A stretch of 64,000 nt of DNA from an uncultured Planctomycetota bacterium (lineage in GTDB: Bacteria > Planctomycetota > Planctomycetia > Gemmatales > Gemmataceae): the NCBI GenBank assembly GCA_963849325.1, contig CAWKHF010000005.1, positions 1,024,001 to 1,088,000 on the forward strand, in the 5' to 3' direction. Position 1 is the first letter of the stretch. The number at the start of each line of letters is the position of its first letter. This document shows positions 1 through 64,000 of the stretch, one piece after another. The position numbers and the translations under genes were made by a program. The notes under the pieces are model-generated. The model was not told where the DNA came from, did no database searches, and saw only the letters and a list, made by a program, of their open reading frames with translations.

Positions 1-118
1 GCTCTTCTTGGTGAAGGAAGCGTTATCTTGTTCAGGGGAATCGGCAGAAGTCAACTCTTCTCTTCCTTTTTCTGAAGTCCCTGGGCTTGGCCACAGTTTC
101 AGGGCAGAGGAGACTGGA

Positions 119-1898
119 TCAGGGCTTTCGCCGCTCGGGCGGATGATCGAGCAGATACTGCCGTAGTTCGACGAGGCGATCCGTGTTAATCAGGTCCACC
201 TCGGCTGCGAGCAATTCTTTCCACACCGCCGGCTCTTCCGGCGTGGCCCAGAAGCGGACCAGCCGGCCATGCCGGTGCGCCTTGGCGACGAACTCCTTGA
301 GCTTGGCACGCTCCGCGTCCGGCATCGGCCCCTTGCCCTTCCAGCGGAAGACCGAACCCCAGCTGGCACTGATCCACGGCAGCAAATGCGCCGGTGCATC
401 CGAATCGAGGTCGGCGGGCCGGCCGTCGATGCCGGCGTAACGCACCTTCTGGCCAGCGATCGTCTCCCGGTCGCGGTTGCCGCTGATGACCACGGTGATG
501 GCGCCCGGCTCAAACTTGCTGTTGCGTGTCGCCGACAGCATGTCGCCATAGCGAGCCAGTTGCTTGTCCACCGCGGCGTAGGTCGGCCGCGCTTCCGTCT
601 TGACGTTGATGAGCAGATAGAAGCGAGGGCCATCGCGGTAGACGCGGCCGCCGTTGGCCTGAATGCGTTCCTTCAAGGGATCCAGGTAGAGCTTCGCCAA
701 CGTCCGCTCCGGGCGGAGGTCGCGGCGCTCGTGCCCGACCAGCAATTCGTCGCCGACCAGGAAGACGTTGGCCTCGACGCTGCAAAAACCTTGCTCCAGC
801 GCGTCCAGCAACGGCCGCTTGTGCGCGTAATCGTTGTGCGCGTGCGCCTGCCGCAAGGGTGCGACGCGCGCCGCGTCCGGTTTGTCCTCCGCCGCCGGCA
901 GCGCCAGCGCCAGGGCTGTCGTCGCCCAGCTGCTGGCGGCCAGCGAGATGAACTGGTCCTTGCCGTGCGGAAAGCCGCTCTCGAAGTAGGTCTGGAACGG
1001 CTTGCTGCGCGAACGGACGTACCAGGTGCCGTCCTCCCGTTGCGCCGCCAACAAGTGCCGAATGCCCCGCCGGTAGAACGCCTCGGTCGGCGCTCGTCCG
1101 GCCGCCTGGTGCAGCGCGACCAGGGCGGTGCCCGTGGCGTAGGCGTCCGATCCCATCGTGTCCCGCTGCGCCCAGCCGCCGTCCGCACGCTGCTCCTCGA
1201 TCAATTCCTGTGCCGCGGCCTGTACCCACTCGAGGCCGGCACCCGTCTGCTGCGAGCGCCCACAGACGGAAGACACGATCCTCGGTATCGCGGGCCGGCG
1301 TCTTCGTCAGCCAGGCGCGGACGGCGGCGATGCGCGTGTCGATCCGCTTTTTCTGCTCGGCCGTGCCGAATGTTTGCAGGCCGCGCACGGCCAGGTAATT
1401 GGCGGTGAACACGCTGGCTTCCGAGGGCGGCCGGTTGGAGGTGCCGCTGCGCCAGTGATCGAGGTCGTCGTTGCGCCGCAGCAGATACTCGGCGACCGCC
1501 TCGGTGGTGCGATCCGGCTGCCAGCCACCCAACTCCAGGGTCCACAGGGCATAGCCGGCCGTGTCCACCTGCCCACCCTGGCCGCGGCCTTGCAAGTAGT
1601 TGGCCCGGTTCTTGCCGAGGAAGTCGGCGATGAAACGCAGGTGCTTCCGCACCTCCTCTTCGTCAACGGCGAACCCGCGCGATCGGGCGGTGGTCATGGC
1701 GAGGACGGGGATGGCCTGGTGATGGCAGGCGAAGCAAGTTCTCTGCGTCCTGTGGCCGGCGCTACCCTTCTGGATCAGCGGCAGCGCCCTGGCGATGGCA
1801 TCGCGGACCTCTGTCGCCGTTGGTCCCGATTCCGCGGCGAACGCCGAGTGGGACAGGCCGATCAGGAGAACGGCCCCAATCCTCGCGTATCTCGTCAT
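119..1898 (-). CDS. Secreted prenyltransferase/squalene-oxidase-repeat protein fused to a C-terminal PI-PLC/GDPD-like (AIM6-like) domain; frameshift near 1260
   Basis: ORF 510..1898 has a signal peptide, CFACHH and helical repeats. ORF 119..1276 continues with QRADGGW/QREDGTW repeats, SGFPHGKDQFIS, then AHAHNDY...GFCSVEANV...RFWATPE...DLINTD. Confidence 0.75.
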
Positions 1899-2133
1899 GG
1901 CAGGCCCTGCGGGTTCCGTCTAGGTTGCGATTTCCGCCGTGGCCTTCCGACCGCGAGCCGGGGTTGGCCAAGCAGGGACGCACGTGCGACCCCAGGGTAT
2001 CATCCCGCGCCGGTGGATCGACCGCAAGCGTTCGGTTACTCGGTTGCCATCGAGGGTTGCGTGCGCCGCTTGGGGGCGTGGGGAATTGGTTTCGTTGCCC
2101 AGCCCTTCGGCACTGGGAAGAAGGACGGGAACG

Positions 2134-3227
2134 TCAGTCCGTTGAGGAGGGCAGAGGTCCGAAGGCGACAACCGCCGTGTTGTTGGCGCGGACCTGGACC
2201 TGTTTCGTCTGCTCGACCGCGCGTCCGTCTTGCAGCCAGCGCCTTGACCTGGTAGGTATAGGTCTTGCCCACGATCAGCTCCGGGGAAGCGAAATCGCGT
2301 TCGGCGCCCGTCGGCGTCGTGAGCTGGCCGTTGACCCACAGCTCGGCATCCGCGGGCAGGCGGACGTGGACGCGCGCCTTGTTGTCGGCGGTGGCGCCAT
2401 CGTGCGGTAGAGGACTTGGCTGACGTCAGCGGCAGGCGCCGCCGCGCGGGGTTCCGGGCGTAGTAGTCCACGTAGCGCGAGCGCGGTCCCGAGACGACGG
2501 CAGCGGTCCCCGAGGACCGCGCCGATCCACCCGTGCGCGCGTAGTAGTCCACGTAACGCAAGTTCAAGCTGAGGCTATCGGGAACGGGAGGCGGAGCGCC
2601 GTTGGATTTGGCGGGCGTGCCGCCGGTCCCACCCGACGCGGGAGGGGAGCCGGCGGGAACAGCGGGAGAGAGGATGCAACAGCCGCAACCGGAGGAGAAG
2701 CCGCCATAGCCCATACCCCCATAACCCATACCACCGTAGCCCATACCGCCATAACCCATACCGCCGTAGCCCATCCCACCGTAGCCCATGCCGCCGTAAC
2801 CCATACCCCCATAACCCATGCCGCCGTAACCGAGGCCACCCAGGCCATAACCACCCCGGCCGAAGCCGCCATAGCCCAACCCGCCGTAACCCAGACCACC
2901 CAGTCCATAACCGCCCAGGCCAAAGCCGCCGTAGCCCAGTCCACCATAACCGAGACCACCCAGACCATATCCACCCAGGCCGAAACCGCCGTAGCCCAAT
3001 CCGCCATAACCGAAGCCGCCGTAACCAAACCCCCTGTAGCCGTAGCCACCGTACCCGAAGCCGTGAAAGCCGCCGCCGTAACCATGGCCACCACCATAGC
3101 CGTAGCCGTGGTGCCCTCCGTAACCGCCTCCGTGACCGCCGCCGTGGCCGCCGCCGCCGTGGCCCAAGGCCGGCAACGCCGACGTCAGAATGGCCGCCAG
3201 AGAGAGCGCGACATGGGACCGTGACAT
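2134..3227 (-). CDS. TIGR03000 domain protein with long Gly/Tyr-rich N-terminal repeat region; frameshifted
   Basis: Starts MSRSHVALSLAAIL (signal peptide), then GGxGY repeats. C-terminus across frames reads ARVHVRLPADAELWVNG...F.SPEL..GKTYTYQVKA.W. Confidence 0.75.
2700..3160 (-). repeat. Coding 15-bp tandem repeat encoding GG(M/L/F)GY
   Basis: Repeated ccgccgtaacccata-like units; translation gives GGMGY in tandem preceded by GGLGY/GGFGL units. Confidence 0.9.
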
Positions 3228-3444
3228 GGATTTCCTCCCGAACAGCGATCGGAGCGGAGGCATTCGGAAGTGACCGGGAAGACGGACCTCGCTTCCCTGC
3301 GGAGCATGACCCGGAACACGGCCGAGGACCATTTGCCCCAGAAACCCGTCTCTCTATATCTACAACGAGCATCATTGACACAATCGGCAAATTTTCCCTT
3401 GTCGCCGTGGATTTCGCCATCGGCAGCCCTCTTCTTCGTCATAA

Positions 3445-3533
3445 AAGGCACGAACCGAATGTGGCGGCACGTTTGTAACGTGCCGTACAATCCAACACGT
3501 TGAAAACGTGTTGCCACATTTTGGTAGAGCCTC
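3445..3533. mobile_element. 89-bp MITE-like element, copy 1 (TAA target duplication)
   Basis: Identical except for the first base to 45875..45963. Ends (A/G)AGGC...GCCTC, flanked by TAA on both sides, two internal hairpins. Confidence 0.8.
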
Positions 3534-3698
3534 TAAACCGTCAAAGATGTCTCCCGGCTCGCCTCCACGTCTATCTTGACCGGCCATGCGCTTTTCCCTA
3601 CAGGGAGTCCCGGCTGCCTACGCCACCGGCGGGTAGGACGCCCGCGCTCCGGAGCAGGACGATACCCTTTCGTTCCCTTCGCGTTGAGGAAAGTCGTG

Positions 3699-6268
3699 AT
3701 GCGTGACGAGACCCGGCGGCGCGTCGGGAGGCTGGCCTCTTCGCTTTTCATGGTCCTCGTCGCCGGTATGGCGATGACGAGTGTGTTCTTGCTGAGCTAC
3801 TCGTATCTCTCCTGGTCCGGGGCGTTCAACTCGGACAACCTGCTTTGCAGCGCCCTCTGCGACGACCTGCGGCACGGGCGCGACGTGAGAGAGTGGCACC
3901 TGCCGGGGGCACCTTACCTCTTTCCAGACGTGCTGCTGCTGACGTTCTGCCAGGCACTGACGCCGCACGTCGTCGCCGAGTTTGTGGCCTATTGTTTCGT
4001 CCTGCATCTCTCGCTGTTCGGCGTCCTCGCCTGGCTGGGGCAGTTGACCGGCCTCGTGCGCGGCGCAGCGCTGACGGCGGCCGGCTGCGGCGCGATCCTG
4101 CTCGCCACGATCCATCTCGACCCTTACGCCCTCGGCCGGGCCTGCCTCCTCGTTCACCCCGGCGGCCATGTCGGCGCCATCCTGATCGGGCTGTTGCTGT
4201 TGGCGCTGACCGTCCGCTCGCTGCGGCAGGGCTTATCTCGAACCGTTGTCGCCGTGCTCGTCCTGGCCGGTGGGCTGGGGGCATTCTCGGATCGGTTGCT
4301 GCTGTCGCAATTGCTGGCGCCGCTGGCCCTGGCCCTGATCGTGTTGGCGGCGCGGCGCGTGGTCGGCGTCCGACAGGCGGCCGCCCGGCTCGGGCTGCTG
4401 GCGGCCGTGGTCCTGCTCGCGTTCGGACTCCGTTTCACGCTTCGGCGATTGGGCTTTCACCTCCTGACGGTGGAAAACGAGTTCGCGCGGCCGACGCTGT
4501 CCGACCTGCCGTTGTTGCTGCGCAGCCTGTATCCGTTCGTGGAGCATGAATATGTGCTCGCCGCGCTCGTTCCGCTGCATCTGCTCGTCGGCGTGACGGT
4601 GCTGTGGGCCTGGTTTCGGCGATCCCCGGACCCGGATCGCATCGGAGTGCTGCTGGCGACGCTGACGGTCGTTCTGTCGCCCCTGTGTACCCTGGGTGCG
4701 GTGTGGATCATGGGCGTGGCCCGACATCCGGCGATGGGCCGTTACGTCCTGTCGTGCTGGTTCCTTCCTTGTCTGCTTCTGCCCCTGCTGATGGCCTGGC
4801 TGCCCCGAGGTGTCGCGCGGATGGGTGGTGCGCTGCTGCAGCTCGGCGTGGTGTTGTTCGCCGTGCGGCAGGCGGCCGTGCTGGCCCCGCACATCGACAG
4901 GGACAAGTTCAAGCGGCCGTATCCGCCGCTGGCGCAGGCGCTGGACCGGCTGGCACGCGAGCGCGGCCCTTTGCGCGGCCTGGCGGGTTACTGGCTGGCG
5001 CGATCCACGAACTGGTGTACCCGCGAGGATGTGGTTATCAATCCGCTGCTGCTGGGTGAGCCGTGGTTTCATGCCTGCAACCCCGCTCGCTTCGTACCCG
5101 ACGGCGCCGACGATGTTCGCGCCGCGGATTATCAGTTCCTCATCGTTCGGCCGGGCGATCCAAACAGTCCGGTGCCGGCCGTCCTCGCCCTGCAGTTTGG
5201 GACGCCAGCCAAGAAGATCGTGGTCGGGCCGGAGGAGATTCTGGCTGTACGACTCGCTGCGGACGTCGCCGTTCGATCGCTTCTTGCGCAGCCGCTTCGC
5301 CAAGCCACTGCGCGGCCGACGCCCCTACGTCGGACCCGTGGAGCCGGCCTGTCTGTCCCGGCCCAAGGCGAACCTATCTCCGGTCAGCGCACGTGGCAAC
5401 GTCGTGCTTGAAGCCGATCGGCCATTGGAGGTGCGCTTCGCCGGGCCGATCGCCGGCCGTCTCCTCGACGTCGGCGCCAGCTACGATGCCTGGCTGGATC
5501 TAGATTTCTACCAGGGCGACGAACGGCTGGCGGGCGTTCTCGTTCCCTCGGTGCCGTGGACCGGCGCCTGCTACGACCATCCCGGCATCCAGTCGCGTCT
5601 GCTGCCCCTGCCGGCCGTGCTGCGCGAGCGGACGTGGGACCGCGTCGTCGTCCGTCTCCGCCAGGGGAGCGACAAGACTCGGTTGGCGCACCTGCTCGTC
5701 TTCGCCGAGGGGGTGCCGGGCCTGGAAGAGACGAAGCCGGCCCCGTCGCCGGCGCGTGTGCGGTTGGAGGGAGAATCGATGCTGCCCCTCGTTGCGGGTA
5801 CGTCCCTGGCCGACGAGGCGGACGCGACGGCCAGCGGCGGCCTCGTTCGCCGCGGCCGGCCGGCTTCGCCGGCCCGTTCGCCTTCACGCCTGACCTGACC
5901 TTGCCGCCCGGCCGTTATCGTCTCCGCTGGGCCGTGCGGGTCGGCGACAACACGCGGGCCGATGAGGTGGTCCGATTGCGTGCCTGGTCCTATCTTCCGG
6001 CGGCGACGCTGGCCGAGCAGCCTTTGCACGGCACGGATTTCTCTCCGGGCAAGACCTTTCTTGTCCACGAAATGACGTTGGACATCGCCGAGGGGACGGA
6101 GAAAGTCGTGTTCGGCGCGGTCGCCTCCGGGAAAACGCCGGTCGCCGTGGATTATCTCGAATTAACCACGGATGACAGACAAGCCGAGCCGCGAGCGTCA
6201 GCGAGCGAACTGCTCCGCTCGCTGACGCTCGCGGCTCGGCTTGTCTGTTATCCGTGTAATCCGTGGTT
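3699..6268 (+). CDS. Polytopic membrane protein with extracytoplasmic C-terminal beta domains (possible GT-C-type glycosyltransferase); frameshifts near 5240 and 5860; 3' end uncertain
   Basis: ORFs 3576..5411, 4810..5898 and 5556..6422 chain together. About 11-12 hydrophobic segments, NSD motif after TM1, W.LPGAPYLFPD, C-terminal LPPGRYRLRW...VDYLEL. Confidence 0.6.
6164..6268. repeat. Nested palindrome: ACCACGGAT-arm element enclosing a GAGCCGCGAGCGTCAGCGAGCG hairpin
   Basis: aaccacggat...atccgtggtt outer arms with an inner near-perfect inverted repeat, between convergent genes. Confidence 0.8.
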
Positions 6269-6586
6269 CATTCTTTCGAGCGAAACGCGCCAGCGTCGCG
6301 TCACCACCTCGCCCGGCCGGCCACCGGGGCGGACCTCGACGACCTCGTCGCCCGCTTCGGCGCCGAAGCCGTTGACCAGCGCCTGCGTCGGCGATTCCTC
6401 GCGGGGCAATTCATCGCGATAGACGATGAAGACGCCGTCGCGTCCGCCGGCGGCGTCGCCGAGTACGTCGGCCAGGTCCGTCCGCTGTCCGCTGTCCCAG
6501 TCCAGGCCGGGAAAGAGATCCTGCAAGAAGGCGGCGAAGCGGTCGCCGACAAAAGGGCGCGGCGGCATCAGGTAGAAAATCGACAT
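6248..6586 (-). CDS. Small hypothetical protein
   Basis: MSIFYLMPPRP...FPGLDW...FGAEAGDEVVEV; host-like codon usage. Confidence 0.65.
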   Translation of the reverse strand: MSIFYLMPPRPFVGDRFAAFLQDLFPGLDWDSGQRTDLADVLGDAAGGRDGVFIVYRDELPREESPTQALVNGFGAEAGDEVVEVRPGGRPGEVVTRRWRVSLERMNHGLHG

Positions 6587-6807
6587 GGTGAGCATCCCTG
6601 CAACCGAGAGTCCGGGATCTTCCTTCGGTTCTCCGGAAATCCCCGCTTGCCCCGACCGTGGCCTCCGCGACGCGAAACCGCCGGTGGAGTGCTGCGCGGA
6701 CGGCACAACCGGCAGAGGAGGAGCGTCGGCGGCTTCTGCTCTTGTTCAGGGCACGGCGGATCGTTATAGGGTTATCCGAAGTCGCACCGGGACGGAAATC
6801 GTCATCC

Positions 6808-6836
6808 TTGACGGGTTTTGGCGGGTGGGTTATCGT
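6808..6836 (+). promoter_or_regulatory. Candidate sigma70 promoter for the dksA-like/lspA operon
   Basis: TTGACG-N17-TATCGT about 50 bp upstream of ATG 6889. Confidence 0.55.
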
Positions 6837-6888
6837 AAAACATGCTGCCTGCGGGACAGTGTCGTCAGGCCCACACCTTGAGGAAACG

Positions 6889-7263
6889 ATGACCAAGGCC
6901 GATCTGGAGACCTATCGCGAAACGCTGTTGGCCCTGCGTAATCGCCTGACCGGCGACGTATCGCACCTCGCCGACGAAGCGCTGCGGCGCGCGGCGGCGA
7001 AGCCAGCGGCAGCCTGTCCAACGCGCCCTTGCACATGGCCGACCTCGGCACCGACAACTTCGAGCAAGAGTTCACCCTCAGCCTGCTGCAAAACCAGGAG
7101 CAGGCGCTGGGCGAGATCACCGAGGCGCTGGAGCGCATTCGCCGCGGCACGTTCGGCTGCTGCGAGGAGTGCCAGGAAGCCATCTCCAAGGCCCGCCTGC
7201 AGCGCCTTGCCTTATACCCGTCACTGCGTCGCGTGTGCACGGAAGCTCCAACAAAGTTCCTGA
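6889..7263 (+). CDS. TraR/DksA family zinc-finger regulator (frameshifted)
   Basis: MTKADLETYRETLLALR...HMADLGTD...ALERIRRGTFGCCEEC...ALPYTRHCVAC across frames. Confidence 0.85.
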   Translation: MTKADLETYRETLLALRNRLTGDVSHLADEALRRAAAKPAAACPTRPCTWPTSAPTTSSKSSPSACCKTRSRRWARSPRRWSAFAAARSAAARSARKPSPRPACSALPYTRHCVACARKLQQSS

Positions 7264-7271
7264 AGAGACCC

Positions 7272-7943
7272 ATGCCAGAACGATCTTATCGCGTGCTGTT
7301 GTGGGCCTTGGCCCTCGTCGGCCTGGCCCTGGATCAATCCAGCAAGTACGGCGTCTTCGCCTGGTTGGCCGAGAAGCCCGAACACGAATACGTCCTGTTC
7401 CGCACGGACAACGGCGGCTTCCAGCTCGTCGCCCAGTTCGAGCGCGACAGCCTCGGCGTGGAGGCTCTCGATGCCGCCGGCCAACGAGTCCCGCACGTCA
7501 ACCAGGGCGCGTTGTTCGGTTTCCTGCGCGATCACAAGGCGCTGGCCAACGGCGGTTTCGCGCTGATTAGCCTGCTGGCGGCGGCGGCCATCGTCTACTG
7601 GAGCACGCATCGCACCACGGCCCGCGATCGCTGGTTGTGCTCCGCGCTGGGCCTGATCCTGGCCGGCACGCTCGGCAACTTCTACGACCGCGTCGTCTTC
7701 AACGGCGTCCGCGATTTCTTGCACTGGAACTACCTGTTCGATTGGCCGGTCTTCAACGTCGCCGACTGCTGCCTGGTGTGCGGCGCCTTCCTGCTACTGA
7801 TCCAGGCGTTCGCCACCCAGCCGGCGAAGGACGAACCAATCTCCAGATCTATCACCACGGAAAACACGGAAAGCACGGAAAAAGACAAAGACCGTAAAGG
7901 TGGATTCATGGCCAGCATGGTTCGAGACGGTTCTCGTCCATGA
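7272..7943 (+). CDS. lspA: Lipoprotein signal peptidase II
   Basis: DQSSK, NQGALFG, GTLGNFYDR, VRDF and WPVFNVAD motifs. Confidence 0.92.
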   Translation: MPERSYRVLLWALALVGLALDQSSKYGVFAWLAEKPEHEYVLFRTDNGGFQLVAQFERDSLGVEALDAAGQRVPHVNQGALFGFLRDHKALANGGFALISLLAAAAIVYWSTHRTTARDRWLCSALGLILAGTLGNFYDRVVFNGVRDFLHWNYLFDWPVFNVADCCLVCGAFLLLIQAFATQPAKDEPISRSITTENTESTEKDKDRKGGFMASMVRDGSRP

Positions 7944-8000
7944 CCCTTCTCGCTCTTGCGTTTTGTCTTTTTTCCGTTCTTTCCGTGTTTTCCGTGGTGA
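7851..8000. repeat. Family C palindromic element (9-mer ACACGGAAA arms)
   Basis: tcaccacggaaaacacggaaagcacggaaaaagac...gtcttttttccgttctttccgtgttttccgtggtga; related copies at 9858 and 62641. Confidence 0.85.
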
Positions 8001-8021
8001 AAGGTCTCCCAGGAGAGCAAC

Positions 8022-9851
<1,830 letters not shown>

Positions 9852-9857
9852 AGACAT

Positions 9858-10005
9858 TTCACCACAGAAAACACGGAAAACACGGAAAAAAGACAAAGAC
9901 CAATAACGAGAAGGGTTATGGGCCTCATCTACCACCAACCAGTCCCTTCTGTTACGTCTTTTTTGTCTTGGTCTTTTTTCCGTGTTTTCCGTGTTTTCCG
10001 TGGTG
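9858..10005. repeat. Family C palindromic element between convergent genes
   Basis: ttcaccacagaaaacacggaaaacacggaaaaaagac...ttttttccgtgttttccgtgttttccgtggtgaa. Confidence 0.85.
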
Positions 10006-10014
10006 AATGGTTTT

Positions 10015-11143
10015 TCAATAGCCGATCTGCCGGCAGGTCTCGACCCAGACGCGCATCGCCGTCGCCATGCGGCCGAAGAACGCCTTCATTTCGCCGGCCA
10101 TCTTCTTGTGCGGCCATTCGGCCCGTTCGAGGTGATCGGCCAACTCCGCGTAGCAATCGCAGTAGGTGCTGCCGGTCAATTGCCAGCTCCGCAGCATGTC
10201 CGCCAGCGGATCGGTCAGCACCACGGACCAGAACTCCAGCTCCAGGTCGTGCAGCAGCTTGTGAGCGTTGCGGCGATGATCGCAGGCCGGAGCGCCGAAG
10301 GTGATGCGATCATTGAGGTGATCGATCAGCTTCTTGGCGAAGAAACCGGCCCAGATGTCGCCGTAGCGCTCGACCGGCAGACCGCTGATCGGTTCGCCGA
10401 CCGGCACGAAATAGAAGCCCGGCACGACGTCGCGGTGGAAGGCCGTGTTCTGCGTGTTGATCGGCGCCCAGGTTCCCGGGGCCAGCATGACGCGCTCCTT
10501 GCGCACCGAGACGCCGCGCGCCGGCACACTGAGGCGCGTCAGCGAATCCACGTCCGGGTCGTTCAACCACAGGCCGCCGTTGAGGACGACACGCCCAATG
10601 GTGGTCTCGTAAGTCTCTTTATTCGGCTGCCAGCGCTTGTTGTACGGGTAGCCGCGCGCGTAGACCGTGCAGTGCGGCTCGTACTCCATCAGCTGGCAGG
10701 GATTGAACCAGCCATTGGCGCAGGACACGGTGTCCAGCCGCTGCGTCTGCCGACGTGGGCGTGGCCGGCGTACCAGTCGTCGTCGCATGACGAAGTTGTC
10801 GTCATCGACGGCGACGAGGATGTCGGCCCCTTTCTCGACCGCCATCAGGTAGCCGATGTTGCGGCGATTGTCGGAGTTGTAGGGGATGAGCGGCTTCATG
10901 CGCGGGAAGCGTTCGAGGTACTGTTCCTGGGCCGGGAGATCGAGATACAGGCAGTCGAAACCCCGGCCGCGCAGGTCGGAGGCCAGCTTGGCGGACGGCG
11001 TCGTGCGGCGTCTTTTTGTCGCCGACGATGAGGGCGCTGGTGTGCTCCAGATGGCCGTGTTTCTCGAAGTTGGCGGCGTATTCTTCCAGCAACGTCGGCA
11101 CGTTGATGGTCGTGACGACCAGCGTCATGTGGGGAGTGGTCAT
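10015..11143 (-). CDS. RGP / UDP-arabinopyranose mutase (GT75)- or STELLO-like protein; frameshifted
   Basis: VVTTIN, VGDKKTP, RRNIGYL, VDDDNF, ARGYPY, GLWLNDPDVD, NTQNTAF, RYGDIWAG, H.RN.H motifs resemble plant RGP/STELLO signatures. Confidence 0.75.
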
Positions 11144-12021
11144 GCGGCTCCGTGGAGGTTAGAGCTGGGGATCAGCCGGTGAATGATGTCCTCGGTGCGC
11201 ACCGAGGGTTGATAGCCGAGCACGCTCTGCGCTCGGTCGATGCGCGTGTACAGACTGAAGGATTGCTCCGAGGCCGGGCCGTGGACGCGCCGGCCGCGGC
11301 CGGTGACGCGCATCACCAGGTCGGCCAGATCGACCATGCGGAACGACTCGCCGGAGCTGACGTTGAAGACCTCGTGCGTGCCGGCCGAGGCGCGGCCGAG
11401 ACGATCGACGGCCAGTCGCACGGCGCGGGCCACGTCGAGCGGATGCACGAAATCGCGGCGATGATGGCCGTCGCCGAACAGGACGATGTTGTCGCCGCGC
11501 AGCACCGTGGCGACGAAATCGCCGACGGCGTGCGGCTCCTTGTAGTTCTCGCCGACCACGAGCGTTGGCCGCACGACGGTGACGCTCAGGCCGAAGTTTT
11601 CGGCAGTAATTGCGGGCGGCGAACTCGGCGGCGACCTTGCTGACCGCGTAGGGATGCCGCGGAGCGAAGGGCGAATCCTCATCGCGGGCCTCGTCGCCGG
11701 AGCCGTGGACGGTCAGGCTGGAGGCGAGCAGGAAGCGCGGCACGCCGGCGCGACGGCAGGCTTCCAGGACGTTGACGGCCCCCTGAGCGTTGACGGCGAA
11801 AAACTCGGGCGGTCGTTCGCGGCTCGGTTCGGCGCCGCACAGGGCGGCCAGATGAATGACGACGTCGGGCCGCGAGGCGGCCAGCGCGGCGCAGACACGC
11901 GTCGAAGTCCGTCACGTCCATGCTGTCGCGGTCGGAGACTTCGACCTCGTGTGCCTCCCGCAACAGCGGCACGATCCAGCGAGCCGAGGAAACCGTGGCC
12001 GCCGGTGATGTGGATTTTCAT
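11140..12021 (-). CDS. NAD-dependent epimerase/dehydratase (extended SDR); frameshifted
   Basis: ITGGHGFLGS, PYAVSK (YxxxK), GDG...RDFVH. Confidence 0.82.
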
Positions 12022-12043
12022 GTGTTGGTTCCAGGAACACCTT

Positions 12044-12099
12044 TCGTTTCGCCGCGACGCGCAGCGAGCGCGCGTCCGCTGCGCGTCGCGGCGAAACGA
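12044..12099. repeat. REP-like family A palindrome
   Basis: tcgtttcgccgcgacgcgcagcg...cgctgcgcgtcgcggcgaaacga. Confidence 0.85.
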
Positions 12100-12120
12100 G
12101 GAACTTGTTGTTGGGCAGAA

Positions 12121-13080
12121 TCAGCCGACGTTCCGCGCCGTCTTGCGGTTGGCGCGATACCAGGCGACCGTCTGCGCCAGTCCGTCGCGCAGCGACGTGC
12201 GGGCGTGCCAGTCCAGTTCGCGGCGGGCCTTGCTCACGTCGAACAGACGGCGCGATTGGCCGTCGGGCCGGCTCGAATCCCAGACGAGCTGCCCCGCGAA
12301 CCCGCGTGAGGTCCGCCAAGGCGTGCGACCACGTCGGCGATGCTCGTCTCCCGACCGGCCGACAGGTTGACGATGGCCGGCCGATCGTAGACCTCGGCGG
12401 CGCGGAGGATGCCCTCGGCCACATCGCCGGCATAAACGAAATCGCGCGTCGGCGTGCCGCTGCCCCACACGATCAGGCGTTCGTGCTTCTCCTCGGTCGC
12501 CTCGACGAACTTGCGAACCAGCGCCGGCACGACGTGGGCGTTCTCCAGGTCGAAGTTGTCGTAAGGGCCGTAGATGTTGCCGGGGATGGTGGAGACGGCG
12601 AGGAAGCCGTGCTGTTTCCAGTAGGCGAGCGACTGGACGTGCAACATGCGCTTGGCCAGCGAATAGGGAGCGCTCTTCTTCCTGCGGGAAGCCGTCCCAG
12701 AAGTTGTCTTCCTTCAGCGGCATCGGGGCGTGTTCGGGATAGCCGCAGCCGGCGGCGGCGGCGACGACCTTCCGCACGCCGCTCTTCCACGCATGATGAA
12801 GCGTGAACGTGTTCATCATGAGATTGCGATAGAAGAAGTCGGCCGGCCGCGCCTTGTTGGCGCCGATGCCGCCGACGTGGCCGGCCAGGTGCAGCACCAC
12901 ATCCGCCGGATGCTCGGCGAACAGGCGCACGACCTGCTCCTCGCGGGTCAGGTCGTACTCGCGCTGCCGCACGACGAAGATGTTCGCGCAGTCGGTTTCG
13001 TTCAGTTGATCCACGACATGGCTGCCCAGGAAGCCGCCGCCGCCCGTGACCAACACCCGTTTGCCCGTCCAGAAACTCAT
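12121..13080 (-). CDS. fcl: GDP-L-fucose synthase-like 3,5-epimerase/4-reductase; frameshifted
   Basis: TGGGGFLG, HLAGHVGGIGAN, GCGYP, YSLAK, NIYGPYDNF, HVVPAL, WGSGTPTRDF. Confidence 0.85.
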   Translation of the reverse strand: MSFWTGKRVLVTGGGGFLGSHVVDQLNETDCANIFVVRQREYDLTREEQVVRLFAEHPADVVLHLAGHVGGIGANKARPADFFYRNLMMNTFTLHHAWKSGVRKVVAAAAGCGYPEHAPMPLKEDNFWDGFPQEEERSLFAGQAHVARPVARLLETARLPRRLHHPRQHLRPLRQLRPGERPRRAGAGSQVRRGDRGEARTPDRVGQRHADARFRLCRRCGRGHPPRRRGLRSAGHRQPVGRSGDEHRRRGRTPWRTSRGFAGQLVWDSSRPDGQSRRLFDVSKARRELDWHARTSLRDGLAQTVAWYRANRKTARNVG

Positions 13081-13135
13081 CGTTGCATACTCCCCGAATG
13101 GTTGACGATTACAGCGCGCAATCCGCTTCGGTTGC

Positions 13136-13679
13136 CTACACAGGTACACCGATGACGCTGCGCCGCCGCCCAGACGTCCTCGACGACGTAATCCGCCCGC
13201 ACCCCTTGCTGCTCGATAATGCGCGCCGTGGCCGGTGCGGACCAGGAACGTGACGGCGCCGAGGCGCCGGCCCAGCTCGATGTCGCACGGCTTGTCGCCG
13301 ATGACGAACGACGACGCCGGATCGAAGTTCAGCTCCGCCGCGGCGCGGAGGGCCAGACCCGGCTCCGGCTTGCGGCAGTCGCAGCCATCCTCCGGCCCGT
13401 GCGGACAGACGTAGATCCCCGCCAGCGATCACGCCATCGTCCGCCAGCAAGTGCGTCAGACAGGCGTGAATGCCGTCCAGCGCGGCCGGATCGAAATAAC
13501 CGCGTTTGAGGCCGGACTGGTTGGTCAGGACGGCCAACCCCAGGCCCAAGCTGTTCAGCAGTTGCAGACCCGGCACCGTGCCGGGCAGCATCTCCAGGTC
13601 CTCGGCGCGAGCCAGGTAATGGCGCTCGGCGATGAGGGTGCCATCGCGATCCAGGAGTACGAAGCGGCGTCGTGCTCAT
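13136..13679 (-). CDS. gmhB: D-glycero-D-manno-heptose-1,7-bisphosphate phosphatase (HAD); frameshifted
   Basis: LDRDGTL, TNQSG, CPH...C.CRKP, IGDK..D motifs across frames. Confidence 0.85.
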
Positions 13680-14390
13680 GACACCGCCCCCACGCCGGCC
13701 AGGAATGCCTCGGCGCTGGACAGAGATTCCGGAGTTCCAATATCCAGAAAGGCGCCGGAACTGCGATAGCCGCCGAGTCCGTGCGGCAGCCACGCGGGGA
13801 AGGCGTCGCGCTCAAGCGACAGCGGCTGCCCTTCGGGCAACAACTCCAGCAGCCAGCGTGACAGCAGGTAGACGCCGGCGTTGATCCAGCCCGGCGCCGG
13901 CCGGCCCTGTTTCTCCTCGAAGGATGCGAATGAATCCCTGGTCGTCGGCGCCGACCGTGCCGAAGCGCGAGCGTCCTCGACCTGCGCCAGCACCAGCGAG
14001 CCGGCGAAGCCGTGGGCCTGGTGCCAGGACTGGAACGCCGGCAGATCGCAGGCGACGAAGGAATCGCCGTTGAGGGCGAGCAGCGATTCGGCGTGCGTCA
14101 GGGCCAGCGCCTGCCGCAGCGCGCCGCCGGTGCCCAGCGGCTGCGACTCCCAGGAGTAATACAGGTACATCTCCCGGTAGCGAGCGCCGAAGGCCCGCGC
14201 CGACCTGCTCGGCCCGGTAGCCGGTACACAGGATCACGTCGCGGACGCCGCCGTCGGCCAGCGAGTCCAGCAGGTAAGCGAGGAACGGACGCCCCGCGAC
14301 CGGGGCCAGCACCTTGGGCGTCTCCGGCAGAACGCCGCGCAGGCGCGTGCCGAGTCCGCCTGCCAGGATCAACGCTGGAATGTCTTGCAT
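13676..14390 (-). CDS. hddC: Heptose-1-phosphate guanylyltransferase-like nucleotidyltransferase; frameshifted
   Basis: LAGGLGTRL, PKVLAPVAGRPFL, PLGTGGAL, NGDS, INAGVY, FLDIGTPE; adjacent to hddA and gmhB. Confidence 0.8.
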
Positions 14391-14405
14391 GGCTAACTCG
14401 CCCTG

Positions 14406-15485
14406 TTATCGATTGTTGCTGCGCCACGATTGCAAACCGAGATTGTCGAAGGCGAAGTCGGTGAACTGGCCGCCCATCGCCTCCAGGGCCAGGCGGATCT
14501 CGTGCTGTCGATCCGTCTCGCAGTACAGCAGCAGGTAGCCGCCGCCGCCGGCGCCGAGCAGCTTGCCGCCGCACGCGCCGCACGACCGCGCCTCCTCGTA
14601 GAGCTTGTCGGCGATCGTGCCCACGGCCACGTCCGGGTTCATGCGTTTCTTGGCGAGGTACGCCTCGTGCAGCAGCTCGCCGAACTCCGTCAGCCGGCCC
14701 TTGAGCAGCGACTCCTTCATCTCGAAAACCAGCTCGTACAGCCGCCGCAAGCCCTGGTGCGTCGCCGTCCGCCCCTCGCGGTACATCTTCACCTGCTTGG
14801 ACACCAGGCCGAGGTCGGCGCGGACGCGGCCGGTGTAGCACAAGAGCAGATGGCTCTCCAGATCGTTGAGGATGTCGCGGTCGATGGACAGCGGATTGAC
14901 CAGCACGCGGTCGGCGTAGAACTCGATGAGGTTGAAACCGCCGAACGTGGTGGCGTACTGGTCCTGCTTGCCGCCGGCGATGCGCAGGTCGTGCCGCTCG
15001 ATCTCGTAATTCAGCTCGGCCAGCTCGTAGGCGTCCAGGTCTTGCCCGGTGTAGCGCGCCAGCGCGGCGATGACGGCGGCGGTCAGCGCCGACGAGCCGC
15101 CCAGGCCGCTGCCGGCCGGGGCGTCCGAGCGCACGTCCAGTTCCAGGCCGCGACCGGCCGCCAGCCGATGAATGGCCGCCTTGGCCAGGTCGAGGACGCC
15201 ATCGTAGATCGGCTTTTGCTGGATGTCGTACTGGACCATGTAGCCCAGGTCGAGCGAACGGATGCGCACCTCGCGGTCGTCGCGCGGGTACAGCGTGACG
15301 TAGGCGAAGCGGTTGATGGTGCTGGAGAAGACGGCGCCGCCGTGCTCCTCGTACCAGTGCGGCAGGTCGGTGCCGCCGCCGGTGAAGCTGATGCGCAGCG
15401 GCGCCTTGGCGCGGATGAGGATGCCGTCGCCGGCCGGCCGTTCGCGCCGCTTCGCCATCCGCGTCGGGGCCAGGATTCTCGTCAT
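14406..15485 (-). CDS. hddA: GHMP kinase, D-glycero-alpha-D-manno-heptose-7-phosphate kinase
   Basis: APLRISFTGGGTD, PAGSGLGGSS, GGKQDQY, GGKLLGAGGGG; intact ORF. Confidence 0.88.
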   Translation of the reverse strand: MTRILAPTRMAKRRERPAGDGILIRAKAPLRISFTGGGTDLPHWYEEHGGAVFSSTINRFAYVTLYPRDDREVRIRSLDLGYMVQYDIQQKPIYDGVLDLAKAAIHRLAAGRGLELDVRSDAPAGSGLGGSSALTAAVIAALARYTGQDLDAYELAELNYEIERHDLRIAGGKQDQYATTFGGFNLIEFYADRVLVNPLSIDRDILNDLESHLLLCYTGRVRADLGLVSKQVKMYREGRTATHQGLRRLYELVFEMKESLLKGRLTEFGELLHEAYLAKKRMNPDVAVGTIADKLYEEARSCGACGGKLLGAGGGGYLLLYCETDRQHEIRLALEAMGGQFTDFAFDNLGLQSWRSNNR

Positions 15486-15509
15486 GACAGAGGGTCCGCA
15501 AAAATCACT

Positions 15510-15561
15510 TCGTTTAGCCGCGACGCGAGCGAGCGCACTCGCTCGCGTCGCGGCTAAACGA
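15510..15561. repeat. REP-like family A palindrome
   Basis: tcgtttagccgcgacgcgagcgag...ctcgctcgcgtcgcggctaaacga. Confidence 0.85.
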
Positions 15562-15578
15562 GGAACTTGTTGGGGGCG

Positions 15579-16517
15579 TCACACGTTCGTGAACTTTCCG
15601 CGACCCAGAAGGCGATAGCCTTTGATCAGTTCGCGGACGCCGTCTTCCAGCGAACGGCGGGCCTCGAAGCCGGCCTCGCGCAGGCGCTGGTTGGAGACGA
15701 CATAATTGCGCTTGTCCGGGTCGCTGCCGACCGCCGCGTAATGCACGTAGAAGCGCGGCACGTGCTTCTGAATGAGACGAGCAAGGTCTTCCTTGGAGCA
15801 ATTGGCCGCGTCCAGGCCGACGTTGTACGGCCGGCCGGCCATGCGCTCGCCGTTCTCGATGCAGTGGATGAAACAGTCGGCCACGTCGCGGATGTGGACG
15901 AAGTTGCGCTTGAAGTCCTTCTCGAAGATGACCAGGTAGCCGCGCGTCACCGCCTCGTAAACGAAGTGGTTGACGAGCAGGTCGAGCCGCATGCGCGGCG
16001 ACAGGCCGAACACGGTGGCCAGCCGCAGCGTGAGCGCGTGCGGGCTGTCGAGCACGGCGGCCTCGGCCTGCACCTTCGTCTGTCCGTAAAGCGAGATCGG
16101 CTCCAGCGAACTGTCTTCGGTGCAAAACACGTCGCCGGACTTGGTGCCGTAGCCGCTGTTGGTCGTCGGATAGACGAGCAGCTGGTGCGGGCTGCGGACG
16201 CGGTTGAGCAGGCGGATGGCATCGACGTTGACGCTGCGCGTCAGCAGCGGATCGCGGTCGCAGGCCGGGGCGCCGACGATGGCCGCCAGCGGGATAATCG
16301 CATCCGCTCCGCGCACCAGTCGCCGAAGCTGCTCCTCGTCGCGGGCGTCGCCGTGGACGAAATCGAAGTGCGGATGGCCGGCCAGGTGGAACAGACTCTG
16401 TTCGCCGTACAGCAGGCTATCCAGGACCGTCACCTGGTAGCCCTTGTGCAGCAGATGCTCGCACAGGATCGAGCCGAGGTAGCCGGCGCCGCCGGTGACA
16501 AGGACTCGGTCGGCCAT
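15579..16517 (-). CDS. GDP-D-glycero-D-manno-heptose C4-dehydrogenase-like SDR (Campylobacter Cj1427-like)
   Basis: TGGAGYLGS, IIPLAAIVGAP, YPTTNSGYG, RLATVFGLSPRMRLDLLVN, DPDKRNY closely follow my recollection of Cj1427 motifs. Confidence 0.8.
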   Translation of the reverse strand: MADRVLVTGGAGYLGSILCEHLLHKGYQVTVLDSLLYGEQSLFHLAGHPHFDFVHGDARDEEQLRRLVRGADAIIPLAAIVGAPACDRDPLLTRSVNVDAIRLLNRVRSPHQLLVYPTTNSGYGTKSGDVFCTEDSSLEPISLYGQTKVQAEAAVLDSPHALTLRLATVFGLSPRMRLDLLVNHFVYEAVTRGYLVIFEKDFKRNFVHIRDVADCFIHCIENGERMAGRPYNVGLDAANCSKEDLARLIQKHVPRFYVHYAAVGSDPDKRNYVVSNQRLREAGFEARRSLEDGVRELIKGYRLLGRGKFTNV

Positions 16518-16699
16518 GAGAGAAGGCACTCCATGAGGGGTCCAGGGGCGAACGCCGATGCGCGGCACCCTCTTCGAGGGCGCGAGAGGGACGAATCGAC
16601 CGCCAAAAATATCTAGCTTATTTTTCCGGCCGGCGCGAGTGGAAATGGTGTTGAACCCGGTTCGGACACGCCCGTGATTTTTTCGATCCGGCACCCGCG

Positions 16700-17715
16700 C
16701 AGCATGCTCACGCCGCCGGCATCGACGCTGGCAACGTTAGCCACTGGGCCTGCGTCGAATCCACCCCCGACGACAGCGACGCCGTCGCGCGTTCCCCGCT
16801 CATACCGCCGGGCTGCGGCAATTGGTCGCCTGGCTACGCCAATGCGGCGTCACCACCGTGGCCGTGGAGGCCACCGGCGTCTACGCCCACGTCCTGTTTT
16901 TGACTCTGCTGGAAGCCGGCTTCGTGGTGGTGATGACCGCACCGCAGTTTGCCCGCCAGATCAAGGGCCGGCCCAAGACCGACAAGCGTGACTGCCAGTG
17001 GATTCAACGCCTGCACAAGCACGGCCTGTTGCCGGCCATCTTCCAGCCCGACGAGGCCACCCAGACCCTGCGTGACTACGTCCGCCAACGCGCCAACCTG
17101 GTCCGCCTGTCCGGCCAGCACATCCAGAGGATGCAGAAGGCGCTGCAACTGATGAACCTCAAGCTGACCGGCGTGCTGGGCGACGTCACCGGCGTAACGG
17201 GGCTAAAGATCATCCGGGCCATCCTCGCCGGCCAACGCGACCCGCAGCAACTGGCCAGGCTGCGCAACCGCCGCTGCCGGCACAGCGTTGCGGACATCGC
17301 CCAGGCGTTGGATGGCCGCTATCGCCCCGAGCATATAACCGAGCTGCGCTGTTGCCTGACCTTGTGGGAGAAGTATCAGGAGGTGATCGGTGAGCTGGAC
17401 GAAGCCATCGACGCCCACCTGCGGAGCATGCGTCGGCAGACCGCGTTGCCCCCACTGCCGCCCAAGCCCCGCATGCGTGGCCGCAAGCCGCACGACCCAC
17501 GCTTTGACGTGCGCCAGGCGTTGTACTTGGCCACGGGCGTAGACCTGACGGCGATCGAAGGCATTGACGAGGTGCATGCGTTGACGTTGGTCAGTGAGCT
17601 GGGTTGGGACTTCACGAAATGGCCGACGGTCAAGCAGTTCACCTGCTGGCTGGGGCTGTGCCCCAACTGGCACAAGACCGGGGGTAAGGTCAAGTCCAGC
17701 GCGACGCGGAAGTGA
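16700..17715 (+). mobile_element. Truncated IS110-family transposase (no clear start, frameshift near 16790, C-terminal truncation)
   Basis: HAAGID, EATGVY, KTDKRDCQW, WLGLCP...TGGK followed shortly by a stop. Confidence 0.85.
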
Positions 17716-17996
17716 AGTCGGACAGAGATTACAAAAAACCCATTTTCTTCTTGCGTTCCGCAAGTCCGGTCGTGTAGGGTAAATGCCATATCGCTCGTGA
17801 AACTATTCATTTGCCCACCACTGCGGTTGAGGACTCGCTATCCGTGGAGCAGTGATGCGTTGACGTTCAAACCCGCATGGATGATGCGCTTCTTCTGTGT
17901 GTCAATCCAGCCAACGACTCGTTGGCGCCGAGAAACCGTGCCCCCCGAGGGCACGAATGAGGCCAGCTTCAACCCGAGGTGTAAGGGACACCAAGG

Positions 17997-18045
17997 TAGT
18001 ATTTCTGTCTCTTTTTGTTTCTTTTCCAAGGGAGGTGGATCGTGC
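17997..18045 (+). promoter_or_regulatory. Conserved 5' leader/RBS of DUF1559 gene, copy 1
   Basis: tagtatttctgtctctttttgtttcttttccaagggaggtggatcgtgc, nearly identical to 19534..19582. Confidence 0.75.
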
Positions 18046-18984
18046 AACGAAATCTGTTCTTGCGTACAGGTGGGAAGCGGAGCGGCTTCACGCTGATTGA
18101 GCTGTTGGTGGTCATTGCCATTATCGCCATCCTGATTGGCCTGTTGCTGCCGGCCGTGCAAAAAGTCCGCGAGGCGGCCGCACGCATGAGTTGCCAGAAC
18201 AACCTCAAGCAGCTGGCCGTCGCCGTCCATTCCTACCACGACACCTATCAACGGTTCCCGTGCAACGGCCCGCAGGCCACCTACAGCATGGGCGGCCAGA
18301 ATTGGAGCTGGCTGGCTCGCATCTTGCCCTACCTCGAGCAGAGTAACCTGTACGTGCAGATGGGTATCCCGAATACGACCCTGGCAACCGAGAATGCGAA
18401 CGGATTACTGGCGACGGGGATCAAGACGCTCCAGTGCCCCAGTGACGGCACGACGAACATGCCCCAAGACGAACACCTCCGACATCGGCGGGAAGGTGGG
18501 GCAAACTAACTACAAGGGCGTCTGCGGCGATAACTGGAGCTGGGGCAAATACGCCAACGGCAACCAACCGACCGGCGGCAGCAGCGGTCTGGATAACGGC
18601 AACGGTATCTTCTACCGCACGGACGGGATTCCCACCACCGGCGGGCATGGCCCCCTGCCGATGGTCGCCATCGTCGATGGCACGAGCAACACCTTCATGA
18701 TCGGGGAAGACGTACCTCTGTACAACAACTGGTGTGCCTGGCCGTACAGCAACGCCGCCACCGGCACCTGCGCCATCCCGCTCAACTACGGCATCCCACC
18801 CGATACCAACCCCGGTGGGGCCGGCGACTGGAACAATGTCTACTCGTTCCGCAGCCGCCACACCAACGGCGCCAACTTCGCCTTCGCCGATGGCAGCGTC
18901 CAGTTCATCAATACCAGCATCACCGCGGCCGTCTATCAGGCCCTCTCCACCTACCAGGGCAGCGAGGTGGTGTCGCGTCCCTGA
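18042..18984 (+). CDS. DUF1559 prepilin-type N-methylation domain protein; frameshift near 18465
   Basis: [46 protein letters not shown]9-DG C-terminus. Confidence 0.92.
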
Positions 18985-18999
18985 GAGTCTGTTCCCCAC

Positions 19000-19033
19000 G
19001 CCGCTTGCGGCTTCGCGCGAAGCCGCAAGCGGC
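19000..19033. repeat. REP-like family E palindrome (GCCGCTTGCGGC arms)
   Basis: gccgcttgcggcttcgcgcgaagccgcaagcggc; half-copies near 29491, 41855 and 45860. Confidence 0.7.
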
Positions 19034-19056
19034 TCCTCCACGGAGATTGCGACGAC

Positions 19057-19503
19057 ATGAGACGAGTTCTTCGTTTCCATCCATTCGTTTTCCTACTGGT
19101 TTGCGCCGCCCCCTTCGTCCCGGGCTGTGGCGGTGACAAGGGCGTTAAGGTCGAGGGCCAGATCGTCCGCGACGGCAACCCTTACGCGGCGGCCGAGGGC
19201 GAGACCGTGAACCTCTCCTTCGCCGGCAAGAACGCCAAGGGCGAGGACGCGATCTACCCTGCGACCGTCAACGCCGGCGCCGGCTCCTTCGTCGTCAATG
19301 GGCCGGAAGGCAAAGGCATTCCGCCGGGCAAGTACAAGATCACCATCAACCTATCCTCCGGGGGTTCTGATCCCGCCAGCCTGGCCAAGCTCGAAAAAGT
19401 CAACGCGCAGTTCGCCCGCATCAACGGCAAGGAATGCGACATCACCAGCGAGCCGGTCCAGAAGATCACCATCGACATCGGCAAAGGGACGGTCGGCAAA
19501 TAA
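19057..19503 (+). CDS. Putative lipoprotein partner of DUF1559 (carboxypeptidase-regulatory-like fold)
   Basis: Lipobox-like VPGCGG, V.G.I..DG.P, GIPPGKYKITI; typical DUF1559 neighbour. Confidence 0.75.
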   Translation: MRRVLRFHPFVFLLVCAAPFVPGCGGDKGVKVEGQIVRDGNPYAAAEGETVNLSFAGKNAKGEDAIYPATVNAGAGSFVVNGPEGKGIPPGKYKITINLSSGGSDPASLAKLEKVNAQFARINGKECDITSEPVQKITIDIGKGTVGK

Positions 19504-19533
19504 GAAGCGTCTTCGCGCGAAGGAATCTCCAGA

Positions 19534-19582
19534 TAGTATTTCTGTCTCTTTTTGTTCCTTTTCCAAGGGAGGTGGATCGTGC
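19534..19582 (+). promoter_or_regulatory. Conserved 5' leader/RBS of DUF1559 gene, copy 2
   Basis: Near-identical to 17997..18045. Confidence 0.75.
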
Positions 19583-20487
19583 GGCGACAACGGTTCGCAC
19601 GTGTCGTGACGGAGAGACGGAATGGCTTCACGCTGATCGAGTTGTTGGTGGTGATCGCCATTATCGCCATCCTGATCGGCCTGTTGCTGCCGGCCGTGCA
19701 GAAAGTCCGCGAGGCCGCCGCGCGCATGGCGTGCGGCAACAACATGAAACAGCTTGGCGTGGCCGTGCACAATTGCAACGACACCAACAGCGTCCTGCCG
19801 CCGTTGTGCGCCGCCAGTTCCGCCGCCGGCGTGGTCATCCCGGCGGGATATCCGCCGTACAGCGGTTATGGGTTTACGATCTTCGGCTTCCTGCTGCCTT
19901 TCCTCGAACAGGGCAACCTGTACACGAAGATGACGACCTCGGGTCCGCAGTACACCACGGTCGTCAAGGCGTTCCTGTGCCCGTCGGACCCCAGCTCGAA
20001 CAACGGCAAATGTACCTCCGGATATACCAGCGATGCCGTCAGCAATTACCAGGCGAACGCCTACGTCTTCGCCAACTGCGCGGCGGGCAACACCTTCGGC
20101 ACCGCCCGCATCCCCGCCACCTTCCAGGACGGCACCTCCAACGTTATCATGTTCACCGAGGCGTACGGTACGTGCGGCAAGGCCGGCATCGCTACCGCCG
20201 AGGGCAGTCTTTGGAACGACTCCAATAGCAGCTGGCGTCCCGCTTTCGACCTGACTAATTCCAAGGGGACCGTTCCCACCACGTACCCGCTCGCTCCCAT
20301 GTTCCAGGTGCAGCCCAACTACACCAGCAACTGCATCTTCACCCAGCCCAGCTCGCCGCACACCGGCGGCATCATGGCGGGCATCGGCGACGGCAGTGTG
20401 CGCTTCATCAGCCAGGGCATTAACCCGACGACCTGGTCCTACGCCTGCGACCCGCGCGATGGCAATCCCCTGACCAGCGGCTGGTGA
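19579..20487 (+). CDS. DUF1559 prepilin-type N-methylation domain protein
   Basis: [36 protein letters not shown]. Confidence 0.92.
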
Positions 20488-20670
20488 GGGATTGCCGGCA
20501 AATAAGGAGCGCCTTCGCGGACACTTCCTCGTTTAGCGACGGGTTCGGCCCCGCCGCTAAACGATTTCGTACACTTCCAGCTTGCGATTGGGGGAGGATT
20601 ACCCTTATACTCAAACTTATCTATTTTGCCCCTCTCGCGGGGGCTTCGCCAGCAATCCACGGAACCGGCG

Positions 20671-21699
20671 ATGACCATGCGGCTCGACAAGGGCATTCTT
20701 CCCATCTCCGTGACCGTGGTCGATGACGAACCGATGGCCCAGGACGTTCTCGTCCGCGCCGCCCATTCCTGGGATTATCACTGCCAGACGGCCCGAAGCG
20801 CCGAACAGGCCGTGGAGTTGCTCGAACAAAACCTGACGCCCATCGTCGTGACAGACCTGCTGATGCCCGGCCGCGGCGGTCTGTGGCTGGTGCGCGAGGT
20901 GCGCCGTCGTTGGCCCGACGTCGGCATCATCGTCCTGACGGCCGGCCACAATCCCGACGCCGCCGAGGAATGCCTTCGCGCCGGAGCGCATCACTACTTC
21001 TTCAAGCCCATCAAGCTCGACGAGTTTCGCCACGTCCTGGAGACGACCTGGCAAGACTATCATCGCCAGCAGGCGCACCAGCGCAGCGAGGCAGCCTTGC
21101 AGCGGGCCGTGCGGCGACAGACGCGGCGCGTGCGCCGCACCTTCCTGTCGGCCATCGCCAGCCTGGTGCGCACCGTCGAACAGCGCGATCCGTACACGGC
21201 CGGACACTCTCGCCGCGTGCGTGGCTACGCTCTGCGTCTGGCGGCGGAGCTGGGGCTGGATCGCCGTCAGAGCCGGCAGCTCGCCCTGGCCGCCATGCTG
21301 CACGACATCGGCAAGGTCGGCATTCCCGACGCCGTGCTGCACAAGCCGGGCCGGCTGTCGCCGGAGGAGGACCGCATCGTCCGCGGCCACTCCGAAATGG
21401 GCGAGCGCATCGTCGCCCCCATCGTCCGCAGCCGCGTCGTGTTGGCGGCCATCCGCGGCCATCACGAGCGCCTCGACGGCAGCGGCTATCCCGATGGCCT
21501 GGCCGGCGCTCAGGTCCCGCTTCTGGCCCGCCTCATCGCCATCCCCGATTGTTTTGACGCCCTCACCACGTCCCGTGCCTACCGGCCCGCCCTGCCGGTA
21601 CCCGAAGCGCTCGCCATCCTCGAAGCCGGTTCCGGCTCCCACCTCGATCCCGTATTCGTCCGCGCCTTCCTTCGCCTCGCGCCGAACTTGTCCCTGTAA
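20671..21699 (+). CDS. REC + HD-GYP c-di-GMP phosphodiesterase response regulator (RpfG-like)
   Basis: VVDDE, TDLLMPG, KP receiver motifs; TAGHS, LHDIGK, HHERLDGSGYP. Confidence 0.92.
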   Translation: MTMRLDKGILPISVTVVDDEPMAQDVLVRAAHSWDYHCQTARSAEQAVELLEQNLTPIVVTDLLMPGRGGLWLVREVRRRWPDVGIIVLTAGHNPDAAEECLRAGAHHYFFKPIKLDEFRHVLETTWQDYHRQQAHQRSEAALQRAVRRQTRRVRRTFLSAIASLVRTVEQRDPYTAGHSRRVRGYALRLAAELGLDRRQSRQLALAAMLHDIGKVGIPDAVLHKPGRLSPEEDRIVRGHSEMGERIVAPIVRSRVVLAAIRGHHERLDGSGYPDGLAGAQVPLLARLIAIPDCFDALTTSRAYRPALPVPEALAILEAGSGSHLDPVFVRAFLRLAPNLSL

Positions 21700-21731
21700 T
21701 CGACGGACGCCGGTTGATTCAACCCATTTTC

Positions 21732-21787
21732 CGTTTAGCCGCGACGCGCAGCGAAGCGCGCACTCGCTGCGCGTCGCGGCTAAACGA
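21732..21787. repeat. REP-like family A palindrome between convergent genes
   Basis: cgtttagccgcgacgcgcagcga...tcgctgcgcgtcgcggctaaacg. Confidence 0.85.
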
Positions 21788-21865
21788 AGGACAAAAGCGT
21801 GCGAGGCGAGGTTGTGGACCTCGCCTCGCACGCTTGTCATGTCGGACGCGGATGAGGAGCTTCGA

Positions 21866-22868
21866 TCAACGGCAGCGACGGCACTTCTTGCACTTGCTGG
21901 TGCAGCAAGTCGTGCAGCAGGTCGTGCAGCAGGTCGTGCAGCAGGTCGTGCAGGTATTGCAGCAGCTGCTGCCACAGGGGCTACCGCAGGCATTGCCACA
22001 AGCATTGCCACAAGCATTGCCACAGGGGCTGCCGCAGGCATTGCCACAGGGATTGCAGGGATCGACCGGCTGGACGACGGTGCGCTGCACCATGCGGCAG
22101 CAGGTGACGGGCTGCTGGCAGGGCACGCAGCGAGCGACCATGCGCGTGCATTGGTAGGGCACGCACTTGGCGACCATGACCGTGCAGGTCTGCGTCACCT
22201 GGCAGGGCACGCAGCGATAGCAGCAGACCTGGCAGGTCACCTGCTTGGGCACCATCTTGCACACGGTCACTTGCGTGGTGCAGGGCACGCACTCGCAGCA
22301 GCGGACCATGCGGGTGCAGGGCGTCTCGACCCACACCTTGTTCGGCGCACCAGACGCGCGCCATCTTCATTGGCGGGCATTCGCAGCAGCAGCAATTGTT
22401 ATGCTTGCTGCGCATCTTGGCCAGGCAGCCCTGGCGAGCGGGGACGCAGCGGCACTCCCAGTGCCCCATGTCCACGCACTTGCGCGTCACGGTGGTGACG
22501 GGCTTGCAGACGGTGACCATCTTCATGACGGTACGAGTTTCGACGCAGGGCGTGGGCACGCACACGGTACGGACCACGTTCTGATACTGCGGCACCATGC
22601 GATTGATGGTGCAGACCCGCGTTTGGATCTGCGGCACGCACACCGTCCGATAGGCGGTGTAGGTCTCCGGCACGCATTGCATGCGGTAGACCGTGCGCGT
22701 GGTGGTGAATTGCTCCGGCACCCATTGGGTGACGCCGACGTTCGGCGTCGCCGCGGCGCCGGCGGGGTTGGCTACGGGGGCGAGAGGGGCCTCGGCTCGG
22801 GCGGTGACGGCCGCCGCGGCCAGGACGACGTTCGCCAGCAGAGCGAGACGGGCGCGCTGCCAAATCAT
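21866..22868 (-). CDS. Secreted Cys/Val/Thr-rich repeat protein (YTV-like planctomycete envelope protein); frameshift near 22350
   Basis: Signal peptide, repeated xTVCxxVP units, CVDMGHWE, tail with CGNA and CCTT repeats. Confidence 0.75.
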
Positions 22869-23236
22869 GCCTTCTTCTCCGTGGGATGCGGTACAGTCGA
22901 TCCGGCCCTCAGCCAGGCACAATCCGGGGGGCCCAATCGAGCCTTCGTGGAACTGTGGGAAATATGCCCAATAGCGGCGGTTTGGCCAAGTAAATCGGAT
23001 TGCGAATTCCGCAAAAAGAGCCGAAAGAATGTCAGCTGCGCCGACCTCAACGAGCAAGGGGAATGTGCCCGACGGAGAGAGTATCGGGGATGGCAAGGAG
23101 ATTCGGTTTCTGCGGAAGGATGGCGCTTGGCGGGACTCAGCGGCCGACCGAAAGCGCTCTTGGCCGCGCCGCAGTCGTTTGCTATCACTTCCGCCTCACG
23201 GGTTCGCGGAGAGATTGCGCCAGGATGCAGAAAACC

Positions 23237-23347
23237 ATTGAAAAATGAAAAATAAAAAATGAAAGGTAAAAAATACGAGAACAGTTGTCCTCGATACGTC
23301 GATTCTGTCAATTTTTATTTTTCACTTTTTACTTTTCATTTTTCAAT
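23237..23347. repeat. AT-rich heptamer inverted repeat
   Basis: attgaaaaatgaaaaataaaaaatgaaaggtaaaaaat ... atttttatttttcactttttacttttcatttttcaat. Confidence 0.8.
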
Positions 23348-23369
23348 GCTGTTTTAAGGAGCGGCCAGC

Positions 23370-26148
23370 ATGAAACGACTCGGACGCGCCCGGACGAATG
23401 GACTCCTCGTGTTGACGGCGGCCCTGCTTGTGCTCGGCTTCGTCGTTCTCGTCCACGGCCAGCAGATGATCCAGTACGGTTTCGAGGCCCGCGATCCGGT
23501 ATGGGTCCAAGGGCCGCACGACGCGGCCTTCAAGGAGACGGTCCATCGTCTCACCGACGAATACGTCCACGACGGCCAACGCTCCGAGACGATCCAGTTG
23601 GAGGCGGAGCGCGGCAGTTTCATCCATTACACCTACAATCTCGGCCGAGCGCCGGTCACGGAGGATTTCAGCGTCAGTCTGTGGCTCCGCGCCAACCGTC
23701 CCGGCGTGCAGCTGTTGGCCCGCGTCGTCTTCCCCAAGGACACCGATCCGAACAACCCCGGCCAGCCGTTGACCGCCCTGCTGGAGGGCGACCGTTACCA
23801 GATCGTCAACCACTGGCAGCAGTTATCGCTGCCGTCGCCGGTCAAGCTGCTGCGGCAGCAGCAACAACTGCTCGGCGGCAACCTCAAACGCGAGATCATC
23901 GCCACCGATGCCTACATCGACCAACTCGTCCTCAACGTCTACGCCGGTCCCGGAGACACGCGGGTGTGGATCGACGATTTGGAAGTCGGGCCGGTCTTCG
24001 ACGCGGCGACGCCGACCGCGGGGCCGGCCGCCGGCCGCGAGACGACGCCAGGGCGTCCGGCCGTCAATCGCCGTCCCGACGAGATCCAGCTGCAAGGCCG
24101 GCAACTGCTGGTCGGCGGCGAGCGCTTCTTTTTGACGGGCATCCGCCACACCGGCACGCCGTTGGCCGTCCTGCGCCGGGCCGGCTTCAACACCGTCTGG
24201 CTCGACGAAAGTACGCCGTCGGGCCTGATTGAGGACGCCGCCAACCTCGGCTTCTGGATCGTGCCGACCCTGCATCCGCCCGAGATCGTCGAGCAGCCCG
24301 GCGGCGGCGTTCAGGGCCAGCTCACCTCCCGCGAGGCGTTCGTCCGCAACGTCTCGCGCTTCCTCCAGGAGCAGGCGGTCCTGTCCTGGGATCTGGGCGG
24401 CAACCTGCCCTTCGAGAAGGCCAAGAGCGTGGTCAGCCTGGCCCGCGCCATCCACAACATCGATCCGATGCGGCCGCTGTCCGCCGACGTGTCCGACGGC
24501 TTCCGCAGCTACTACATCGGCGGCGATCAGCAATTGATGATCGGCACGCATCGTTGGCCGTTGTTGACTAGTCTGGAGCTGCCGGCCTATCGCAACTGGC
24601 TGATCCAGCGCCGCCGGCTCATGCCGCCGGACACCTTCTGCTGGACCTGGATTCAAACGCACCTGCCCGACTGGTTCCTGACGACGGCCTACGAACGCAC
24701 CACCGGCCGCTTCACCGAGCCGATCGGTCCTCAACCGGAGCAGATCCGCTTACTCGCTTATACCGCTGTCGGCTCCGGCTATCGCGGCCTGGGCTACTGG
24801 TCCGATCGCTTCCTGGCCGACAGCCACGCCGGTCGCGATCGTCTGCTGGCCCTGGCTCGGCTCAACCAGGAATTCCGCATGCTCGAACCGCTGCTCGTCG
24901 CCGCCAAGGAACCGCAGTGGATCGAGACGTCGCACCCCTCGGTCATGGCCGCCGTCATGCGCACGGACAAGGCCGTGCTCGTGCTGCCGATCTGGATGGG
25001 GGCCGGCTCGCAGTACGTCCCATCGCAGGGCCACGTCTCCATGCTCAAGCTGAAAGTGCCGCTGGTGCCGGAGAATTACGTCGCCTGGGAGGTTTCGCCC
25101 GGACGCCTCTGCTCATACCGGACCATGCCGGTGCTCGGCGGCCGCGAGATCATCTTGAAAGATTTCAGTCTGACGTCGGCCATCGTCTTCACCGGCGATC
25201 TCGGGCCGACCGGCCTGGTGGTCCGCTTGCAGGAACAACAGCGGCAGATGCGCAAGGACGCCGCCCAGTGGACCCACGACCAGGCCCAGGAAGAACTCGT
25301 CAAGGTGGCCAAGGTCCACGATGATTTGAAAGAGATGGGCAAGAAGCTGGACGACGGCGATGGGCTGCTCGACACGGCGCGGCAATGGCTGGACAAGAGC
25401 CGCAAGCACCGCATCAACGGCGAATACAGCGAAGCCTACACCGACGCCGAGCTGGCCCTCCGCGCCCTACGCATCCTCATGCGCGAGCACTGGGACAATG
25501 TTATGAAGAGGCTGACGACGCCGGTGGCCTGTCCCTTCGCGGTCAGCTTCTATACCCTGCCGCGCTGCTGGTCGTTCGTGGACGAGCTGATCAAGATGAA
25601 GCCGGGTGCGAACGTGCTGCCGGACGGCGATTTCGAGTCGCCGCCCGAGCGCAGTCCCGCCGGGCTGGCTGGTGCAGGAAGTGCCGTCGCTGGATGAGGT
25701 GGAGTGCCAGGCCAAGCGCGTGGCGACCGAGGCCCACGAGGGCAAGCAGTGTCTTCTGCTCAAGATCGAAGCGAAAAATAAGGTCGCGCCGCCGCAAGTG
25801 CTGGAGCGCACCTTCCTCGCCATCCACAGTCCAACCGTGCGTCTCCAGCCTGGGACGAAGGTGCGCATCAGCGTCTCGGCGCGCGTCCCCGCCGCGATCA
25901 CCGGCTCACCCGATGGCGCCCTGCTTTACGACAGCGCCGGCGGCGAACCGCTCGCCGTCCGCCTGAACTTGGCCAGCCCGTGGAAGCAGTTCATCCTCTA
26001 TCGACAGGTGCCCTCCTCCGGCACCATCAACGTCACCCTGGCGCTGACCGGCCTGGGCAGCGTCTACTTCGACGACGTTCGCATCGAGCCGATGGGTCCG
26101 AAAGAATCGTCCGACATCCTCACCACGTCGGTGTCGGCACCGCGCTAA
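23370..26148 (+). CDS. Large secreted hypothetical protein (possible TIM-barrel core with CBM-like ends); frameshift near 25660
   Basis: 775-aa ORF plus 25606..26148; N-terminal signal/TM, AGFNTVW, NVLPDGDFE...VYFDDVRIEP; AAGGAG RBS. Confidence 0.7.
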
Positions 26149-26156
26149 CAGCTAAC

Positions 26157-26229
26157 AGAGCCTGAAGCGTAAGCGAAGAGAACGACAACCGAAGGTTGCC
26201 GTTCTCTTCGCTTACGCTTCAGGCTCGGA
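26157..26229. repeat. REP-like family B palindrome
   Basis: gagcctgaagcgtaagcgaag...cttcgcttacgcttcaggctc. Confidence 0.85.
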
Positions 26230-26295
26230 CAAACCATGTGCGATTCCGCCGGCGTGCGATAGCATAAACCGTGTTCACCCCCGAGGACGGCACCG

Positions 26296-27286
26296 ATGCG
26301 ACAGCTCGTCACTTTCCCCAGCGCCGACACGGCCCAGAGCCTGGCCGATTATCTGCTGACGCTGCATATCGACACCAAGTTGGAGCGGCAGCCGGAGGGC
26401 TGGGCCGTCTGGGTCCGCGACGAGGACCAAATGGCACAGGCACGTCAGGAACTGGACGAGTTCACCCGCAATCCGCACGACGCGCGTTATCTCGCCGCCG
26501 CGACCGAGGCGGACGCTCTGCGCCGCCAACAGGCCAGCGCCGAGCAAGCCTATCATCGCCGCCAGCGGCGCTTTGACGCCAAGATGCGCGACGCCGACGC
26601 CGCCGGTCGATGGACCATCGCGCTGATTGTCGTCAGTGTACTCGTCTCGCTCTTGTCCGAAGGCGGCAGTTCCAATACTGGAATCGTGAAAGAGCTGTCG
26701 ATCGCGCCCTACCGCTATGTTGCCGTCCTGTCGCCGGCTGATTCGGAAGACGAGGAAGAGAGGTTCGTGCCGCGGCTCCAGTCGGAGGGGCTGGGACCGG
26801 TCCTGCACGGTCAGGTTTGGCGACTGGTGACGCCCATCTTTATACACTTCGGCATCTTGCACCTGTTGTTCAATATGTACATGCTCTACGATCTCGGCGG
26901 CGCCATCGAACGGCGGCGCGGCCCGATCCGCTATCTGTCTCTCGTCCTCGTCCTCGCCGTCGTCTCGAACCTGGTCCAGTATTTCCTGGGCCATCCCAGT
27001 TGGGACGGCTCCGAGCTGCGGTGGACTCTTGTGCCCAATTTCGGCGGCATGTCCGGCGTGCTCTACGGCCTGTTCGGCTACCTGTGGATGAAGGCGCAGC
27101 TTTCAACCCGAACTCGGTCTGCGCATCCATCCCAACACGGTGATTTATCTAATCGTCTGGTTCTTCCTGTGCATGACGGGCTGGGTCGGTCCCATCGCCA
27201 ACGGCGCCCACGCCGGCGGTCTGATCGCCGGCATCGTCCTCGGTTACGCGCCGATCCTGTGGAGTTCCTTCGGTCCCTCCGATTGA
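26296..27286 (+). CDS. glpG: Rhomboid intramembrane serine protease with N-terminal soluble domain; frameshift near 27100
   Basis: WRLVTPIFIHFGILHLLFN, GGMSGVLYG, ANGAHAGG. Confidence 0.88.
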
Positions 27287-28446
27287 GTCACCGTGCCGAA
27301 AGCCGGCAGGGCCATCGTCGCCAGGAGCGGCACGAGCGGCATGTAGTTGCGTGACTCGTACAGCCAGCCGAAACAGACGTTGCTCAGCAGCAACAACGGC
27401 GTTACGGTCCAGCACAGGCGCGCAGACGTGGATCGATGCACGGCCAGCGCCGCGCCAGCGCCGGCACGAAGAGACCGACGAACAGCAGCGGATGCAAATA
27501 ATTCTCCCACAGGGGGACGGTCGTCCAGGCGATCGCCGTGCCGAAACCGAGGTTCGTCCCGATCATCAAGCCGGCGGTGCCGTTGATGTTGCCGTAGCCC
27601 GGCCGCCAGCCCAACGGCAGTCGCGCCGCCAGGAACGCCGCCACGCACGCAGCGCCGAGTCCCGCCGCGATCCGCCAGGCCGGCCGGCCGCGCCGCCAAT
27701 AACAGGCGAGATACGCCGGCACCACGATGACGGCGGTCTCCTTGGCGAGCACGCCCAGCGCCAGCGCCGCGGCCAGGGCGAACGGTCGGTCCTCCAGCAG
27801 GTAGACGAAGGCGAGGACGAACAGGGTGTGACTGAGCGGATCGGTGAGCTGGCCCCAGTGATGCGCGACCGATAGCGGATAGAGGACGGCCAGCGGGACC
27901 AGCGTCAGCCGAGCGCAGGTTGGAATCCAGGAACAGTCGGGCCAGGCGATACGATGCCCATACGAACCAGAACGTGAAGAACCAGCGATAGGCGAGGCAG
28001 GCGAACGTCCACTCGTGCGTGAGCCGTTCGACGAGCCGGGCAAAGCCGTAGGGCAACGGTCGATAATTGTGCGGCGCCGTGAAGTCATGATTGAACACTC
28101 CGACGTAGAGTTCGCGCTGCCACTGCCCCGGCTCCGGCCAGCGATCGACCTCGAACCAGTGAAGCAGCGTCATCAGCCCCGCGAGACCGGCGAACAGCAC
28201 GATGTTTTCCACCGCGCGCGGTTCGTCCCGCCGATCGAGCCGAGCGCGGACCACCAGGGTCATCCCCATGAGGAGCAGCACGATGACCACGCCGAGTCGG
28301 GTGGCGGTTGCCGGCGAGTACGGTTCGAGGAAATGGACCGGCCGCGGCTCCAGGAGCAGCGGCCCGAGGGTGAGGACAGCCAGGAGGCCCAAGCCGGCGG
28401 CGGTAACAAAGGATGGACGCATGCGATGGAGGGACAACAAAGACAT
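27244..28446 (-). CDS. Polytopic membrane protein; frameshifted
   Basis: ORFs 27244..28446 and 27402..28088 interleave; APHNYRPL, LAKET, ESRNY motifs and many TM segments. Confidence 0.6.
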   Translation of the reverse strand: MSLLSLHRMRPSFVTAAGLGLLAVLTLGPLLLEPRPVHFLEPYSPATATRLGVVIVLLLMGMTLVVRARLDRRDEPRAVENIVLFAGLAGLMTLLHWFEVDRWPEPGQWQRELYVGVFNHDFTAPHNYRPLPYGFARLVERLTHEWTFACLAYRWFFTFWFVWASYRLARLFLDSNLRSADAGPAGRPLSAIGRASLGPAHRSAQSHPVRPRLRLPAGGPTVRPGRGAGAGRARQGDRRHRGAGVSRLLLAARPAGLADRGGTRRCVRGGVPGGATAVGLAAGLRQHQRHRRLDDRDEPRFRHGDRLDDRPPVGELFASAAVRRSLRAGAGAALAVHRSTSARLCWTVTPLLLLSNVCFGWLYESRNYMPLVPLLATMALPAFGTVTQSEGPKELHRIGA

Positions 28447-28456
28447 AGCTTCCTAT

Positions 28457-28509
28457 CCGAGCCTGAAGCGTAAGCGAAGGAAGCTCTTCGCTTACGCTTC
28501 AGGCTCGGA
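28457..28509. repeat. REP-like family B palindrome
   Basis: ccgagcctgaagcgtaagcgaag...cttcgcttacgcttcaggctcgg. Confidence 0.85.
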
Positions 28510-28517
28510 AAGAGGGT

Positions 28518-29459
28518 TCAGCGAGCCAACTGCGACGGCGGAACGTGGGCGTGGTCGGACAGACCCTGGTGGATTTTATTGTCGTTGACCTCCAGCGTGA
28601 AGTAGTCGGCCGCCGCCGGCGCCTCGAATTCCAGAAACGCCGACAGTCCCGTATCCGAGTAGTCCTTGATGACCTGCCCCTGCGGATCGAGGATGCGGCC
28701 GTGGTCGGCGATGCGAGCGTTCTTGTCCACGACTTCCGCGAAAATCTCCTGAAGTATCCGCATCTCGGCGGCGAGCTTGTGGTCCCACAGGTCGATCGAC
28801 GTGCCCGTATCGAGATCGTCCAACTCCTCCATCTGCTCCTCATTGACGTTCGGTCCGACGCCGATGAGGACGAACTTCAGAGGGTTGCGCCGCCGCGCCG
28901 CCACGTCCTTGGCCAGCTGAATGCTGTAGCGCTTCACCTCGTCGAGGTCGTGCAACTCGCCGTCGGTGACAAAGACGTAAAAGCCCCAGGGCGCATCGCG
29001 GAAGCGCTCGACGAAGTATTTCACCGCCGGCAAGAGTTGCGTGCCGGTGCCGAAGTTTCGCGGCGGACCGAAGACGTGTCGCTCCGCCTCGTCGGCCGTC
29101 AGGTCGCCGATCTCCTCGATCTGGCTGCCGCCGGGACCGACCGCCCAATAGATGCAGGTGGTGCCGCCGTCGGCATCGATCTTGCGCGCCAGGTAGGTGC
29201 AAATCTTCCGCGCCACCGGCGTCACTTCGTTGTGGGCCTGCTTTTTGCTGCCGAACAGAGAGGCGAGAAAACCCCCGCCGCCGTCCTCGACGCCGTAGAG
29301 TTTGCTCATGGAGCCGGAGCCGTCCAGGGCGATGCCGGTTTGCGCTCCCTCCTTGTGCGGCTCCATCAGGATGGTGGCCACCACGCGCACCTTCCCTGCC
29401 GACGCCGGGTAGACGTTCACCTCGCCGAACGGTTCCACGACTTTCTTGAGCTGCGCCAT
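28518..29459 (-). CDS. vWA-domain protein (TerF/TerY-like), paralogue 2
   Basis: MIDAS DGSGSM, GTGT, FVTDG; intact ORF. Confidence 0.82.
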   Translation of the reverse strand: MAQLKKVVEPFGEVNVYPASAGKVRVVATILMEPHKEGAQTGIALDGSGSMSKLYGVEDGGGGFLASLFGSKKQAHNEVTPVARKICTYLARKIDADGGTTCIYWAVGPGGSQIEEIGDLTADEAERHVFGPPRNFGTGTQLLPAVKYFVERFRDAPWGFYVFVTDGELHDLDEVKRYSIQLAKDVAARRRNPLKFVLIGVGPNVNEEQMEELDDLDTGTSIDLWDHKLAAEMRILQEIFAEVVDKNARIADHGRILDPQGQVIKDYSDTGLSAFLEFEAPAAADYFTLEVNDNKIHQGLSDHAHVPPSQLAR

Positions 29460-29514
29460 GAAAGGCTCCCCGTGAGGCGGCTCACGCTCGCGCTAAGCCG
29501 CAAGCGGCCGCCGA

Positions 29515-30600
29515 TTACTCGTTTTTCGGCTTCTCCAGATCGATGTCCGGCTGGTCCTCTTTTTTGGCCAACTCGAAGTGGATCGAGCGCCATTCGGCAT
29601 TGGCATCGTCCTCTTCCTTCGCCTCGGCCACCGGCTGCGCTTCGAGGACGGGCGGCTCCGGGACAGGGACCGACCCGGAGACCGGCACCCGAGCGCGATC
29701 GGACAGCGCCTGATGAACCTGCGTGCCGTTGACGTCGAGAGTGAAGTATTCGGCCCCCGCGGGCATGTCGAACTCCAGGTACGCTGGCAGCCCGGTATCG
29801 CGGTAGTCTCGCACCACGCGGCCTTGGGCATCGAGGATGCGCCCGTTATCCGCGACGCGGGCGTTCTTGTCAACGACCTCGGCGAAGATTTCCTGCACCA
29901 GACGCATCTCGGCGGCGAGCTTGTGGTCCCACAGGTCGATGGACGTATCGCTATCGAGATCGTCCAATTCCTCCATCTGCGTCTCGTTGACGCTCGGCCC
30001 GACGCCGATGAGGACGAACTTCAGCGGGTTGCGCCGCCGGGCCGCGATCTCCTTCGCCAGGCGGACGCTGTACGCCTTGACCTCGTCGAGGTCGTGCAGC
30101 TCGCCGTCGGTGATGAAAACGTAGAAGCCCCAGGGCGCGTCGCGGAAGCGCTCGACGAAATAGCGGACGGCCGGCAGCAGGCGCGTGCCGGTGCCGAAGT
30201 CGCGCGGCGGGCCGAAGACGTGTCGCTCCGCCTCGTCGGCCGTCAGGTCGCCGACTTCCTCGATTTCGCCGCCATTGGGTCCGACCGCCCAGTAAATGCA
30301 GGTGGTGCCGCCGTCGGCGTCGATCTTCCGCGCCAGGTAGGAGCACAACTGCTGGGCGATGGGAGTAATCTCGTTGTGCAGTTTCTTGGGTCCGCCGAAG
30401 ATCGGCGACAGGACGCGGCTGCCGTCCTCGACGCCGTAGAGTTTGCTCATGGAGCCGGAGCCGTCCAGGGCGATGCCGGTTTGCGCTCCCTCCTTGTGCG
30501 GCTCCATCAGGATGGTGGCCACCACGCGCACCTTCCCTGCCGACGCCGGATAGACGTTCACCTCGCCGAACGGATCGACTACGTGCTTGAGCTGTGTCAT
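29515..30600 (-). CDS. vWA-domain protein (TerF/TerY-like), paralogue 1 with acidic C-terminal tail
   Basis: Same motifs; highly similar to the neighbouring gene. Confidence 0.82.
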   Translation of the reverse strand: MTQLKHVVDPFGEVNVYPASAGKVRVVATILMEPHKEGAQTGIALDGSGSMSKLYGVEDGSRVLSPIFGGPKKLHNEITPIAQQLCSYLARKIDADGGTTCIYWAVGPNGGEIEEVGDLTADEAERHVFGPPRDFGTGTRLLPAVRYFVERFRDAPWGFYVFITDGELHDLDEVKAYSVRLAKEIAARRRNPLKFVLIGVGPSVNETQMEELDDLDSDTSIDLWDHKLAAEMRLVQEIFAEVVDKNARVADNGRILDAQGRVVRDYRDTGLPAYLEFDMPAGAEYFTLDVNGTQVHQALSDRARVPVSGSVPVPEPPVLEAQPVAEAKEEDDANAEWRSIHFELAKKEDQPDIDLEKPKNE

Positions 30601-30676
30601 GGGAACCTCGCAAGAGAAGGAGCCTCTGGGGGGTTGTTCGCCGACCGCTGGGGGATATTTTACCAAACTTCTGCGC

Positions 30677-30724
30677 GCCTGAAGCGTTAGCGAAGGACAA
30701 CCTTCGCTAACGCTTCAGGCTCGG
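30677..30724. repeat. REP-like family B palindrome
   Basis: gcctgaagcgttagcgaagg...ccttcgctaacgcttcaggc. Confidence 0.8.
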
Positions 30725-30738
30725 ACAAACACCTACCG

Positions 30739-30767
30739 TTGACCGCGCCGAATACAGTGCGTAAAGT
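30739..30767 (+). promoter_or_regulatory. Candidate sigma70 promoter for hisF
   Basis: TTGACC-N17-TAAAGT, 90 bp upstream of ATG 30857. Confidence 0.5.
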
Positions 30768-30856
30768 GAAGGGGTAGCTTCGATCATTTGAGGGCCTACC
30801 TCCTCACCTGCCGTCGCCTCCCCGCCCTGGAAGCGCCGCGGCGGTTGAGGCCCAGG

Positions 30857-31690
<834 letters not shown>

Positions 31691-31735
31691 GCACTCAGAA
31701 CTCAGAACTCCAGAACTCAGAACTTGGAGGTCTCG

Positions 31736-32896
31736 ATGGCCACTGCCGACGTGAAAGCCACTACTCCCGCCGCGGCGCCCACGACCGCCGCTACGCCGCG
31801 CCGCGAGCCGGAGGTCAACAAGCTCTTCCGCATGGTCATGAAGCACGAGGCCTCCGACCTGCACCTCAAGGTCGGCCAGCCGCCCATGATGCGACTGCGC
31901 GGCGACATCCGCCAAGGTCAATGCGCCGCCGCTGACCCAGGAAGACATGGAACGGCTGCTGCTGACCCGTCCTCAAGCCCAAGCACCGCAAGATCCTCGA
32001 CGAGGAGGGCGGCGTGGACTTCTCCTACGTCATCGGCAACGACGAGTGCCGCTTCCGCGTCAGCCTCTTCAAGCAGCGCGGCCGGCTGTCGCTGGTCGCC
32101 CGCCGCGTCAACACGTCCATCCCCAGCTTCGCCGACCTCGGCCTGCCGCCGAGCATCGAGAACCTGTGCAACTTCCCCGAAGGACTGGTCATCCTCGCCG
32201 GCGTCACCGGCTCCGGCAAAAGCACGACCATCGCCTCCATGCTCGACTACATCGACGAGCGCGAGCCGCTGCACATCCTCACCGTCGAGGACCCCATCGA
32301 GTTCACCTTCACCGACAAGAAGTCGTACATCAACCAGCGCGAGATCGGCCTGGACGTCTGCGACTGGCACAAGGCCCTCAAGGACGCGGTGCGGCAAGAC
32401 CCCGACGTGATCCTCGTCGGCGAGCTGCGCGACGTCGAGACGTTCGAGGCCGCCGTCCACGCGGCCGAGACCGGCCACTTGGTGTTCGGCACCATCCACG
32501 CCTCCAGCGCCGGCCACGACCATCAACCGTATCCTCGACCTGTTCCCGCCCGGACAAGCACGGCGCCATCCGCAAGGCGCTGGCCAACAACCTCAAGGCC
32601 GTCGTCGCCCAGAAGCTGCTCAAGGGCCTGAAGAAGGGCACGCGTGCCGACCAACGAGATCATGATCGTCAACCCGACCATCCGCAAGCTGATCGCCGAG
32701 GGCGAGGACAGCAAGCTCAGCGACGCCATCAAGATCGTTCTACCACGAAGGCATGGTCGATTTCACCGAGAACCTGCGGCAGCTCGTCGAGCGCGGCGAC
32801 ATCGACAAGGCGACCGCCCTGGAGTTCGCCCCCGACCCCGAGAAGCTCAAGATGGCCTTCAAGGGCATCAAGGTCTCCGCCCCCGGCATTCTGTAG
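31736..32896 (+). CDS. pilT: PilT/PilU family type IV pilus retraction ATPase; frameshifted
   Basis: [48 protein letters not shown]. Confidence 0.9.
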
Positions 32897-32902
32897 GAGA
32901 CC

Positions 32903-33133
32903 AACCGCCAAGACGCCGAGAGCCACTAACCAAATGGCGAACGGCCGGCGTAAGCCGGCTGGTTTGTGGCCCCCACCAGCCGGCTTACGCCGGCCGTTCG
33001 CCATTTGGTTAGTGGCTCCAAGGACGCCAAGGGAAGAGAGAGAAAAGAGAGATAGAGAAAGAAGGAATTCGGCCATGCGTGCGGGGACTCATTGCCTTCT
33101 GGCTTCTCTGGCGCCCTTGGCGTCCTGGCGGTG
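32903..33133. repeat. Family D palindromic element (GCCAAG arms) with a nested ~100-bp perfect palindrome (32920..33018)
   Basis: aaccgccaagacgcc...[gagccactaaccaaatggcg...cgccatttggttagtggctc]...ggcgcccttggcgtcctggcggt; uninterrupted relative at 54473..54614. Confidence 0.8.
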
Positions 33134-34896
33134 AATCCTCTTTTCGCCGCCGACACGACGTTCCCGCGCGGCCCGGGCCTCTACTTCCACCCCGCCAAGC
33201 TGCTCGTCTTGCTCCTTCGTCTACCTCGCCTGGGTGCGAACCTGCTGGTGGGTGGATCAGGATTGCGAGGAGCTGAAGCTGCCGGCGAGACGTGGAACCC
33301 GGTCCTGCTGATCTGCGGGGTGGCCGGCCTGCTGCTGGTCTGGCTGCTGCCGTGGTTCTGGCTCGGCTTCTTCGTCCTCCTCGTGCTCTACCTGGCGCCG
33401 ACCTTGGCTTACGTCAGCATTCGCAACGAGAAGGCGACGCCGGACCAGCGCGTCCTGACGCCGCCGCACCTGCGGAAACTGGTCCGCCGCTGGCTGCGCC
33501 TCGATTTGGCCGAACCGCAAGGGCCGAGCGAACGGCACATCCCCATCCGCTTCGTCGGCAAAAGCTCCAGCGGCGAACGGGAGGACGACCGCCGTATCGC
33601 CCGGCTGCAAGACACCAAGGGCTATCGCGCCGCCCTGGAGATGATCCACGAGGCTCTGCAAAGGCGGGCCACCGACATCCACCTGGAACCGACCAAGAAC
33701 GAGATGATCGTCCGCTTCCGCATCGACGGCATCCTCGAACCGACGACGCCCTTCAGCCGGGCCACGGGCGACTCGGTCGTCAACATCTTCAAAGTGCTGG
33801 CCGACCTGGACATCACCGAGAAACGCAAGCCGCAGGACGGCAGTTTTTCCGCCGAGGTGGCCGGCTCGATCGGCCTGACGCCGCCCGCCAAACCCCGCGA
33901 CGAAGAGGGCGACGGCGAGGGAGACGAGGACGCCGAGGAGCCGGCCGCCGCCTCGAATGCGGTTCGGCAGATCGATTTCCGCGTGGCCACCGCCGGCAGC
34001 GTGGTCGGCGAAAAGATGGTCATGCGCATCCTCGATCCGAAGCCGGCAGGTGGCCAGCCTGACGCACATCGGCATGCGCGAGCAGCTACGCAAACAGGTC
34101 CGCGGCATCGTCACCCAGCCGCACGGCCTGTTCATCGTCTGCGGCCCGACCGGCGCCGGCAAGAGCACCACCCTGTACGCCTGCCTGTCCGAGATCGACC
34201 GCTATCAGAAGAACGTCATCACCATCGAAAACCCGGTCGAGTACCACATCGACAACGTGACGCAGATCGAGGTCAATCCCAAGGCCGGCAAGACCTTCGC
34301 CTCGGAGCTGCGCAGCATCCTGCGCCAAGACCCCGACGTGATCTACATCGGCGAGATCCGCGACCAGGAGACGGCGGAGATCGCCTGCCAGGCGGCCCAG
34401 ACCGGCCACATGGTCTTCACCACGCTGCACGCCAACGACACCGTGACGGCCCTGGCCCGCCTCATCGACCTGGGCGTGCAGCCGTTCATGGTCGCCAACG
34501 CCGTCACCGCCGTCCTCGGTCAGCGCCTGGTCCGCGTGCTCTGTCCGCAGTGCAAGACAGCGTTACAAGCCCAACGCCGAGCTGCTGCGCAAGGCCAACC
34601 TGCCCGCCGACAAGATCAAGTTCTTCTACCGTCCGCCGGAGAAGAACCCGGAAGAGGACATCGTCACCGTGCCCGTACTGCGGCGGCACCGGCTACCGCG
34701 GCCGCACCGGCGTCTTCGAGCTGCTGGTCCTGACCGACAACCTCAAGCGAGATGATCAAGCGAAAACCCCAACTTCAACGCCATCAAGCAGGAGGCGGTC
34801 AAAAGCGGCATGAAGTATCTCCAGGAAGACGGCCTGCGGCAGGTGATCGAGGGGCAAACCTCGATCCAGGAGTTGCTGCGCGTGTGCAGCAAATAA
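33131..34896 (+). CDS. GspE/PulE/PilB family secretion ATPase with N-terminal TM segments; frameshifted
   Basis: ATDIHLEP, RFRIDG, PQDG, GPTGAGKST, LRQDPD, GEIRD, TLHAND, two CxxC, GRTGVFE. Confidence 0.9.
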
Positions 34897-34898
34897 CC

Positions 34899-34976
34899 AG
34901 TTCTGAGTTCTGAGTTCTGAGTTCTGAGTGAAAACAGAACTCAGAACTCAGAACTCAGAACTCAGAACTCAGAACT
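34899..34976. repeat. Heptamer inverted repeat (AGTTCTG x4 / CAGAACT x6)
   Basis: Directly visible between the stop at 34896 and ATG 34986. Confidence 0.9.
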
Positions 34977-34985
34977 GAGAGAGAT

Positions 34986-35582
34986 ATGCCGCTCGGTTTT
35001 TTCACGGTGCTGATTATGCTGGGCGTTGCCTACGCCTTCTGGCGCCAGGGCGTGCTGGCAGCCTTCGTCATGGCGGTCAACGTGTTCCTGGCCGGCCTGG
35101 TGGCGTTCAATTTCTTCGAGCCGATCGCCGCCGAGCTGGACCCGATGCTGGAGGGTTCGTTCTTGCAGCCCTACGTGGACAGTCTCTGTCTCATCGTGCT
35201 GTTCTGCCTGCCGCTGAGCTTTCTGCGCTGGGCCACCAACGCCCTGATGCATTCGACCCTCGAATATCACCGAGTCGTCCAGCAGGGAGGCGCCATTCTG
35301 TTCGGCCTGCTGACCGGCTATCTCGTGGCGGGTTTTCTGTTGTGCGTGATGCAGACGATGCCGCTGAGCGAGCATTTCATGCAGTTCGACGCACGGATCG
35401 ATAGCAGTTCGGCGGGGGCCAAGGTCCGGCGGGTGATGCCGCCGGATCGGATGTGGCTGGCTCTGATGCACCGGGCGAGCGAAACGTCCCTGGCGTGGGA
35501 CGCGGACGCTCCCTTCGATCCCGACGGCAGCTTCGAGCTGCGCTACAGCCGCGAACGCCGCACCCCAGACGAAACGAAATAA
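34986..35582 (+). CDS. CvpA family membrane protein
   Basis: Four TM segments, G...A....NV.LAGL.AFNFFEP, GG..FG...G...AG...C..Q.MP. Confidence 0.7.
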   Translation: MPLGFFTVLIMLGVAYAFWRQGVLAAFVMAVNVFLAGLVAFNFFEPIAAELDPMLEGSFLQPYVDSLCLIVLFCLPLSFLRWATNALMHSTLEYHRVVQQGGAILFGLLTGYLVAGFLLCVMQTMPLSEHFMQFDARIDSSSAGAKVRRVMPPDRMWLALMHRASETSLAWDADAPFDPDGSFELRYSRERRTPDETK

Positions 35583-35592
35583 CCGCTAACTC

Positions 35593-35660
35593 TCGTTTAG
35601 CCGCGACGCGCAGCGGAGCGCGGTTGCTCCCGCGCTCCGCTGCGCGTCGCGGCTAAACGA
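35593..35660. repeat. REP-like family A palindrome between convergent genes
   Basis: tcgtttagccgcgacgcgcagcggagcgcgg...ccgcgctccgctgcgcgtcgcggctaaacga. Confidence 0.85.
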
Positions 35661-35677
35661 GGATTTCGATTTGACGG

Positions 35678-36523
35678 TTACTCGAAGGTCAGGAAGCGTT
35701 CGACGGCGCGGGCGACGCGATCGGGTTGGGTCACGAAAGCGAGGTGCCCGCAACCCGGCAGGTCAACCCGCTGCGAACCGTCGATGCCGTGAGCCAGGTC
35801 CGCCAGGCTGTGCGGGGAGGCCAGCAGGTCGCGGTCGCCGGCCATCAGCAGCGTCGGAACGCGAACGTCGTGCAGGCGCGGCCCCGGATCGAACGATTCG
35901 ACCAGCTGGAAGCGATGCGTCATCACGCTCTGGTCCGTCTGCCAGCACTGCCGCGTGACGAACTCGAAGAGCGGGCCAGGCCGCTGACGCGAGCCGAAGA
36001 GCAGATTGAAGAACTGATTGACGAACGGGCTGTCCGAGGGCAGGGGATAACGAGACAGCACCCAGCCGGCTACCTGCTGGAGCAGGCCACGCTCGAAACG
36101 CGCCCCTACCCCTTGCGTCACCAGCGCCTGCAATCGGTGCGGCCAACGCATCGCCAACTCCAGGGCCAGGACGCCGCCAAAGGAAACGCCGAGGATCGGC
36201 GGCCGTTCCAATCCGAACCAGTCGAGGAACTCGCGCAAGTCCTCGACGAGATCCAGCAACTCAAAACGCCGGCGCAGGGCGAAAAAATCGTCCTCGCCGC
36301 GGAGCTGGTAACTGATGACCTGGAAGTTGCGGGACAGCAGACGAGCCAGCGGGCCAAGCAACTCGAAGCCGCCCGCCAGACCTGGAACGAGTACGAGAGG
36401 TCGTCCTTCGCCCCAAACACTATATCGAGCCGTGTAATATTTCAGATGGGCCAAACCCGAGCGGCCGACCCCGGGACTGAATTCCGCACCACTGCCGCTG
36501 ACCCACTCCAGAGATGCCTGCAC
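35678..36523 (-). CDS. Alpha/beta fold hydrolase
   Basis: LVPGLAG, GVSFGG nucleophile elbow, GDRD, GCGH; GTG start with GAGG RBS. Confidence 0.88.
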   Translation of the reverse strand: MQASLEWVSGSGAEFSPGVGRSGLAHLKYYTARYSVWGEGRPLVLVPGLAGGFELLGPLARLLSRNFQVISYQLRGEDDFFALRRRFELLDLVEDLREFLDWFGLERPPILGVSFGGVLALELAMRWPHRLQALVTQGVGARFERGLLQQVAGWVLSRYPLPSDSPFVNQFFNLLFGSRQRPGPLFEFVTRQCWQTDQSVMTHRFQLVESFDPGPRLHDVRVPTLLMAGDRDLLASPHSLADLAHGIDGSQRVDLPGCGHLAFVTQPDRVARAVERFLTFE

Positions 36524-36602
36524 GCTTCTTCTCCCCTCTCAGTTCATACCTGACACGCGCGATGAGCTTGCCTCGGATTGTTCCGTGGGACAACACTCCC
36601 TG

Positions 36603-36618
36603 AGCACGACTCATACCA
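36603..36618 (-). promoter_or_regulatory. Candidate sigma54 (-24/-12) promoter for the hydrolase
   Basis: Minus strand reads TGGTATGAGTCGTGCT (GG-N10-GC), about 80 bp upstream of the start, beside a divergent enhancer-binding protein gene. Confidence 0.55.
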
Positions 36619-36736
36619 AAGAGAGACAGCCCGAACCATCCCGTTTCACACATCGCTTGAATGACATAACAACCTGAGGATAACGCCCTTACAGAGATCA
36701 ATGAGAGAAGACGAGTATCAATTCTTTCTCGGCGCT

Positions 36737-36791
36737 GACGACTTTTCGTCAGCGTTCGGCGCATTTCGGCGCTGATCGACGTTTTTTCGGC
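36737..36791. promoter_or_regulatory. Three phased imperfect palindromes G(A/G)CG-N5/6-CG(T/G)C, candidate upstream activator sites
   Basis: gacgacttttcgtc (36737), ggcgcatttcggc (36758), gacgttttttcggc (36778); similar pair at 37058..37081. Confidence 0.5.
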
Positions 36792-37167
36792 GCGAGGTTG
36801 GAAGCCTGGAAAAAATGGGGGATATGGCTGTTTGCTTGGGATTAACGAAGCTTTTTCGCTTTACACGACAGATGGAAAGAATCTCAGCCTGACTGGCAAA
36901 CCGGGCGAGTCTTTGGGCGGAGTACGAGGAGACCGTTGACCCGACGTTATGGACCAAGTAGAGTGAGGAGATTAAGGGTGGTTCCCATTTTATGGTTTTG
37001 ACGTGGAGGAATGGACCGAAGCGGAAAAGTGCATGGAGCCAAAGGGTTAGGAATGGCGCCGAACTTTCGGCGCCTTTCGTCAGCGTTCCCGTCAACCGGA
37101 TCAGGGGTAGGAGATGGGCCCGGTGTTTCGACGTACCTGGGAGCAAGTCCTTCAGGTCGGGCGGAGA

Positions 37168-40353
<3,186 letters not shown>

Positions 40354-40368
40354 GGTGTTCCAATCAAT

Positions 40369-40435
40369 TCGTTTAGCCGCGACGCGCAGCGGAGCGCGGG
40401 ATGCTCCCGCGCTCCGCTGCGCGTCGCGGCTAAAC
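40369..40435. repeat. REP-like family A palindrome between convergent genes
   Basis: gtttagccgcgacgcgcagcggagcgcggga...tcccgcgctccgctgcgcgtcgcggctaaac. Confidence 0.85.
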
Positions 40436-40443
40436 ACGGAACC

Positions 40444-41820
40444 TCACTTGGCGGCGAGAGAGACGCAGACGATCTCCTTGTCGTTGCGCGCGTACATCGA
40501 CTTGTGCGCGAAGGCCGGGTGAGACCAGACGACCTTGCGGTCTCCGATTGGCCCCGTCGGCTCCAGGATGTGAGCGCGGTCGATCGCTTCGTAACCTTTC
40601 GGCGTGAGGCGAGCGATGAGGAGATCGCCCTTCTCGTTGGGCAGAAAGAAACGATCGCCCTGCGCGATCAGGAAAGCGTTGGCCCAGCGCACGCTCTCGT
40701 CGGGGACTTCGGTAGCCTGGAGCGTCATCCAGACGCGCTTGCCGTCTTCGGCGTGCAGGCAGCGCAGCTCGCCGTAACTGCACACGCCGTAGATGTAGCC
40801 GTCCTTGAAGAAGGGCGTGGGAATGATGCTGTTGAGCGTGTCGGTTCGATCCGGTTGCTCGCTCTGCACGCGGCTGCGCCACAGGACGCGGGCGGCCGGC
40901 TTGTCGGCGGGAGGGAGTTGGAGCATCATCGCGCCGTTGTAGAAGGAAGTCACGAACAGCCGATCGCCTTCCAGGCGAGGCGTTGCGATGGTCAGGTTGG
41001 CGTTGGCGCGGAACGGCTGCGACCAGTACAGTTCGCCCGTCTCCGGATTCAGACCGTTGACGGACTCGGGGTGCCAGATGATGAGCTGGCGCTTGCCGCC
41101 AACCTCGTAGATCATCGGCGGACAGTAACCCACCTCGGTGTTCGGCTTCTGAAACGACAGGGCGTGCCATTTTTCCTGGCCGGTGTTCTTGTCGAAGGCG
41201 ACGACGATGTGGTCCTTGCCGCCGACGAGGCAGATGAGCTTGTCGCCGTCGAGCAGCGGATGGGCGGCGAAACCCCACTGCGGCACGGGCGCCTGGTAAT
41301 CCTTGACGAAGTTTTTCGACCACACTACCTTGCCGCCGGCCGCGTCGAGGCAGAAGAGGTGCCCCATCGCGCCAAGAGTAAAGACCTTGCCGTCGTGGAC
41401 GACCGGCGTGGTTCGCGGCCCACAAGGATAAGAGATGCGATAGAGGCAATCGTACTCGTGGCTCCAGAGAATCTTCCCGGAGGCGTCATCGAGACAGAGG
41501 ACACGTTCCTTGCCGGGGACCGCCTTGCGGGCGAAGGGGTCGCCGGGGTTCTGGACGCCTTCCGGCAGGATGCGGTCGGTGACGTAGACGCGATCCTTGA
41601 CGACGGCGGGACCGGCATAGCCGCCGCCAATGGGCGTGCGCCAACGGACCTTGGGACCGCCGGACGGGAAGCGCTCGAGGATGCCCGTCTCGCGCCAGAC
41701 ACCGTCGCGCTTCGGCCCCAACCACTGCGGCCAGTCATCGGCCCGGACGAGAAGCGGCGGACTCAGAAGCGTGGTCAGGATCAGCAAGGGAAGGCCGAGA
41801 CGGACTGGCATGGAGCGCAT
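40444..41820 (-). CDS. PQQ-binding-like beta-propeller repeat protein (BamB-like)
   Basis: Signal peptide, DDWPQWLGP.RDG, GPRTTP, G...W blades, WSHPAFA. Confidence 0.88.
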   Translation of the reverse strand: MRSMPVRLGLPLLILTTLLSPPLLVRADDWPQWLGPKRDGVWRETGILERFPSGGPKVRWRTPIGGGYAGPAVVKDRVYVTDRILPEGVQNPGDPFARKAVPGKERVLCLDDASGKILWSHEYDCLYRISYPCGPRTTPVVHDGKVFTLGAMGHLFCLDAAGGKVVWSKNFVKDYQAPVPQWGFAAHPLLDGDKLICLVGGKDHIVVAFDKNTGQEKWHALSFQKPNTEVGYCPPMIYEVGGKRQLIIWHPESVNGLNPETGELYWSQPFRANANLTIATPRLEGDRLFVTSFYNGAMMLQLPPADKPAARVLWRSRVQSEQPDRTDTLNSIIPTPFFKDGYIYGVCSYGELRCLHAEDGKRVWMTLQATEVPDESVRWANAFLIAQGDRFFLPNEKGDLLIARLTPKGYEAIDRAHILEPTGPIGDRKVVWSHPAFAHKSMYARNDKEIVCVSLAAK

Positions 41821-42036
41821 GTGCTTCCTCTCTTCACGAAGGGGACGTTGCCCAAGCCGCTTGCGGCTCGGACTACCGACTCTGATTGTACGACGTGCCG
41901 CCCTACGCGCGTATTCAGACCCCACCTCCCGCCGGCTGCCTCGTTTCCTACTGGCAATCGACTCGCCGACGTGATACCTTCAGAACAGATGCCCACGCCC
42001 CCTGTTTTCACCCCGTGGTCTCGGATAATTCGACCC

Positions 42037-43387
42037 ATGGAAGATCGTCAACAGCGCTGCTCGCGTCGCAAGTTCCTCGCCTCGGCGGCGGCCCTCACCC
42101 TGGCGGGCGGCGTCTCCGCCCGCGAAGCGCCCGAGGGATCGCTGCCGCTGTCGCGCACCCGGCCGGGCAAGCCCTCCACCAAGGGCCGTAAACCGCTCGC
42201 CGTCCTGTCCACGGTGTATCGACCGCTGTCGCACGCCTACCACATCGGCGGACGCTTCCTGCACGGCTACGCACGCGGCGGACAACTGCACGTGCCGCAC
42301 CACTACGTCCACTCCCTCTACGTCGATCAGACGCCGGACAACGACCTGTCGCGCGACGTCGCCCGCGATTTCGGCGTCCGCGTCACGCGCCGCGCCGGCG
42401 CCGACCGCGTGCGGCCGGTCGCCGAGGCGCTCACCGCCGGCGGCAAGCTCGCCGTCGAGGGCGTCCTCCTCGTCGCCGAGCACGGCAACTACGAACGCAA
42501 CGACAAGGGACAGATCCTCTATCCGCGCCTCGAGTTGATGCAGGAGATCGTCAACGTCTTCCGCCAGACCGGGCGGAGCGTGCCGGTCTTCAATGACAAG
42601 CACCTGTCGTACACCTTCGCCAACGCCAGGAAAATGCTCGATTGGTCGCGCGAGCTGAACTTTCCGATGATGGCCGGCTCCAGTCTGCCCGTGACCTGGC
42701 GCGGCCCGGAGCTGGAGCTGCCCCTGCGAGTCGCCCATCGAGGACGCCCTGGTGGCGGGGTATGGTCCCATCGAGGTATACGGCTTCCACGCCCTGGAGA
42801 CGCTGCAAGTCATGATGGAGCGCCGCAAGGGCGGCGAGACCGGCGTCAAGGCCGTCACCTGCCTGAGCGGCAAGGACGTGTGGAAGGCCGGCGATGCCGG
42901 GCGCTGGAGCTGGGACTTGCTCGAAGCGGCGCTGGCGCGCAGCGAGACGGTCAACCCCGGCGACATCCGCGTCAACGTCGGCAGCATGGCCGTCTACAAC
43001 TACAAGCCGACGCCCGCCCTGGCCTTCCTCCTCGAATACCGCGACGGCACGCGCGGCACGATCCTGTTGCTCAACGGCCACGTCCTCGACTTCACTTTCG
43101 CGGCCAAGCTGCGCGGCGACAACAAACCCGCCTCGTGCCTGTTCCGCCTGCCGCCGCCGCCCGGCGCGCGCTTCTTCGACGCCCAGGTGGCCAACCTCGA
43201 AAAGTTCCTCGATACCGGCAAGGCTCCCTACCCCGTCGAGCGCACCTTGCTGACCACCGGCATCCTCGACGCCGCCATGAACAGCCACCACCAGCGCGGC
43301 ACGCGCCTCGAGACACCCGAACTCGACGTGCGCTACACGGCCCCCGCGGACAGCGGCTTCCTCCGCGGCGCCGTCGCCGAGTTTTGA
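42037..43387 (+). CDS. Tat-exported hypothetical oxidoreductase-like protein; frameshift near 42730
   Basis: SRRKFL Tat motif, GVLLVAEHG.Y, VFNDKHLS, MAGSSLP, YGFHALE, YPVERTLLTTG. Confidence 0.75.
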
Positions 43388-43482
43388 TAGGGTTTAGGAT
43401 TTAGGGTTTAGGGTGAAGAAGGGCCGGCAGCGTCCGCCTCTTTCCCAAAACCCTCCACCCTAAACCCTAAACCCTAAACCCT
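43388..43482. repeat. Heptamer inverted repeat (TTTAGGG/CCCTAAA)
   Basis: tagggtttaggatttagggtttagggt ... aaaaccctccaccctaaaccctaaaccctaaaccct, abutting ATG 43483. Confidence 0.9.
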
Positions 43483-43948
43483 ATGGCTCTTCTCCGTCGT
43501 TTCCTCGTTCTCCTCGCCCTGTTCTTCTGGCAGGGCGGATTCACCTTCTACGCGGCCGTGGTCGTGCCGATCGGACAGCACGTGTTCGGCCACTTGCGCC
43601 AGGGCTTCGTCACCCGGCAAGTGACGGTTTACCTCAACCTCGCCGGGGCCGTCGCCCTGCTCATCCTCGTCTGGGATCTGTTCGCCGCGCGAGGCGGTCT
43701 CCTGGCGCCGATGGGGCCGCTGGCTGCTGTGGGGAGGGATGGTCCTGTCTCTCCTGATGCTGCACGGACTGCACGGATGGCTCGATGAGCTGCTCGATCC
43801 CGAGGGCCACATCGTCCTCGATGTCGGGACGTTTCGTCCCCGGCATCGCCTTTATCTGTGGCTCTCGACCGTGCAATGGGCATGGGGATTGCTTTTTCTC
43901 TTTCTCAGCCTGGGGACGTGGCGCACGGAAGATCAATCATCCGTTTAG
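43483..43948 (+). CDS. Small membrane protein; frameshifted
   Basis: WQGGFTFYAAVVVP.G...QGFVT..VT...; H..YL..STVQW. Confidence 0.7.
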
Positions 43949-43999
43949 CCGCGACGCGCAGCGGAGCGCGTGCCGCGCTCCGCTGCGCGTCGCGGCTAA
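43942..43999. repeat. REP-like family A palindrome
   Basis: ttagccgcgacgcgcagcggagcgcg...cgcgctccgctgcgcgtcgcggctaa; supplies the stop of the upstream gene. Confidence 0.85.
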
Positions 44000-44500
44000 T
44001 CCGGAATGTTTTGGAGGGGGAGAAAAAAAGTTCCGCCGCTGGCTCCTTCGGCGTCGCCCAGTCACCGAAGTCGTCATACGGCGGAACGCTGGTAATCGTA
44101 TCCTCCGCATCGGGAGTTGCAAGAGGAGTTTCAAAAAAAATCTGAAAAATCCATCACCCCCTCCTCCAGCGTGAAAACGACGGAAGAGCGAGACTTCCTC
44201 CGGCGGATAGCCGATACAACAGGAAGAGGGTCCGCAGCCGTTACTTTCCGTCGAGAGAAGAAGAGGAGCCGGCGAGAAAAGGAAGGAACATTGTTGAGAA
44301 AGTACCTGCTCTAACTATTCTAACTTTTCCGTGCAGGATGCCTCAGTTCAGTGAACTACCCAGATTTCGCAATCGATTCAGATTGCCAACAGATTCACTC
44401 TAAGCGCATGATAGAAGGACGTGACGAGAAGTAGTTGGGGTGAAAGACAGGACTTGGGTAGTTGAGTGAAGAGAGAGACGAGACTTCGGGACTTTCGGGG

Positions 44501-44529
44501 TTGCCGGTCGGGGGGGCGGTAGATATACT
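44501..44529 (+). promoter_or_regulatory. Candidate sigma70 promoter for the FAS/PKS cluster
   Basis: TTGCCG-N17-TATACT about 70 bp upstream of ATG 44598. Confidence 0.55.
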
Positions 44530-44597
44530 TCCCTCTTTTAGCCGGATGATCGGCTGAAGGTAGTGGCAGGGCAAGAGTTAGGCTTTGGATCGCCAAC

Positions 44598-45070
44598 ATG
44601 CGCTTCAACCTGATCGACCGGATCGTCGAAGTGCGGCCGGGCCAGGGTCTGCGAGCGGTGAAGAACCTGACCCTCGGCGAAGAGTACCTGGCCGACCACT
44701 TCCCGACCTTCCCGGTGATGCCCGGCGTGCTGATGCTGGAAACGCTGGTCGAGGCCGGCGCCTGGCTGTTGCGGCTGACGGACGATTTCGCCACAGCGTA
44801 ATCGTGCTGCGGGAAGCGAAGGGCGTCAAGTACGGCACCTTCATGGAGCCGGGCAAGCAGATGGCCATCTCGGTCGAGTTGATCGAACGCGGCAGCGGCC
44901 TGGCGACGTTCAAGGGCAAGGGCGAGACGGAGGGGCAGAGCACGGTGGCCGCTCGTTTGACCCTGGCTCACTACAACCTGCGCGACCGCGATCCGGCGAT
45001 GCAGGCGACCGACGAACGGCTGGTACGGCATTTGCGGGAACAATACGGATTGCTGCGGTTGTCCGCTTGA
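44598..45070 (+). CDS. FabZ/FabA-like hydroxyacyl-ACP dehydratase; frameshift near 44795
   Basis: LIDRI, DHFPTFPVMPGVLMLE. Confidence 0.88.
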
Positions 45071-45089
45071 GCAAAGGACATTGACACCC

Positions 45090-45852
45090 ATGCGGCTGAA
45101 GGACCAGATCGCCCTCGTCACCGGAGGCAGCCGAGGCATCGGCCGGGGCATCGTCCAGGCGTTCGCCGCCGAGGGTGCCAAGGTCGCCGTCGTCTACCGC
45201 GGCAGCCAGCGAGGCCGCCGACCAGGTGACGACCGACATCCGCGAAAAGGGCGGCACGGCCGTGGCCATCCAGGCCGACGTCGCCGACGCCGCCTCCGTG
45301 CAGGCGTGCGTCGAGCGGGTCGAGAAGGAGCTGGGGCCGGTCAACATCCTGGTCAACAACGCCGGCGTGATCGAGGACGATCTGTTCGTCCGCATGGAGC
45401 CGGAAGCCTGGAACAAGGTGATCCAGACCAACCTGGGCGGCGTGTTCAACTTCTGTCATGAGGTCGCCTTCGGCATGATGCAGCGGCGCAGCGGGCGGAT
45501 CATCAATATCTCCAGCGTGGCGGCCGAGCACGTGAACATGGGCCAGACGAACTACGCCGCCAGCAAGGGGGCGATCAACTCCTTCACCCGCGCCCTGGCC
45601 GTCGAGTTGGCCAAGCGCGGCGTGACGGTCAACGCCATCGCTCCCGGCTTCATCGAGACGGACATGAGCGCCGCCGTCCGCAACAAGGCCGGCGACCTGA
45701 TCACCAAGCTCATCCCCATGCGCCGCATCGGCACGCCGGAGGACATCGCCCGCGTGGCGGTGTTCCTGGCCAGCGCCGACAGCGCCTACATCACCGGACA
45801 GGTGCTGACTGTGGACGGCGGCTTGACGCTGGGGGCCGTGGGGGCGGATTGA
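45090..45852 (+). CDS. fabG: 3-oxoacyl-ACP reductase; frameshift near 45205
   Basis: TGGSRGIG, NNAG, YAASK, PGFIETDM. Confidence 0.9.
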
Positions 45853-45874
45853 TGAATTAGCCGCTTGCGGCTTA

Positions 45875-45963
45875 GAGGCACGAACCGAATGTGGCGGCAC
45901 GTTTGTAACGTGCCGTACAATCCAACACGTTGAAAACGTGTTGCCACATTTTGGTAGAGCCTC
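45875..45963. mobile_element. 89-bp MITE-like element, copy 2 (TTA target duplication) inserted in a family E repeat
   Basis: TTA|GAGGC...GCCTC|TTA; removing it restores gccgcttgcggcttagcg. Confidence 0.8.
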
Positions 45964-46041
45964 TTAGCGAGGGCCGATGGCCCGAATCGTGGAAACGGTA
46001 GTTTGCTTCGCTGTCTCTAATCTTGTGGGAGGTTTGCTCCA

Positions 46042-46443
46042 ATGCCGACGCAGGACGAAATTTACTCGAAGGTGTCCGCGACCCTGGTCGAGGCGCTGAA
46101 CGTGGACGAGGAAGACATCAAGCCGACGTCCACGCTGCAGGGCGACCTGGGCGCCGAGTCGATCGACTTCCTGGACATCGTCTTCCGCCTGGAACGCGAG
46201 TTCGGGATCAAGATCCCGCGCGGCGAACTGTTCCCCGAGTCGATCTTCCAGGGCGACCCGGAATTCGTGCAGAACGGCCGCGTCACGGCCAAGGGCCTGG
46301 AGGAGCTGCGCACCAAGATGCCGTTCGCCGACCTGACGAAGTTCGAGGAAGACCCGGAAGTCGGCAACCTGAGCGACCTGTTCACGGTCGATCTGATCAC
46401 GCGCTACATCCAGGGCAAGCTGGTAAACGGCAGCCAGAATTAA
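46042..46443 (+). CDS. Extended acyl carrier protein (133 aa)
   Basis: DLGAESIDFLDIVFRLE; GGAGG RBS. Confidence 0.9.
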   Translation: MPTQDEIYSKVSATLVEALNVDEEDIKPTSTLQGDLGAESIDFLDIVFRLEREFGIKIPRGELFPESIFQGDPEFVQNGRVTAKGLEELRTKMPFADLTKFEEDPEVGNLSDLFTVDLITRYIQGKLVNGSQN

Positions 46444-46484
46444 CGAGCCGCTGGCGACGTGGCGGCCCGGATAGGACGGCGAGC

Positions 46485-46991
46485 ATGCGCTGGATCTGGA
46501 TCGATCGCTTCGTGGACTTCCAGAGTGGCAAGTCGGCGCGGGCGGTGAAGAACCTGAGCCTGGCCGAGGACCACTTCGCCGACCACTTTCCCGGCTATCC
46601 GGTGATGCCGGCGGCGCTGATCCTGGAAGGGCTGGCGCAGACAGGCGGCATCCTGGTCGGCGAGGCCAACAAGTTTCAGGAGAAGGTGGTGCTGGCCAAG
46701 GTGCCGCGCGTGGTCTTCCACCGCGAGATGCTGGCCGGCGAGCAGCTGATCTACGAGGTGGAGATCCAGCACCTGCGCCCCGAGGGGGCGTCGGTGCAGG
46801 GCCGCGTTCGGGTCGGCGATACGGTGACGGCCGAGGCGGAGATTTTCTTCGCCCATCTGGACCAGTCGCGCTCGAAGCAGCTGTTCGGCGATCACAATTT
46901 CGTCTTCAGCGGCGAGATGAAGTATCTGCTGGGCCGGATGACCGGCGGGAAGGACACCACGGGAGGCCCTGTCGGGACGGCGGGGGGCTGA
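46485..46991 (+). CDS. Second FabZ-like dehydratase
   Basis: WIDRF, DHFPGYPVMPAALILEGLAQ. Confidence 0.88.
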   Translation: MRWIWIDRFVDFQSGKSARAVKNLSLAEDHFADHFPGYPVMPAALILEGLAQTGGILVGEANKFQEKVVLAKVPRVVFHREMLAGEQLIYEVEIQHLRPEGASVQGRVRVGDTVTAEAEIFFAHLDQSRSKQLFGDHNFVFSGEMKYLLGRMTGGKDTTGGPVGTAGG

Positions 46992-47097
46992 GTGTGCAAC
47001 AGGACGCGGGCGGCGGATTCACGAGAAACATGAGAAGAGTAAGGAGGGGCGGCTTGGCTGACTCGCTGACTTCGGCGAGGGTCGCCGCTGCTGTTCC

Positions 47098-48384
47098 ATG
47101 GCTGTTCCATCGCGCCGGGTCGTCATCACCGGCATCGGCATCATCAGCCCCATCGGCCTCGATGCGGCCACCTTCTGGCGCTCGCTGCACGAGGGGCGCA
47201 GCGGCGTCCGGCCCATCCGTACCTTCGACGCCTCCGGCCTGCCGGTGCGCTTCGCCGGCGAGATCCCCGACTTCGACGCCAAGGATTACGTCGAGAAGAA
47301 GGACCGCAAAAGTCTGCGAGTGATGGCCCGCACCATCCAGCTGGCCGTCGCCGCCGCCCAGCGCGCCCTGGACGACGGCCAGGTGGACAAGAGCAAGCTC
47401 GACCCGACGCGCTTCGGCGTCGAGTTCGGCGCCGGCCTGATCGCCACCGAGCTGCCGGACCTGGCCGACGCGGCCGCACGTCAGCGCCAACTGCCAGCCG
47501 GGCCGCGTCGATCTGGAGAAGTGGGGCGAGCAGGGCTTGCCGGCCATCCAGCCGCTGTGGATGCTCAAGTATCTGCCCAACATGCTCGCCTGTCACGTCT
47601 CGATCCTGCACGACGCCCAGGGGCCCAACAACAGCATCACCGAGAGCGACGTCGCCAGCCTGCTGGCCCTGGGCGAGGCGTACCGCATCCTGGGCCGCGA
47701 CCAGGCCGACTTCTTCCTGGTCGGCGGCGCCGAGAGCAAGATCAACCCGCTGAGCATGGTTCGCCAGTGCCTGTTCGAGCCGCTGTCGCACCGCAACGAG
47801 ACCCCGGAGAAGGCGTGCCGGCCGTTCGACCGCGACCGCGACGGCCTGGTGCTCGGCGAGGGGGCCGGCGTGTTCGTCGCTGGAGGAACTGGAGCACGCC
47901 CGGCGGCGCGGCGCGCGCATCTACGCCGAGGTGGTCGGCTTCGGCGCCGCCTTCGACCGCGAGCTGACGGGCGACGGCCTGGCGCGGGCCGTCCGCGCCG
48001 CCCTGGCCGAGGCCGGCATCGGGCCGGAGGACGTCGATCACGTCAACGCCCACGGCCTGGCGACGCGCGAATCGGACGCCTGGGAGGCACGCTGTTTGCA
48101 AGAGGTGTTCGGCGACTGCTTCGCCGCCCGTGCCGGTGTTCGCCGCCAAGAGCTACATCGGCAACCTCGGCGCCGGCGGCAGCACGACCGAGCTGGCCGC
48201 CAGCCTGCTGGCCCTGCCGCACGGACAGGTGCCGCCGACGCTCAACTACGAGCAACCCGACCCGGATTGTCCCATCACGGTACTGGCCGGCGCGCCGCGG
48301 CCGATGACGCGGCCCTACGTGGTCAAGGTCAGCTTCACCCAGATGGGCCAGTGCGCGGCCGTGGTCGTGCGGAAATGGGAGTAA
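47098..48384 (+). CDS. Ketosynthase-like protein lacking the catalytic Cys (chain-length-factor-like); frameshifted
   Basis: VVITGIG, GPNNSITESDVAS (Asp at the Cys position), RPFD, GEGAG, NAHG, KSYIGN (Asn for the second His). Confidence 0.8.
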
Positions 48385-48396
48385 GAATCGATTTTG

Positions 48397-48457
48397 GCGA
48401 GCGGGGGGCGTCAGCCCCCTGTTGCTTCTAACAGGGGGCTGACGCCCCCCGCTCGCC
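48397..48457. repeat. REP-like palindrome (family F)
   Basis: ggcgagcggggggcgtcagccccctgtt...aacagggggctgacgccccccgctcgcc. Confidence 0.8.
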
Positions 48458-48475
48458 AGCAGAGGAGCGGCATTC

Positions 48476-49777
48476 ATGCGACGACGAGTCGTCATCACCG
48501 GCATGGGGGCCATCACGCCGCTGGGCCACAGCGTCAAGCGACATCGTTCGAGGCCCAGCTGGCCGGCACGCAGCGGCGTCGGCCCGATCCACTGCTTCGA
48601 CGCCCGCCGCTTCCCGACCCGGTTCGCCGCCCAGGTCAAGGACTTCGACCTGGCCGTTTCGTCCCCGACGCCGGCCGCTGGGCGCACTCCGGCGTCAACA
48701 GCCAGTTCGCCGCCGCCGCCGCCCAGCAGGCCCTGCGACGACGCCGGCCTGCTCGACGACCGCCGCGTGGATCGCAATCGCTTCGGCGTCTACCTCGGCT
48801 CCGGCGAGGGCATCCAGGACTTCCACAACCTCGTGTCGCTGATCGCCAGTCCTATCGCCGCGAGACGCGCCAGTTCGACGCGGCCGCGTTCGAGCAGCGG
48901 CGGCCTGAACGCCGTTCCACGCCGAGCCGCGAGGCCGAGCAGGAGCTGCACACGACGCCGGCCCACCTGGCCGCTCACTTCGACCTGCGAGGGCCCGAAC
49001 TACAACTGCCTGACGGCCTGCGCCGCCAGCAGCCAGGCCATCGGCGAGGCGACCGAGCTGATCCGCCACGGCGACGCCGACCTGATGCTCGCCGGCGGCT
49101 CGCACAGCATGATCCACCCGCTCGGCGTCACCGGCTTCAACCTGCTGACCGCCCTGTCCACGCGCAACGACGAGCCGGAGAAGGCGTCGCGGCCGTTCGA
49201 CCTCAACCGCGACGGCTTCGTCCTCGGCGAAGGCGCCGGCATGCTCGTCCTGGAGGAGCTGGAGCACGCCCGGCGGCGCGGCGCCGACATCTACGCCGAG
49301 CTGACCGGCTACGGCTCGACGGCCGACGCCTTCCGCGTCACCGACAGCCATCCCGACGGCCGCGGCGCCATCGCCTGCATCCGGGCGGCGCCTGAAGGAC
49401 AGCGGCCTGAACGCCGCGGACATCGGCTACATCAACGCCCACGGCACCAGCACCCAGGTCAACGACCGCGTCGAGACGCTGGCCATCAAGAAGGTCTTCG
49501 GCGAGGACGCCTACCGAAGGTCCCGGTCAGCAGCAGCAAGAGCATGCTCGGCCATCTGATCGCCGCCGCCGGCGCGGTCGAGCTGATTACCTGCGTCGAG
49601 GCGCTGCGCCGCGGCGTGCTGCCGCCGACGATCAACTACGAGACGCCCGACCCGGAGTGCGACCTCGACTACATCCCCAACGCGGCCCGCGAGAAACGCG
49701 TCCACCACGCCCTGAGCAACAGCTTCGGCTTCGGCGGGCAGAACATTTCGCTCATCGTCAGCCGTTTTTCATCGTAG
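48476..49777 (+). CDS. fabF: FabF-type beta-ketoacyl-ACP synthase (active KS); frameshifted
   Basis: TACAASS, NAHGTST, KSMLGH (Cys-His-His), NSFGFGG. Confidence 0.88.
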
Positions 49778-49855
49778 TTCGATCCGCGAACGTCAACGAG
49801 CGGAAAAATACCGCTCGCGGACGCTTGCGGATCGGATGACTCGGAGGTTGCCGCT

Positions 49856-50941
49856 GTGTTGTTCTGGCTCGGTGTGGCGTTGATGTGCAGTATGCCGGCC
49901 GCTCTCGGCGCGTTCATGGTTTTCCTGCATTTTTACCTGCGGCTGAAAGTACCTGCACTTTCTCGTCCGCATCTTCCAGGAGAAGCCGCTGTTCATCATC
50001 CCGCGCGGCCAGCCCGACGCCGAGGCCGAACAGTTCGCTTTCCCACGGCGACGGCCTGACGCTCTCCGGCTGCTACCTGCGTGCCACCCGGCCGCGGCGC
50101 GGCGTCATCCTGTTCGGCCTGGAGTTCGGCTCCAACTGCTGGTCGTGCCGCCCTACTGCGAGCACCTCGTCGCCAGCGGCTTCGACGTCTTCGCCTTCGA
50201 GTCGCGCAACCAGGGCGACAGCGACTGCCAGCCCGGCTACGAGCCGCTGCAGTGGGTGACGGACTACGAGGTGCGCGACGTCGCAGGCGGCGCTGGCCTA
50301 CCTGAAGGGCCGGCCCGACGCCGACCCGCGCGGCGTCGGCTTTTTCGGCATCAGCAAGGGGGCCGGCGCCGGCCTGCTCGCCGCTGGCCGCGACCCCTAC
50401 GTCCGCTGCTGCGTCACCGACGGCATGTTCGCCACCTACACGACGCTGGTGCCGTACATGCAGCAGTGGTTCCGCATCTACAACAACCATTATCGCGGTC
50501 CAGGGCCTGATCCCGCCGTGGTATTACGGGCTGATCGGCCTGGCGGGCCTGCGGCAGATCGAGCGCGAACGGCACTGCCACTTCCCGCACCTGGAGACGG
50601 CATCTGCCGCGGCTGGCTCCGCGGCCGCTGCTGATGATCCACGGCGAGGCCGACACCTACATCAAGCCGGAGATGGCCGTCCGTCTGTTCGAGTTCGCCC
50701 GCCAGCCCAAGGAGTTCTGGCTGGTCGAGGCGCCAAGCACAACCAGGCGCTGCAGGTCGCCGGCGAGGAGTATCGGCAGCGCGTGCTGGCGTTCTTCGAG
50801 CAGCACCTGGCCGAGCGCCGGAAGGAGCGCGAGCCACTCCGCCGATCGGCGACAAGGAGCACAGGGCCAGCCACGCTGCGAGCGCGGCCGAGCCACGGAG
50901 GGCGTCGCACTCGTTCCGTGCCTCGCCTTCTTCGGCTGTGA
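49856..50941 (+). CDS. Membrane-anchored alpha/beta hydrolase; frameshifted, end approximate
   Basis: N-terminal TM, RNQGDS, GISKG nucleophile elbow, HGEAD, H.QAL. Confidence 0.75.
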
Positions 50942-50960
50942 CGGCGTGTCGCCGAGAGCA

Positions 50961-51061
50961 GACCACGGATTGCACGGCTAACCGGATACGGATAGAGCTA
51001 GAGAGCCAGTCCGCACGCCAACGTATTGTATTCTGCCTACGTGTACCGTGTATCCGTGGCT
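50961..51061. repeat. Degenerate ACCACGGAT-arm palindromic element
   Basis: accacggattgcacgg...ccgtgtatccgtgg; same arms as 6164..6268. Confidence 0.6.
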
Positions 51062-51106
51062 TATACCTTCGTCCCGGATTCGTGTCTCCGTCCCCGCGAG
51101 AACGCC

Positions 51107-52872
51107 ATGAGTACGATCCTCCGCCGGGGCGTGAAGCGGTCCTCCACTTCCTGCTGCACAAAGTGGTCCTCAAGGCAATGGCCCGGCCCATCCGCCGCCG
51201 CCTGGCGCAGTTCGAGGCGGCCACGCACCGGCCGCGCGAGGTGCAGGAGGCCCTGCTGCGCGACATCCTGGCCTACCAGGCGGCCACCGCCTTCGGCCGC
51301 GACCACCACTTCGACGCCATCCGCACGCGTCGACGACTTCCGCCGTCAGGTGCCCGTGGCCGGCTACGAGTACGTCGAGCCGTACATCGCCCGCGTCCGT
51401 CGCGGCGAGACGGCCGCCCTGCTGGCCGACCCGCGCGTCCACATGTTCGCCCTGACCAGCGGCACCACGGCCGACGCGCAAGTTCATCCCGGTCACGCCG
51501 CAGTACCTGGCCGACTACCGCCGCGGCTGGAACATCTGGGGCCTGAAGGTCTTCCGCGACCACCCCGAGGTCGCGCTTGCGGCCGATCGTGCAGATGTCC
51601 GGCGACTGCGACGAGTTCCGCACCGAGTCCGGCGTGCCCTGCGGCGCCGTCACCGGCCTGACGGCCACGATGCAGAAGCGCATCATCCGCTGGCTCTACT
51701 GCGTGCCGGCCGTGCGTCGGCCGCATCAAGGACCGCGCGGCCAAGTATTACGCCGCCCTGCGTCTGAGCCTGCCGCGCCGGGTCGGCATGATCATCGCCG
51801 CCAACCCCAGCACGCTCATCAACCTGGCCCGCGCCGGCGACCAGGAGAAGGAGTCGCTGATCCGCGACCTCCACGACGGCACGCTGTCGCCGCGCTTCGA
51901 CGTGCCCGCCGACATCCGCGCCGAGCTGACCGCGGCGCGCTGCGCCGCCACCCCGAGCGGGCCCGCGAGCTGGAAGAGATCGTCCGCCGCACCGGCACGC
52001 TGTATCCCGAAGGACTACTGGCCGGCCGATTGCCTGCTGGGCAACTGGACCGGCGGCAGCGTCGGCGCCTACCTGCGGCACTACCCGCGCTACTACGGCG
52101 ACCACGCCGGTCCGCGACGTGGGCCTGATCGCCAGCGAGGGCCGCATGACCATCCCGCTGGCCGACGGCACGCCGGCCGGCGTCCTCGACGTGACCACGC
52201 ACTACTTCGAGTTCATCCCCGAGGCGGAGGGCGACAGCCCGCAGCCGACCGTGCTGGGCGCCGCACGAGCTGCGCGAGGGCGCGACGTACTATCATCCTG
52301 CTGACGACGGCCTTCGGCCTGTACCGCTACCACATCCACGACCTGGTGCGCGTGGCCGGCTTCCACAACGGGACGCCGCTGATCGAGTTCCTGAGCAAGG
52401 GGGCCCACTTCGCCAACATCACCGGCGAGAAGCTGTCGGAGTATCACGTCACGCAGGCGATGGCCGAGGTGCTGCGCGAGCTGGACCTGACGCTGACGGC
52501 CTACAGCCTGGCTCCGTGCTGGCCAACGACGGCGCATCGGCGCCGACCGAGGATTTCGAGCAGCCATATTACGGTCTGTTCGTCGAGCACGGCGACCTGC
52601 CCGACGCCTCGATGGGGCAGCGCCTGGCGGAGCGACTGGACGCTCGGCTGCGGCAGGTGAACATCGAGTACGACAGCAAGCGCGAGAGCCAGCGGCTGGC
52701 GCCGGTGCGGCTGGAGTTGGTGCGGACCGGCTTCTGGCCGCAGTGGGACCGCGCCCGCCTTCTGCAAACCGGCGGCACGCTGGAGCAGTACAAGCATCCC
52801 TGCCTGATCGCCGACCTCAACTTCCGCAGCCGCGTCATGGGCGAGCAAGTCCTGCTCGCCGGCGGTTCGTGA
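51107..52872 (+). CDS. GH3 family acyl-acid amido synthetase; several frameshifts
   Basis: TAFGRDH.F, VPV..YE...PYI, ALTSGTT, ASEG, YFEFIP, GLYRY.I.D.V, TGEK, QYKHPCL. Confidence 0.85.
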
Positions 52873-52890
52873 CGGAGCTGGCTGTCTAAC

Positions 52891-54363
52891 TCAGGGCTTC
52901 TTCTCCGGGCCGACGGACCCGCCGGTCGAACCCGGCGACGGCACCGGCTGGATGGTGATGGTCTGGCTCAACTCCGCCGGCTTGAACGGCAGTTTGGCCG
53001 TGAGGTCGGCGATGAAGTTGGCGCGCTGGAGGAACAGCAGGGCCAGGCAGGTGTCGATGGTCGGACTGGCCTTGTGATAGCCTCCATTGGTCCAGTAACC
53101 GCGCTTCTGCTGGTTGGCGACCAGCACCTCGGCCCCCCAGCGATACCAGTCTCGGCCGCCGACCGCCGGCAGGCCGTACAGCACGCCGACACGCTCCAGC
53201 GACCACAGATAATACAGGTTCTCCATCGGCTGATCGCGCCAGCGGCCGGTCGGCTGGCCGACACTCTTGGCCAGCGCCGCCAGACCGTTGCGGATGCGCG
53301 GGCCGGCGACCGACTTGGGGTCGGACTTGTCAAGCGGCGCGTGCGCAATGCCGTGGCCGACGGCCAGGCCGAGCAGGCCCACGCAGGTCATGGCCGGCTC
53401 CCCCGATTCGCCGCCGCCGTACTGGTAACGATAATCCCAGCTGCCGTCCGGATTCTGGCTGGTTTCAAAGCGGTGGACGAGGAGCCGCAAGCTGCACCGC
53501 GCCGGCACGTCATGCCGCTGCGCGACCCACAAGGCCAGGAGGGCGAACTGCGTGTTCGAGTTGTCCGTGACACTCTGCCGGCCGCGAGCCTCGCGCAGCG
53601 ACAACGGGTCGGGGTCTTGGAACACGGGCAGCGCCTTCAGTCGGCGCGGCAAGGCCGCCGGATCGAGAGTGGGCGGTTTCTCCTGCGGAGGCGCGAGATC
53701 GGCCGGTTTGGAGGGGGCTGATTTGGATAGTTTCGGGATGTCCGAAGGAGACGATTCGGCCGGCTTGGCCGTCGTCGTTCCTTCCAGAAGAGGCGGTTTG
53801 CCGGTGACGGCCGTTCCCGAGAGCGCGGCGCCGGTCTTCGCCGGAATGCCCGCGAGCGGCGGCGGATCGAGTTGCCGCAGCGCGGTGAGGATGTCGTGCT
53901 GGTCCTTCTTGGTGACGAGTCCACAGCGGTAGGTCCAGCCGCCCGTCTCGGCCTGGCCGGCCATGAGGCGGACGGCCAGCGTCTGAATCCGTTCCTTGTC
54001 GTTGGCGTCGCCCAGGCGATCGAGGAACAGAATGCTCAGGGCGATCTCGTAGGTGGCCTCGAGGTTCGGCACGGCTCGCCGGACCACGGCGGCGGCGCGG
54101 CGAACGGCGGGATCGGTGGCCGGCACTCCGCACTCCAGCAGCGTCAGACCGGGCAGGGCCGTGTAGCCGACCGGATACTTTTCCCCCGGACCGGCCCAGG
54201 TGCCGTGCGTGCCCTGCGCTCGCTTGAGGTAGGCGGCGCCCTCGTCGATGGCCCGGTTGATACGCGCATGTTCCTCTTTTGTCAGGGGAAGCGCGTCGGC
54301 CCGCACGAAGGCGGCCCCGAGGACGAGCGCGGACAGGCCGCAGCCGATGGATAGCGTTTTCAT
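52891..54363 (-). CDS. Secreted prenyltransferase/squalene-oxidase-repeat protein with Pro-rich linker
   Basis: AIDEG..YL..Q...G.W, DNSNTQFA, QNPDGSW.Y, YYLWSLER; intact ORF. Confidence 0.8.
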   Translation of the reverse strand: MKTLSIGCGLSALVLGAAFVRADALPLTKEEHARINRAIDEGAAYLKRAQGTHGTWAGPGEKYPVGYTALPGLTLLECGVPATDPAVRRAAAVVRRAVPNLEATYEIALSILFLDRLGDANDKERIQTLAVRLMAGQAETGGWTYRCGLVTKKDQHDILTALRQLDPPPLAGIPAKTGAALSGTAVTGKPPLLEGTTTAKPAESSPSDIPKLSKSAPSKPADLAPPQEKPPTLDPAALPRRLKALPVFQDPDPLSLREARGRQSVTDNSNTQFALLALWVAQRHDVPARCSLRLLVHRFETSQNPDGSWDYRYQYGGGESGEPAMTCVGLLGLAVGHGIAHAPLDKSDPKSVAGPRIRNGLAALAKSVGQPTGRWRDQPMENLYYLWSLERVGVLYGLPAVGGRDWYRWGAEVLVANQQKRGYWTNGGYHKASPTIDTCLALLFLQRANFIADLTAKLPFKPAELSQTITIQPVPSPGSTGGSVGPEKKP

Positions 54364-54472
54364 GGGACTCGTACTCGCGCCGATCTCCTCGGTGGAAAGG
54401 AAGCACTGCATCGATCCTACTGCCGGCCGCCGCCTTCCGGCAAGCGGAAACGAGGAATAGACGAAAACCATA

Positions 54473-54614
54473 AACCGCCAAGGCGCCAAGGATGCCAAGA
54501 GAAGAAGAGAAAAAACCAACAAAAGGGGATGACAAGGGGAATGTTATTCCCCCTACCTTTTGCTGCTTTGTCTTCTCTCTACTTCTCTTGGCGTCCTTGG
54601 CGCCTTGGCGGTTC
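54473..54614. repeat. Family D palindromic element
   Basis: aaccgccaaggcgccaaggatgccaagag...ctcttggcgtccttggcgccttggcggtt. Confidence 0.85.
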
Positions 54615-54620
54615 CTTCGA

Positions 54621-55793
54621 TTACGCCGATGCCCGACCACGTTCATCGCGCGCCAACCATTTCTGCATTTTCGCTAGCTCTTTTGTCCATTGATCGCCGG
54701 CCCGCTTCGCGCTGAAGGCGTCGTAGAGAAGGTCGAGCGTCTCCAGCAAATGACGCAGTTGGGTGATGCGTTCCTCCAGCCGAGCGCGTTCGTCGCTGGC
54801 TTCCGGCGCCGGCAGTCGCGCGCCGCTGACGGCCAGTGTCTCGGCCTGCAAGGTCAGCTCGTACTGATGATCGTGACGGACGACGGTGAGACCGACCTTG
54901 CGCGGCAGCTTGCCGGCCTGGATGGCGCGGCGCGCTTCCGGCAAGCGCGTCGGACCGTCGCTGCTGATGCTCTCGCGTCCGGTCTGCCCGCGCGGACACT
55001 CCAGGACCAGCGTGCGCGTCAGCAGGACGTCGGCTTCCGAGCCGTCGCCCAGCCGGATCGTGTCCGAATCGGAATCGAGCACGTACCACAGCCACAGGAG
55101 ATATTCATTGCCCAGGAAATCGCGGCTGTTTTCGTCGGGCAGCCAGGCGACCTCGGAGGGCGAGGAGCCGGGCACGAACGGGGCCGGCGTCGCGTCATCG
55201 ATGCCGCGCGTCTGCTGGCGCGGTTCGGACAGTCGAAACGCCTGTGGGCCGGCGCCGAGCGGCTCGAAACCGTGACCGAAGGTGTCCTCGAAAAGCGTGT
55301 GCAGACGGTCCAGCGCCGTCACCGAGGAGGTGCCGACGAGCAGCTCGTTGGACAGGGCGTCCCACAGCAGGGGGTAGACCTTGCGCTTGAGGAAACGGCC
55401 GTCGCGGGCCTCGTCTTCCAGCTTTTCGCGGGCGATCTCGCGGGCCTCGCGCTTCTGGCGGGCGCTGGGCAGACCGCTGGGGTTGCCGGCCGCCAAGCCT
55501 TGCAGCTCGATGTGCGTATACGCCCGCAGCAGATCGGCCGGCAGACGCATACTGTCGATGCGCAGGCAGAAGTGCAGCGCATCGTTGACGATGTTCTTGG
55601 CCAGGTCGAACGAGGTATCGAGCAGATGATCGCCGGCGGTCCAGCCGACCTCGACGCCGTCCGCGGAGGCGATCTTCTGTTTGCCGATGGCGTGCGTTTG
55701 CAGGCGTTTCAGGTGCTCGGGACCGAACAGGCCCGGCGATGGACCCTTGAGGCGATAGCGCCCGAAGCTGACCCGTCCGGAGAAGAAACCCAT
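54621..55793 (-). CDS. Hypothetical protein, probable RdgC-like recombination-associated protein
   Basis: MGFFSG..SF.RY, VGW, LRID...P, FLG.EYLLWLW, EA..A...GK.P resemble RdgC-like proteins; intact 390-aa ORF. Confidence 0.6.
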   Translation of the reverse strand: MGFFSGRVSFGRYRLKGPSPGLFGPEHLKRLQTHAIGKQKIASADGVEVGWTAGDHLLDTSFDLAKNIVNDALHFCLRIDSMRLPADLLRAYTHIELQGLAAGNPSGLPSARQKREAREIAREKLEDEARDGRFLKRKVYPLLWDALSNELLVGTSSVTALDRLHTLFEDTFGHGFEPLGAGPQAFRLSEPRQQTRGIDDATPAPFVPGSSPSEVAWLPDENSRDFLGNEYLLWLWYVLDSDSDTIRLGDGSEADVLLTRTLVLECPRGQTGRESISSDGPTRLPEARRAIQAGKLPRKVGLTVVRHDHQYELTLQAETLAVSGARLPAPEASDERARLEERITQLRHLLETLDLLYDAFSAKRAGDQWTKELAKMQKWLARDERGRASA

Positions 55794-55856
55794 GAGGTGC
55801 CTCGCTTCCTACGGCGGTAGGGAGAATGTCCCTCCCTCTCTATCGGCTTTCCTCTT

Positions 55857-55910
55857 TCCGAGCCTGAAGCGTAAGCGAAGAGATTTCTTCGCTTACGCTT
55901 CAGGCTCGGA
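55857..55910. repeat. REP-like family B palindrome
   Basis: tccgagcctgaagcgtaagcgaag...cttcgcttacgcttcaggctcgga. Confidence 0.85.
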
Positions 55911-55972
55911 ATGAAGCTCGCTGTCCCCTGCTGGGATGCGTTCGCGCGGGGCACGGCGGTACAATACCGGAC

Positions 55973-58143
55973 ATGGCCGAGAACCTGACCGGCATCATCG
56001 AGCGCGTGACATTCCACAATCCCGACACGGGCTTTGCCGTGCTGCGCGTGCAGGTGCGCGGGCGGCGCGGGCTGGTGACCGTCGTGGGACAGATGCCGTC
56101 CGCCGTCGTCGGCGAGTACATCCAGGCCAGCGGCGAATGGATTCAGGACCGCACGCACGGCGAACAATTCAAGGCCGCCGAGCTGCGCTGCACGCCGCCG
56201 CACACCGTCGAGGGCATCGAAAAATACCTCGGCTCGGGGCTGGTCAAGGGCATCGGGCCGCACTTCGCCAAGAAGATCGTCGCCGTCTTCGGCGAGCGGA
56301 CGTTGCAGGTCATCGACGAAAGCCCGGCGTTCCTGAAGGAGATCAAAGGCATCGGCCCGCGCCGCATCCAGCGCATCCGCGAGAGTTGGCAGGAACAGAA
56401 GGCGGTGCGCGACATCATGCTCTTTCTGCAATCCAACGGCGTCGGCACCGGCCGGGCCGTGCGCATTTACAAGACCTACGGCGACCAGGCGGTCGAGCTG
56501 GTGCGCGGCAACCCCTACCGCCTGGCGACCGACGTCTGGGGCTTCGGCTTTCAGACCGCCGACGAGTTAGCGGGACGGCTCGGCATCGATCGCGCCTCGC
56601 CGCTGCGCACCGCGCCGCCCTGCGTTTCGTGCTGCAAGAGGCCAGCCAGGAAGGCCACGTCGGCGCTCCCGAGGAAGCCATCGTGCGGCAGACGGCGGAG
56701 TTGACGGACATCCCGGACGAGATCCTCCGCGCCGCCGTCGAGCACGAACGGCAGGCCGGCGACGTGGTGCGCGAGCCGGGCGGCGACGAGCCGTGGCTCT
56801 ATCTGAAACCGCTGTTCCTCGCCGAGCTGGGCCTGGCCCGCTCGGTTCGCAAGTTGCGGCAGGGGCGCCATCCGTTGCCGGCGATCGATGTCGAGGCCGA
56901 TCTGGCACGGGTCGAGCAGAAGATGGGCCTGCAACTGGCCGTCACCCAGCGCGACGCCATTCGAGCGGCAGCGCGCGAAAAGATGCTGATCGTCACAGGC
57001 GGACCCGGCGTTGGGAAGTCAACCATCGTCCGCGGCATCCTGGAGGTTTTTGCCGCGCGGAACCAGCGCTGCGCCCTGTGTGCTCCGACCGGCCGCGCCG
57101 CCAAGCGCCTCAGCGAGACGACCGGCCGTGAGGCCAGGACCATCCACCGGCTGCTGGAATTTGACCCGGCGCTGGGCGGATTCAAGCGCGACGCGGCCCA
57201 ACCGCTCGACCTCGACCTGCTCGTGGTGGACGAGGCGTCGATGGTCGATGTCGTGCTGATGTATCAACTGTTGCGGGCCGTGCCGGCGCACGCCTGCGTG
57301 GTGCTGGTGGGCGACGTCGATCAACTGCCGTCGGTGGGTCCGGGCCTGGTGCTGGCCGATCTCATCGCCTCCGGCACGGTGCCGGTGGTACGGCTGACGG
57401 AGATTTTCCGCCAGGCCGGCCAGAGCTGGATCGTGCGCGCGGCCCACGCCATCAAGCACGGCGAGCTACCCGAGTCGGCGCCGGCCGGCCAGGGCGATTT
57501 CTACTTCGTCGAGGCCAACACGCCCGACGGCATCCTCGAACGCATTGTCGCCATGGTGCGCGAGCGCATCCCCGCCCGTTTCGGCCTCGATCCACTCCGC
57601 GACGTGCAGGTGTTGACGCCGATGAACCGCTCGGAGCTGGGTTCGCAGTCGCTCAACCTCCGCTTGCAGGAGGTGCTTAACCCCGACGGTGGTTCGCAGG
57701 TACAGCGCTTCGGCTGGACCTTCCGCGCCGGCGACAAGGTCATGCAGACGCACAACAATTATCAGAAGGAAGTCTTCAACGGCGACATTGGCCGCATCAC
57801 TGCCATCGACGAAACCGAGCGCGAGCTGACCGTCGAGTACGACGGCAAATCGGTGGTGTATGATTTCGGAGAGCTGGACGAGCTAAGTCTGTCATTCGCC
57901 TGTACGATCCATAAGGCGCAAGGTTCGGAATATCCCGCCGTCGTCATCCCGTTGCACACGCAGCATTACATGATGTTGCAACGCAACTTGTTATACACCG
58001 GCGTGACGCGCGGCAAGAAGCTGGTGGTGATCGTCGGCAGTCGCAAGGCGCTGGAGATGGCCGTGCAGCGCCAGGACACGAATCGACGCTATTCGGCGCT
58101 GCGGCGCCGCTTGCAAGAAGAGGAGGAGCGACCGACCGGATAG
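55973..58143 (+). CDS. recD2: ATP-dependent RecD-like DNA helicase; frameshift near 56605
   Basis: KGIGP Hh[50 protein letters not shown]. Confidence 0.93.
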
Positions 58144-58226
58144 ATCACGACGTCGCTTCGCTTTCCCGGATCGAATGCGAATAGGTAGAATAAGGGACGG
58201 TCCCTCTTGTACTTGGGAGAAACGCC

Positions 58227-58967
58227 ATGTCGGCCGAATGGTCGCGGGGATTGATGGAATGGTACTACGAGAAAATGGAGCGGGAGTATCTACGCCGTCT
58301 GCCGCTGGAGCATTTCATGGAAGCGACTCCTCAAGGGACCCAACGAGAGATCACCCTGGAAAGCCTGGCCTTGCTCAAGGCCCAACGCCCGGACGTGCAG
58401 GTGTTTAACGAGTTGCTGGTGCAGTACCCCTTGCCGCGGCGTAAACGACTGGGCCAGGTCGTGCCCGACAACATGGTGGTCGTCCACCCGGAACCAATCA
58501 AGGCACACGGAAGTTACAATCTGCCGTTGCAGCCGGTCGGGCCATTCTGGATGCTGGAATACGTCTCCAAAAGCAGCGAGCGCAAGGACTACGAGGACAG
58601 CAAGAACAAGTACGAACACGACTTGAAAGTGCCGTACTACCTGGCGTTCATGCCCGAACTGCAAGAGATGACGCTGTATCACCACAACGGCGAAAAATAC
58701 GACCGCGTCCAAGCCAACGCCCACGGCCGTTATGAGATCCCCGAACTGGAACTGGAAGTGGGGTTGCATGGCGGCTGGATGCGTTACTGGTTCCGGGGCG
58801 AGCTGCTACCGTTGCCTGCCGAGCTACAAAGCGAACTCCAGAAGGAACGCCGCGAACGAGAGAAGGAGCATCAAAGTCGCCTGGCCGCGGAAGAGGAAGT
58901 GGCCCGGCTGCGGGCGGAACTGGAACAGTTGAGACGAGGCGGAGCAGACGCGGCCGACGGACGCTAA
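58227..58967 (+). CDS. Uma2/DUF820 family PD-(D/E)XK nuclease-like protein
   Basis: VVPDNMVV, LEYVS, KDY, VPYY, C-terminal coiled coil. Confidence 0.85.
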   Translation: MSAEWSRGLMEWYYEKMEREYLRRLPLEHFMEATPQGTQREITLESLALLKAQRPDVQVFNELLVQYPLPRRKRLGQVVPDNMVVVHPEPIKAHGSYNLPLQPVGPFWMLEYVSKSSERKDYEDSKNKYEHDLKVPYYLAFMPELQEMTLYHHNGEKYDRVQANAHGRYEIPELELEVGLHGGWMRYWFRGELLPLPAELQSELQKERREREKEHQSRLAAEEEVARLRAELEQLRRGGADAADGR

Positions 58968-59053
58968 GCCGCCAGCGGCCCGCTCTGCTATACTGATATT
59001 CGCCGCTTTTACTCACCGCGTTGCGCCCGCCCACCTGGGAGTCACCACTCGTC

Positions 59054-62000
59054 ATGAATCGCTGGTCGCGTTTGCTCTGCCTCGTCTGCTTGCTGTTTGT
59101 ACCCGCCGCTCAGGCCCAGCTGCCGCCCGACAAGGTGGCGTCCACCTTCCAGGTGGTCGATGGCCTGGAAATGTCCCTGTGGGCCAGTGAGCCGCTGTTC
59201 GTCAATCCCACCTGCATGGACATCGACCATAAGGGCCGCGTCTGGGTCTGCGAGTCGGTCAACTATCGCAACAAGCTGCACCGCAAGAAGACGCTCAACC
59301 GGCCGGAGGGCGATCGCATCGTCATTCTGGAAGACAGCAAGGGCACGGGCCGGGCCGACAAGGCAATCACGTTCTACCAGTCGCCGGACCTGCTGGCGCC
59401 GCTGGGCATCGCCGTGGCCAAAGATCCGGTTGGTCCCGGCTACAAGGTCTACGTTTGCCAGTCGCCGGACATCCTGCTTTTCGAGGACAAGGACGGCGAC
59501 GGCAAGGCCGACGGCCCGCCGAAGAAGCTTCTAACCGGCTTCGGTGGCTACGACCATGACCACGGCGTCCACGGCATCCTGATCGGGCCGGACGGCAAGC
59601 TCTATTTCAGCGTCGGCGATCAGGGCGTCCACGGTCTGCAGAGCGCCGACGGCAAGGGCCGCAAATGGCAGAGTAACAACACCGATTGCCGCGCCGGCAC
59701 TATCTGGCGCTGCGACCTCGACGGCACCCACCTCGAATTGATCGCCCACAATTTCCGCAACGAGTACGAGCCGTGCGTCGATAGTTTCGGGACCGTTTTT
59801 GTCTCCGACAACGACGACGACGGCAATCAGCAGACGCGCATCTGCTACGTCATGCCCGGCGGCAACTACGGCTATCACGCCACCGGCAAGAAGGTCAGCC
59901 ATTGGAACGAGGAGCTGCCCGGCATCGTGCCGAAAATCCTGCGCACCGGGTTCGGTTCGCCGACCGGCATGTGCGTTTACGAGGGGACGCTCCTGCCGAA
60001 GAAATACTGGGGCCAGTTGCTGCACGTCGATGCCGGCCCACGTCACGTCCGCTGCTATCACCTGACGCCCAAGGGCGCCGGCTACGACGTGGAGCGCGAA
60101 GACATGGTAACGAGCACGGATAACTGGTTCCGACCGAGTGACATTTGCGTGGCGCCGGACGGCAGCGTGTTCGTCGCCGATTGGTACGATCCAGGTGTCG
60201 GCGGTCATGGCATGGGGGACACGACACGCGGCCGTATCTATCGACTGGCACCAAAGGGAAGCAAGTACAGTGTGCCGAAGGTGGACTTAGAAAACGATGA
60301 TGGCGTTCGGAGTGCTTTGGCGTCGCCCGCACGTTCTGTCCGTTATATGGCGATCGCTAAACTCAGGCAGAAGAAGTTAGTTTCGGAAAATGGGCACGTT
60401 ATATATGAACGCGAGCGCGTTCTGCGTCCAGCCGTTGAGCAGCGAGAAGATCCCTGTCTGCGGGCAAGAGCATTATGGCAACTGAGAGATTTGGATCAGC
60501 TCCAGTACATTTTCAAACAGAGGCTGGATGACGATCCGCGAATTCGCATTATCGTCCTTCGCATGTTCAGCGAGGTATTGGGCGCGACGCCAGAGTGGCT
60601 AGATAGGAGGAGTCGCCTTCGGCTTGTGAGAGACCCTTCGGCGGCAGTCCGGCGTGAAGCGCTGTTATTACTCCGCAATGTGGATCCGGCGAAAAAGGCA
60701 CCCAACGATCAATCCCCAGCCAATGCGAGATCGTTGATTTTGGCTCTCGCCAAGCACTACGACGGTAAGGATCGCTTTTATCTCGAAGCCATCGGCATCG
60801 CCGTCGGCCACGATCCGAAACGCCGCGAAATCATCCTCGCCGACTTCGCCCAGCAGTTCCCCGAATGGAACGAGAAAGTCGCTGGTCTCGTCTGGGAGCT
60901 GCGGCCGCCCGCCATGCTGCCGGTACTCGAAAAACGCATTGCCGATGCCAGCATACCCGCCGCCCAGCGAGCGCAGATCGTGGACATCCTCGCCGCCTCG
61001 GAGGACAAGGACGCCGGCCTGGCCTTGCTCAAGGTGCTGCAAGCGGACGCGCCCTCCGAGGTGCGCGACAAGATCATCGACAACCTCAAACTATTCCTGC
61101 CCAACAAGTGGCAAAGTCTACGCAACGGCAAGGAGTTGAACGGCGCCATCGAGAACCTGCTGGCGAAGGCGGATACGCGCGCCATCGGCCTGTCTCTGAT
61201 CGGCGCGGCGGAACAGGCAGCGGCCGTGCCTCGGGTGACGGCGCTGCGCGCGACCGCAACGAAGCCGAGGCGGTGCGCAAGGCCGCCGTGCAAACGCTCG
61301 GTCAGTTGGCCCATGTCGATTCCGTCGCCGTCCTGGCCGACCTGATGGCAGACGCCGCCATCGGCAACGAGGCGGCCCAGGCGCTCGGCCGGCTGGCGCA
61401 ACACAAGAGCGACCGCGGCGTCGCAACCCTGGCCCTGCGCAAGCTGCAAGACGCCATTACCGCCAAGGGAACGCCCGGATCGGCTCGTCTGCCGGCCCTG
61501 TCGGCCCTGGTCGGTACGCCGCCCAGGTTCGCAGTGGCTGCTCGACCTGCACGCCCGCAAGCAGCTTCCGTCGGATCTCGTCGCCGACGCCGCCCGGCTG
61601 TTGCGCAACAGCTCCTACGTCGATCTCCGCAACAAGGCCATGATCGCCTTTCCGCCGCCGGGCCGTATCGATCCGAAGAAACTGCCGTCCATCGCCCAAC
61701 TGCTGACGCGCAAGGGCGACCCGACTCGCGGCAAGAAACTCATGGCTGCCAGCATCAATAACGACATGCAATGTCTGAAATGCCATACCATCCGCGGCAC
61801 CGGCGGACAGATCGGACCCGACCTGTCCGTCATCGGCAAGAAGGCCAGCAAGGAGAACCTCTTCGAGTCGATCCTGAACCCCAGCAAGGCCATCGCCGAT
61901 CAGTACCTCGTCTGGCAGATCGAGACGAGGAAAGGACTGTCGCTGACCGGCCTTGTCGTCGAGGAAACGCCGGCCAGCGTGACCCTGCGCGACGGCAACG

Positions 62001-62632
62001 GCAAGGACACCAAAATCGACAAAAAAGACATCGATAGCCGCGAAAAGAGTCCGAAATCGCTGATGCCGGACGATTTGCTCGTGTACATGACCGAGGACGA
62101 CCTGGTTGACCTTGTCGCCTACCTGTTCGAGCAGAAGACGCCGGCGCTGGGGATGGACTGGTGGCACATCGCCGGGCCGTTCGACAACGGCGAGGCCGAC
62201 GCCGGTTTCGACAAGGTATATCCGCCGGAAAAGAGCGTCGATCTGCAAGCAACCTATCCGGGCAAGAACGGGCCGATCCGCTGGCGAACCGTTCGGCCGG
62301 ACGCGAAGGGATATGTCGATCTGCAAGCGTTCTTCGCCCCGGACAGCGATCAAATCGTCTCGTACTTGTATCGGGAGATTGAATCCCCGGCCGACCAGGA
62401 AGCGACCGTGCTACTCGGCGCTGACGATTGCGCTCGGCTGTGGATCAACGGCGAAGTGGTGCATACCAGCCGCGACCACGCCGCCGCTCGGCCCGAGCAG
62501 TACATGGCGAATGTGAAGCTCAAGAAGGGTGTCAATCGCATCCTGCTCAAAATCAACAACGGCAACGGTATGCACGGCTTGTACTTCACCCTGCTGGCCG
62601 AGCAGGAATTGAAGCGCGTCGTCCGTAAATAA
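59054..62632 (+). CDS. PVC-type membrane-bound dehydrogenase-domain protein with HEAT repeats and haem-binding CxxCH domain; frameshifts near 61250 and 61525
   Basis: WASEP...NPT.MDID..GRVWV, DHDHGVH, WFRPSD, DWYD, CLKCH, GPDLS.IG, SLMP. Confidence 0.88.
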
Positions 62633-62640
62633 CCAAACAG

Positions 62641-62709
62641 ACCACGAAAGACACGAAAAAAAGATACTAATTTTGTCTTTTTTTCGTGTCTTTCGTGTGT
62701 TTCGTGGTC
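62641..62709. repeat. Family C-like palindrome between convergent genes (probable terminator)
   Basis: gaccacgaaagacacgaaaaaaagata...tgtctttttttcgtgtctttcgtgtgtttcgtggtc. Confidence 0.75.
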
Positions 62710-62716
62710 TCTCTCT

Positions 62717-63453
62717 TTAGCCCATGCCCATCGATCGGGCCCTCTCCGAGCCGTTGCTCTCTTCGTATTCGTCTTCGCCTCGGCCCAGCATGGCCCCGGG
62801 TGGGACGAGTTGACCGCCGAGCTTCGTCGTGACGCGGTCCATGAGGTCAGCGAAGTTCTGCTGCATTTGCGGAGGCACCGATTCGCTGACCTTGTCGCGT
62901 ACCACTCCTAGCGCCATTCCGAGAGCGGCGCTCTTGAGCTTGTTTATCTCCGGCGCAAAGGTGTCGGCCAGCGCTTTGAGAAAGGAGGGAGCGGAACGGC
63001 GCGGAGCGCCTCGGCTTCCATTCGTTGGCGAAGCTCGGAACCCTCGGGGAGTAATTGCTCCGGTGACGCCGGCAGGGCCGGCAGCGACGGCAGACGTCCG
63101 CGCTCCAGGTTGTCGAGGATTCGGCCGCCCACGTAACCGGCGAACACGGAGCCGCCCAGCAACACCCAGGGGTGATGTTCCATCTGCTGCGTAACGTCCA
63201 GGGTATCGCGTACCGAGGACAGGGCCTCGCGTATCGTCGCTCGGACGTCGTGGGCGGTCTCGCGCACCGTGGCCCCCACCTCCTGCACGGTACCGGAGAC
63301 GGCGTGGGTGGTGTCCTGCACGGTTCCCATCACCTGGCTCGTGGTGTCGTGTACCGTGCCGAGCACCTTGTTTTCGAGCGCCTCCATCTTTTCCGTCAGC
63401 GCAGACCGGGTTTGGCTCATCTGCTGTTTGATTACTTCTGTCTCAGGAGGCAT
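62717..63453 (-). CDS. DUF3618/ElaB-like membrane-anchored hypothetical protein; frameshift near 63000
   Basis: I.QQM..TRSALTEK.EALE, repeated TV.D/E units, HPW...GGSV..GY. Confidence 0.6.
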
Positions 63454-63839
63454 GCGACGTTCTCCTTGAGGGACGCGGCGGACTCGGACAAGGACGCGGC
63501 GTCCTGGAATTTCTTCAGGGCGGCATACGAGGCGCCGCCGCCAAGGAAGAGGAACACGATCCCGAATATGCCGAAACAGGCCCACAAGGGCAGTGCCGGG
63601 GCGAGCCAGTTCAAAAGCATCGGCAGCATGAAACAGAACAACAGTCCGCCAACCAGCGTGACGCCCAGGCCCGCACCGAGGAAAATGGCCCCGGTACGGG
63701 CCTTGCGCAAGTCCTCCTGGATCTCCAGCCGCACCAGCCGCGTTTGCTGGACGAAAAGTTGCTGGACGTCCTCGAGGATCCCGCCCACCAGGGACGACAT
63801 GCTCGGCTGGGACAACCCATTGCGCACGTCCGTCCTCAT
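63432..63839 (-). CDS. Phage holin family-like (YqjE/DUF1469-type) two-TM membrane protein
   Basis: SLV.GI..DV..L..Q...L.R.E, two TM segments; typical stress-operon context. Confidence 0.7.
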   Translation of the reverse strand: MRTDVRNGLSQPSMSSLVGGILEDVQQLFVQQTRLVRLEIQEDLRKARTGAIFLGAGLGVTLVGGLLFCFMLPMLLNWLAPALPLWACFGIFGIVFLFLGGGASYAALKKFQDAASLSESAASLKENVACLLRQK

Positions 63840-63842
63840 GGC

Positions 63843-64000
63843 TTATCTCCGCAACAGCCTGGCGAGCATGATAACCGATGCCGACGCCGACCAGCATGGA
63901 CGGGATGGGGTTCCGGCGGATCAGTTCGGTCACGTCTTCCGCCATGCCCAGGATACCCTCGTCCTGCAAGTAGCGGCCGGCGTGATCGAGCGAATCGGCG
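63843..64000 (-). CDS. 3' end of a DUF883/YqjD-like protein (runs off the window)
   Basis: ...EDVTELIRRNPIPSMLVGVGIG...LARLLRR stop. Confidence 0.6.

Follow-up and report, generated by a model that had tools for sequence, protein, structure and literature searches.

A conserved gene array of Gemmatales joins an FAS-like module to a GH3-family enzyme and may direct synthesis of a membrane amino-lipid

Eight genes of a Gemmata-like planctomycete, located in the 64,000-nucleotide stretch of DNA analyzed here (the window), encode an FAS-like module, an alpha/beta-hydrolase, and a GH3-family enzyme. We propose with moderate confidence that they constitute a single operon whose product is a membrane amino-lipid of the ornithine-lipid type (an N-acyl amino acid lipid), made by OlsH/OlsI-like enzymes with their own acyl-chain supply. 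This reading is based on the conserved array, the OlsH/OlsI precedent, and the trimethylornithine lipid of the Gemmataceae. By analogy with OlsH and OlsI, such a lipid is most likely the product, rather than the undescribed signal molecule that an earlier note on this DNA had suggested.

A Pfam search of the window fragments located eight co-directional genes, all on the + strand, at 44598 to 52872, in agreement with the earlier note, and the relative L002 carries the same eight genes uninterrupted (Table 1). Three sigma-70-like matches lie in an AT-richer gap directly 5' of DH1 (44294 to 44529), and no such site was found within the cluster on the + strand, consistent with the single promoter suggested earlier; the region held five sites versus 1.0 expected from shuffles. 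All three are no more than matches to a consensus, and promoters in planctomycetes are ill defined.

Table 1. Genes and promoter matches of the cluster, with the frame breaks found in each gene of the window.
Feature	Position	Strand	Evidence and remarks	Frame breaks
Sigma-70-like promoter matches (three)	44294-44321, 44383-44412, 44501-44529	+	9/12 consensus matches each	
DH1, FabZ/FabA-like hotdog dehydratase	44598..45070	+	Pfam FabA-like, 44598-45067; break at about 44790	1
KR, FabG-type 3-oxoacyl-ACP reductase	45090..45852	+	Pfam adh_short_C2 and KR, 45081-45849; alternative TTG start at 45081; break at about 45210	1
Long ACP, 133 aa, intact	46042..46443	+	Pfam PP-binding, 46042-46440	0
DH2, FabZ-like dehydratase, intact	46485..46991	+	Pfam FabA-like, 46497-46988	0
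KS-A, putative FabF-derived non-condensing partner (CLF-like)	47098..48384	+	Pfam ketoacyl-synthase, 47098-48381; single-base insertions at 47476, 47879, 48120	3
KS-B, FabF-type ketosynthase with active-site residues	48476..49777	+	Pfam ketoacyl-synthase, 48476-49774	11
Membrane-anchored alpha/beta-hydrolase	49856..50941	+	Weak Pfam alpha/beta-hydrolase signal, 50260-50631; start either GTG 49856 or TTG 49859	8
GH3-family acyl-acid amido synthetase homologue	51107..52872	+	GH3 N, M, and C domains, 51002-52869	11

As given, the window holds no intact reading frame for six of the eight genes, which are interrupted by 35 frame breaks (25 single-base gains and 10 that read as single-base losses); several of those in KS-B compensate one another. 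After correction, the genes contained no stop codons and showed dN/dS values of 0.10 to 0.17 against L002, near the 0.09 to 0.12 of an intact control pair, and are thus under purifying selection. Because the corrected frames are free of stops and have such dN/dS values, the 35 single-base breaks are probably assembly errors. A decaying pseudogene array, in which the breaks are real, would account for the six genes without an intact frame, for the uneven spread of the breaks (30 of 35 in the last three genes), and for the 3.2-kb regulator gene at 37111-40350 that has none. Nonetheless, it is extremely improbable in light of the corrected frames; moreover, other window genes (His_biosynth, DUF1559, epimerase, and RecD2) are likewise frame-split, and the same multi-piece pattern occurs in these genes at 8 of 79 public loci.

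To assess conservation, we examined the best 80 of 234 genomic relatives, so the counts that follow describe the closest clade only. In public Gemmatales-type contigs, the hydrolase gene lies directly 5' of the GH3 gene in 70 of 71 loci, and the eight-gene array is colinear in 53 of the 56 loci whose contigs extend 6.5 kb or more upstream. Median intergenic distances across the array are 15 to 111 nt (KS-B to hydrolase, 51 nt; hydrolase to GH3, 15 nt). No further flanking gene was common to more than eight loci; an extra SDR just upstream at eight loci could have a reductase role. The exceptions to linkage are three loci, of which L053 and L055 hold the hydrolase and GH3 genes only and L010 holds GH3 alone. 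Linkage of the hydrolase and GH3 to the ketosynthase pair, a check named beforehand, was therefore positive in the closest relatives, and these counts support the amino-lipid reading.

The succession of a non-catalytic and an active ketosynthase described in the earlier note is borne out by their residues. In the window, KS-A has Asp for the catalytic Cys and Asn for the second His; the Cys column is Asp (40) or Glu (8) in all 48 true KS-A sequences, and the second-His column is Asn in 36 of 50 rows, two of these rows being KS-B cross-hits. KS-B, 34% identical to KS-A, has the Cys-His-His triad, each residue of which is retained in 51 of 51 relatives. Chains B and C of PDB entry 9s5h scored 309.7 bits against KS-B and 166.8 bits against KS-A. 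An arrangement of this kind has been described in another member of the Planctomycetota: in anammox "Cluster I" (amxFabFmut/amxFabF2, amxACP, and amxFabZ), a triad-destroyed FabF homologue is encoded just upstream of an intact one, beside a dedicated ACP and a FabZ-like dehydratase, and the available portion of that report describes the pair as a KS/CLF-like heterodimer that starts synthesis by malonyl-ACP decarboxylation (bioRxiv 10.64898/2026.05.19.726425). It offers a model for a KS/CLF-like, self-priming mechanism here, although its Cys is replaced by Val/Thr rather than Asp/Glu, and, as far as that portion extends, it includes ladderane genes of the radical-SAM and desaturase-like kinds but neither GH3 nor hydrolase.

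By sequence, KS-B and KR are closest to FabF and FabG. The L002 KS-B scored 475.5 bits on TIGR03150 (cutoff, 493.75) and 465.9 on NF005589 (cutoff, 387), and the L002 KR, with which the window KR shares 231 of 252 residues, scored 302.5 bits on TIGR01830, above the FabG equivalog cutoff of 297.75. DH1 is identical to its L002 counterpart at 143 of 156 aligned residues; its catalytic His is retained in 50 of 50 relatives, and its catalytic Glu column reads Gln in 33, Glu in 15 (as in the window), and His in 2. DH2 (141 of 161 residues identical to L002) retains both His and Glu in 52 of 52 relatives. The ACP carries the DLGAESID motif in 52 of 53 relatives and has a mean column identity of 83% over 36 sequences, extra stretch included; its AF2 model (pLDDT 82) adopts the fold of an ACP, with some 45 to 50 residues inserted ahead of the last helix, and its Foldseek matches are ACPs. 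ACP, DH1, and DH2 all scored below the NCBI AcpP and FabZ cutoffs. FabD, FabH, and an enoyl reductase were not found in the cluster by Pfam, as the earlier note had stated, nor among 63 longer high-GC3 frames in the rest of the window. Since KS-A lacks its Cys, the ACP and dehydratases fall below cutoff, and FabD, FabH, and FabI are absent, this is no canonical primary FAS cluster, the case that the earlier note held against its own interpretation.

The six FAS-like genes could instead be a general or very-long-chain elongation system that merely lies beside an independent hydrolase/GH3 pair. The long ACP and two-subunit hotdog dehydratase are reminiscent of the mycobacterial FAS-II elongase, the scores of KS-B and KR reach or approach those of FabF and FabG equivalogs, and L053 and L055 keep the pair with no FAS-like genes nearby. 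Such a system might be housekeeping or might serve the omega- and (omega-1)-hydroxy C24-C30 acids that occur in Gemmataceae (PMC7534041, in the portion available). We find this distinctly unlikely, considering the colinearity and short gaps of the array, the subcutoff ACP and dehydratases, a KS-A predicted to be catalytically dead, and the missing FabD, FabH, and FabI.

The last two genes belong, by sequence, to the alpha/beta-hydrolase and GH3 families. The hydrolase has the hydrophobic N-terminal helix expected of the membrane enzyme in the earlier note (residues 17 to 66 in an AF2 model with pLDDT 88) and a Ser-Asp-His triad; S193 in GxSxG, D292, and H321 are invariant in an alignment of 39 sequences. 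Its nearest folds are esterases, lipases, and thioesterases, including PKS thioesterases and acyl-transfer hydrolases, such as the PKS-associated GrgF and DcsB. The GH3 protein shares 479 of 580 residues with that of L002, and the profile of its family aligns with JAR1 (4epl) over the full length (E 1e-44); of 65 relatives, 64 have TSGTT and all 65 have [LIV]ASEG. Full-length homology extends to the plant enzymes JAR1 and GH3.5/6/8/12/15 (E 1e-44 to 1e-32), which it resembles in length (about 583 aa) and in the spacing of three nucleotide-binding motifs, unlike the 526-aa OlsH. It differs from them in being bacterial and in an operon with lipid-synthesis genes, and it presumably acts on a fatty acid where the plant enzymes take a hormone as acyl substrate.

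Direct experimental precedent for N-acyl amino acid synthesis by a planctomycete GH3 enzyme comes from Singulisphaera acidiphila, and it upholds this element of the earlier note. There, according to the accessible part of PMC12493201 (J Biol Chem 2025), GH3-like OlsH forms N-acyl ornithine from a free fatty acid, ATP, and Mg2+; the alpha/beta-hydrolase OlsI, an O-acyltransferase, adds the second acyl chain; and olsH deletion abolishes trimethylornithine lipid. The same part leaves open the OlsI acyl donor and where the free fatty acid comes from. Its OlsH tree includes homologues from Gemmata, Fimbriiglobus, and Tuwongella, said to share an operon with OlsI "in all cases," and a review notes that Gemmatales have homologues of OlsH with identities of 30% or more. 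Our cluster likewise encodes a GH3 enzyme with the nucleotide motifs together with an alpha/beta-hydrolase, in a family that makes (trimethyl)ornithine lipids. It differs in that a membrane helix precedes the hydrolase domain at the N terminus, no olsG separates hydrolase and GH3, and the pair is joined to six FAS-like genes; the terms ketoacyl, acyl carrier, and FabZ are absent from the OlsH/OlsI paper (PMC12493201), and we found no published description of an FAS-like module linked to a GH3/hydrolase pair. On the OlsH model, the GH3 scored 102 bits against an NCBI cutoff of 620, which rules it out as an OlsH orthologue, and none of the 87 closest GH3 family representatives did better than E 1e-39.

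A GH3 outside the OlsH group need not be limited to OlsH substrates, and this, with GrgF and DcsB among the hydrolase fold neighbors, would suit the proposal of the earlier note: a type II PKS of the highly reducing class would build a specialised chain, such as a polyene, which the hydrolase releases and GH3 amidates to give a secondary metabolite or signal. The basis of the polyene is gene content, namely, a KS/CLF-like pair, a KR, two dehydratases, and no ER in the array, much as Ape (aryl-polyene) and Iga (ishigamide) type II PKSs combine a KS and inactive partner with a KR, small hotdog dehydratases, and a discrete ACP. We nonetheless consider this proposal unlikely. KS-B is far nearer FabF (1j3n, 365.6 bits) than actinorhodin KS (258.5), 6smo_B (247.4; which we take to be an aryl-polyene KS), or 6kxd_A (201.8), and KR exceeds the FabG cutoff. 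Components typical of Ape clusters (adenylating loader, glycosyl and acyl transferases, LolA/MMPL export, and hotdog thioesterase) are not in the cluster, and the upstream SDR at eight loci could serve as a reductase. Because the array is near universal in the clade and no tailoring, regulatory, or export gene is conserved alongside, it looks like a core-lipid rather than an accessory-metabolite locus. (The ishigamide ketosynthase is tied to entry 6kxe in the available portion of bioRxiv 10.64898/2026.05.19.726425; the 6kxd sequence is identical.) The analogy with stieleriacines also fails, as these N-acyl tyrosines are attributed to NasY-type synthases, an unrelated mechanism, in a paper from which the term GH3 is absent. 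Altogether, the earlier interpretation is partly supported: the linkage, the GH3 chemistry, and the non-primary FAS are upheld; the signal product and the polyene are less likely; chain release is one of two possible hydrolase roles; and the stieleriacine analogy does not carry over.

The cluster lacks FabH and FabD and therefore needs some priming route. GH3 might act at the start, activating a carboxylic acid starter and loading the long ACP like the adenylating loader of aryl-polyene clusters, with the hydrolase as terminal thioesterase or acyltransferase. GH3 enzymes do share the ANL adenylate-forming fold (PMC12493201), and the ACP insert, which is unusual and highly conserved, could provide a site for docking. 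This role is very unlikely, however: the characterized GH3s considered here (JAR1, GH3.5/6/8/12/15, and OlsH) all transfer to an amine, OlsH is described as requiring neither ACP nor CoA (PMC12493201), and the anammox pair reportedly self-primes without a loader.

Returning to the amino-lipid operon, we infer the biochemical steps as follows, together with the KS and DH heterodimers, the chain type, and the head group. KS-B and a catalytically dead KS-A would form a KS/CLF-like heterodimer, self-primed by malonyl-ACP decarboxylation, that extends chains on the cluster's own insert-bearing ACP. KR would then yield 3-hydroxyacyl-ACP, and DH1 and DH2, probably paired as a hotdog heterodimer in which most lineages have a single complete active site, would dehydrate and perhaps isomerise it, any enoyl reduction being borrowed from the housekeeping FAS. 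The membrane-anchored hydrolase would remove acyl chains from ACP, either freeing the acid that GH3 needs or, like OlsI, placing a second acyl chain on the 3-hydroxyl. Its fold and sequence fit either role, and with an O-acyltransferase as its counterpart in the precedent, the chain release assumed earlier becomes, by analogy, one of two options. GH3 would adenylate the free (3-hydroxy) fatty acid and couple it to an amino acid through the amino group, ornithine being the leading candidate for that amino acid.

The conserved nucleotide motifs and full-length homology to plant amido synthetases favor this scheme at the sequence level, as do the invariant triad and fold neighbors of the hydrolase, the FabF- and FabG-like KS-B and KR beside a KS-A with Asp or Glu for Cys, the anammox pair, and the dN/dS values of the corrected genes. 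Against it, GH3 is not an OlsH orthologue by score, and its motif spacing and length are plant-like; the Gemmatales OlsH homologues may represent another GH3 besides this one, and the cluster would then make a different lipid. Also against it are the absence of an OlsG-like methyltransferase in or adjoining the array, the in vitro preference of OlsH for non-hydroxylated fatty acids, and the broken linkage at L053, L055, and L010. In Gemmataceae, the main polar lipid is trimethylornithine lipid with unsaturated beta-hydroxy acyl chains, and beta-OH-C16:1, beta-OH-C18:1, and iso/anteiso beta-OH-C17:1 are "mainly present as lyso-ornithine lipids," as stated in the available text of PMC7534041. 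The KS, KR, and two-DH module, with no ER of its own, could plausibly supply this special unsaturated 3-hydroxy chain.

From 44598 to 52872, the coding signal lies entirely on the plus strand. Pfam searches of its stop-free pieces returned, in order, a FabA-like dehydratase (DH1), an SDR/ketoreductase (KR), a 133-aa acyl carrier protein (ACP), a second FabA-like dehydratase (DH2), two beta-ketoacyl synthases (KS-A, without the catalytic Cys, and KS-B, with a complete triad), an alpha/beta-hydrolase with a weak signal, and three GH3 domains. Six of the eight genes lack an intact frame in the window. All were rebuilt by frameshift-aware alignment of the proteins of L002, a clean public relative in which the eight genes are intact, and each was recovered end to end. 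The Pfam order and this recovery confirm the eight-gene cluster that the earlier note had described from the sequence alone.

Cluster genes as rebuilt in the window against the L002 proteins
Gene	Position	Strand	Residues identical to L002
DH1	44598–45070	+	143/156
KR		+	231/252
ACP	46042–46443	+	116/133
DH2		+	141/161
KS-A		+	368/427
KS-B		+	361/427
Hydrolase		+	251/340
GH3		+	479/580

The reconstruction placed 35 frame breaks in 8.3 kb, 25 of them one extra base and 10 reading as one missing base. Their density is uneven: the last three cluster genes hold 30 of them, and none occurs in the 3.2-kb sigma-54 activator gene at 37111–40350. Homopolymer-linked error was dropped as their cause because the break contexts lie mostly outside homopolymers, and GC content was only weakly related to the uneven density. 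The corrected cluster frames contain no stop codons. Between the corrected window and L002, dN/dS was 0.10 for KS-A, 0.14 for KS-B, 0.145 for the hydrolase, and 0.167 for GH3 (0.095, 0.087, 0.12, and 0.107, respectively, in the intact control pair L004/L002). Similar splitting affects other genes of the window (His_biosynth, 30778–31684; DUF1559, 18000–18981; epimerase, 12124–13428; RecD2, 55868–58140), and a multi-piece pattern in the cluster genes is also seen in 8 of 79 public loci. Thus, the breaks are probably not real; the dN/dS values and the window-wide splitting argue against the alternative that the cluster genes are true pseudogenes.

Used as a query, the C-terminal GH3 piece retrieved full-length proteins of ~583 aa, and the named ones were "GH3 auxin-responsive promoter family protein" entries from Gemmataceae MAGs. 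We then used a 15-sequence alignment to scan a single genome of each species, which yielded 234 encoded relatives; the best 80 (53 to 85% identity to the query, nearly all labelled Planctomycetota, Gemmataceae, or Gemmatales) gave the 79 loci, and their synteny was determined by tblastn with the eight L002 proteins. Among these best 80 of 234 relatives, the hydrolase lies directly upstream of GH3 in 70 of the 71 loci having at least 1.1 kb of upstream DNA, and all eight genes are colinear in 53 of the 56 loci having at least 6.5 kb. The proposed linkage of hydrolase and GH3 to the ketosynthase pair is therefore kept across these relatives. The exceptions are L010:9737–11689, where GH3 is the only gene of the eight and occupies an open frame 650 codons long, and L053:8876–11686 and L055:8890–11686, which have the hydrolase and GH3 only, with divergent upstream genes. 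These last two loci show that the two halves are separable, as would be expected if an elongase merely adjoined an independent hydrolase/GH3 pair; the colinearity of the other loci and the short gaps between genes (medians of 15 to 111 nt; 15 nt between hydrolase and GH3) argue against such mere adjacency.

No flanking gene is common to more than eight loci, so the conserved unit is exactly the eight genes. An extra SDR gene (adh_short_C2) is found on the same strand, ~0.6 to 1.1 kb upstream of DH1, in eight loci (L015:2461–3207, L019:1882–2631, and six others) and is absent from the window; in those eight lineages it may serve the cluster as a reductase. Upstream of the cluster in the window, the 966-aa open reading frame at 40504–43404 (+) does not correspond to a single gene: over its first half it runs antisense to a PQQ_2/BamB-like gene (40447–41979, −), and its last part (~42710–43384) matches a 452-aa protein without a Pfam family, the gene of which lies upstream of DH1 both in L002 and in seven further loci. 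Farther away lie a run of sugar-nucleotide genes at 10018–16736 (−), some split across frames (an RGP-like glycosyltransferase, several NAD epimerases/dehydratases, a nucleotidyl transferase, and a GHMP kinase), an IS110-family transposase at 16741–17712 (DEDD_Tnp_IS110 and Transposase_20), and, at 18000–20484, two DUF1559 genes with N-terminal prepilin-type methylation motifs, the first split across two frames. DUF1559 proteins with this motif are a typical planctomycete family. Rfam and tRNA scans of the window gave no matches.

The ketosynthase genes encode one complete and one altered enzyme. The KS-B triad of Cys, His, and His is kept, residue by residue, in 51 of 51 sequences. KS-A, a FabF derivative 34% identical to KS-B, has Asp (40 sequences) or Glu (8) at the catalytic Cys column in all 48 true KS-A sequences, and Asn at the second-His column in 36 of 50 rows, two of the rows being KS-B cross-hits. 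An active ketosynthase with a complete triad thus adjoins a paralogue without the Cys, as in KS/CLF pairs. A similar arrangement is described in the available text of a 2026 ladderane preprint on anammox planctomycetes, where the gene for a FabF homologue with a destroyed triad immediately precedes that for an intact homologue, next to genes for a dedicated ACP and a FabZ; that pair forms a KS/CLF-like heterodimer, in which decarboxylation of malonyl-ACP starts synthesis without FabH (bioRxiv 10.64898/2026.05.19.726425). We took it as the working model for the cluster pair, and by this analogy KS-A and KS-B may form a physical heterodimer.

For both ketosynthases, the nearest solved structures are those of FabF. 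KS-B (475.5 bits) and KS-A (343.2 bits) stay below the cut-off of the FabF equivalog TIGR03150 (493.75 bits), and KS-B exceeds that of the broader KAS-II subfamily NF005589 (465.9 versus 387 bits). Against individual PDB sequences, KS-B scored 365.6 bits with FabF (1j3n), 258.5 with the actinorhodin KS, 247.4 with 6smo_B, which we take to be an aryl-polyene KS, and 201.8 with 6kxd_A; it is therefore not nearer to the polyene-type enzymes than to FabF. The ishigamide label of 6kxd comes through entry 6kxe, identical to it in sequence and cited in the portion available of the same preprint (bioRxiv 10.64898/2026.05.19.726425). Two different KS chains annotated "3-oxoacyl-(ACP) synthase" are also present in PDB 9s5h (chains B/C), scoring 309.7 bits against KS-B and 166.8 against KS-A.

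The reductase likewise resembles its fatty acid synthase counterpart, with the L002 KR passing the cut-off of the FabG equivalog TIGR01830 (302.5 versus 297.75 bits). The polyene or signal reading put forward in the earlier note draws on gene content; it is weakened by the FabF- and FabG-like scores of KS-B and KR, and by the near-universal presence of the array, without accessory genes, in the relatives examined. The dehydratases reached neither FabZ cut-off (NF000582, 113 bits; TIGR01750, 155 bits), DH1 scoring 84.9 and DH2 95.0 bits. DH2 has the catalytic His and Glu of FabZ in 52 of 52 sequences. In DH1 the His is present in 50 of 50, and the Glu column holds Gln in 33, Glu in 15 (the lineage of the window included), and His in 2. 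Such residues would be compatible with a hotdog heterodimer in which a single active site is complete.

The ACP, at 128 to 137 aa, is longer than the ~78-aa housekeeping AcpP and scores 48.8 bits with TIGR00517 (cut-off, 70.45 bits), remaining below every AcpP cut-off in NCBIfam. Its mean identity across 36 sequences is 83%. In the structural model (pLDDT 82), the extra length is an insert of ~45 to 50 residues before the last helix of an ACP fold rather than a tail, and in alignment A5 this ~50-residue stretch is as conserved as the core, with, e.g., invariant M93-P-F-A and L113-F-T-V. FabD, FabH, and enoyl reductase, which would stand alongside in a primary type II fatty acid synthase locus, were found neither in the array nor among the other window frames scanned (63 frames).

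The last gene encodes a protein of the GH3 family. The L002 protein matches the N-terminal, middle, and C-terminal GH3 domains (PF03321, PF23571, and PF23572) with 251, 82.6, and 61.6 bits, all above the gathering scores, the window fragments match all three, and the family profile covers plant JAR1 over its whole length (E = 1e-44). The three nucleotide-binding motifs of the GH3 family (the P-loop-like TSGTT, xSE, and YRxxD) are present: TSGTT in 64 and [LIV]ASEG in all of 65 relatives, and GLYRYxIHD by pattern in 35 of the 65, with G401, R404, Y405, and D409 invariant in 87 representatives. The sole NCBIfam match is NF052613, "lyso-ornithine lipid synthetase OlsH", at 102.3 bits (E = 2.3e-29) against a cut-off of 620 bits. 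That cut-off was reached by none of the 87 sequences scanned among the nearest 150 family representatives (best E, 1.1e-39). Moreover, the motif positions (~117, 340, and 401) agree with those of JAR1 (100, 330, and 397) and not with those of OlsH (114, 289, and 353), and the length is also JAR1-like rather than OlsH-like. Judged by profile scores, the cluster GH3 is not an OlsH orthologue.

A search of the GH3 family gave 1,535 cluster representatives at E ≤ 1e-30, and the cluster thus marks a large subfamily. Its next-closest members among the matches listed (40 to 50% identity) belong to Planctomycetaceae, Planctomycetales, Phycisphaerae, and Omnitrophota MAGs. The top 120 protein matches are all metagenome or MAG proteins, with the named isolates Gemmata, Fimbriiglobus, and Tuwongella absent among them. 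The candidate P0271 was ruled out as the window's own GH3 at 51 to 66% identity. The analogy with stieleriacines drawn in the earlier note did not stand: the accessible part of the stieleriacine paper ascribes these N-acyl tyrosines to NasY-type synthases and makes no mention of GH3. A role of GH3 as loader of a starter unit finds no support in any GH3 precedent.

The hydrolase begins with a hydrophobic helix, and its triad (Ser in GxSxG, Asp, and His) is invariant in 39 sequences. Closest to its model (pLDDT 88) are esterases, monoacylglycerol lipases, and two hydrolases associated with PKS systems, GrgF and DcsB, and a profile search of PDB sequences agreed; these neighbours are generic esterases, lipases, and thioesterases, which do not separate a thioesterase from an acyltransferase role. 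The best NCBIfam match, a lactonase, reached 38 bits only, and protein-atlas matches were generic alpha/beta-hydrolase clusters, mostly from Planctomycetota. A second, unrelated alpha/beta-hydrolase (Abhydrolase_1, 74.9 bits) is encoded ~8 kb upstream of the cluster at 35681–36538 (−).

A GH3-like enzyme and an alpha/beta-hydrolase also act together in Singulisphaera acidiphila. According to the available text of that study, OlsH forms N-acyl ornithine from a free fatty acid with ATP and Mg2+, OlsI, the hydrolase, adds the ester-linked chain from a donor drawn as an unknown "X", and deletion of olsH abolishes the trimethylornithine lipid; homologues from Gemmata palustris, Fimbriiglobus ruber, and Tuwongella immobilis appear in the OlsH tree, with OlsI in the operon "in all cases", and that text uses none of the terms ketoacyl, acyl carrier, and FabZ (PMC12493201). 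A review, in the part available, reports that Gemmatales contain homologues with at least 30% identity to OlsH (PMC12971839). Trimethylornithine lipid is reported as the major polar lipid of Gemmataceae, whose amide-bound acids include beta-OH-C16:1, beta-OH-C18:1, and iso/anteiso beta-OH-C17:1 (PMC7534041 and PMC7828035, accessible parts). Like olsH and olsI, the cluster GH3 and hydrolase genes probably share an operon; unlike S. acidiphila, which has the N-methyltransferase OlsG in its operon, the cluster has no gene between them. No methyltransferase domain was detected among the 63 window frames scanned, and no neighbouring gene is common to more than eight loci.

The simplest account is that the cluster is an OlsH/OlsI-like amino-lipid operon with its own acyl-chain supply, all of whose biochemical steps we infer. 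KS, KR, and the two dehydratases, one possibly isomerising, would make an unsaturated 3-hydroxy acid without an enoyl reductase of their own, and the KS pair would prime itself, making FabH dispensable. This account explains the tie of the hydrolase/GH3 pair to a dedicated ACP and elongation enzymes, the missing FabH (through self-priming) and missing tailoring and export genes, and a possible source of the unusual unsaturated 3-hydroxy acid. Against it stands the GH3, which is no orthologue of OlsH; were a true OlsH present in addition, the product of the cluster would be another N-acyl amino acid lipid. The interpretation in the earlier note is thus supported in part: its amide-forming role for GH3 and the linkage hold, but the product is probably a known class of membrane lipid. 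A bolder proposal, which we put forward as a rather unlikely one, is that the insert-bearing ACP, a FabF/FabF(Asp/Glu) heterodimer that primes itself, and a hotdog dehydratase pair with one half dead form a private factory hard-wired to the hydrolase and to a GH3 of a "long" subfamily distinct from OlsH, spread across Planctomycetota and neighbouring phyla; the factory would supply both the unsaturated 3-hydroxy acid for amidation by GH3 and the ACP-bound donor for transfer by the hydrolase.

A pathway of this type was already published in 2025. In our literature search, which covered subscription journals thinly, no prior report was found of a conserved fusion of the GH3/hydrolase pair with a KS/CLF-like fatty acid synthase module. 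The cluster would add a second case of a FabF-derived, KS/CLF-like pair in planctomycetes, this one carrying an acidic residue in place of the Cys. If its product is simply an ornithine lipid, a known pathway is refined and no new kind of system is added. The OlsH/OlsI work left two questions, the source of the free (3-hydroxy) fatty acid and the donor of the second acyl chain. A dedicated ACP, a KR, two dehydratases, and a KS/CLF-like pair almost always accompany the GH3/hydrolase pair in the Gemmatales-type genomes examined, and this linkage makes both questions directly testable. It also offers a possible origin for the unsaturated beta-hydroxy acids of Gemmataceae ornithine lipids.
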